In this document: one piece after another, positions 1-24,009 of the stretch
How positions within the stretch are numbered: position 1 is the first letter of the stretch
How the letters are laid out: every line of letters starts with the position of its first letter
Assembly (NCBI GenBank): GCA_012719445.1
Contig: JAAYAH010000185.1
Span: 1-24,009, forward strand
Direction of reading: 5' to 3'
Source of the DNA: Actinomycetales bacterium
Lineage (GTDB): Bacteria; Actinomycetota; Actinomycetes; Actinomycetales; Kineosporiaceae
DNA length: 24,009 nt
Program-made: the position numbers and the translations under genes
The notes under the pieces: generated by a model
What the model was told of the DNA's origin: nothing
The model's input: only the letters and a program-made list of their open reading frames with translations
Database searches by the model: none

Positions 1-213
1 GATGCCCTTCGTGAGAGCGGATCAGGAACCTTCGACAAGTCCCATGATCCCAGCTCACAAGGGCATTCGTGCGTTCAACCCGCGAACCGGACGCCAACCA
101 CTCCATGATCAACAACGGATCCGGGTTCAGTGAAGGTGACCCGTCCTGGGGCGGCAAGAGGCTCCGATCTGGCAAGGAGACTGGAGCCATGGGTGGACCT
201 CCTGGGGCGAGGT

Positions 214-879
214 CTACGGACCGACCCTGGCCGAGGCCGATCTGGTCCTCGCCCCGCACGGTGATCCGATAGCCGTGTCCAAGAACCCCCGGGCACGGTG
301 GTCCGTCGGCCGTGATGGGTACTGCTTCGCACCGACCGGGTTCCAGCGCACCGCCCGTTCGAAGGCCCCGGACAGGATCCGGTGGATCTGCCGCACCGAT
401 GACGCCGACAACGGGCGGCACTCGTGCCGGCGGCAGCGCTCGTCGCACTCGAGCGCCCGCACCGTCCGGTGCTCGATCGGCTTCACCCGCCCGATGCAGC
501 GCTGCCGGCACCGACGCAGCTGCGCGTAGAACGCGTCAACAACCTCTCCCCCGACCTTGCCGGCCGGCATCGATCCCAGCACCGGCCGGATGTAGCGGTC
601 GATGTAGCCGACGTAGGTCCGTCTGGTGGTCTCCTCGATATCGAGCACCTCCAGGTACCGGTCCAGCAACTGGTTGACCGTGGCCCGGGTCTGGGATTGC
701 GCCGCTCGTCCACCTGGCTCAGCAGCCGGGTGCGAACCTTCTCCGCCTCGGGACCCGCCGGGACGACCTCGCTGAGGTACAGCCGCTGCCGGGTCACCGG
801 ATCCAGACCGGCGCACACCCGCACCCGGAAGGTACCGCCTGGGAACTGGTCGACGCTCCCCCTGGCCCGCCTGCGCCAC
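214..879 (-). pseudogene. Tyrosine recombinase (phage-type integrase) N-terminal fragment; catalytic domain missing or disrupted
   Basis: Residues ~65-185 of the 221-aa ORF (VNQLLDRYLEVLDIEETTRRTYVGYIDRYIRPVLG...IHRILSGAFERAVRWNPV) match the N-terminal SAM-like core-binding domain of actinobacterial phage integrases. No R..HxxR..Y catalytic region follows in any minus-strand frame of 1-213. The gene is co-oriented with, and 150 bp from, the 3' end of tRNA-Met. Confidence 0.5.
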
Positions 880-1029
880 TCCCCTGCCGTGGCCCCGGCA
901 CCACCGTTGCTCCGACTGATGTCATGTTTCGTGTCACGCGGAGATCATCAGAGCCCAGGGCAAGCGATCCAGCTCTCCGCGCTTCTCGCGTTCTCCCAGC
1001 TCAGAGGTGATTTCGCTAGCCGATGATCC

Positions 1030-1106
1030 TGGTGGGGCGGGTGGGGCTCGAACCCACGACCGGCGGATTATGAGTCCGCTGCTCTGACCGGCTGAGCTAC
1101 CGCCCC
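1030..1106 (-). tRNA. tRNA-Met (anticodon CAT; elongator-type G1-C72; could also be a lysidine-modified tRNA-Ile2), CCA encoded
   Basis: Reverse complement reads GGGGCGGTAGCTCAGCCGGTCAGAGCAGCGGACTCATAATCCGCCGGTCGTGGGTTCGAGCCCCACCCGCCCCACCA. It has a 7-bp acceptor stem, D-arm, anticodon loop CT-CAT-AA, GTTCGAG T-loop and a 3' CCA. Confidence 0.85.
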
Positions 1107-1332
1107 GAGCGACGTGCCCGGCACGGCGGGCACCCTGACGCGTACGAACTGTACTCGGGATGCTCGTGCCATAGCGTCACGGACGGCACGAGCATCCCTG
1201 GCACGACGTTGCCGAGACCGGGGTGAGGGGTTGCCCCGTCCCAGTGGGTGCGGAAGCATCGGCGCGATCCGCTCGCCGAGTCCTCTCCGCGTCGGGTCGA
1301 TCCCGATCCGCGCGCGACAGGAGGCCCGCGAC

Positions 1333-2298
1333 ATGCAGGAGCCACCGACGGGAGTTGGAAAGCCCCAGCGACGCGCACATCGGCACGTCGACCGACGAGC
1401 ACGTCGGCGGCGTTGGTGGCTCACCGGAGCGGGCGTGCTCGGCGCCGGCGTCATCGCCGCGCTCGTCGTCACCCAGACCCTCGGCTCGGCCTGCGCCGCC
1501 CCTGGCATGCACGCCGCGTCACGATCCGGGAAGGCCACCTTCTACACGCTGTCCACCGGCACCGGGAACTGCTCGTTCCCTTCGGACGGCGCTGACGGGC
1601 TCTACGTGGCGCTGTCCCCCGGGGAGTACGGTGACGCAGCCGCCTGCGGCAGCTACCTGAGTGTCTCGGGGCCCAGAGGCACAGTGCGGGTGAAGGTCGT
1701 CGACCAGTGCCCCGAGTGCGAGGCCGGCCACATCGACCTGAGTCGGACGGCGTTCGCCCGCATCGGGGATCCCGCGAAGGGCGTGCTCCCGGTGACCTAC
1801 CGTCGTCTGGTCGACCCGCCCCTCCCCGGTCCGCTGAAGGTTCGGGTCAAGGAGGGCTCGTCGCGGTACTGGCTCGCCCTCCTCGTCGACAACACGGGTA
1901 ATCCGCTGTCCCGCATCGAGGTCCGGTCCGGGAGCGGTTCGTGGCAGGTCCTCTCCCGGGCCGACTACAACTACTGGATCGCCGAGAGCGGCGCCGGGGC
2001 AGGTCCCTTCCGGGTCCGGATCACGGACACCCGAGGGCACCGGCTGACTGTGACAGGAATCCGGCTCGCCCCCGGCACGATCCAGTCGACGTCCTCCCGC
2101 ATGTACTCCGCCGGAGGTGGCTCGACGAGCCGGCTGTCGACCTCGACGACGAGGATCACGAGGACGTCCACGACGACCGGGACTCTTCTCTCGACGACCT
2201 CCGTGACCACGCCCGGGACGACGAGCACCTCCTGGCAGACCGACCAGCCGTCGTCCAGCAGTCCGACCGAACCCGCCGTCGTCAGCGACGACTGCTGA
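1333..2298 (+). CDS. Secreted expansin-like protein (EXLX/YoaJ-type): DPBB domain, CBM63-like domain, Ser/Thr-rich C-terminal tail
   Basis: ATG at 1333 sits 9 nt after AGGAGG (1318-1323). A hydrophobic signal/TM segment (WWLTGAGVLGAGVIAALVV) follows. GKATFYTLSTGTGNCSF...GPRGTVRVKVVDQCPECEAGHIDLSRTAF matches the double-psi beta-barrel of expansins/RlpA. RVKEGSSRYWLALLVDNTGNP...YNYWIAESGAG...FRVRITDTRGHRL matches expansin domain 2. The C-terminus is an S/T-rich low-complexity tail ending in Cys. Confidence 0.8.
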   Translation: MQEPPTGVGKPQRRAHRHVDRRARRRRWWLTGAGVLGAGVIAALVVTQTLGSACAAPGMHAASRSGKATFYTLSTGTGNCSFPSDGADGLYVALSPGEYGDAAACGSYLSVSGPRGTVRVKVVDQCPECEAGHIDLSRTAFARIGDPAKGVLPVTYRRLVDPPLPGPLKVRVKEGSSRYWLALLVDNTGNPLSRIEVRSGSGSWQVLSRADYNYWIAESGAGAGPFRVRITDTRGHRLTVTGIRLAPGTIQSTSSRMYSAGGGSTSRLSTSTTRITRTSTTTGTLLSTTSVTTPGTTSTSWQTDQPSSSSPTEPAVVSDDC

Positions 2299-2350
2299 AC
2301 GCCACCGCCCCGGTGCAGGCAGCGGCACGGCAGTGGTGCCCGTCCCCCGC

Positions 2351-2396
2351 GGGGCTCCGAACGAAGCCCCAGCTCCGAACGAAGCCCTCGGAGAGC
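2351..2396. terminator. Two adjacent GC-rich hairpins (tandem 16-bp repeat CTCCGAACGAAGCCC) between the convergent expansin-like and PII genes
   Basis: GGGGCTccgaacgaAGCCCC (2351-2370) and GCTCCGAacgaagcccTCGGAGAGC (2372-2396) lie between the stop codons at 2298 (+) and 2400 (-). Confidence 0.4.
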
Positions 2397-2399
2397 CCG

Positions 2400-2774
<375 letters not shown>

Positions 2775-3312
2775 TCAGGGACGACCCCGGTGGGGGCTGC
2801 GGCCGATGCCGTGACGGCTCCGACCGTCCTCGGCACGCGGACCGTGGGCGGAACGCTGCCATCGTGCTTCCCAGGAGTGACGCCGAAGGCTCCCGCTGAA
2901 GCACCGTGAGCGCGACACCGGTCGAGCGTCATCCTGATAGGTACCACCTCCGAGGGCAGTGTTGGTGGTACGACTCCCGTCATCCGGACGGCGAGCCGTC
3001 GGCCGGTCGTTCCCTGGCCCCCGGGAGGAGCGGCCGGCCGAAGAGATCCGACAGTACTTGCACGCTGCCGGTGAGTACCAGGTTTGTGATCGGTACAGCC
3101 TCCCGGCGGATGGATCCCGGCTGCGAACAGCTCAGCACGACCTCCTACCGGTCGATCCCGGCCCCCGGCCGAGCGGTGCCCGCGGGGTGACGGACGGCGA
3201 GTCCGGGGCCGAACCGCGTCGTCGGGCCCGGCGGGGACGGCAGGAGGCCCCCGGAGCGCTGAGTCCGGGGGCCTACCTCACCATGCGGTGTACGCGCCGT
3301 GGAATCCGCCGA

Positions 3313-3729
3313 TCAGACCTCGGAACCGATCTGGTCGACGTCCATCACCTCGCATCGGATGTCGTCCGGCAAGACGCCGGGGGCGACCAGTCCGAGCCCG
3401 TCGATGGGAACGGTCTGACCTGGCTCCACGTCATGAGCGAACGTGTCGGCCCAGTCGAGACGCTGACCGTCCCGATCCCTCATCACGACGGCGACGTTGA
3501 AGTCGCTCTTCACCGTCGCCATGTTGCGCAGGTGCCCGGTGAACTCGGCACCATGCTCACCCACCTTGCACGAGGTGAGCGTCACCTTCGGCCCACGGGC
3601 CGCTGCGACACCCTTCTCAACTGCCGCCGCAGCGCCCCTTTCGTCCGAGTTGACGTCCTTCCCAACTCCGCAGCCGGCTGCCCCCGAGGCCGTCACTGCG
3701 GCGAACATCAGCGCCAATGCTCGCCTCAC
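3313..3729 (-). CDS. Small secreted lipoprotein, function unknown
   Basis: GTG start with GGAAAGGG about 8 nt upstream. Signal peptide plus lipobox (AVTASGAAGC) with Cys after the cleavage site. 138 aa, two further Cys. Confidence 0.55.
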   Translation of the reverse strand: MRRALALMFAAVTASGAAGCGVGKDVNSDERGAAAAVEKGVAAARGPKVTLTSCKVGEHGAEFTGHLRNMATVKSDFNVAVVMRDRDGQRLDWADTFAHDVEPGQTVPIDGLGLVAPGVLPDDIRCEVMDVDQIGSEV

Positions 3730-4053
3730 GTCACACCCTTTCCACGGAGAGTCATGGACGAAGAAAGGGTACGGGGTAGGCCACCTGGGGTATCACGTCA
3801 CCCCCTCATGACAGGTTGTCAACTCTGAGTAGTCAGATTACCGGGGCACCCCGGCGTCTCCGACCTCACGAGCGGCCACAGGTGAGGATGGCTCTCGGTG
3901 AAAACGTTGCCGGTCGTCACTCAGCGCCACCTTGGATCACAAGAAACCCGGCGAGCAGCCCGGATGAGGAGCCAACGCCAGCAACGTGAGAAACGCGACA
4001 TCCCGCGAAACGTGGACGCCGCGGGCTGCTGCAGCCGCGGCGTCAGGGTCTTG

Positions 4054-4126
4054 CTCCCGCGGAAGGACTCGAACCTTCAACCTGCCGGTTAACAGCCGGA
4101 CGCTCTGCCGATTGAGCTACGCGGGA
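4054..4126 (-). tRNA. tRNA-Asn (anticodon GTT), no encoded CCA
   Basis: Reverse complement reads TCCCGCGTAGCTCAATCGGCAGAGCGTCCGGCTGTTAACCGGCAGGTTGAAGGTTCGAGTCCTTCCGCGGGAG. The acceptor stem TCCCGCG/CGCGGGA is perfect, the anticodon loop is CT-GTT-AA, and the T-loop is GTTCGAG. A tRNA-Asn lying 3' of dnaG is a conserved actinobacterial arrangement. Confidence 0.85.
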
Positions 4127-4244
4127 TCGGCGACGTGAACTGTACCAAAGCCCGGGACCGTCGCTGTCGCGTCACCCCGCCTGCCGCGGCCTCCGGCCGT
4201 CGAGCCTGTCCCCATCCCCGCGCCTCCCACCGGTTCCCGCCTCT

Positions 4245-4316
4245 CACGATCAGGTGATCCCACGATCCGATGGTCAGGATCCGGTGGCCACGATCCAGTG
4301 ATCACGATCCGGTGAT
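4245..4316. repeat. Tandem array of five imperfect ~14-bp repeats (CAyGATCCrGTGry), each with a GATC core, spanning the dnaG stop codon and its 3' flank
   Basis: CACGATCAGGTGATCC / CACGATCCGATGGT / CAGGATCCGGTGGC / CACGATCCAGTGAT / CACGATCCGGTGATGCG read directly from the sequence. The dnaG stop is at 4302-4304. Confidence 0.6.
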
Positions 4317-6404
4317 GCGTTCGCGCAGCTGCCGCCGCTGTCCCTCGGCCTCGGTGATCTCCCGAAGGGTCTCCAGCAGGGCGGGGTCGTCGGGAGCCGT
4401 GCGCTGCATCCGGCTGCGCAGGTTCCCGATGTGCCGGTTGAGCTCGCCCTCCACGACCCGCAGCACGACGGACACGGCGTACCGGGACAGCGCCTCGTCG
4501 TCGTCCGCCGGGAGCGGCGCCACGGCCAGTTCGGTGACCAGCCCGGACACGGTGTCCGGGGCGTTCTCCCGGACGGCGTCGGCCCAGACGTGGGCCGGCA
4601 TCGTCACCGCGGTGGTGAGCCCGCCCGCGGCCCGGATCGCGTGGTGCACCGACCGGTGGGCCGGGACGGCGAAGGCCTGCTCCGAGAGCAGGTCCACGTC
4701 CTCCACCGGCACCAACTCCGGCACCTGGAGCATGCACTCCAGGGCCTCACGCTCCACCCGCGCGACCGGGTCGCGGAGGTCGATCCGGTCCCCCGGCCCT
4801 CCCGAGCCGGACGGGTAACCCTCGACATCTCCCCCCGGACCACCCGCCGCGTCCGGGCCGCCGTTCCGGCCTCTGCCACGGGTCCCCTGGGACGTGGCCT
4901 CCCCGGCCCCCGACGCCGTGGCCGGTCCCCGGGACGATCCTCTTCCCTGGGGCGAGCCCGTCCCGGGGGCGCCGCCACCCCTGGTCTCCGGCCCTCCCGG
5001 CCGGGTACCCGCGCCCGGGAGATCCCCGCCGGGCCTGCCCGCGCTCTCGGCCCCCCCGCTCCCCGCGGCCCGCACCTGGTGCGAGACGGCGCGCAGCACC
5101 GGCTCGACCTCCATCCCGAGCCAGCCGGCGAGCTGCCGGGCGTACTCGGGTCGCAGCGACGCGTCCCTGATCCTGGCGACCATCGGTGCCGCGGCCCGCA
5201 GCCCGCGGACCCGTCCCTCCGGGGAGTCCAGGTCGATCTCCTTCAGGGTGGTCCGGATGGCGAACTCGAACATCCGTTGGCGGCTCTCCACCAGTTCCCT
5301 GACCGCCTCGTTCCCCCGCCGCTGCCGCAGCTCGCAGGGATCCATGCCGTCCCTCGCCACCGCGACGAAGGTCTGCGCGACGAAGCGCTGGTCGTCGGCG
5401 AAGGCTCGCATCGCGGCCTTCTGCCCGGCCGCGTCGCCGTCGAAGGTGAAGATCACCTCCCCATTCCTCGCGCTGTGGTCGCCGAGCAGCCGGCGCACGA
5501 CCCGGATGTGGTCCTCGCCGAACGCCGTCCCGCAGGTCGCCACCGCCGTCTCCACCCCGGCCAGGTGACAGGCCATCACGTCGGTGTACCCCTCGACGAC
5601 GACGACCTGACGCCTCCTGGCGATCTCCCGTTTGGCGAGGTCGACCCCGTAGAGCACCTGGGACTTGCGGTAGAGGGTGGTCTCCGGGGTGTTGAGGTAC
5701 TTCGCCTCGATCCGGTCGTCCTCGAAGATCCGGCGTGCGCCGAACCCCACGACGTCCCCGGTGACGTCCCGGATCGGCCACAGCAGCCGGCCCCGGAACC
5801 GGTCGTACAGCCCCCGTCTGCCCTGTCCTGCCGCCCCCGAGGCGAGCAGCTCGTCCTCGGTGAACCCCCGGCCGCGGAGGTGCCGGAGCAGGGCCTCACC
5901 GGCCCGGGGCGCATAGCCGATGCCGAAGTGCTCGGCGACCTCCCGGTCGAACCCGCGCTCGGTGAGGAACCGGCGGGCGACGTCGGCGTCCCCCGGCGTC
6001 CCGAGCTGCTCCGCGTAGTACGCGGCAGCGACCCGGTTGAGGTCGATCAACCGTTGCCGCTGGCCGACCCGCTCCCTGCGACCGGTCGCGGCTCCCCCGC
6101 CGTCGTCCTCGTACCGGACCTGGTAACCCAGCCGGCTCGCGAGGTGCTCGACGGCCTCCGCGAACCCGAGGTGGTCGATCTTCTGCACGAAGGAGATGGC
6201 GTCGCCGCCCTCACCGCAGCCGAAGCAGTGCCACAGGCCGACGTGCGGCCGGACGTGGATGGACGGCGTCCGCTCGTCGTGGAAGGGACACAGGCCCTTG
6301 AGCGACCCGACCCCCGCGGTCTTGAGCGCCACGTGCTCCCCGACGACCTCGTCGATGCGGGACTGCTCACGGACGTGCTCGACGTCCTCGCGCCGGATCC
6401 TCAT
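4302..6404 (-). CDS. dnaG: DNA primase DnaG (start taken at MRIRREDVEHV; upstream in-frame extension to 6623 unlikely)
   Basis: N-terminal zinc-binding domain (CPFHDERTPSIHVRP...WHCFGCGEGGDAISFV), TOPRIM region (VVVVEGYTDVMA...FDGDAAGQKAA) and a C-terminal helicase-interaction region. A ~110-aa Gly/Pro/Arg-rich low-complexity linker lies near the C-terminus. CAT at 6402-6404 verified. Confidence 0.9.
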   Translation of the reverse strand: MRIRREDVEHVREQSRIDEVVGEHVALKTAGVGSLKGLCPFHDERTPSIHVRPHVGLWHCFGCGEGGDAISFVQKIDHLGFAEAVEHLASRLGYQVRYEDDGGGAATGRRERVGQRQRLIDLNRVAAAYYAEQLGTPGDADVARRFLTERGFDREVAEHFGIGYAPRAGEALLRHLRGRGFTEDELLASGAAGQGRRGLYDRFRGRLLWPIRDVTGDVVGFGARRIFEDDRIEAKYLNTPETTLYRKSQVLYGVDLAKREIARRRQVVVVEGYTDVMACHLAGVETAVATCGTAFGEDHIRVVRRLLGDHSARNGEVIFTFDGDAAGQKAAMRAFADDQRFVAQTFVAVARDGMDPCELRQRRGNEAVRELVESRQRMFEFAIRTTLKEIDLDSPEGRVRGLRAAAPMVARIRDASLRPEYARQLAGWLGMEVEPVLRAVSHQVRAAGSGGAESAGRPGGDLPGAGTRPGGPETRGGGAPGTGSPQGRGSSRGPATASGAGEATSQGTRGRGRNGGPDAAGGPGGDVEGYPSGSGGPGDRIDLRDPVARVEREALECMLQVPELVPVEDVDLLSEQAFAVPAHRSVHHAIRAAGGLTTAVTMPAHVWADAVRENAPDTVSGLVTELAVAPLPADDDEALSRYAVSVVLRVVEGELNRHIGNLRSRMQRTAPDDPALLETLREITEAEGQRRQLRERITGS

Positions 6405-6717
6405 CGCCGCCCCTGCCGGTCCGCGGGCGCTCCCGGCCGACCGGACGCCGTCCGCGGCACCCCGGGCTTCGCGCCCGGCCCCGCTGTCACGTCCACAGGC
6501 GGAGTCTAGGTGCCCGTGGGGTACCGCCGGCTCCGACACCGTCGTCGTCCACAGGCAGGGATCACCCGGCTCCGCGCAGTGACGAGGATCACGCAACGGC
6601 CGTCGGGAGCACCACCGTCCCACCGGCGCGACGACTGATCATCAGGGCGTTGCGGCCCTGTCCGTCGTCGCACGCCGTCCCGGACGTCGGAACGGCCCCT
6701 TCGGCAGAGGAGTTCGC

Positions 6718-8721
6718 GTGGTATCGCGCGATTTGATCATCATTCTGGCCGTCGTACTCGTACTCGTCGTGGTCCTGTTGAAGTCCCTGCACGTCATCGC
6801 AGCCACCGAGGTCGGCCTGGTCACCAAGCGGTTCGGCAGGCGGCTCGGCTCGGACCAGCCGATCGCCTTCCGGGGCGAGGCCGGATACCAGGCGAAGCTG
6901 CTCATGCCGGGGCTGCGTTTCAAGCTCTGGCCGGTCTTCTCGGTCTCCAAGCACCCCTGGGTGCAGATCCCGGCGGGCGAGATCGGGGTGGTCATCGCCC
7001 AGATCGGCGCACCGCTGCCGATCGGCGCGAAGACCGCCGAGTACCGGCCCGAGTTCGCCAACTTCACGGACCTGACGGTCTTCCTGGCCGAGGGCGGCCA
7101 GAAGGGCATCCAGCGGCCGGTGTTGCCCCCCGGGACCCTGCTCCCGCTGCACCCGGTCGCCTTCCTCGTCCTCACCGCCGGGCGGGTCTACGGCCTGCCG
7201 GTCTCCAGCAACGTCGACCGCCGCAAGCCGCTGACCCCGCAGACCTTCGGGCTCACCCCCGAGCACCTCAGGGTGACCGTGGTCGCCCCGCAGGGCTGGC
7301 AGGACGTCGTCGGCATCGTCACCACCCTTGAGGGACCGGCTCCCGAGGCAGGGGACATCGCCAGCAGGCTCGGCGGGTACGCGGACATCGCGGCTCTTGA
7401 GGAGAGCGGTGCGGGTGACGCCGAGAAGATCGAGGCGATCCTGGCGTCCAAGAACGGGCTGCACAACAACTACCAGGACTACCAGGCCTTCCTCGACCAC
7501 GGCGGACGGATCGGCCTCCAGCACGACCCGCTGCTGTACGGGTCCTACCTGCTCAACCCGTTCCTGGTGCGGGTGGAGTTCGTGCCGATGCTCGTGGTCC
7601 GGCAGGGTGAGGTCGCCGTCGTGAAGTCCTACGTCGGCCTGCCCACCGTGGACACCTCGGGGCAGGAGTTCAAGTTCGGCTCCATCGTCCGCCCGGGGCA
7701 CCGGGGGATCTGGAACGAGCCGCTGCGCACCGGCAAGTACTCGATCAACCCGCGCCTGTACGCCGCGGAGATCGTCCCCACCTCGATCCTCACCCTCAAC
7801 TGGGCCAACCAGAGCTCGCAGGCGCACAACCTCGACGCGATGCTCAGCCCGATCGACGGCAAGTCCCGCGAGGGCTTCGTCTTCGGGATCGACCTCCAGG
7901 TCCAGATCCACGTGCCCGACTCCAGGGCACCGAAGGTGATCTCGATGGTGGGCACCATGCAGAACCTCGTCAACGAGGTGCTGCAGTCGGCCGTGGGCAA
8001 CTACTTCCGCAACGTGCTGCAGCAGCTCCCGGCCGTCCAGTTCATCGAGACGCGGGACGCCGTGCAGAACCACGCGCAGGAGTACATCACCGGGTACCTC
8101 GGCAAGTACGAGGTCGAGACCAAGGGCGTGTACATCCAGGACGTCGTGTTCCTGCCGGAGCTGGTCACCGTGCTCACCCAGCGCGAGATCGCCAACCAGG
8201 AGCGCTCGACGTTCGAGGAGCAGCAACGGGCCCAGATCGTCCGGGTCGACCTGGAGAAGGCGCGCGGCACCGCCGACATGCAGGCCGAGCTGGCCAAGGC
8301 CAACGTCAATGTCGACATCCAGAAGGCCGCTGCCGCCGCGAGAACGGCCGAGGCCGAGGGCGTCTCGGCGTTCACCCGGATGACGGGCCAGGCCGAGGCC
8401 GACAAGACGCAGGCGATCGGCCTGGCCCAGGCGAAGGCCGTCGAGGCGCTCGGGGTGGCCAAGGCCAAGGGGTACGAGGCCCAGGTCACGGCCCTCGGCC
8501 AGCAGGCCACCGCCGCGGTCGCGGTGGCGGGCGCGGTGGCCGACGGCCAGATCAAGATCGTTCCCGAGGTCATGGTCTCCGGGAGCGACGGCAACGGCGC
8601 CTTCACCGGACTCGCCGCAGCTCTCACCGGATCCCTCAGGGACTGGACACCGGGACGGACCGACGCCGAGGAGCGTCCCGCGGCGAACGGACGCACCGGA
8701 GCCGACGGATCCGCCGCTTGA
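6718..8721 (+). CDS. Flotillin-like SPFH/band-7 membrane protein (YqiK/FloT family), 667 aa
   Basis: GTG start after GAGGAG. N-terminal TM helix (LIIILAVVLVLVVVLL), SPFH domain, then a long Ala/Glu/Gln-rich coiled-coil tail (QERSTFEEQQRAQIVRVDLEKARGTADMQAELAKANVNVDIQKAAAAARTAEAEG...) typical of flotillins. Confidence 0.8.
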   Translation: MVSRDLIIILAVVLVLVVVLLKSLHVIAATEVGLVTKRFGRRLGSDQPIAFRGEAGYQAKLLMPGLRFKLWPVFSVSKHPWVQIPAGEIGVVIAQIGAPLPIGAKTAEYRPEFANFTDLTVFLAEGGQKGIQRPVLPPGTLLPLHPVAFLVLTAGRVYGLPVSSNVDRRKPLTPQTFGLTPEHLRVTVVAPQGWQDVVGIVTTLEGPAPEAGDIASRLGGYADIAALEESGAGDAEKIEAILASKNGLHNNYQDYQAFLDHGGRIGLQHDPLLYGSYLLNPFLVRVEFVPMLVVRQGEVAVVKSYVGLPTVDTSGQEFKFGSIVRPGHRGIWNEPLRTGKYSINPRLYAAEIVPTSILTLNWANQSSQAHNLDAMLSPIDGKSREGFVFGIDLQVQIHVPDSRAPKVISMVGTMQNLVNEVLQSAVGNYFRNVLQQLPAVQFIETRDAVQNHAQEYITGYLGKYEVETKGVYIQDVVFLPELVTVLTQREIANQERSTFEEQQRAQIVRVDLEKARGTADMQAELAKANVNVDIQKAAAAARTAEAEGVSAFTRMTGQAEADKTQAIGLAQAKAVEALGVAKAKGYEAQVTALGQQATAAVAVAGAVADGQIKIVPEVMVSGSDGNGAFTGLAAALTGSLRDWTPGRTDAEERPAANGRTGADGSAA

Positions 8722-8756
8722 CACGAAACGTCATGGGGTGCCTGACCACTCCTGAC

Positions 8757-8796
8757 GGCGGCGGCCGGCGCCCGGTGAGGGACGCCGGCCGCCGCC
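8757..8796. terminator. Perfect 14-bp GC-rich inverted repeat (GGCGGCGGCCGGCG-12nt-CGCCGGCCGCCGCC) between the convergent flotillin and dgt genes
   Basis: Read directly from the sequence. It lies between the stops at 8721 (+) and 8810 (-). No U-tract (I-shaped terminator style common in high-GC actinobacteria). Confidence 0.5.
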
Positions 8797-8809
8797 GTGA
8801 CGGTGGTCC

Positions 8810-10144
8810 TCAGCCTCCGGTGAGGGCCCGGTGCCAGGACCACGCCCTGCTGTCGGTGAGCGACGCGACCTGGTCGATGACGGCCCTGCGCCGCCCGGGC
8901 TCCCCCGCGGCCCGGGTCCAGGCCTCCGCGAACGGCGGTTCGAGCACGTCCGGAGCACCGGCGGTCAGCTCGCGCACCAGGTCGGCGACGACCTCCCGCT
9001 GCCGGGTGTACAGCGGCTGCCGGTCCTCGACGGTCATCACGTAGACGGCGGCAACGCCCTTGAGGGAGTTGATCTCGACCAGCGTGCCCCGCGGTACCAC
9101 GACGTCCCCCGCGTACCGGGTGAGCCGGTCGGGTCCGAACCGGTCCCGGGTGGCCCGTTCCACGGCGAGGGTGAACCGGCCGACGAGCTGGCTGGTCAGG
9201 TTCTTCAGGGCGGCCAGTGCCCGCAGCGAGGCGTCGTAGGTCGCCACCCAGGCGGGCATGGCCCGCAACCTCGCCAACGCCTCGACGACCTCCCCCTCCT
9301 CGACGTCCGGCAGGTACCAGTCCCGGACCTGGACGGCGACCCGGCGCAGCGCGTCGCCGTCCGCCAGCTCCCGCGGGTCGAGATGGCCGCTGACGACGGC
9401 GTCCTCGACGTCGTGGACGCTGTAGGCGATGTCGTCGGCCAGGTCCATCACCTGGGCCTCGATGCACCGCCTGCCGACCGGCGAGCCGGCGCGGAGCCAG
9501 GCGAACACCTCGGCGTCGTCGGCGTAGACCCCGAACTTCGACCGGGACACCCCTGCGGGCCCCTCCCCCTTGCCCCAGGGGTACTTGGTGACCGCGTCGA
9601 GCCCGGCCCGGGTGAGGTTGAGGCCGACGCCGCGACCGGACCGGGGGTCGATGACCTTGGGTTCGAGCCGGGTGAGCAGTCGCAGGGTCTGCGCGTTGCC
9701 CTCGTAGCCGCCGATGTCGGCGGCAAGGGCGTCCAGGGCCGACTCGCCGTTGTGCCCGAAGGGCGGGTGCCCGAGGTCGTGGGCGAGGCAGGCGGCGTCC
9801 ACGACGTCCGGGTCGCAGCCGAGGGCGAGCCCCAGCTCCCGGCCCACCTGGGCCACCTCGAGGCTGTGGGTCAGCCGGTTCCGGACGAAGTCGTCGGTCT
9901 CCGGCCCCACGACCTGGGTCTTCGCGGCCAGCCGGCGCAGGGCGGAGGAGTGCAGCACCCTCGCCCGGTCCCGGGCGAACTCCTCCCGGTGGGAGTCCTT
10001 GGGCGGCTCGTGCACCCACCGCTCGCGGTCGGCGTCGGCGTAGCCGGTCTCCGGTTCGCGCGTCATGCCCCGCCCGGCCGGGTCCCGGCCGGTGCTCGTC
10101 GAGCCCGTCTCTCCGATGGTCGCCATCCCTGAGGTCCTCGGCAC
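8810..10144 (-). CDS. dgt: dGTPase-like deoxynucleoside triphosphate triphosphohydrolase (HD domain); start uncertain (10144, 10126 or 10066)
   Basis: EFARDRARVLHSSALRRLAAKTQV...LTHSLEVAQVGRELG...CLAHDLGHPPFGHNGE match the dgt/HD-hydrolase family. dus-dgt co-orientation and proximity to dnaG fit the actinobacterial dgt-dnaG neighbourhood. Confidence 0.85.
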   Translation of the reverse strand: MPRTSGMATIGETGSTSTGRDPAGRGMTREPETGYADADRERWVHEPPKDSHREEFARDRARVLHSSALRRLAAKTQVVGPETDDFVRNRLTHSLEVAQVGRELGLALGCDPDVVDAACLAHDLGHPPFGHNGESALDALAADIGGYEGNAQTLRLLTRLEPKVIDPRSGRGVGLNLTRAGLDAVTKYPWGKGEGPAGVSRSKFGVYADDAEVFAWLRAGSPVGRRCIEAQVMDLADDIAYSVHDVEDAVVSGHLDPRELADGDALRRVAVQVRDWYLPDVEEGEVVEALARLRAMPAWVATYDASLRALAALKNLTSQLVGRFTLAVERATRDRFGPDRLTRYAGDVVVPRGTLVEINSLKGVAAVYVMTVEDRQPLYTRQREVVADLVRELTAGAPDVLEPPFAEAWTRAAGEPGRRRAVIDQVASLTDSRAWSWHRALTGG

Positions 10145-10159
10145 ATCTGCCGCCCTCGT

Positions 10160-11443
10160 TCACCCCCCCGATGCGGGCAGTTCAGCGTAGGCGAGATCGA
10201 CCGCCTGCGACCCCTCGATCTCCCGGCTGTCCAGCCACCCGTCGGGAAGAGTGACCCGCCGGGACGCACCGCCCCGCCCACGCTGCCCCTCCGCCGGCGA
10301 GCCGGGGTACGGCTGCGCGACGTCGAGACCCGCGACGACCTCGTCGAACTCGGCGAGCGAGGAGACCAACGCCAGCCGGGCCCTGACCTCGTGCCCCACC
10401 ACGTACCCCTTGAGGTACCAGGCCACGTGCTTGCGGATGTCACGGCAGGCCCGCTGCTCCGCGAGCGCCGGCCCGGCGGCCTCCCCGGCACCGACATCCG
10501 TCGCGTAGTACCCGACGAGCAGGACGACGTGTCGTCGCATGGTCGCCAGCACCTCACCGAGGGACGGTCGCACCCGCTCCGGGCGCCCGGCCATGCCCGC
10601 CACGAGGTCGGCGAACAGCCACGGCCGGCCGAGACAGCCACGGCCGACCACCACCCCGTCGCACCCGGTCTCGGCCACCATGCGGACCGCGTCGTCCGCC
10701 GACCAGACGTCCCCGTTGCCGAGCACCGGGACGGTGGTCACGACCTCCTTGAGCCGGGCGACGGCCGACCAGTCCGCGGTGCCCGAGTAGTAGTCGGCGG
10801 CGGTCCGGGCGTGCAGGGCGACGGCAGCGGCGCCCTCGGCCTCCGCGATCCTCCCGGCGTCGAGGTAGGTGAGGTGGTCGGCGTCGATGCCCTTGCGCAT
10901 CTTCACGGTCACCGGGACGCCGTGCGGTTCGGCCGCCCGGACCGCACTGCCGACGACCCGCGCGAACAGTCCCGACTTCCAGGGCAGCGCGGAGCCCCCT
11001 CCCTTGCGGGTGACCTTGGGCACCGGGCAGCCGAAGTTGAGGTCGACGTGGTCGGCCCGGCCCTCGGCGAGCAGCATCCGGACGGCGGAGCCGACGATGT
11101 CGGGGTCCACGCCGTACAGCTGGACGCTGCGCGGATGCTCGTCGGGATCGTGGGTGATCAGGCGCAGGGACTCCTCGTTGCGTTCCAGGAGCGCGCGCGA
11201 GGTGACCATCTCGCTGACGAACACCCCGGCGTCCGCCGCGAGGCCCGGCCTGCGACCCCTGCCGGGGTCCTGCCCGGCGTCCGCCCCGGTGCACTGACCG
11301 GCCCCGGGTGCGGCAGGGTGACCGCCGAGAGCCCACTCCCGGCACAGCCGCCGGAACGCCCGGTTGGTGATCCCCGCCATCGGCGCGAGCACCACAGGGG
11401 TCGCGACGTCGATGGGTCCGATCCGCAACGGCACGACATCCAT
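10160..11443 (-). CDS. dus: tRNA-dihydrouridine synthase (Dus family)
   Basis: VLAPMAGITNRAFRRLCRE...VDLNFGCPVPKVTRKGGGSALP...VTVKMRKGID...ALHARTAADYYSGTADW...VLGNGDV match Dus. Start taken at MDVVPLRIG (CAT at 11441-11443 verified). The ORF extends upstream to 11665, probably not translated. A ~35-aa Gly/Ala/Pro-rich insertion follows the PMAG motif. Confidence 0.85.
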   Translation of the reverse strand: MDVVPLRIGPIDVATPVVLAPMAGITNRAFRRLCREWALGGHPAAPGAGQCTGADAGQDPGRGRRPGLAADAGVFVSEMVTSRALLERNEESLRLITHDPDEHPRSVQLYGVDPDIVGSAVRMLLAEGRADHVDLNFGCPVPKVTRKGGGSALPWKSGLFARVVGSAVRAAEPHGVPVTVKMRKGIDADHLTYLDAGRIAEAEGAAAVALHARTAADYYSGTADWSAVARLKEVVTTVPVLGNGDVWSADDAVRMVAETGCDGVVVGRGCLGRPWLFADLVAGMAGRPERVRPSLGEVLATMRRHVVLLVGYYATDVGAGEAAGPALAEQRACRDIRKHVAWYLKGYVVGHEVRARLALVSSLAEFDEVVAGLDVAQPYPGSPAEGQRGRGGASRRVTLPDGWLDSREIEGSQAVDLAYAELPASGG

Positions 11444-11495
11444 TCTGGCAATCGCCTCTGACACCGCGACGCCCGGCAGTTGATGCCAGGAACTC

Positions 11496-11630
11496 GCCCC
11501 CCCCGGAACCACTCCCGCTGTCACGGATCGTGATCTCGGCGATCGCGTGACCGCGCAGGCCACCGGGAGACCACTCCCGCTGTCACGGATCCAGCGACCG
11601 ACCCCGTATCGGAGTCCCTTTTCGATACCC
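11496..11630. promoter_or_regulatory. Regulatory-looking intergenic block with a C8 homopolymer, two perfect 21-bp direct repeats and a short palindrome
   Basis: C8 homopolymer at 11497-11504. Two perfect 21-bp direct repeats CCACTCCCGCTGTCACGGATC at 11509-11529 and 11571-11591 (62-bp period). Small palindrome GTATCG-11nt-CGATAC at 11606-11628. The block lies between divergent dus (start 11443, -) and operon gene 1 (start 11687, +). Confidence 0.5.
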
Positions 11631-11686
11631 TGCGTGTCGCCGGTCGTGGCAGCACGGGGATGCACCGAGGACGACCAGGGGGACGC

Positions 11687-11974
11687 GTGGCAGATCTGAA
11701 CATCGACACGGCAGTACTACGGGAGGCCGGCGCGCAACTGCGGATTGTCGCCACCGAGTTCGTCCACGCCAACGTGCGCAGCGACGACGTGGCCGAAGCC
11801 GTCGGGCACGATCGACTCGCCGAGCGGATCCGCGACTTCGCCCACAACTGGGACGACAAGCGGGAGCAGATGGTCGAGGGTGTCGGGCAGCTCGCCGAGA
11901 TCGCCAGCGGGGTCGGTGAGGTCTTCGAACAGGTGGAGACCGAGTTCGTCAAGGCCCTGGAGGGCGGGTCGTGA
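11687..11974 (+). CDS. Small (~95 aa) all-helical protein with a central W-x-D turn; WXG100/Lap-like candidate; first gene of the six-gene operon
   Basis: GTG at 11687 with GGGGGA RBS 4-10 nt upstream (alternative ATG at 11660). VADLNIDTAVLREAGAQLRIVATEF...FAHNWDDKREQMVEGVGQLAEIASGVGEVFEQVETEF. The stop TGA overlaps the gene 2 GTG (GTGA at 11971-11974). Confidence 0.55.
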   Translation: MADLNIDTAVLREAGAQLRIVATEFVHANVRSDDVAEAVGHDRLAERIRDFAHNWDDKREQMVEGVGQLAEIASGVGEVFEQVETEFVKALEGGS

Positions 11975-13473
11975 GCCGCCCGATCGACTGGACACCGCTG
12001 GGCCGCTCCCGCGACCCCGTCCCCGGCGATCCGTTGGTCGTCGAGACGACGGGCAGGCACTACCAGGAGGTGGCCCAGACCATCACCACGGCAGCCGAGC
12101 GGCTGCGAAGGATCGCCGATCACGAGCAGATGACCAGCAAGGCCGTCGAAGCCTTCCGGGAGAAGGCCGAGCAGGTCGCCACCGACATCCAGAAGGCCCA
12201 CCAGCGATATCAGGCCGTCGGCGATGCTCTGGTCACCTACGCCGCCCACCTCTCCGATGCCCAGGACACCTCCGTCGAGGCGTTGACCAAGGCTCGGGTC
12301 GCCGAGACCGACAAGCAGCTCGCCGACCGCAAGGCCGAGACCGCCCGCACCGCCGCCGAGACCGCGACCGACCCCGACACCCGCGCCGTCCAGGAGGCCG
12401 CTGCCCGACAGGCCGAGGACGACGTCGCAGCCGCCGAGCGGGAACTCGCCCGGGCCACCGGCCTGCTCGCCACCGCGATCGAGCTCCGCGACCGCGCCGC
12501 GACCGCCGCCATCGCCCTCATCGACCCCGCCCTGAGCAGCGGCGGACTGACCGACAACTGGTGGGACGACTGGGGTCGGGTCACCGTCCAGTGGATCTCC
12601 AAGATCTCCGGGGCAGTGGCCGCCGTCTGCGGCATCCTCTCCCTGGTCGTCGGCTGGATCCCTGTCATCGGCCAGGCCCTAGCCGCGATCCTCGGCACCA
12701 TCGCCCTCATCGCCTCGATCATCTCCCTGCTGGCAAACCTCACCCTGGCGCTGACGGGCGACGGCAGCTGGTCGGCCGTCGTCCTCGACGTCATCAGCGT
12801 CGCCACCTTCGGCCTGGGCCGGGTAGCCAGCGCGTCCGCGCGGCTGAGCTTCCAAGGAGCCAAGGGCTCGGCACGGCTCGCGGCGGGACGTCTCGCAGCA
12901 CAATCCCCTGGAGTGCGTTCTGCACTCGGTCTCCCGGCCAACGCCTCGGCCAGGGAGGTTATCCGCAGGTTACTGAAATCAGACGATCTTGCAGCACTCA
13001 GCCGGAGATCAGCACGACGAATGGCCAAGAACGCGAACCGTCATGGCCGGATCTTCTCCGCATCCAGCACCTCACGCTCGCTCAGCTCCATCGGGACGGA
13101 CTTCACCGACTCATTGCGCACGGTATCCCAGAGAACCAGTTGGAACAACATCGTCAGCAAGACCCGAACCGAGTTCAGCGAAATCGTCGATCTGGCGCGG
13201 TCTCAACAATTCATGCCCGCTCTCGACCGCGCACTGGGGGAAGCAGGAATCGCCACTGATTTCCAAACGCTCAGCAGAATGGAGACGTCGCTACTCGGAC
13301 AGACGGAGGTGAGCACCTCGATCAGCAGGGCCGTTTCCAGTAACCGCACGTTTTTCTTGTCCACAGCTATCAGCGCTGGAGTTGACTCCTACCAGTTGGT
13401 AGCCACAGGGTCCGGTTCCCAAGAGAACGGTCCCGCGCAGCTACACGTCCCGGTGCCAACAGGATCGCGATGA
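11971..13473 (+). CDS. 500-aa membrane protein: N-terminal ~215-aa helical domain, 2-3 TM helices, C-terminal ~175-aa domain encoded in lower-GC DNA; candidate polymorphic-toxin-like protein
   Basis: N-terminus MSRPIDWTPLGRSRDPVPGDPLVVETTG... is followed by long A/E/R/T-rich helices. TM block ISGAVAAVCGILSLVVGWIPVIGQALAAILGTIALIASIISLLANLTLAL. GC drops from ~70% to ~50-55% from ~12950 (about aa 325) to the stop. The stop overlaps the next start (ATGA). Confidence 0.65.
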   Translation: MSRPIDWTPLGRSRDPVPGDPLVVETTGRHYQEVAQTITTAAERLRRIADHEQMTSKAVEAFREKAEQVATDIQKAHQRYQAVGDALVTYAAHLSDAQDTSVEALTKARVAETDKQLADRKAETARTAAETATDPDTRAVQEAAARQAEDDVAAAERELARATGLLATAIELRDRAATAAIALIDPALSSGGLTDNWWDDWGRVTVQWISKISGAVAAVCGILSLVVGWIPVIGQALAAILGTIALIASIISLLANLTLALTGDGSWSAVVLDVISVATFGLGRVASASARLSFQGAKGSARLAAGRLAAQSPGVRSALGLPANASAREVIRRLLKSDDLAALSRRSARRMAKNANRHGRIFSASSTSRSLSSIGTDFTDSLRTVSQRTSWNNIVSKTRTEFSEIVDLARSQQFMPALDRALGEAGIATDFQTLSRMETSLLGQTEVSTSISRAVSSNRTFFLSTAISAGVDSYQLVATGSGSQENGPAQLHVPVPTGSR

Positions 13474-14075
13474 CTTTCAACGACACCTGTCCACACAAGC
13501 AAGCACTCGTCGGATACCGCCTGAGTGCACCAGCGAGTTGGGCGGCACTCCCCCTGGAAGGCGAATCCGGGTGGGTGGACGAGGTTATAGCACTGCTGGC
13601 TCCCCGTCCCGAGACAAGGGCGACACTGCGGCAAGATCTCCAACTGGTTCATCGCGCACTGAACTCTGAGCAACACCTCGGAATCGGCGCGTGGATGCCG
13701 TTCCCCGAGACCGGGTCAGTGTTAGGTGCCATGGCCGTCGACTTGATGATTCCGAACGAGGGATCCGGAAAAGCCGTGGACATCGACGAGTACCGCGAGT
13801 TACTCGCCACCGTCAAACGGCAGGGAGTAAGGGTCATCTCACGGGAAATCTTCCGGGACACCGTGAACGCTGGTCCTTGCCTCACCGCCAGAGAGACAGT
13901 CATGATGGATCGGAGAGTCGTCGAGTACCATGTGGTCTACTCCGTTTTCCCACTGGACTCCTGCGATGCCATTGAACTCACATTCTGCACCCCCCATCTC
14001 GAACTCGCAGCAGCCCTCGACACCGACAGCCGACTGATAGCTGACTCGCTCACCTTGTCAACAGGTGAACGATGA
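13470..14075 (+). CDS. Hypothetical soluble protein, 201 aa (paralog A of a tandem pair), low-GC
   Basis: ATGA-coupled to both neighbours. Shares with the next gene an N-terminal L-x-L/S-P-A-x-W-x-x-x-P-L motif and a C-terminal (L/E)L(T/C)F(C/S)TP...L(E/D)...(L/I)...S(L/V) motif. Confidence 0.6.
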   Translation: MTFNDTCPHKQALVGYRLSAPASWAALPLEGESGWVDEVIALLAPRPETRATLRQDLQLVHRALNSEQHLGIGAWMPFPETGSVLGAMAVDLMIPNEGSGKAVDIDEYRELLATVKRQGVRVISREIFRDTVNAGPCLTARETVMMDRRVVEYHVVYSVFPLDSCDAIELTFCTPHLELAAALDTDSRLIADSLTLSTGER

Positions 14076-14743
14076 TCAATACCTTCCGCGTATCCGGCCA
14101 TCAGCTGGACCTCGTTCTTCCGGCTACCTGGGTAACCATCCCCCTGCAACCGCAGAGCGTGCGGGCCCGAGATGTGCGGATTCTCGTCCAACGCCAGTTC
14201 CGGGGGGTCGACAACCAACCGCTGCTCCGAACCGAGACGGAACACCAACTCCTTGTGTCCGCTGACCGCGCAGCTGATGCAGGAGCCGACTTCCTCGCCC
14301 TGTCCCTCATGCAGGTCGCCGGTGTGCCCATCCCGGCCTCCATGGTTGCTCACTCGATTCCACTGGAGTCGGGTGACCCTAGAGAGAGCACCGGGTGTCT
14401 CGCTGTCCTCGATCGCATCATAGAAAGTCTCGGTGATGTCGAGAGCCAGCATCCCGCAGCCCGACTCGCCCGCGGCAGGGTGGCAGCGGGGGATGTGCTT
14501 CGTAGAGTCGCCCACCGCCCTGGTCATGGCATCGAGGGCTCAGATCCGCCCACGGTGATCGTCGCGGACTACTGGCTCCCTTGGCCAGACGACCATGGCA
14601 CCGCGCTCCTGTGCTTCTCTACCCCGCTGACCACACACCAGGAACCCATGCTCGAACTCTTCGACGCCATCGTGGAGAGCGTTCACTGGACCTCACCCGG
14701 TGATTCGGAGGACATTGATCCAGAGGAGATCCGTGACCGCTGA
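14072..14743 (+). CDS. Hypothetical soluble protein, 223 aa (paralog B of the tandem pair), intermediate GC
   Basis: ATGA-coupled upstream. Shares motifs with the 201-aa protein (LDLVLPATWVTIPL ; ALLCFSTPLTTHQEPMLELFDAIVESV). Confidence 0.6.
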   Translation: MINTFRVSGHQLDLVLPATWVTIPLQPQSVRARDVRILVQRQFRGVDNQPLLRTETEHQLLVSADRAADAGADFLALSLMQVAGVPIPASMVAHSIPLESGDPRESTGCLAVLDRIIESLGDVESQHPAARLARGRVAAGDVLRRVAHRPGHGIEGSDPPTVIVADYWLPWPDDHGTALLCFSTPLTTHQEPMLELFDAIVESVHWTSPGDSEDIDPEEIRDR

Positions 14744-15974
14744 TTCCGACCAGATACACCGAGACGACAGCCCGAACGGGTCGGCTGAGCTGGCCCCGAT
14801 GTCCCCCACCAGGCCGTCGGTTGCTGACTGCGCGCGCCTCGTTGCCGCTCCGGGAACCATCATCATCGACCTACCGGGGCGTGATCGGCGCGAGTTCCGA
14901 GTACCCGAGGACGCGTCAGCCGCTGGAGTCATCAAGGGCCATTCCAGCTCATATTTCGTGTTAACAACGTCCTTGGGCAGGCCCGTCGCAGCATTCCCCA
15001 TGACAGAATGGGTCCCACCCGGCGAACTCATAAACTTCGATCTTCTCACCTCACGCAATACAAACGGGCGAGCACGAGCTCACCTACCTTGGCCGCTCGA
15101 CGAGTTCATCTCGACCGGAGGTCTGGATTCGTCACCGGTTGTTATTTCGGATACCCCTCCCGAGTGCGAGATACACCGGGTCATCCCACCCAGCCGTGCC
15201 GGCGCCATCTCGTTTGTTCTATCCTTCTTCGGCCCGATCCTTCTTCTCGTTTCGATTCTCATCACAGAATTCCTCGCATCACTGCTGGAAAACAGGGGGA
15301 TCACCAACGCAGTCAGCCCAATCGCTTTCACCCTTATCACCTCGTCTGTCATCGCCCAAGCCGGTGCATTGGGTGCCGTCTGGCACATCACGTATTCACA
15401 TACATCACCTCCCCGAGGAATGCAACCCAGGACACTCCAACCAATTCCCGATCACCCGCTCCCCCGACTGTTCACCCGATCAGCAAGCATTCAGATCGAC
15501 GACATGGGGACATTGGTGAGTGATGTCGACCGAATGGCGATCCGATTCCCGACGCGAGGTATCGTCGCGATCACGAATTGGGTCGTTCACACCGACAAGG
15601 GATCACCAGTATCACTGGATCTCTGCGCTGGAGACCGCTGCCTTGTCCGACTGCCCTGGTCCGATTGGTTCCCCGATACGTCTATGGATCACATCACGAA
15701 AGCACTGCGCCTGCAACCAGAGCTGCGACCTGCGGAAAAACAGGGGACTGTCATCTCACCTCAAGTCGTCAATGACAGGAAACCCACCGTCGGCCCGGAT
15801 CTCAGGTTGACGGTGCTCATGCTTCTGACCTGCTCACTGGCTTTCATGTCGGCTGTCGGTTACTCGCCCGGACTCGCAACCGTGACACGCATCTCGAGTG
15901 GAGGTGCCATAGCCCTGATCCTCTCGTTCCATGCCCTCGCAACAGTCCTCATCAAGTGGGGCGAGCGTTCTTGA
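14700..15974 (+). CDS. Four-TM membrane protein P1 (~415-424 aa), low-GC copy of a tandem paralog pair; start may be GTG 14700 or the in-frame GTG at ~14734
   Basis: N-terminal soluble domain (EWVPPGELINFDLLTS...HLPWPLDEFIS), TM pair (AISFVLSFFGPILLLVSILITEFLASLL ; VSPIAFTLITSSVIAQAGALGAVW), a middle domain (RLPWSDWFPDTSMDHITKALRLQPE) and a C-terminal TM pair. It overlaps the upstream stop, and its stop overlaps the next start. Confidence 0.65.
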   Translation: MIRRTLIQRRSVTADSDQIHRDDSPNGSAELAPMSPTRPSVADCARLVAAPGTIIIDLPGRDRREFRVPEDASAAGVIKGHSSSYFVLTTSLGRPVAAFPMTEWVPPGELINFDLLTSRNTNGRARAHLPWPLDEFISTGGLDSSPVVISDTPPECEIHRVIPPSRAGAISFVLSFFGPILLLVSILITEFLASLLENRGITNAVSPIAFTLITSSVIAQAGALGAVWHITYSHTSPPRGMQPRTLQPIPDHPLPRLFTRSASIQIDDMGTLVSDVDRMAIRFPTRGIVAITNWVVHTDKGSPVSLDLCAGDRCLVRLPWSDWFPDTSMDHITKALRLQPELRPAEKQGTVISPQVVNDRKPTVGPDLRLTVLMLLTCSLAFMSAVGYSPGLATVTRISSGGAIALILSFHALATVLIKWGERS

Positions 15975-17269
15975 CTCCCCGGAGACCCGAGACGCCTGTC
16001 TCCGACCTCTCGGACCTGCCAGCTACGCAGAGCCGTACCGCTGCCGCGCCCGCCCGGGTCGAGTTGGTTCCCTTCGCACCCGCCGATCCCGAGGTGGCCC
16101 GTTCCACCTTCCTCGTCGCGACTCCCGAGGAGATCACCCTCGTCACCTCGTGGCGGCAGCCGCGCACCTGGCAGGTCGGCCGGGACGTCAGCAGCTACAC
16201 GATCCACACCGACCTCCGGCACAACATGCCGCCCTACCTGCTCGTCCTCCTCGACGACGCCGGAGCCCCCGTCGCCTCGCTCCCGCTCCGGGACTGGGTT
16301 CCCGAGGGGGAACTGCTCGCGCACGACCTCTTCATCCAGCCGGAGACGCGGCGTCGGACCGGCTCCCGGATGCCGTGGCCCCTGGACTCGTTGGTGGCCG
16401 CCGCCGGGCTCTCCCCGTACCGCGGGGATCACCTGGACGACAACGCCGTGGACCGCGCCCGGGAGCAGTGGGCTCCCCCGACTCCCGCCAGCACGTGGGT
16501 GCTCGTGCTCGGCATGCTCGCACCGGGCATCTGGCTCCTGACCGCGATCCTCATCGGGGCCGTGGCTGTCGTCCTCGACGCGCGAGGTCTCGTCGATGTC
16601 GCCGGAGTGCTGGCGTTGGCGTTCCTCGGGCTGGCCTGTGCCGTCCCCCTGCACCAGCTGAACCGGCTTCGCCGGCTCGCTCGCCCCCGGCCTGCCGAGG
16701 GAGTGCCGGACGGCGCCCGGGTACTGCGACCCGTTCCGGGGCGGGCTGTGTCCCGCCAGTTCTCCGCGACGTCCTGGCTGGCCGTGACCGGGGACGGGGT
16801 GGTCCTGCACGCGCCGGACGGCCGGGAGCTCGTGTTCCCGTCGGCCGGTCCCACCGCCGTCACCCGGTGGACGGTCGCGCGGGATGGGGACCGGCCCACC
16901 TTCCTCGACCTGTATGCAGGGAGGCACCACCTGACTCGTCTGGCCTGGGACGACTGGTTCCCCGACGGCTCGACCGAGCACCTGCGACAGGCGCTCGGCA
17001 TCATCCCCCAGCCGAGCGACACCACCGCCGACCCCGCGACGCTGCCGTGGCGGCTCGACGACTCCTGCTCCGCTGGTGACACCGGGCTCGTTCTCGCCCT
17101 GCCGTCGCTGATCACCTGTCTCGTCGTGGCCCTGTCCGTCAGGCTCTACTCGACGCCCCTCGCCTGGACGGTGGGGATCAGCTGCGCGCTCACGGTCCTC
17201 GTGGTGACGGGCACACACTGGCTCGGCTGGCGGGTCCAGCGGGATCGGGAGCCGACACCACAGTGGTGA
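15956..17269 (+). CDS. Four-TM membrane protein P2 (~432-437 aa), high-GC paralog of P1; start GTG 15956 or TTG 15971 (TTGA overlap with the P1 stop)
   Basis: Clear homology to P1 across all blocks (DWVPEGELLAHDLFIQ...MPWPLDSLVA ; RLAWDDWFPDGSTEHLRQALGIIPQ) with the same 2+2 TM topology, but ~70% GC versus ~52% for P1. Confidence 0.65.
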   Translation: MGRAFLTPRRPETPVSDLSDLPATQSRTAAAPARVELVPFAPADPEVARSTFLVATPEEITLVTSWRQPRTWQVGRDVSSYTIHTDLRHNMPPYLLVLLDDAGAPVASLPLRDWVPEGELLAHDLFIQPETRRRTGSRMPWPLDSLVAAAGLSPYRGDHLDDNAVDRAREQWAPPTPASTWVLVLGMLAPGIWLLTAILIGAVAVVLDARGLVDVAGVLALAFLGLACAVPLHQLNRLRRLARPRPAEGVPDGARVLRPVPGRAVSRQFSATSWLAVTGDGVVLHAPDGRELVFPSAGPTAVTRWTVARDGDRPTFLDLYAGRHHLTRLAWDDWFPDGSTEHLRQALGIIPQPSDTTADPATLPWRLDDSCSAGDTGLVLALPSLITCLVVALSVRLYSTPLAWTVGISCALTVLVVTGTHWLGWRVQRDREPTPQW

Positions 17270-17351
17270 TCTCCGCTGTGCGTGACCAGCGCGAAAGGCC
17301 GTTCCAGGGGATCGGACGCTCGATGATCGGACGAGGACGATCGTCGGTGAC

Positions 17352-17375
17352 CCGGTGAGCGCCATTGCTCACCGG
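17352..17375. terminator. Perfect 9-bp hairpin CCGGTGAGC-gccatt-GCTCACCGG between the convergent P2 and FG-GAP genes
   Basis: Read directly from the sequence. It lies between the stops at 17269 (+) and 17389 (-). Confidence 0.5.
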
Positions 17376-17388
17376 ATCGCGGCAGACC

Positions 17389-19029
17389 CTAGACCGCCGT
17401 GCTGTCCGACGCCAGCACCGACCCGTACCTCGTGCCTGTGATGTTCCCCGTGGACAGGGTGACCTCGGTGGGGTCGACGATCTCGAACCCCGCGAAGACC
17501 CGGATGTACACCAGCCCGGCGTCCGCGACTCCGCCGACGTCCTGGCCGGGGACGGCGACCTGTGGGTCCCACGCCCCGGTCCCGACCAGGCGCGCCGACA
17601 GAGTCGCACCGAGCCGGTCACCGGCCTCCGGGGTCCCTGACAGGCCGTCTCCCTGGGTGAACCGGACCGCCTCTGGATCGCAGCCCTTCCGGTTCGTGTA
17701 GCGCCCGAGGCAGTCGAGGCGGAGGTGGTACACCGCTCCGGCGTCGGTGACCGGCCCGACGTCCTCACCAGGAGCGCCGACGACCAGACCGGCGGTCTGC
17801 CGCTCGTAGCTGTCGAGTTCCCCGTTGAATGCTGTCGCGGCCCCGAACGCGTCACCGCGCTCGGCGGTCCCTGGGATGCCACCGGTGCCCTCTGCCAGGG
17901 TGGCCCGGTAGCTGAAGGCGCTCTCCTCCAGCGGGTCGAACCCGAACAGCTCGACCGTGCCGGCCTCACGGGCGCCACCGACGTCCTCGCCCGGCACGCC
18001 GACGGCCAGCAGCTCGGAGTCGGCCGCGACAGAGGCCCCGAACCGGTCACCCCGCTCGGCGCGCCCCGGGGTCTTCGCGCTGTCCTGGGAGACGCGCTGC
18101 GCGGCGGACACGGAGCCCTCCTCCGAGTCGACGAACAGAACCGCGACCGAGCCGGCGTCGTCCGCGGTACCGACGTCATCGTGCGGAACGCCGACGACCA
18201 GCACCGTCGGCGCCTGTTCGTCGTCGACCATCTCCGGGTCGTACTCGTCGGCCGCCCCGAGGATCTCGCCGAACCGGTCGCCCGCCTCGGCCCGGTCCCC
18301 CCGGCCCTCGCCCGCCGGCACCGGGTCGTCCAGGGTGATGGTTCCCAGATGGGTGACGTCGACCGGCCTGCCGTGGCGCCCGGGGGCGTCCAGCCGGAAG
18401 TGCTCGACGGCCCCCGCGTCCACCAGCCCTCCGACGTCCCGCCCCGGGGCACCGATCCACAGGTCGAGGACTCCCTCCAGCCGTTCCCTCGGTCGGGTGC
18501 GCCTGGTCACCGCGACAGCCGCGCCGAACTCGTCACCGGGTGCGCCGGTCGGTGCGCTGACCGGAACGGTCGCGGTCCCGAAGCCCTCGGCGGAGTTGCG
18601 GGTGAGGAACACCCGGCCGGCCCCGTCCGCGCCCGGGGCGCCGATCACCAACGACGGGCAGTCGCTGCCGTCGAGGTCCGTGATGAGCACGGCGGCTCCG
18701 AGCCGATCGGTCACCGCGCCCGCGCCAGCGCCGATCGAGGACCGGGTCAGCAGTCGGGTGCCGGTCTCCTCGAGCCGCACGTCGACCGCGCCCCGTCCCT
18801 CCCCGTGCCCGGGGAGGCCGACGGCGACGTCGTCCGCGCCGGCGGCACAGGCCTCCACGGCGGTCCCTGCGGTGGCCGCTGTCGTGGACCCGGTGCTCGC
18901 CGCACCGCCGGTGCCCCCGCCACCGGAACAACCCGCGATCCCACCCGCGACCAGCCCCGTCACCAGCACGGCCGCGAGCGCGACCGAGGGTCTCGTCACC
19001 GGGGTCCCGCACCGGATCATCGCTCGCAT
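17389..19029 (-). CDS. Secreted lipoprotein with FG-GAP / integrin-alpha-like beta-propeller repeats (start probably MRAMIR at 19029; ORF open to 19122)
   Basis: Signal peptide plus lipobox (LVAGGIAGCSGG). At least five repeats of the form G(A/V)PGxDVGGxxDAGAVxxF (e.g. VAVPGQDVGGVADAGLVYI, GAPGEDVGPVTDAGAVYHL, VGVPGEDVGGAREAGTVELF). Confidence 0.75.
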   Translation of the reverse strand: MRAMIRCGTPVTRPSVALAAVLVTGLVAGGIAGCSGGGGTGGAASTGSTTAATAGTAVEACAAGADDVAVGLPGHGEGRGAVDVRLEETGTRLLTRSSIGAGAGAVTDRLGAAVLITDLDGSDCPSLVIGAPGADGAGRVFLTRNSAEGFGTATVPVSAPTGAPGDEFGAAVAVTRRTRPRERLEGVLDLWIGAPGRDVGGLVDAGAVEHFRLDAPGRHGRPVDVTHLGTITLDDPVPAGEGRGDRAEAGDRFGEILGAADEYDPEMVDDEQAPTVLVVGVPHDDVGTADDAGSVAVLFVDSEEGSVSAAQRVSQDSAKTPGRAERGDRFGASVAADSELLAVGVPGEDVGGAREAGTVELFGFDPLEESAFSYRATLAEGTGGIPGTAERGDAFGAATAFNGELDSYERQTAGLVVGAPGEDVGPVTDAGAVYHLRLDCLGRYTNRKGCDPEAVRFTQGDGLSGTPEAGDRLGATLSARLVGTGAWDPQVAVPGQDVGGVADAGLVYIRVFAGFEIVDPTEVTLSTGNITGTRYGSVLASDSTAV

Positions 19030-19291
19030 CGCCTCGTCCTCACCTCGGGAACCCACCCGGTGCAGGACCAGCGCGGGACTGGGCACCCCTGGGAACCGCG
19101 CACGGGCAGGACACGCTGTCACCGGGATGATCGCGATTCGGGTGGCACCGTTACGTGAGGTCGGTCACGCGAGGTGGCGCTGGGGACCGGTCAACGGGAC
19201 GGCGTCCTGCGAGTGGCCGGGTGCACCCCGGCCGCTCACGGTCTCAGGCGGGTCAGCGGTCGCGGGGCGGGTCAGCGGTCGCGGACCGGGA

Positions 19292-19335
19292 TCACCGCTG
19301 ATCGTCGCGGCCGTCGCCCCGACGATCAGCGGTCA
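19292..19335. terminator. ~16-bp imperfect inverted repeat (TCACCGCTGATCGTCG-13nt-CGACGATCAGCGGTCA) just downstream of the glyQS stop
   Basis: Read from the sequence; 15/16 pairing. It lies 9 nt after the glyQS stop (19344, minus). A 19-bp tandem direct repeat GGCGGGTCAGCGGTCGCGG x2 is adjacent at 19242-19281. Confidence 0.4.
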
Positions 19336-19343
19336 CCCGACGG

Positions 19344-20753
19344 TCAGCAGCCGAGCAGGCGGGTGGACAGCCACCCGGCGACCTGGCTCAGGGCCACCCG
19401 CTCCTGGGTCATCGAGTCCCGCTCCCGGATGGTCACCGCCTCGTCGTCCAGGGTCTCGAAGTCGACGGTGATGCAGTACGGGGTGCCGATCTCGTCCTGG
19501 CGGCGGTACCGGCGTCCGATGGCCTGGGCGTCGTCGAACTCGACATTCCAGAACGACCGCAGCTCCGCCGCCAGCGCCCGCGCCTTCGGCGACAGGTCGG
19601 CGTTCCGGGACAACGGCAGCACGGCGGCCTTCACCGGCGCCAGCCGCTTGTCCAGGCGCAGCACGATCCGCTTGTCCACCCCGCCCTTGGTGTTCGGCGC
19701 CTCGTCCTCGTCGTAGGCCTCGATGAGGAAGGCCATCATCGAACGGGTCAGCCCGGCGGCGGGCTCGATGACGTAGGGGACCCAACGTTCGCCCTTGGCC
19801 TGGTCGAAGTACGACAGGTCGACCCCGGAGTGCTGGGAGTGGGTGCCGAGGTCGAAGTCGGTCCGGTTGGCGATGCCCTCCAGCTCGCCCCACTCGGAAC
19901 CGGTGAACCCGAACCGGTACTCGATGTCGACGGTCCGCTTCGAGTAGTGCGAGAGCTTCTCCGTCGGGTGCTCGTAGTGCCGCAGGTTCTCCTTGACGAT
20001 GCCGAGGTCGACGTACCACTCGGTGCGGTAGTCGATCCAGTACTGGTGCCACTCCTCGTCGGTGCCCGGCTCGACGAAGAACTCCATCTCCATCTGCTCG
20101 AACTCGCGGGTCCGGAAGATGAAGTTGCCCGGGGTGATCTCGTTGCGGAACGACTTGCCGATCTGGCCGATGCCGAACGGCGGCTTCTTCCGCGCGGACT
20201 GCTCGACGTTCTTGTAGTTGACGAAGATGCCCTGCGCGGTCTCCGGTCGCAGGAAGTGCAGGCCGCTCTCGTCCTCGACCGGGCCGAGGTAGGTCTTCAG
20301 CAGGCCGTTGAACATCCGCGGCTCGGTCCAGGCGCCCCGGGTGCCGCAGTTGGGGCACGGGATGCCGGCGAGGCCACCCTCGGGAGCCCTGCCCTTGCGC
20401 TCGACGAACTCCTCCTCGAGCTGGTCGGCCCGGTAGCGGCGGTGGCAGGACTGGCACTCCACCAGCGGGTCGACGAAGGCGTTGACGTGACCGGAGGCCT
20501 CCCACACCTGCCGGGGCAGGATGACCGAGGAGTCCAGGCCGACGACGTCCTCGCGCCGGGTGACCATGGCCCGCCACCACTGCCGCTTGACGTTCTCCTT
20601 GAGTTCGACGCCCAGCGGCCCGTAGTCCCAGGCGGACCGGGTGCCGCCGTAGATCTCGCCGCACGGGTAGACGAACCCGCGGCGCTTGCAGAGGTTGACG
20701 ACGGCATCGAGGCGGGCTTCGGACGACGGCTTCGTGGCCACGGTGAACACCAT
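19344..20753 (-). CDS. glyQS: Glycine--tRNA ligase, class II dimeric (alpha2) form, 469 aa
   Basis: [41 protein letters not shown]...[25 protein letters not shown]...[12 protein letters not shown] match GlyQS. Start at MVFTVATK (CAT at 20751-20753 verified). The ORF is open upstream to 21086. Confidence 0.9.
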
Positions 20754-20814
20754 CCGGCTGGGTGTCGGCGGATCTCGGGATGATCGACGCGCCAGGGGCA
20801 CGCGATGGACCAGG

Positions 20815-21738
20815 TTACTCGGCCGCCGGATCCCCGACGGAGCCGGCGTCCACGGTCCGGCCTGCGATGTCCGCCGTCCCACCCGCGGGGCCCACGGCCC
20901 GGCCTGCATCGTCCGCGGGTCGGCCCGCGGCGTCCACCGCGCCGCCGTAGCGGCGGTCCCGGCTGGCGTACTCCTCGATGCCGCGCCACAGCACCCGGCG
21001 GTCGACGTCCGGCCAGAGCACGTCGAGGAACACCAGTTCCGCGTACACCGACTGCCAGACCAGGAAGTTCGAGGTGCGCTGCTCACCGGAGGTGCGCAGG
21101 AACATGTCGACGTCCGGCAGGTCCGGCTCGTCGAGGAAGCGGGCGACGGTCCGCTCGTCCACCCGGCTCGGGTCCAGCCGCCCGGCGGCGGCCTCCCTGG
21201 CGATGGCCCTGGCCGCGTCGGCGATCTCGGCCCTGCCGCCGTAGTTGACGCACATGGTCAGGGTGAGCACGTCGTTGTCGCGGGTCAGCTCCTCCGCCGC
21301 CTCCAGCTCCTTGATCACGCTCCGCCACAGCCGCGGTCGTCGTCCGGCCCAGCGGACCCTGACCCCCCAGGAGTTCAGCAGGTCCCGACGTCGCCTGATG
21401 ACGTCCCGGTCGAAGCCCATGAGGAAGCGGACCTCCTCGGGCGACCGACGCCAGTTCTCCGTGGAGAACGCGTAGGCGGACAGGTGCCGCACGCCGATGT
21501 CGATGGCCCCCGCGACCACGTCCAGGAGGGCCGCCTCGCCCGCCTCGTGCCCCCTGGTCCTCGGCAGGCCGCGGGCATTCGCCCATCTCCCGTTGCCGTC
21601 CATGACGACCGCGACGTGCCGCGGCACCAGTTCCGGCGGGAGGAGCGGCGGGCGGGCACCGGAGGGGTGCGGCGGAGGCGCCTGGGGGACGACGCGGGGA
21701 CGCGCGACGACGCCGGTCCCGCTCCGACGGTGGGCCAT
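20815..21738 (-). CDS. uppS: Isoprenyl transferase / undecaprenyl-diphosphate synthase (UppS) with an unusual ~45-aa repetitive C-terminal tail
   Basis: [13 protein letters not shown]...[19 protein letters not shown]...VNYGGRAEI...[17 protein letters not shown]...RRYGG match UppS. The start ATG shares one nt with the recO stop (TGATG). The tail ([29 protein letters not shown]) is encoded by a 25-bp imperfect direct repeat. Confidence 0.85.
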
Positions 21739-22466
21739 CACCGCTCGACCAGCCGGAGGGACCGGACCTGTCGCTCCAGGTGCCATTGCAGATACGCGGC
21801 CGTCAACCCGCTCGCCTCCCGACGTCGTGGTCCCTCGCTGGCGTCGGCCGTCTCCCAGTCGCCGGTGAGCAGGGCCGCCAGCAGTGCGATGGTCGCAGGG
21901 TGCGGCGCGGCAGAGCCCGGCGGTCTGCACTGCGGGCACACCACCCCGCCCGCGGCGACGGCCACCGCCCGGTGGGGCCCCGGCGCCCCGCACCGGGCGC
22001 AGTCGGTGAAGGACGGCGCCCAACCGGCGACGGACAACGCACGCAGCACGTAGGAGTCCAGCACCAGGCGTGGGACGTGCTCCCCCGCGGCGAGCGTCCG
22101 CAGCGCACCCGCGAGCAGGAGGAACTGCTGGACGGCAGGCTCCCGCTCGGTCTCGGTGAGCCGCTCCGCGGTCTCCAGCATCGCCGTCCCCGAGGTGTAC
22201 CTGGCGTAGTCGGACACGATCCCGCTGCCGTACGGCGCGATGGTCTCGGCCTGGGTGACGGTGTCGAGGGAGCGGCCCTCGTAGAGCTGGAGGTCCACGA
22301 GCATGAAGGGCTCCAGGCGGGCCCCGAACCGGGACCTCGTCCGGCGGACGCCCTTGGCGACGGCGCGGACCCGTCCGTGGTGCCTGGTGAGGACGGAGAT
22401 GATCCGGTCGGCCTCGCCGAGCTTCTGGGTGCGCAGCACGACGCCCTCGTCCCGGTACAGGCTCAC
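21738..22466 (-). CDS. recO: DNA repair protein RecO, 242 aa
   Basis: [54 protein letters not shown]... and a C-terminal zinc-binding CxxC...CxxC (CARCG...CPQC) match RecO. Its stop overlaps the uppS start. Confidence 0.9.
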
Positions 22467-22600
22467 CGGGTCATTCTCGCCCGTCGGAGATGGTCCCGCC
22501 GCGCGTCAGGGCCGGAGATCCGGTGAAGCTTCACACAGGTGAGACGGTCGAGGCCTCACCCAGGGGGGACGGTCGACGGCGGCGAGCTCCGGACAGGGGT

Positions 22601-22642
22601 GTGGGGTGGTACCGCTCCCGATACCACCCCACGATGCGGGCC
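22601..22642. terminator. Perfect 11-bp inverted repeat GTGGGGTGGTA-10nt-TACCACCCCAC between the leuA stop and the recO start
   Basis: Read directly from the sequence. ~115 nt downstream of the leuA stop (22758, minus). Confidence 0.4.
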
Positions 22643-22757
22643 ACGATGTCCGATTACGCCGCGCATTGACAATAGCACTCTGCGTCGACACCGCAACCCG
22701 GGTGACCGACTCGTCCCGGTCTTCGCCGGAAGGCCGTCACGACCTCCCGGGGAGCTG

Positions 22758-24009
<1,252 letters not shown>

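Follow-up and report, generated by a model that had tools for sequence, protein, structure and literature searches.

The six overlapping genes at positions 11687-17269 of the window (the whole stretch of DNA analyzed here, 24,009 nucleotides) probably form a T7SS (ESX-type) effector cassette, which would belong to a widespread and apparently uncharacterized actinomycete family; we assign this reading a probability of about 0.55. A set composed of the first gene (G1), the second gene (G2) and genes of the type of the third and fourth (G3/G4) is found in more than 80 independent actinomycete loci, i.e., a chance arrangement is ruled out, and 242 confirmed relatives were counted in 185,579 species genomes. 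Some relatives go by the name "putative T7SS-secreted protein" at NCBI. We found no published description of the G1-G6 combination and no papers mentioning PF21725, the Pfam family matched by the N-terminal part of G2. Core genes of a T7SS (EccC/EssC ATPase, EsxA) are absent from the 24-kb window. At a related Pauljensenia locus (L067), the genes that flank a homologous G1-G2 pair encode a bona fide WXG100 protein and an EssC-type ATPase with FHA and FtsK_SpoIIIE domains.

All six open reading frames are present on the + strand, as is seen from the ORF list and the sequence, and they overlap in the manner described in an earlier note on this DNA. The first, G1 (11687-11974, 95 aa), starts with a GTG that is preceded by AGGGGGA; an ATG at 11660 is an alternative start, which would give 104 aa. 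The junction to G2 (11971-13473, 500 aa) is a GTGA at 11971-11974, while ATGA forms the junctions between G2 and G3 (13470-14075, 201 aa; junction at 13470-13473) and between G3 and G4 (14072-14743, 223 aa; junction at 14072-14075). The stop codon of G4 is found at 14741-14743, and G5 (14700-15974, 424 aa) has three start candidates, a GTG at 14700, a TTG at 14715 after GGAGGA and a GTG at 14733 after GAGGAG. The G5 stop codon is located at 15972-15974, and G6 (15956-17269, 437 aa) may start at a GTG at 15956 or at a TTG at 15971, the latter making a TTGA. In the public annotation G6 (P0086) starts at 16094 and encodes 391 aa; this start removes residues that are conserved in G5, and the alignment of G5 and G6 opens at G6 residue 36, which lies upstream of this start.

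The product of G1 is a predicted two-helix hairpin of the WXG100/EsxAB clan (EspC/DUF6317-like), with FAxxWDxxR at its center and a [YF]xxx[DE] motif toward the C-terminus. The window's own G1 gave no Pfam match at E<=1, and the assignment is derived from matches of 24 relatives, all below the gathering score: EspC in 15/24 (best 3.9e-5), DUF6317 in 14/24, WXG100 in 8/24 (best 1.5e-3) and WXG100_2 in 4/24. The "HNWDD" turn to which the earlier note had drawn attention is a conserved family feature, with F51, W55 and R59 of FAHNWDDKR invariant in the relatives. An F or a Y occupies position 80 in 22/24 relatives, and position 84 is acidic (D or E) in 24/24. The turn reads WDD, not WxG, and the window's G1 has F, not Y, in the export-type motif. 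A T7SS substrate is expected to display a hairpin with a W-x-G-type turn and a YxxxD/E motif, on itself or on its partner, and G1 carries these traits. A G1 homolog is found directly upstream of 93/103 G2-like genes. The small WXG-like partner envisaged in the earlier note is supported.

The N-terminal domain of G2 (aa 1-190, 11971-12540) is a putative helical targeting domain, in line with the earlier proposal. Residues 17-188 match PF21725 T7SS_signal with 36.8 bits at a curated cut-off of 27 (E 5.3e-9, Pfam HMM), i.e., the statement that none of the proteins belongs to a nameable family no longer applies to G2. In the segment IDWTPLG...DPVPGDP, also pointed out earlier, W7, P16, P18, G19 and D20 are invariant in the relatives, the DPVPGD motif included. 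The comparison with WXG-type structures that the earlier note had suggested showed that the model of this domain superposes on PPE15, PPE41 and PPE4 (2.6-3.0 A over about 150 residues) and also on EsxA structures. The likeness to PPE and PE proteins is one of fold only, as neither PF00823 (PPE) nor PF00934 (PE) gave an HMM match in G1 or G2. It extends to the arrangement of the genes: as in the PE-PPE and EspB/EspC proteins of mycobacterial ESX systems, the ~95-aa hairpin G1 carries a [YF]xxx[DE] motif like that of PE/EspC, and the G1 and G2 genes are adjacent and translationally coupled. The annotation by PF21725, a domain that also heads Rhs proteins of related loci, covers the N-domain alone; the hydrophobic module, the G1 family, G3/G4 and G5/G6 are without a family model.

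Following this domain is a hydrophobic module (aa ~195-290, 12553-12840) composed of three predicted helices around a near-invariant VGWIPVIGQALA turn. The hydrophobic stretch spans aa 208-264 (hydropathy), and the AlphaFold model places helices at 195-227, 233-261 and 267-309. The module (GWIPVIGQ) is the best-conserved part of G2, with an identity of 0.77 over aa 221-240 among 69 relatives and with G221, L225, W229, P231, G234 and Q235 invariant. It also precedes Rhs cages (L005, L025). Beyond the module, the family is polymorphic: between two close relatives, P0045 and P0058, identity amounts to 93% over aa 21-290, and past residue 290 no similarity is left. Together with the Rhs payloads, this tail swap constitutes the pattern of a polymorphic toxin, i.e., a constant N-terminal part joined to unrelated C-terminal domains in close relatives, and at the family level it agrees with the swappable C-terminus suggested earlier. 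Three loci (L067, L081, L084) display an orphan tail module and share downstream paralogs, and in the Pauljensenia loci the downstream genes are linked to the payload.

The tail of the window's own G2 (aa 291-500, 12841-13473) consists of helices throughout, is enriched in Arg, Ser, Thr and Ala, and carries a net charge of about +12. It gave no Pfam match, even at E<=5, and resembles no known toxin family. Apart from an Arg-rich juxtamembrane stretch right after the hydrophobic helices, the alignment contains no conserved polar or catalytic positions, and conservation within the subgroup of this tail is limited to aa 296-349. A search of 1.84 billion (1.84e9) representatives returned 17 matches; almost all of them occupy the corresponding position of ~500-aa proteins with a similar architecture or come from shorter sequences. 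These matches and the lack of a Pfam hit speak against the earlier idea that this particular tail is a shuffled toxin module.

The same tail marks the beginning of a block of foreign composition (12830-16050, + strand), which extends for ~3.2 kb from the G2 tail across G3, G4 and G5 into G6, of which it takes in the first ~30-40 codons. The GC content of the block is 0.56-0.64, compared to about 0.72 in the flanks. In-frame profiles show a GC3 of about 0.9 up to codon ~285-286 of G2, about 0.55-0.8 across the G2 tail, G3, G4 and G5 (0.64 for G5), and again about 0.9 from codon ~40 of G6; both borders are sharp. The C-terminus of G2 was therefore correctly described earlier as compositionally foreign, and the left border coincides with residue 290, where the similarity between P0045 and P0058 ends. 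Because GC3 falls at the border of the tail, from about 0.9 to about 0.6, and remains low through G3-G5, what is seen is a foreign 3.2 kb cassette that adjoins a native G6. We read the low-GC3 block as a probable replacement of a cassette by recombination.

G3 and G4 are soluble proteins without a signal peptide (sequence). They display no similarity in BLASTP, but a comparison of their profiles (hhalign, 97.2%, E 3e-11) and iterated HMMs, which converge on the same matches and merge both families, show that they are remote paralogs, as the earlier note had surmised. G3 keeps pace with the G2 tail in its rate of evolution, and the set of loci where it can be detected, with identities of about 21-42%, is almost that of the window's tail (L001-L009, L019, L035). 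G4 has been retained in nearly all related loci, with a degree of conservation close to that of the G2 N-domain and hydrophobic module. The structural model of G4 is confident and displays a Mog1/PsbP-like alpha/beta fold, which is shared by EagT6 and SciW but also by Tsi3 and TplEi, two immunity proteins of the T6SS, and by many unrelated proteins. Among 93 G2-like genes with enough flanking sequence, 64 are accompanied by two G3/G4 genes and 85 by at least one. Loci of Pauljensenia and Propionibacteriaceae harbor the hydrophobic module without G3/G4, i.e., the pair is not obligatory for the module.

In T6SSs, chaperones of the Eag (DUF1795) family keep transmembrane-domain effectors soluble in the producer before export; examples of these prePAAR effectors with their chaperones are EagT6-Tse6, SciW-Rhs1 and EagR1-RhsA (PMC7773334). 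The G3/G4 pair shares with this scheme the fold and the location of the gene next to an effector with hydrophobic helices, and in Streptomyces, where a G4-type gene is found upstream of G1, also the position of the eag genes. In contrast, the secretion system would be another one (T7SS, Gram-positive), PAAR and prePAAR are absent, and G3/G4 (about 200-220 aa) form a pair of diverged paralogs instead of the Eag homodimer. Nor is G4 a DUF1795 protein by sequence, as neither a Pfam match in 14 members of its family nor a PDB sequence-profile match was obtained. A cytoplasmic toxin-specific chaperone is also known from T7SSb LXG effectors, where Ltc/DUF4176 binds the middle region between the targeting and toxin domains (PMC12478183). 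The concept is that proposed here for G3/G4; the fold and family differ, and the target of Ltc/DUF4176 is a disordered amphipathic helix instead of a transmembrane module (PMC12478183). We favor a chaperone role for G3/G4. The co-detectability of G3 with the G2 tail fits an immunity role of G3; G3 and G4 nonetheless form a conserved pair across payload types.

The last two genes encode true paralogs that straddle the border in composition (28% identity, E 2e-43), each with two soluble domains and a hydrophobic hairpin after each domain (hydropathy), in agreement with the paired membrane proteins described earlier. G5 is the low-GC, foreign copy and G6 is the native one with high GC. With a profile built from both, divergent homologs were detected at 11/80 loci from genomes and 3 from metagenomes, exclusively inside G1-G2 modules. 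G5 and G6 gave no Pfam match and G5 no PDB match, and DUF443 was not matched by ten relatives either. The two proteins represent an orphan family and are plausible candidates for membrane immunity proteins, an assignment that is weak because the family is absent from most G2-type loci.

The strongest alternative is the model of the earlier note, according to which G2 is a depolarizing toxin of the TspA type, G3/G4 are soluble immunity proteins and G5/G6 are tandem TsaI-like immunity proteins. The resemblance to TspA-TsaI of Staphylococcus aureus (PMC7456083) and to pore-forming LXG toxins of the TelE type is found in the T7SS-type helical N-domain, the hydrophobic or amphipathic C-terminal part, the polymorphic tail and the duplicated polytopic membrane proteins downstream; tandem polytopic immunity genes accompany TspA as well (PMC7456083). 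However, G2 is not an LXG protein (PF04740, no match at E<=1) and has no colicin-like match. G5/G6 do not belong to the TsaI/DUF443 family, as no Pfam match was obtained, and the topologies differ: four predicted transmembrane helices with two large cytoplasmic domains in G5/G6 compared to five helices in TsaI (PMC7456083). The hosts differ as well, S. aureus in one case and an actinomycete (T7SSa-type) in the other, and the locus is not a member of the TspA/TsaI family. The location of G3 directly downstream of G2 and its divergence in step with the tail are consistent with immunity, as are the more rapid evolution of the downstream paralog in Streptomyces (mean identity 0.65 vs 0.74 for the upstream paralog), the presence of five G3/G4-type genes per one G2 in L002 and the duplication of G5/G6 at the border of the cassette. 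On the other hand, G3/G4 form a fixed pair, one of each, and not a variable array; the pair accompanies nearly every G2 relative, including one in which it follows an Rhs-type effector with another payload (L005), and in Streptomyces the G4-type gene is located upstream and is conserved like the targeting domain. In addition, T6SS immunity proteins with the Mog1/PsbP fold act in the periplasm, whereas G3/G4 are cytoplasmic. With G5/G6 also missing from most loci, we consider the TspA-type model unlikely.

Less probable still is a role other than that of a weapon, where G1-G4 would form a T7SS-dependent physiological membrane system (e.g., in envelope or development), with G2 anchored in the producer and G5/G6 as accessory partners. 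This explanation draws on 43 Streptomyces species, where the four-gene module as a whole shows ~74% identity (65-84% for the four genes) and the tail is conserved like the N-domain; in this clade the C-terminus is thus maintained, a pattern that the earlier note had itself named as speaking against its proposal. The absence of a toxin family or catalytic motif in the G2 tail points in the same direction, and the Arg-rich stretch past the hydrophobic helices is consistent with a resident membrane protein whose tail lies in the cytoplasm. A non-toxin membrane complex was offered earlier as an alternative, and the Streptomyces module is conserved in the manner of an ordinary orthologous locus. 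Elsewhere, the distribution of the 242 relatives is patchy, some loci stack several modules, Rhs toxins share the same N-terminal cassette, the tail is swapped between P0045 and P0058, orphan tail modules occur and the window itself harbors a foreign cassette, all typical of conflict systems, which argues against a non-weapon role. Very improbable is a role of the short G2 forms as translocators, which after export would open a pore or conduit through the target membrane for other T7SS effectors, e.g., an adjacent Rhs toxin, and would not be toxic themselves. In its favor, an Rhs protein with the same N-terminal cassette is encoded divergently beside the four-gene module in no fewer than four species of Streptomyces (L025, L057, L063, L066), and the hydrophobic module is highly conserved, with little constraint on the distal tail. 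On the other hand, the Rhs proteins carry a hydrophobic module of their own, the IpaB matches in the structure comparison occur amid many generic helical bundles, and a second effector is absent from the window.

For the T7SS effector cassette, the following sequence of events can be envisaged. The G1 hairpin would pair with the PPE-like N-domain of G2 to form a bundle recognized by the T7SS ATPase. The three-helix module may act as a generic device for membrane insertion or translocation, which brings a payload into or across the target membrane; in relatives this payload is an Rhs cage, one of two unrelated nuclease-like tails or the basic helical tail that is found in the window's G2. Until export, G3/G4 would maintain the hydrophobic module, perhaps together with the tail, in soluble form inside the producer, and G3 may instead, or also, neutralize the tail. 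G5/G6 are polytopic membrane proteins with cytoplasmic domains and would be the foremost candidates for immunity proteins, should the payload act on membranes. The tail, G3, G4 and G5 presumably arrived as one foreign cassette that recombined just past the hydrophobic module, and the resident G6 may have stayed as an orphan copy after the replacement.

More tentatively, actinomycetes could possess a T7SS counterpart of the T6SS scheme of a transmembrane-domain effector plus Eag chaperone, with G5/G6, a new family of four-helix membrane proteins, as immunity proteins. A portable cassette of the T7SS_signal domain and the GWIPVIGQ three-helix module, with an EspC-like partner, would be exported with the aid of a heterodimer of Mog1/PsbP-fold chaperones and would insert into target membranes, where interchangeable payloads (Rhs, nuclease-like or basic helical domains) are delivered. 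If true, a delivery module and a class of chaperones would for the first time be defined for antibacterial T7SSa effectors.

The operon consists of six genes on the forward strand, G1 to G6, whose reading frames overlap at every junction, as the earlier note had proposed. It begins with G1 (11687-11974, 95 aa), which has a GTG start with AGGGGGA 5' of it, and continues with G2 (11971-13473, 500 aa), G3 (13470-14075, 201 aa), G4 (14072-14743, 223 aa), G5 (14700-15974, 424 aa) and G6 (15956-17269, 437 aa). The first three junctions are GTGA at 11971-11974 (G1/G2) and ATGA at 13470-13473 (G2/G3) and 14072-14075 (G3/G4). The G4 stop codon is found at 14741-14743 and candidate starts of G5 at 14700, 14715 (3' of GGAGGA) and 14733 (3' of GAGGAG); the G5 stop codon is at 15972-15974 and G6 may start at GTG 15956 or TTG 15971 (TTGA). 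The public annotation of G6 (P0086, 391 aa) starts at GTG 16094 and omits residues that are conserved in G5 ('ELVPFAPADPEV' vs 'ELAPMSPTRPSV'); judged from these residues, a longer reading frame with its start at 15956 or 15971 is the likelier one.

Housekeeping genes border the operon, i.e., dus, a dGTPase-like gene and dnaG on the opposite strand on one side, and genes for an FG-GAP protein, glycyl-tRNA synthetase and recO on the other. The FG-GAP repeat protein (577 aa, 17389-19122, - strand) is convergent with the end of G6, and its N-terminus resembles a lipoprotein signal (…LVAGGIAGCSGG). No T7SS core genes were found within the 24-kb window, and searching the operon for promoters, terminators and repeats yielded nothing exceeding expectation. 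About 3 kb before the operon starts is a gene (6718-8721, + strand) for a 667-aa protein with an SPFH/Band 7 (flotillin-like) domain; flotillin scaffolding has reportedly been linked to T7SS assembly in a study of S. aureus (PMC5718613), and the proximity seen here may be a coincidence. The window also encodes a 394-aa bacterial expansin-like protein with DPBB_1 and Expansin_C domains (1114-2298, + strand). Near the contig end, an open reading frame at 214-879 (- strand) has as its sole match the N-terminal SAM-like domain of phage integrases (24.3 bits vs 22.6) and may be an integrase remnant or fragment.

An NCBIfam search with all six proteins gave no usable match. In Pfam, residues 17-188 of G2 score 36.8 bits (cut-off 27) with PF21725, "Putative T7SS secretion signal domain", so the earlier view that none of the six proteins falls in a nameable family does not hold for this domain. 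The AlphaFold model of G2 is all-helical (mean pLDDT 82). Its N-domain is long and three-helical (pLDDT 87-98), and is followed by three hydrophobic helices at residues 195-309 and eight to ten helices in the tail. Among 72 homologs, nearly all of 450-520 aa, the N-terminal DPVPGD motif is invariant, mean identity to the reference reaches 77% over residues 221-240 of the hydrophobic stretch, around GWIPVIGQ, and the tail is weakly conserved. A Pfam search for a PT-TG pre-toxin domain as the identity of the hydrophobic module returned no match.

A homolog of G1 is found directly 5' of 93 of 103 G2-like genes. Residues F51, W55 and R59 are invariant across this family, position 80 is F or Y in 22 of 24 relatives, and all 24 have D or E at position 84. 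The motif YxxxD/E is a T7SS export motif, and the pattern at positions 80 and 84 has its shape. The G1 protein of the window has no Pfam match; its relatives match EspC (15/24), DUF6317 (14/24), WXG100 (8/24) and WXG100_2 (4/24), all below threshold, and a PDB sequence-profile search with G1 gave just weak matches to EspB and designed helices (E >= 0.04). G1 is regarded as belonging to the EsxAB clan and as the PE/EspC-like partner of the PPE-like G2 N-domain. Homology between G1 and the first helices of G2 was not significant (probability 16%).

A scan of one genome per species gave 242 confirmed relatives, all in Actinomycetes, including Streptomyces, Nocardioides, Cellulomonas, Georgenia, Pseudonocardiaceae, Microbacteriaceae, Propionibacteriaceae and Pauljensenia. 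At the locus of Pauljensenia hongkongensis (L067), the G1-G2 pair is preceded by a bona fide WXG100 gene (39.6 bits vs 27.3) and followed, 3 kb downstream, by a gene for a 1458-aa FHA and FtsK_SpoIIIE ATPase. Streptomyces loci stack several diverged modules: L062 harbors four G1-G2 pairs within about 12 kb, and L043, L051 and L073 each contain two full modules in opposite orientation and a third G1-G2-like pair. Some of the G2-like proteins in these arrays form a shorter class of 400-450 aa (E about 1e-25), often without G3/G4 neighbors. At L020, two S8 subtilases with proprotein-convertase P-domains, identified with Pfam (786-3266 and 6139-8532), flank the Streptomyces type A module, and L016 has reading frames that match them in size and position by ORF comparison.

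In some relatives the first part of G2 is joined to other C-terminal sequences. Proteins of about 1500 aa that contain the G2 N-domain and hydrophobic module were found at L005, L025 and three other Streptomyces loci; the two that were scanned with Pfam, those of L005 and L025, carry DUF6531 and Rhs repeats after the hydrophobic module. In four Streptomyces species the ~1500-aa protein is encoded divergently beside a four-gene module (L025 2436-6974, L057 2381-7000, L063 2433-6995 and L066 844-5457, all on the - strand), and no G1-like gene of its own was detected at these loci. Two homologs of G2, P0045 and P0058, are 93% identical over residues 21-290, and their tails beyond this point are unrelated. 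By motif inspection, one tail looks HNH-like (EADHIVPY...N...N) and the other looks like a restriction-endonuclease fold (PD...DVK); Pfam finds no match in either. The two loci also show the first tail as an orphan copy and share downstream paralogs of about 260-290 aa. At L067, a reading frame 3' of the G2 homolog (11600-13624) spans a long masked N stretch and ends in a 65%-identical copy of the HNH-like tail of P0045; it represents either a second effector gene or a tail module left as an orphan, and after it lies a paralog of the ~270-aa downstream family. The Rhs fusions, the tail swap and the orphan tail together indicate that the N-domain and hydrophobic module constitute a portable cassette with interchangeable payloads.

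The breakpoint of this cassette, at residue ~290, is the same point at which the composition of the window's own G2 changes. The GC content falls from ~0.72 to 0.56-0.64 across roughly 12800-16000, and the in-frame GC3, ~0.9 over G2 codons 1-285, drops with a sharp border to ~0.55-0.8 from codon ~286 through G3, G4 and G5, before returning to ~0.9 past codon ~40 of G6. On this composition, the G2 tail, G3, G4 and G5 are read as a foreign block of ~3.2 kb, which bears out the suggestion of a compositionally foreign C-terminal domain; G1, G2 codons 1-285 and G6 appear native.

The tail itself (residues 291-500) is basic, with abundant Ser, Thr and Ala, and no Pfam family matches it even at E 5. 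Only 17 relatives were found among 1.84 billion representatives, nearly all in the same position of a protein of the same build, or shorter sequences, and within its subgroup conservation is limited to an Arg-rich stretch at residues 296-349. The lack of a Pfam family, the few relatives in the same position and the weak conservation imply that this tail is not a recognizable or widely shuffled toxin domain, and its identification as a shuffled one was rejected. The swappable C-terminal module that had been proposed is seen in relatives (P0045/P0058 and the Rhs proteins). The expectation of a variable C-terminus behind a conserved N-terminus agrees with the P0045/P0058 swap, but not with 43 Streptomyces loci, where mean pairwise identity is 0.74 for both the tail and the N-domain (G1, 0.80; hydrophobic module, 0.84; upstream G4-like gene, 0.74; downstream paralog, 0.65).

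G3 and G4 had been regarded as diverged immunity paralogs. No relation between them is found by BLASTP; their paralogy rests on profiles (97.2%, E 3e-11 over 178 columns), and iterated HMMs seeded by either protein reach identical reading frames. Neither has a signal peptide. Sequence-level searches gave no family match for the pair (Pfam with proteins and families) and nothing meaningful for G4 in a PDB profile search. The predicted fold of G4 matches PsbP (11.3), LpqN (10.9) and Mog1 (10.8), and the same fold is found in the T6SS immunity proteins TplEi (11.0) and Tsi3 (9.9) as well as in the T6SS chaperones EagT6/1tu1 (9.9) and SciW (8.8). The entry 1TU1 is apo-EagT6; chaperones of the Eag type belong to DUF1795, their genes lie upstream of the effector gene, and their dimer binds the transmembrane helices of the effector (PMC7773334). 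Of 93 G2-like genes with enough flank, 85 are accompanied by one or more G3/G4-family genes, and 64 by exactly two. The gene order varies with constant content. Most Streptomyces have G4-G1-G2-G3 and some G1-G2-G5/6-G4-G3; the window shares G1-G2-G3-G4 with Nocardioides and Pseudonocardiaceae; and metagenome contigs show G1-G2-G4-G3 and G1-G2-G5/6-G3-G4. At L005 the pair lies 3' of the Rhs-type protein. G4 can be recognized at 27-45% identity in most of the 80 loci (a narrower G4 alignment gave 9 loci in a metagenome scan), whereas the loci with a recognizable G3 are nearly those in which the window's tail is detected. We conclude that G3 and G4 are a fixed accessory pair rather than a variable immunity array, and by analogy with Eag their best fit is that of predicted chaperones for the hydrophobic module. 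This role remains a proposal, since immunity proteins use the fold as well, G3 goes together with the tail, and the Pauljensenia and Propionibacteriaceae loci do not harbor the pair. Of the earlier reading the remote paralogy stands, and for this conserved pair of Mog1/PsbP fold a chaperone-like function is more likely than immunity.

The two four-TM paralogs of the earlier note were recovered: G5 and G6 share 28% identity across about 390 residues (E 2e-43), and each is composed of a ~165-aa soluble domain, a hydrophobic hairpin, a ~140-aa soluble domain and a second hairpin. Arg-rich loops after the second helix suggest, from the sequence, that both soluble domains are cytoplasmic. No relatives were found in Pfam or PDB profile searches, and a word-indexed homolog search with both proteins returned the window's own G6 as its sole match. 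A profile of G5 and G6 detected divergent homologs with common W-x-P and W..WF motifs in 11 of 80 genome loci and three metagenome loci, always inside G1-G2 modules. A relation of their soluble domains to G3/G4 was rejected (hhalign probability 0.2%). The location of G5 in the foreign block and of G6 in native DNA matches the retention of orphan downstream genes at the Pauljensenia loci. G5 and G6 are reasonable, albeit weakly supported, candidates for membrane immunity proteins. Reading frames of 120-190 aa with 3-4 TM helices predicted from hydropathy occur between or just past G3/G4-type genes, both at loci without G5/6 (L004 8751-9218, L002 13328-13828, L007 12670-13032, L008 12670-13041) and with it (L013 14380-14886, L076 14179-14739); they are possible alternative membrane immunity genes.

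Compared with known systems, the operon shares with them PF21725, in G2; no membership of LXG/TspA, TsaI/DUF443, PE/PPE or DUF1795 was found. The reading of the locus as a T7SS polymorphic effector is broadly right, but it is not of the LXG or TspA type and the window's payload is of no recognized family. For export, the nearest functional analogy is PE-PPE or EspC-type pairing; for handling of a hydrophobic delivery module, it is that of T6SS prePAAR effectors with Eag chaperones; and for a T7SS toxin that acts on membranes and is paired with polytopic immunity proteins, TspA/TsaI (PMC7456083). A chaperone acting on the middle region has a known T7SSb precedent in Ltc/DUF4176 (PMC12478183). 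No description of the module was found in the literature on PF21725/T7SS_signal, on T7SS with DUF1795-type chaperones or on Streptomyces T7SS substrates.

The antibacterial T7SSa effectors of actinobacteria are barely characterized compared with their Bacillota counterparts, and the route of T7SS toxins across the target cell membrane is an open question (PMC7456083). The locus family offers a testable candidate in which a conserved membrane module resides between a targeting domain and exchangeable payloads, and the module's two companions belong to the same fold class as chaperones for transmembrane effectors of the unrelated type VI system. Together with its Eag-fold partners, the membrane module hints at a way in which T7SS effectors could stay soluble and then insert in target membranes. 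If confirmed, the same solution for export of hydrophobic effectors would have been reached by two secretion systems, new families (the G1-type partner, G3/G4 and G5/G6) would become available to annotate hundreds of Streptomyces, Nocardioides, Cellulomonas and related genomes, and the loci would provide handles on new toxin and immunity domains in antibiotic-producing actinomycetes.

Follow-up and report, generated by a model that had tools for sequence, protein, structure and literature searches.

A strain-variable, low-GC cassette in an operon for a putative type VII secretion effector in an uncultured actinobacterium

Results and Discussion

The operon and its genes

The window, the whole stretch of 24,009 nucleotides analyzed here, is a contig from the metagenome-assembled genome (MAG) of an uncultured Actinomycetales bacterium whose native-like genes have a GC content of 72%. 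Between dus and glyS it carries six genes, G1, G2, S1, S2, P1 and P2 (Table 1), which form a putative type VII secretion (T7SS) effector operon. The longest open reading frame of G1 begins at 11660, P1 starts at 14733 in another assembly and NCBI places the start of P2 at 16094.

Table 1: Features of the operon and its borders (positions in the window).
Feature	Position	Strand	Basis or remark
dus/G1 intergenic (promoter) region	11440..11686		left border of strain-to-strain divergence; L088 identity profile
direct repeat, 25-40 nt	11505-11544 + 11567-11606		inside dus/G1 intergenic region; repeat family D1
G1, ~95-aa partner protein	11687..11974	+	family alignment; position directly 5' of G2
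G2 N-terminal part, aa 1-295	11971..12855	+	PF21725 match, AF2 model, hydrophobic block
5' composition breakpoint in G2 (codon ~295)	12822..12888	+	GC3 change-point and support interval
G2 C-terminal domain, aa 296-500	12856..13473	+	first gene segment of the cassette; low GC
S1, 201-aa cytoplasmic protein	13470..14075	+	ATGA overlap with G2; S family
S2, 223-aa protein	14072..14743	+	PsbP/Mog1/DUF1795-type fold
P1, polytopic membrane protein	14700..15974	+	low-GC member of the P family
P2, polytopic membrane protein	15956..17269	+	host-like composition; right-hand anchor
3' transition zone in P2, codons ~30-108	16044..16280	+	L089 identity profile; inferred crossover region

G1 is kept 5' of the G2 homologues in most loci and its family alignment shows an invariant central tryptophan (FAHNWDDxR). 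From its size and position it is a candidate Tap/Lap/WXG100-like protein, and an hhalign comparison with a WXG100 protein was co-linear but weak (probability 20%). G2 comprises 500 aa with a helical T7SS_signal domain (aa 17-188), a transmembrane (TM) block (aa ~195-290, hydrophobic at 208-264) and a C-terminal domain. The match to PF21725 reaches 36.8 bits and lies above the gathering score of 27, and the AF2 model shows long helices at 21-189 with a pLDDT above 90. The segment coding for the TM block (12620-12770) is the part of the gene most conserved at the nucleotide level towards distant homologues, with 77-83% identity in 90 nt and exact runs of 15-20 nt, and G281, G283 and R284 are invariant in the family alignment. 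The C-terminal domain is all-helical and fast-evolving and has only 11 homologues among 1.8 billion representatives, most of them at the equivalent C-terminal position of proteins that are similar in length or truncated, while three (P0079, P0081 and P0082) deviate in position or length.

The initial annotation had taken this C-terminus for a foreign toxin, but neither a toxin fold nor a Pfam family nor a fold or sequence match in the PDB was found for it. A toxin of a different type than in the relatives was also considered and rejected, as these have the same helical domain family with the divergence that the N-terminal part predicts. Across 102 members of the G2 family the divergence of the N-terminal part goes hand in hand with that of the C-terminal part (r = 0.88), and none of the close pairs shows swapped C-termini. 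Because of this co-divergence and the missing toxin fold, toxicity of G2 is unsupported.

S1 and S2 had been described as small paralogues within a proposed toxin/immunity cassette. Their paralogy holds but is distant, with a full-length family alignment at 20% identity. Both show the PsbP/Mog1/DUF1795 fold of the Eag chaperones, and the Pfam DUF1795 model itself gave no match. S1 homologues come after G2 in the loci L001-L005, L083 and L084, and S genes are linked to 102 of the 102 sampled proteins with T7SS_signal domain and TM block, whatever their C-terminus. As these include Rhs toxins, which also have a putative immunity gene of their own, a role as chaperones is more likely for S1 and S2 than one in immunity, and S2 is a candidate for an Eag-like chaperone of the G2 TM block. 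True immunity proteins, Tsi3 and TplEi among them, also use the PsbP fold.

P1 and P2 are indeed paralogues (28% identity, E 2e-43) and candidate immunity proteins. TM segments of P1 are located at 165-198, 368-389 and 398-421. A search of 5.8 billion proteins gave no P1 homologue, and its closest relative is P1' of the conspecific strain L089 (33-34%). P-family genes adjoin G2/S2 in 21 other loci fetched, which is about a quarter of the loci.

Base composition

From about 12900 to 15900 the GC content in 300-nt windows drops to 0.56-0.65 from 0.67-0.76, and this block spans the G2 C-terminus, S1, S2 and P1. For the in-frame GC3 of the plus-strand genes the two-breakpoint optimum lies at nt 12855 and nt 16045 (2-lnL support intervals 12822-12888 and 15988-16138), with a GC3 of 0.66 within versus 0.89-0.91 outside and a log-likelihood gain of 75. 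Synonymous codon usage also separates the block from the native-like genes (chi2 = 613, df 41): the block genes reach a chi2 per codon of 0.8-1.5, whereas the nine native-like controls stay at 0.04-0.19 with the exception of the small G1, which gives 0.81. The low-GC block claimed at the outset is therefore real and highly significant, although its mean GC of 0.60 (0.585-0.63 per gene) is slightly higher than the 50-58% given initially.

At codon level, 63 of the 64 codons between 12751 and 12852 have a GC3 of 1 and the pattern turns mixed from 12853 on, which moves the 5' break from G2 codon ~325, as first proposed, to codon ~295. It sits 100-200 nt downstream of the conserved TM-coding segment and just past the invariant FGxGR motif, and the junction, flanked by conserved motifs, leaves the reading frame of G2 intact. 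By part, GC3 amounts to 0.82 in G1, 0.92 in the G2 N-terminal part, 0.66 in the G2 C-terminus (GC 0.60), 0.66 in S1, 0.64 in P1 and 0.89 in P2 from 16046 on, with the first ~60 codons of P2 being intermediate (0.75). Homologous modules of other genera show a uniform, host-like GC3 throughout G1-G2-S1-S2 and no GC break; the abrupt shift in composition is limited to this lineage, and the low-GC pattern is not a common property of all relatives.

Comparison of strains

A look for alternative cassettes in relatives, suggested by the initial annotation, led to L089, which is 100% identical to the window at the nucleotide level from nt 16281 onward. Across 16044-16280 its identity is graded (62-90%, that is 10-38% diverged but homologous; consecutive windows of 50 nt give 0.72, 0.70, 0.62, 0.90, 0.90 and then 1.00) and 5' of 16044 it cannot be aligned. 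The GC3 change-point at 16045 coincides with the start of this transition zone. P2 (92% aa identity between the strains) is hence the conserved downstream anchor that had been proposed, and the block does end near its start, not exactly at the P1/P2 boundary but in a transition zone inside P2.

At the same place L089 carries a different low-GC cassette in the order S1'-P1'-truncated S1 remnant-S2', whose genes have 34-47% aa identity to those of the window and a GC of 0.54-0.66. Both cassettes follow the same per-gene GC ranking, S2 being highest and S1 and P1 lowest. The 46-aa remnant matches the C-termini of S1-type proteins (z = 10 and 5.4; none of 300 shuffles reached the score), and this truncated S1-type gene, retained in one allele, is a scar. 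S2 and S2' are each 43-45% identical to homologues from Pseudonocardiaceae MAGs versus 39% to each other. Conspecific strains hold unrelated, likewise low-GC, cassette alleles at one place, the right border of the divergence falls within the 5' part of P2, and nt 12855-16045 (G2 codon ~295 to P2 codon ~30) is a strain-variable cassette of ~3.2 kb with ~60% GC. These results largely bear out the idea of a cassette displaced by recombination, but not its labels as toxin and immunity genes, which are not established. Nor is P1 just an additional P2 copy that came in, as a P1-type gene is present in both strain cassettes.

Another conspecific strain, L088, covers the left side. Its flank is 98.7% identical to the window overall and, beside the operon, 93-100% per 100 nt (mostly 98-100%) up to about 11400, followed by 29-57% in the unalignable promoter region at 11400-11700. 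The onset of divergence, in the dus/G1 intergenic region, thus lies further left than the breakpoint in G2. G1 is 84% and aa 1-130 of G2 are 76% identical to the L088 proteins (~85% nt identity over G1 and the G2 N-terminal part, with a GC3 still at ~0.9). The G2 N-terminal part, previously called native-like, is so in its host-like composition but not in being strain-invariant. It is composition that places the left crossover inside G2, as no strain compared joins the same G1-G2 N-terminus to a different C-terminus.

A metagenome assembly chimera, in which reads of two organisms were joined at conserved sequence, would suit a MAG contig whose break adjoins the most conserved segment of G2 and whose P1/P2 junction has no match in any other assembly searched. 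It would require two joins, each leaving overlapping ORFs intact. The 5' junction is also present in an independent assembly (L081, ENA ERZ778039) with 4 SNPs over 1582 nt, S1-S2-P1 are found on the JGI contig L082, and L089, from another sample, has a low-GC cassette against the same high-GC P2, which leaves an assembly artefact barely credible.

Exchange and origin of the cassette

The explanation that we consider probable is recombinational cassette swapping combined with an inferred T7SS effector/protector function. Recombination would swap whole cassettes between two crossovers. The left one would fall within the conserved TM-coding segment of G2, shortly behind it or, more to the left, in the promoter region, and the right one in the 5' region of P2. 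A precedent are the T7SS immunity arrays, which are also shaped by recombination (PMC9484751). The divergence between P1 and P2 (30% aa) corresponds to about 41-46% identity of the G2 N-terminus in other module pairs, and between sequences this far apart classical homologous recombination would work inefficiently. A single foreign insertion by illegitimate recombination, with homologous anchors playing no role and no continuing exchange, would agree with a complete P1 followed by a complete P2 without any P1/P2 chimera, and with the absence of flanking direct repeats, integrase and transposase in or beside the block. We regard it as very unlikely, since L089 has a second, different cassette at the same place whose border falls within the same 240 nt of P2, its displaced S1-type remnant points to repeated events, and the frame of G2 was kept.

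The incoming DNA may have been drawn from a lower-GC gene pool. Pooled GC1/GC2/GC3 are 62.7/50.8/66.0% in the block and 72.5/52.0/91.4% in the nine native-like genes of the window. For a genome of ~60% GC one expects a GC1 of 63.7 and a GC3 of 68.9 in the block, and GC2 exceeds its expectation in the block (42.9) as in the native-like genes (46.1). As the block is close to these values and its GC3 is not raised toward the host, the arrival looks recent. Sequence searches yielded no donor lineage and no near-identical source for any block gene. The low GC of both alleles could also reflect a local compositional regime instead of a foreign origin, namely if old alleles were kept within the lineage by frequency-dependent selection and little recombination between them meant little GC-biased conversion on top of AT-biased mutation. 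The failure to find a donor, the shared low GC and gene ranking of two unrelated conspecific alleles, and a divergence that is highest in the cassette and declines to either side toward highly similar flanks (100% on the right) all fit such an ancient balanced polymorphism. Nevertheless, we consider it improbable: long residence predicts a GC3 raised toward the host, the observed GC1 and GC3 fit a ~60% GC genome, the G1-G2 N-terminal alleles are 15% diverged and have kept their high GC3, and S2 and S2' are each closer to homologues from other bacterial families than to one another.

Predicted function and related systems

In the explanation preferred here, G1 and G2 would form a T7SS substrate like the Tap and Eat or Lap and LXG pairs. 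The TM block of G2 may be a module for delivery or membrane insertion, and S1 and S2 would shield it inside the producing cell in the manner of the Eag chaperones of T6SS effectors. A matched effector/protector pair might be formed by P1 and the variable C-terminus of G2, with P2 as a second, conserved protector. In the locus L084 a homologous module adjoins an EccC-like FtsK ATPase and a WXG100 gene as well as a T7SS_signal-DUF6531-RHS-Cytotoxic toxin, which has the same TM block as G2 and is itself followed by S-like genes.

Alternatively, G2 might be a membrane protein that the T7SS exports for a physiological purpose or for self-recognition (kin discrimination, cell–cell contact), with P1 and P2 as its receptors or partners rather than immunity proteins. 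The lack of a toxin domain or fold, the co-divergence of both G2 parts and the limited distribution of P genes agree with this, and the Streptomyces loci examined closely (L006, L013 and L016) show S2-G1-G2 without a P gene, an arrangement that looks more like a housekeeping substrate. We nevertheless hold a non-toxin role to be possible but rather doubtful, as the same T7SS_signal and TM module bears Rhs/Cytotoxic payloads, extreme divergence of conspecific alleles and displaced remnants are typical of conflict loci, and actinobacterial T7SS toxin loci have this layout, with 47% of their payloads lacking a predicted function (PMC13444075).

These Tap/Eat loci of T7SSa, found across Actinomycetota (Benedict et al. 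2026, PMC13444075), share with the operon the small accessory gene directly 5', variable and often unannotated payloads, downstream protector genes often with TM helices and, in L084, the neighbouring eccC and WXG100 genes. In contrast to them, G2 has a ~90-aa TM block between signal domain and C-terminus, one upstream partner gene instead of two, one or two PsbP-fold S genes as constant companions and a C-terminus without an enzymatic fold, and is known from sequence alone. T6SS prePAAR/TMD effectors with Eag (DUF1795) chaperones (EagT6/Tse6, SciW/Rhs1) likewise have N-terminal TM helices before a variable payload, which in G2 relatives includes Rhs cages, and S-gene linkage also tracks the TM module and not the payload. 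They belong to a different secretion system, whereas G2 has a T7SS_signal domain and a Gram-positive host; S1 and S2 lack the Pfam match, are larger (200-220 aa) and usually paired, and their binding to the TM block is predicted.

In TspA/TsaI and EsaD/EsaG of the Staphylococcus aureus T7SSb (Garrett et al. 2022, PMC9484751) a helical substrate precedes non-identical protector genes in tandem, those of TspA encoding polytopic membrane proteins like P1 and P2, and these loci are polymorphic between strains with arrays reshaped by recombination through conserved blocks. However, the LXG domain, DUF443 and DUF600 are not matched in the G2 operon, which has just two P copies and a cassette with chaperone-like S genes and foreign base composition. 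Polymorphic toxins such as CdiA-CT/CdiI and Rhs-CT/RhsI (Zhang et al. 2012, PMC3482391) show a constant N-terminal trafficking part, a break at a conserved motif (FGxGR past the TM block in G2), a composition shift beginning within the ORF, a variable 3' end exchanged together with downstream genes, and displaced remnants downstream, as the truncated S1 in L089. In contrast, orphan C-terminal fragments were not seen in the window, and the C-terminus of G2 is one homologous domain family instead of unrelated toxin domains, with its toxin activity being putative.

Conclusion

In summary, many cassette alleles may be kept circulating at this locus by diversifying selection arising from inter-strain conflict or recognition. 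This kind of evolution is familiar and the phenomenon is known; what is new is the uncharacterised module and gene family in which it takes place.

Results and Discussion

The sequence studied here is an entire 24,009-nt contig of an NCBI MAG deposited as "Actinomycetales bacterium" (proteins NLT55846–NLT55859; overall GC 69.6%). In a housekeeping region, between dus and an FG-GAP protein gene, it carries a plus-strand operon of six genes (G1, G2, S1, S2, P1 and P2) joined by stop/start codon overlaps. T7SS core genes are absent from the window, and except for a T7SS_signal domain the G1, G2, S and P families are without annotation in public records.

Features of the window and of the cassette in the conspecific strain contig L089 (S1', P1' and S2' are the L089 counterparts of S1, P1 and S2; percentages are amino acid identities)
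Feature	Position (nt)	Strand	Remark
tRNA-Met	1030–1106	-	
tRNA-Asn			housekeeping region
P-II gene			housekeeping region
dnaG	4302–6623	-	
SPFH protein gene			housekeeping region
dgt			housekeeping region
dus	10160–11665	-	
G1	11687–11974	+	
G2	11971–13473	+	500 aa
S1	13470–14075	+	
S2	14072–14743	+	
P1	14700–15974	+	
P2	15956–17269	+	
FG-GAP protein gene	17389–19122	-	
glyS, leuA			housekeeping region
L089, first: S1' (gene end)			47% to S1
L089, second: P1'			34% to P1, 27% to P2
L089, third: 46-codon ORF			between P1' and S2'
L089, fourth: S2', then P2			39% to S2; P2 92%

In windows of 300 nt the GC content falls from 0.67–0.76 to 0.56–0.65 between about nt 12900 and 15900, and a likelihood scan for two breakpoints in the in-frame third positions placed them at nt 12855 (support 12822–12888) and nt 16045 (15988–16138), with a GC3 of 0.66 inside and 0.89 outside and a log-likelihood gain of 75. 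All three codon positions are shifted (62.7/50.8/66.0% in the block versus 72.5/52.0/91.4% in nine native-like genes) and synonymous codon usage differs between the two sets (chi2 = 613, df 41), the native-like control genes being homogeneous except for the small gene G1. GC windows, GC3 scan and codon usage thus all confirm the low-GC block described in the initial annotation, but its limits had to be moved. The 5' break, first placed at about codon 325 of G2, lies at about codon 295 in the GC3 scan and at the codon level, where 63 of 64 codons in 12751–12852 have a GC3 of 1 and usage is mixed from 12853 on. The 3' limit had been set exactly at the P1/P2 boundary and is now found a few tens of codons into P2; over the initial ~60 codons of this gene GC3 is intermediate (0.75), and from 16136 to 16195, where the examined stretch ends, every codon has a GC3 of 1.

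Using regression coefficients reportedly from Muto–Osawa and Lawrence–Ochman, GC1 (62.7, expected 63.7) and GC3 (66.0, expected 68.9) of the block fit the empirical equilibrium of a genome of ~60% GC; GC2 exceeds the expectation in the block (50.8, expected 42.9) and is high in the native-like genes, too (52.0 versus 46.1). GC3 of the block is not raised toward that of the host, so amelioration is not apparent. Relatives of the G2 N-terminus were found at 80 loci from other species, the closest in Pseudonocardiaceae MAGs and Nocardioides aestuarii (47–52% identity). These closest modules have the order G1-G2-S1-S2 and a uniform, host-like GC3 over their whole length, so the low GC is specific to the lineage of the window and not a pattern common to all relatives.

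The decisive evidence for an exchange is the comparison of conspecific strains, for which exact-sequence look-ups yielded the close-strain contigs L088 (ENA ERZ2648042) and L089 (Logan ERR14064717). From nt 16281 on, across P2 and up to at least nt 17400 in the intergenic region behind it, L089 and the window are 100% identical, as are their FG-GAP proteins. In the 50-nt windows further upstream, identity is 90% at 16200–16299 and drops to 62–72% at 16050–16199, and upstream of 16044 the two sequences are unalignable. The right border of strain variation coincides with the GC3 change-point and lies inside P2, which bears out the earlier view of P2 as the conserved downstream anchor. The L089 46-codon ORF is what is left of the 3' end of another S1-type gene (alignment z of 10 against S1' and 5.4 against S1, a score reached by none of 300 shuffles), and at least this allele bears the scar of an earlier displacement. 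S2 and S2' are each nearer to homologs from Pseudonocardiaceae MAGs (43–45%) than to each other (39%).

At the other end L088 is 98.7% identical to the window over 1024–11456, identity then drops to 29–57% in the dus/G1 intergenic region, and at the protein level G1 is 84% and G2 (residues 1–130) 76% identical, with a GC3 of ~0.9 in both genes. This comparison shows that exchanges can also extend left to the promoter region. Taken together, the two strains show the locus to be hypervariable within the species.

The L089 cassette is also of low GC (0.54–0.66; GC3 0.61–0.74). With both cassette alleles low in GC, an old balanced polymorphism under a local compositional regime may instead account for them. 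In other module pairs, a divergence such as that of P1 and P2 (30% aa identity) goes with about 41–46% G2 N-terminal identity, and strictly homologous recombination from a donor this distant would be rare. The reading as a recombination cassette, put forward in the initial annotation, was largely right: we show a cassette of foreign base composition that varies between strains, with its right junction mapped and the remnant of a displaced gene. The toxin and immunity labels of the individual genes need revision.

Parts of the window allele are present in independent assemblies, the 5' junction in the ENA assembly L081 (ERZ778039; 4 SNPs in 1582 nt) and S1-S2-P1 in the JGI contig L082; exact look-ups of P1 and P2 in four start variants gave no second assembly of the P1/P2 junction. 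A strain combining the G1-G2 N-terminus of the window with a different 3' part was not recovered, so a crossover inside G2 rests on composition. It is plausible because the 5' break comes after the invariant FGxGR motif with which the TM block ends and because the TM-coding segment (12620–12770) is the most conserved part of G2 at the nucleotide level, even against homologs of ~50% protein identity (77–83% over 90 nt, exact runs of 15–20 nt).

Some further features of the variable regions were observed. The L088 contig (19.9 kb) stops 130 codons into G2 (15166–15557 in L088), and its assembly may have been broken by strain heterogeneity at this locus in the sample. The dus/G1 intergenic region of the window holds a direct repeat (11505–11544 and 11567–11606, core GAGACCACTCCCGCTGTCACGGATC, 62-nt spacing) within the stretch unalignable between strains; this repeat may serve the operon as operator or promoter element. 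Strains also vary at a second site, the tRNA-Met gene: the window carries an integrase-like fragment there (214–879, minus strand, Phage_int_SAM_3), and L088 has upstream of the same tRNA (1–4311) an intact integrase of 435 aa with HTH/phage-like genes unalignable to the window. These appear to be different elements integrated at a single tRNA. An expansin-like protein (DPBB_1 and Expansin_C; 1114–2298) is encoded beside the tRNA-Met gene in the window and occurs in L088, too.

The donor lineage asked for in the initial annotation was not found. P1 had no match in a search of 5.8 billion proteins and a metagenome scan with it returned the same strain only, S2 gave 13 matches of at most 43% identity, and for the G2 C-terminus 1.8 billion representatives yielded only 11 distant homologs, which mostly sit at the corresponding C-terminal position in proteins that are truncated or of similar length. 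Block DNA matched nothing in plasmids and phages, and protein searches of plasmids gave only an Rhs-type relative, with nothing for P1. The block borders have no meaningful repeats, direct or inverted, and the operon encodes neither an integrase nor a transposase; within the window, tRNAs and the integrase fragment occur only 10 kb away from the block, no Rfam families besides tRNAs were found in the window, and PADLOC reported nothing but coiled-coil noise. Decay or pseudogenisation of the block in situ was rejected, all ORFs being intact with ATGA overlaps.

Residues 17–188 of G2 match the T7SS_signal domain (PF21725, 36.8 bits against a gathering cutoff of 27), which is also precomputed for its homologs, and the AF2 model has helices at 21–49, 57–131 and 135–189 (pLDDT 83–98). 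A hydrophobic TM block (~195–290) and ~200 C-terminal residues predicted to be all-helical follow. The C-terminal toxin assumed at first did not reveal itself as a recognisable domain, as this part has no Pfam or NCBIfam family and no PDB match in sequence or fold; fold searches with G2 gave only generic BAR-like or coiled-coil matches (E > 0.06), and the LXG domain (PF04740) was not matched at E up to 1. A toxin role of G2 is putative. The C-terminus is homologous to that of full-length relatives, and its divergence of 0.27 agrees with the 0.28 ± 0.06 expected from the N-terminus, a comparison that, drawn from distant relatives only, speaks neither for nor against a swap. Among 102 family members (one genome per species) both parts co-diverge (r = 0.88), and all but one of the pairs with at least 60% N-terminal identity have a matching C-terminus. 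The most conserved part of the TM block is residues 224–250 (12640–12720; WIPVIGQALAAxLGTIALxAS), whose small-xxx-small (G/A) periodicity is reminiscent of the glycine-zipper motifs of membrane-active T7SS toxins such as TelE.

G1 (~95 aa) is kept upstream of G2 in most loci and has an invariant central tryptophan. It has no Pfam match, and its hhalign alignment to a WXG100 protein is co-linear and weak (20% probability). A homologous module is genetically linked to an EccC-like ATPase and a WXG100 gene (loci L084 and L085); ESX/T7SS-dependent export of G2 is putative. The T7SS_signal and TM module is also fused to Rhs cages with a Cytotoxic domain (loci L003 and L084). In L084 (JGI Ga0136634_10000126; 1–1927 and 2699–7569), a multi-effector T7SS island, a 1447-aa T7SS_signal-DUF6531-RHS-Cytotoxic toxin is followed by DUF7683 and S-family genes and adjoins the ATPase (FHA and FtsK domains) and the WXG100 gene, with a G1-G2-S-S module immediately beside it. 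In many Streptomyces species (L006, L013, L016 and about 40 other loci, around 9100–11400) the order is S2-G1-G2 with a G2 of 463 aa; the three named loci, examined closely, have no P gene, and at least two of them have a NarK-like transporter near the module. This looks like a conserved arrangement with a housekeeping-like substrate and not like a polymorphic cassette.

S1 is a distant paralog of S2, and the S family has a PsbP/Mog1-like fold, the fold of Eag/DUF1795 proteins; S2 has no Pfam match and S1 only spurious sub-threshold ones (E up to 1), the DUF1795 model not being matched. An S-family ORF, usually paired, lies within 3.5 kb of all 102 T7SS_signal and TM genes, Rhs-type toxins included, and the latter have their own DUF7683 gene at the usual immunity position besides the S genes. 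Because the linkage goes with the N-terminal module and its TM block, irrespective of payload, a role as chaperone or adaptor is favoured over immunity. Eag chaperones likewise adjoin effectors with N-terminal TM helices independent of the payload; they bind and stabilise these helices, and S1/S2 may do so for G2. EspG-like chaperones were ruled out by the fold.

P1 and P2 are polytopic membrane proteins of a fast-evolving family, without a Pfam, NCBIfam or PADLOC match above noise. Members directly follow G2 or S2 in 21 other loci, and about one quarter of the loci have P genes. We regard them as candidate protectors; they resemble TsaI-type (DUF443) proteins in topology and position only, with no sequence match. 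The NCBI start of P2 is GTG 16094 (391 aa), but the motif RR..T..SD ... ELxPFxP common to the N-termini of P1, P2 and the L089 P2 lies upstream of it; the true start is probably at 15956–15971, and the NCBI protein would therefore be truncated at its conserved N-terminus. Locus L048 (Streptomyces chisholmiae) has two P-family genes after G2 (11512–12882 and 13527–14924), so paired P genes are not unique to the window.

In our model G1 and G2 would together be a T7SS substrate, with S1/S2 shielding its TM block until export. The variable C-terminus of G2 would be the effector to which P1 is the protector, and P2 would be a conserved second protector. Cassettes from a lower-GC gene pool would be swapped by recombination between conserved anchors, and diversifying selection would keep many alleles. 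The model matches actinobacterial Tap/Eat toxin loci, where no function is predicted for nearly half of the payloads and toxins that act on the envelope have protectors with TM helices (PMC13444075), T7SS immunity arrays that evolve by recombination (PMC9484751), and the general polymorphic-toxin scheme (PMC3482391). Like polymorphic toxin systems, the locus has a strain-variable cassette with a displaced downstream remnant (the 46-aa S1-type piece in L089), but a recognisable C-terminal toxin domain is absent in G2, which also differs from LXG toxins (T7SSb) by having no LXG domain.

Conclusion

Effector loci of Gram-negative CDI, Rhs and T6SS and of firmicute T7SSb are well known to exchange cassettes, and for actinobacterial T7SSa the demonstration of antibacterial toxins came only in 2026. 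The phenomenon described here is of a known kind; what is new is the module family, together with a possible T7SS parallel to Eag chaperones. With matching flanks and unrelated cassettes in three assemblies of one species, a mapped right-hand junction and a displaced gene remnant, it is a clean natural example in an uncultured actinobacterium. We tentatively propose, as a possibility that we rate below even chances, that T7SS_signal-TM delivery module effectors with PsbP/DUF1795-fold chaperone pairs are a widespread undescribed class in Actinobacteria and the T7SS counterpart of T6SS prePAAR-TMD/Eag, with payloads that range from a small helical domain up to Rhs cages, and that strains of this species exchange payload, chaperones and membrane protector together, as a single low-GC cassette. 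The universal linkage of PsbP/DUF1795-fold proteins to TM-helix-bearing T7SS substrates offers a testable mechanistic parallel and, if true, the T6SS solution for the export of hydrophobic effectors would exist in T7SS, too.

Follow-up and report, generated by a model that had tools for sequence, protein, structure and literature searches.

The window analyzed here, 24 kb of a contig from a metagenome-assembled genome (MAG), contains six plus-strand genes at 11660-17269 that form a single operon in which stops overlap starts, flanked by the housekeeping genes dus and glyS. The first gene, g104 (11660-11974), encodes a small helical protein and overlaps g500 (11971-13473) through GTGA; g500, a candidate Esx/type VII secretion system (T7SS) substrate with a T7SS_signal N-terminus, a cluster of transmembrane (TM) helices and a hydrophilic C-terminal region, is joined through ATGA to g201 (13470-14075). 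These are followed by g223 (14072-14743) and by two genes for related membrane proteins, P1 (14733-15974) and P2 (15971-17269), whose TTGA stop/start overlap resembles the operon's other junctions. A promoter and terminator scan gave nothing beyond shuffle expectation, and PADLOC returned no match for P1, P2, g201 or g223.

The longest open reading frames of the two P genes lie adjacent on the plus strand at 14700-15974 (424 aa) and 15956-17269 (437 aa). The likely start of P1 is the GTG at 14733, where an AGGAG located 4 nt upstream provides a better ribosome-binding site than that of the frame beginning at 14700, and P2 likely starts at TTG 15971 or GTG 15956, inside the 3' end of P1. The P2 start in the public record (GTG 16094, 391 aa) removes a stretch that is conserved among homologs. 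A further candidate for the P1 N-terminus, P0003, was rejected because it had been called on a 672-nt contig that is chimeric.

The initial annotation described P1 and P2 as paralogous four-TM proteins sharing three near-identical blocks, and pairwise comparison bears this out. The proteins are homologous from end to end (BLASTP, 28% identity across 393 aa, E 2e-43), all three blocks are found in the alignment, and both hydropathy and an AlphaFold2 (AF2) model place four helices in two TM hairpins, at about residues 177-206, 212-242, 374-398 and 400-429 in P2, the second helix being weaker in P1. The loops within each hairpin span 5-7 residues, and a K+R-rich segment follows the second helix. 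Absent from the initial annotation were an internal repeat in P (hhalign 96.5%, E 8e-10) and the prediction that most of the protein's mass is cytoplasmic. The repeat corresponds to a layout of PH-like domain, TM hairpin, PH-like domain, TM hairpin, with each PH-like domain of ∼100 aa adopting a beta-sandwich plus C-terminal helix fold next to its hairpin. Both PH-like domains are predicted to face the cytoplasm, and P would be almost wholly a cytoplasmic and membrane protein. These domains are the best-conserved parts of P: W114, W334 and F335 (P2 numbering) within them are invariant from the MAG to Streptomyces, and the conserved motifs D-W-V-P-E and L-P-W-x-x-W-F are particular to the family.

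Neither P1 nor P2 matched a Pfam family at E < 0.1, DUF443 included, or any NCBIfam model; the bPH Pfam models (PF03703 and relatives) had no match at E < 0.1 in P1, P2 or ten homologs, and a PDB sequence-profile search with P returned nothing significant. P is a previously undescribed actinobacterial membrane-protein family, within which P1 and P2 have diverged deeply. Word-index homolog searches recovered P2 alone when started from P2 and nothing when started from P1, while an exhaustive profile search gave 20 P representatives, four of them besides P2 at E < 1e-30 (one of these a 121-aa P1 fragment). Scans of a genome collection and of metagenomes yielded three loci and one locus, respectively; no contig was recovered by exact look-up of P0001 or g104, and look-ups of FG-GAP and P0035 found just the known conserved flank. 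Alleles of P are 23-33% identical in every pair compared, and the nearest relative of P1, at 33% identity, is P0002, which occupies the same locus in a sister strain and is equally low in GC.

The link to type VII secretion comes from g500, which matches the targeting domain PF21725 (T7SS_signal) over aa 17-188, scoring 36.8 bits (cutoff 27; E 5e-9); this family is also recorded for the Streptomyces neighbor. Hydropathy places a small-residue-rich cluster of TM helices at about aa 210-285, and no recognizable toxin domain was found in the protein. Residues 3-114 share 33% identity with the N-terminal end of a 1634-aa DUF6531 (Rhs-type) protein encoded on a Streptomyces plasmid, where the DUF6531 gene is followed by a gene of the SMI1/KNR4 immunity family. 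The g104 product, a candidate WXG100-like partner of g500 without a Pfam match itself, shares 43% identity with small open reading frames that directly precede the Blastococcus g500-like genes and 24% with the Streptomyces counterpart; its homologs upstream of g500-like genes have subthreshold EspC/WXG100 matches (E 4e-4 to 0.03). A WXG100 gene adjoins the cluster in one distant locus (L005). T7SS machinery (ecc) genes were found neither within the 24-kb window nor near the Streptomyces locus.

The initial annotation did not include g201 and g223 as members of the unit. Both are soluble (g201, by hydropathy, has no TM helix) and both adopt an alpha-beta-alpha fold resembling Mog1, PsbP, LpqN and DUF1795 (Eag) proteins. 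The two are distant paralogs that match one and the same Streptomyces protein and share an N-terminal L-x-x-P-x-x-W-x-x-(I/L)-P-L motif; g201 is 48% identical to its counterpart g195 on contig L002. Neither has a Pfam or NCBIfam match, DUF1795 included, and a PDB sequence-profile search with them returned nothing. Eag chaperones shield the effector TM domains of type VI secretion system (T6SS) prePAAR effectors (PMC7773334). Like the Eag proteins EagT6 and SciW, g201 and g223 are cytoplasmic and encoded beside a TM-helix effector candidate that would need to be kept soluble before export, but they differ in lacking a DUF1795 match, in their larger size (200-223 aa) and in their T7SS rather than T6SS context, and any shielding of TM helices by them is putative. 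We consider g223 either a candidate chaperone that would act on the g500 TM helices in the cytoplasm or a candidate immunity protein, since the Mog1/PsbP fold is also used by genuine immunity proteins such as Tsi3 and TplEi, and g201 and g223 rather than P could serve in that capacity.

Gene order in distant actinobacteria ties P to g500. A P gene lies directly 3' of all six g500-like genes with readable downstream sequence (two in L007 and one each in L005, L006, L008 and L009), a linkage seen in Streptomyces, Blastococcus and MAGs, and in L005 and L006 the P start overlaps the g500 stop. Across four distant taxa the slot directly 3' of g500 is held by P and not by a g223-like gene. A g223-like gene is detected in 4 of the 5 clusters L005-L009; in the fifth, on the short contig L005, a downstream 192-aa open reading frame is without a match. 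Streptomyces and Blastococcus have one P per g500.

Base composition divides the operon. The initial annotation had reported a sharp GC contrast between P1 (∼52%) and P2 (∼70%); the contrast is real and large, but a recount puts P1 at 58.3-58.5% (GC3 64%) and P2 at 72.3% (GC3 88%), with only some 150-nt windows dropping to 53-55%. The difference is present at all three codon positions, and at the P1 stop the composition shifts over no more than ∼100 nt. P1 is the 3' end of a 3-kb island (12951-15974, 59.5% GC versus 71.1% in the rest of the window) that comprises the g500 C-terminal region, g201, g223 and P1, reaching 1.8 kb upstream of P1; outside it no 1275-nt window falls below 66.7% (mean 71.3, sd 2.3). 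Its right edge at the P1 stop is sharp. That its left edge falls inside g500, at about codon 327, is a feature absent from the initial annotation: the 5' part of the gene, to about 12950, has 71.2% GC (GC3 88.7) and the 3' part 57.9% (GC3 67.2). The three cassette alleles known from this lineage have 58-66% GC. Plasmids contained no P1 homolog and phages no DNA match to the island, leaving a mobile-element origin without support.

Related contigs place homology breakpoints at both ends of this island. A sister-strain contig (L001) is 100% identical in DNA to the window over 16310-19364, and its DNA homology is absent to the left of 16044; the alleles there are different, with proteins 33-47% identical: P0002 (33% to P1), g227 (39% to g223) and a g201-like fragment (47% to g201). 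Between these regions the 5' part of P2 is a mosaic (16044-16310, P2 codons about 30-118) that contains the recombination junction relative to the sister-strain allele, with 62-92% identity per 60-nt block, dN 0.229, dS 0.335 and dN/dS 0.68; the ratio was computed on this segment against L001, as synonymous sites between P1 and P2 are saturated at 28% protein identity. On the left, the DNA homology of L002 to g500 (81.5%) stops at 12950. Erosion of a second module is graded across these strains: L001 keeps g227 and a P2 allele (P2'), the window has only P2 left, and L002 and L003 retain a decayed P2-type 3' remnant of 39 aa with an in-frame stop. When the window is compared with L002, identity is 27-30% for P as opposed to 46-49% for the g500 C-terminus, g201 and g223, making P the fastest-diverging gene of the cassette. 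The C-terminal region of g500 is one conserved family (49% identity between alleles) and not a set of swapped folds.

Because of the L001 breakpoint with its alleles and the P2-type remnant in a third lineage, the locus is, as read from its sequence, a cassette-replacement hotspot, in which P1 belongs to the cassette and P2, of host composition, is the resident copy downstream. Recombination clearly delivered the cassette. The view that P1 and P2 did not arise by simple in situ duplication is supported, as they are no closer to each other than any other alleles and the island ends coincide with homology breakpoints. Of the proposed acquisition from a lower-GC donor, the arrival by recombination stands, but no donor was found and the nearest relative, P0002, is equally low in GC; a circulating pool of low-GC cassettes fits as well as a foreign donor. 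Strains that are otherwise identical differ completely in the cassette, which is what a toxin-immunity locus would be expected to show.

We hypothesize that the operon encodes a polymorphic Esx effector cassette in which P1 is the candidate cognate membrane immunity protein and P2 an orphan, the best explanation of the locus as a whole and one to which we give an even chance. Built on the homology, composition, breakpoints, folds and conserved gene linkage observed here, this reading would assign roles in secretion, toxicity, chaperoning and immunity as follows. The P family would be the fixed companion of one type of Esx/T7SS substrate, g500, which is encoded with its WXG100-like partner g104 and one or two Mog1/PsbP/Eag-fold proteins. 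The low-GC cassette, from g500 codon ∼327 to the P1 stop, would be exchanged via homologous recombination, anchored on the left by the conserved 5' part of g500 and on the right by the downstream P2-type gene, and P2 would be the leftover of an older, displaced module. The g500 protein may be a polymorphic effector aimed at membranes, its TM helices held soluble by g201 and g223 until export, with P1 as its cognate membrane immunity protein and P2 possibly kept as an orphan immunity gene against the allele of other strains. A membrane-embedded immunity role for P, raised in the initial annotation, is strengthened because P follows every g500-like gene examined in distant actinobacteria, because P copy number varies and a decayed remnant exists, and because an Rhs-type toxin with SMI1/KNR4 behind it starts with the same kind of N-terminal domain as g500. 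Counting against this reading are the lack of a recognizable toxin domain in g500, whose C-terminal region is a single conserved family; the lack of T7SS machinery genes in the window and near the Streptomyces locus; the Mog1/PsbP fold of g201 and g223, shared with genuine immunity proteins; the origin of the window from a MAG contig; and the predicted cytoplasmic and membrane placement of P together with the conserved W/F motifs of its PH-like domains, which could equally fit a biochemical or adaptor role.

An unlikely alternative is that P is a producer-side accessory such as a membrane dock, insertion partner or export adaptor, with g201 and g223 as the immunity proteins. The invariance of W114, W334 and F335 points to a conserved interaction and not an arms race, each g201- or g223-like gene in L001 is followed by a P gene such that the families could act as pairs, and the membrane-anchored PH proteins DdE and DdF are implicated in leaderless bacteriocin export (PMC8657885). 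One to two copies per g500, orphan leftovers and decay to a remnant are, however, not expected of an accessory, cassette alleles differ more in P than in any other component, and it is P that stands directly 3' of g500 in four distant taxa, with overlap in L005 and L006. Fairly improbable is a nonantagonistic cassette, an Esx-delivered envelope or developmental module whose hypervariability would stem from, e.g., phage or epibiont recognition. This would accord with the lack of a recognizable toxin domain, with the conserved gene set and single P per g500 in Streptomyces and Blastococcus, and with the finding that Actinomycetales Esx substrates can serve in defense against epibionts even when they are not classical toxins (PMC13622651). 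Against it, ∼30% identical alleles beside 100% identical flanks, orphans and remnants, and a low-GC swap form the pattern classically seen at toxin-immunity or kin-discrimination loci, and the g500 N-terminal domain is found on an Rhs-type toxin preceding SMI1/KNR4.

That the P1/P2 adjacency is an assembly chimera of two strain variants we judge very improbable. The window is a MAG contig and several strain variants of the locus coexist in public samples, but a second assembly (L011, a 672-nt, low-coverage, partly chimeric contig that may share the window's sample) reproduces 15636-16045 at 100%, covering the P1 3' end, the P1 stop and the P2 start, even though it breaks off precisely at the variant point, 16045, and opens with 262 nt of unrelated sequence. 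In addition, the allele at 16044-16310 differs from that of L001, the sole other known allele, and was not borrowed from there, and the TTGA overlap matches the junction style of the operon. Least credible of all is local tandem duplication followed by drift or local mutation bias, which the adjacent position, same strand and same architecture of P1 and P2 might suggest but which is already contradicted by their 28% identity, by a GC break at all three codon positions, by a low-GC tract that continues upstream through three other genes and into g500, and by the sister strain, which has another gene at the P1 position beside the same P2.

The closest known parallel to a toxin-immunity cassette of this kind is TspA/TsaI of Staphylococcus aureus, a T7SSb membrane-depolarizing toxin with tandem polytopic immunity genes (PMC7456083, PMC9484751). 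Like TspA, g500 is T7SS targeted with a helical N-terminal domain and hydrophobic helices, its membrane activity being putative; like TsaI, P1 and P2 are nonidentical polytopic paralogs encoded downstream on the same strand, and both loci have strong strain polymorphism and copy-number change through recombination. P has no sequence relationship to TsaI, matching neither DUF443 nor any other Pfam family, and has four TM helices plus two large PH-like domains predicted to be cytoplasmic, whereas TsaI has five TM helices arranged Nout-Cin. The copy number here is two versus about ten, the g500 locus is actinobacterial (presumably T7SSa/Esx) with T7SS_signal in place of LXG, the unit includes two additional genes for soluble proteins, and the toxin and immunity roles here are putative. 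The repeated TM hairpin plus PH-like units of P also recall YdbS/YdbT-type bPH proteins, YdbT having three such units; DdE and DdF from the enterocin DD14 locus are among these proteins (PMC8657885, PMC2817789). Another shared trait, putative for P, is a genetic setting of membrane-active antibacterial peptides. P differs from these proteins in having no bPH Pfam match at E < 0.1, in its reversed unit order (domain, then hairpin), in having two units and not the three of YdbT, and in its own motifs.

The arrangement of the cassette also resembles that of CdiA/Rhs loci with orphan CT/immunity modules, in which a lower-GC variable 3' end and the downstream genes are swapped through recombination within a conserved 5' part and displaced CT/immunity modules persist downstream and erode. 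Here, too, the g500 3' end and downstream genes form a lower-GC replaceable unit with displaced remains downstream, but what is left consists of immunity-candidate genes, no toxin-tip fragment is detectable, and the variable part of g500 is one homologous family in place of unrelated toxin folds. The combination of all these elements in a single system, with Esx (T7SSa) export of a polymorphic TM effector aimed at membranes, Eag-like chaperones (convergent or shared with T6SS prePAAR effectors), a two-unit PH-like/TM-hairpin immunity family and low-GC cassette swapping that leaves orphans, is a tentative and rather doubtful proposal.

Actinobacterial Esx antibacterial effectors and their immunity proteins are poorly characterized, and knowledge of such systems comes mostly from firmicute T7SSb LXG toxins. 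The locus described here provides a compact, conserved and previously unannotated five-gene cassette (a helical partner, a T7SS_signal/TM protein, P, and one or two Mog1/PsbP-fold proteins) that occurs in Streptomyces and Blastococcus as well as in uncultured Actinomycetales. Variants found among natural strains already delimit the unit that is exchanged, along with its breakpoints, and yield candidate toxin/immunity pairs, g500 with P1 and the L001 allele with P0002, along with P2 as an orphan. The locus also bears on whether Eag-type chaperoning of TM effectors exists beyond the T6SS. Should the immunity reading be wrong, P would still be a previously undescribed protein that is anchored in the membrane, has PH-like domains in tandem with invariant Trp/Phe motifs and is linked to Esx substrates.

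P1 and P2, the adjacent paralogous four-TM membrane proteins, lie within a block of minus-strand housekeeping genes on a contig (24,009 bp, GC 69.6% overall) of a MAG labelled Actinomycetales bacterium. This block comprises leuA, recO, uppS and glyS (19344-21086) together with dnaG, a dGTPase-like HD protein and a dus-like ORF (10160-11665), the last so named on reading its translation. The interval from the dus-like ORF to glyS holds one minus-strand gene for an FG-GAP protein and six plus-strand genes: g104 (11660-11974), g500 (11971-13473), g201 (13470-14075) and g223 (14072-14743), followed by P1 (ORF 14700-15974) and P2 (ORF 15956-17269). Within this operon, the stop codon of each gene overlaps the start of the next; the sequences at these junctions are, in order, GTGA, ATGA, ATGA, GTG 14733 over the g223 TGA, and TTGA at 15971. 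The likely start codon of P1 is GTG 14733, preceded 4 nt upstream by AGGAG. P2 (public record NLT55857.1, locus tag GXX79_15130) must start at 15956 or 15971; the public start, at 16094, leaves out the stretch RVEL..F.P..PE(I/V)AR, which is conserved in the sister-strain allele and other homologs. The longest dus-like ORF (GTG 11665, minus strand) overlaps the g104 start (ATG 11660, plus strand) at 11660-11665, and its first ~70 residues look nonhomologous, so translation probably begins at an internal start codon, with a short divergent promoter region between the two genes. Elsewhere on the contig, a plus-strand ORF (1114-2298) with DPBB_1 and Expansin_C domains encodes a bacterial expansin-like protein and adjoins a minus-strand ORF (214-879) with a phage-integrase SAM-like N-terminal domain, a possible sign of a further acquired segment. 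A candidate gene model on the plus strand (6718-8721, 667 aa), located between dnaG and the dGTPase-like gene, has an SPFH/Band 7 domain and is overlapped by long opposite-strand ORFs, as is typical of high-GC DNA.

P1 and P2 are paralogs, as the initial annotation had proposed, and align almost end to end, with 28% identity across 393 aa (E 2e-43); all three near-identical blocks quoted there are present, and hydropathy places strong hydrophobic segments at matching positions in both proteins. An AF2 model of P2 has long helices at 177-206, 212-242, 374-398 and 400-429, and the second helix of P1 is only moderately hydrophobic. The contrast in composition is likewise real, but the ~52% GC first given for P1 (against ~70% for P2) was too low, the values being 58.3% for P1 and 72.3% for P2 (GC1/2/3 of 59/52/64 and 73/55/88, respectively). 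Nor is P1 alone in its low GC: the tract spans ~12950-15974 at 59.5% GC, starting within g500 and ending no more than about 100 nt from the P1 stop codon, and the minimum GC of any 1275-nt window outside this island is 66.7%.

Comparison with related contigs demonstrates that P1 is part of a 3-kb unit that recombination exchanges, anchored on one side by the conserved 5' region of g500 and on the other by a downstream P2-type gene. A sister strain (L001, Logan ERR14064717) is 100% identical to the window over 16310-19364, falls to 62-92% identity per 60-nt block over 16044-16310, and is without DNA homology left of 16044, where it carries, in order, a g201-like fragment, the P homolog P0002 (33% identity to P1), a 46-aa ORF, g227 (39% to g223) and P2', its allele of P2. 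The mosaic 5' part of P2 gives dN/dS = 0.23/0.34 between the two strains. A related lineage, found in the same sample as L001 (L002) and in a different one (L003), retains the gene order of the window (a g500-like gene, g195, g216 and the P homolog P0004). In g500, the DNA of L002 and that of the window are 81.5% similar, a similarity that ends at 12950, exactly where the GC of the window falls; beyond this point there is only protein similarity, at 49%, 48%, 46% and 27-30% in gene order. The 3' end of a P2-type gene survives downstream of P0004 as a 39-codon remnant containing an in-frame stop, and the glyS side follows. Erosion of the second module is therefore seen at three stages: g227 and P2' both present (L001), P2 alone (the window) and a remnant (L002 and L003). 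One further contig, L013, matches 16604-18582 at 99.95%. The FG-GAP ORF (17389-19122, minus strand, 577 aa, convergent to P2), whose N-terminus, LVAGGIAGCSGGGG, is membrane-anchor- or lipoprotein-like, is 100% conserved in L001 and missing from the L002/L003 lineage, in which the P2 remnant runs straight into the glyS side. A low-coverage 672-nt ENA contig (L011) is 100% identical to the window over 15636-16045 and breaks off at the variant point, with its first 262 nt, unrelated and of lower GC, fused to the P1 3' end; we rejected the protein P0003 as a spurious product of this assembly chimera.

P1 and P2 are ancient paralogs and not a local duplication, P1 forming part of the exchanged unit, and the earlier argument against simple in situ duplication holds. 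The accompanying proposal that P1 was acquired from a lower-GC donor survives in part: P1 does sit in a recombination-exchanged low-GC unit, but no such donor was found, and no collection searched contained a close P1 relative from a lower-GC taxon. The cassette alleles of the lineage are without exception low in GC, all being below their flanks (P1 and P0002 at 58%, P0004 at 62%, g223-type genes at 63-66%), so a pool of cassettes in long circulation accounts for the composition no less well than a foreign donor does. We have high confidence in this evolutionary and structural description of the locus.

When 1.84 billion representatives were searched exhaustively with a P family profile, no more than 20 proteins reached E < 1e-3; three are close and full length (P0002, P0004 and P0005), and about ten are distant, at 400-480 aa with the same layout. 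A Pfam scan gave no match in any family member, and all those bearing a source name are called "hypothetical protein." The N-terminal and middle domains are homologous to each other (hhalign probability 96.5%, E 8e-10, 87 columns), and P is therefore built as a twofold repeat, each unit being a domain with a TM hairpin after it. The topology is likely N-in/C-in under the positive-inside rule, with both domains cytoplasmic, since the hairpin loops are short (5-7 residues) and an Arg-rich segment follows TM2 of P2. P alleles share 23-33% identity, with conservation highest in the PH-like domains (32-36%) and lowest in the TM hairpins and linkers (10-25%); the invariant residues of the family alignment are W114, G151, P259, F269, W334 and F335 (P2 numbering). 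Among known proteins, those closest to P in architecture are YdbS/YdbT and DdE/DdF, membrane-anchored bPH proteins that occur in loci for membrane-active bacteriocins (PMC8657885); P gave no match to bPH sequence models.

The P family consistently accompanies a single class of T7SS_signal/TM proteins, with a P gene directly 3' of all six g500-like genes that have readable downstream sequence. The order in Streptomyces sp. NA04227 is g104-like, T7SS_signal/TM protein, P, g223-like and g201-like, and Blastococcus aurantiacus DSM 44268 (L007, 3185-12616) carries two complete modules in tandem, each made up of g104-like, g500-like and P-like genes, with g223-like genes on their flanks; its second P copy is very divergent (family HMM E of 8e-26 versus 6e-79 for the first). 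This cultivable carrier is one in which the system could be tested. The g500-P linkage also occurs in Blastococcus sp. TF02-09, an Actinomycetota MAG and an ENA contig with a WXG100 gene alongside. P0005 (on L004) has no visible g500 within the 1.5 kb available upstream; that stretch encodes a 182-aa 2-TM protein (923-1471) with a near-threshold DUF6585 match (26.7 bits versus a cutoff of 27.7), resembling another small TM-hairpin-plus-soluble-domain protein.

g500 itself matches Pfam T7SS_signal (PF21725) above cutoff, followed by a series of hydrophobic helices rich in small residues (aa ~210-285) and a hydrophilic 200-aa tail without a known domain. Its residues 1-114 share 33% identity with the N-terminal part of a DUF6531 (Rhs-type) protein of 1634 aa from a Streptomyces aurantiacus plasmid, whose gene is followed by one of the SMI1/KNR4 family, a classic polymorphic-toxin immunity family, and this domain therefore heads toxin-kind proteins. 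The helical, 104-aa g104 has homologs directly 5' of g500-like genes elsewhere, with sub-threshold EspC/WXG100 matches. The tandem pair g201-g223 (13470-14743), encoding soluble proteins, lies between the T7SS_signal/TM gene and P1. A g223 model built from 13 homologs and g201 (pLDDT 87.4) has the Mog1/PsbP/LpqN/DUF1795 fold; g201 is a distant paralog sharing the N-terminal motif L-x-x-P-x-x-W-x-x-(I/L)-P-L, and hydropathy indicated no convincing TM helix in either.

We hypothesize that the locus is a polymorphic Esx effector cassette, in which g500 would be a membrane-targeting effector and P1 the membrane immunity protein cognate to it, with P2 as an orphan. The low-GC replaceable tip and eroding downstream orphans seen here recall Rhs and CDI loci, which share both features. 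Among studied systems the best parallel is that of S. aureus, in which TspA is accompanied by tandem genes for polytopic TsaI proteins (PMC7456083) and where recombination among T7SS immunity paralogs is documented (PMC9484751). No recognizable toxin domain was found in g500, whose tail is one homologous family and not a set of swapped folds, and the 24-kb window, a contig from a MAG assembly, contains no Esx machinery genes. P could alternatively be an adaptor, given its conserved cytoplasmic PH-like domains, and the g223 fold also occurs as an immunity fold, a weak point for P1 as the immunity protein; we regard the immunity assignment as tentative, at slightly under even odds. Within the proposed effector cassette, g201 and g223 may serve as Eag-like chaperones for the g500 TM helices, their Mog1/PsbP-like fold matching both the Eag chaperones and the immunity proteins of T6SS. 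If this holds, Eag-like chaperones would be new to T7SS loci.
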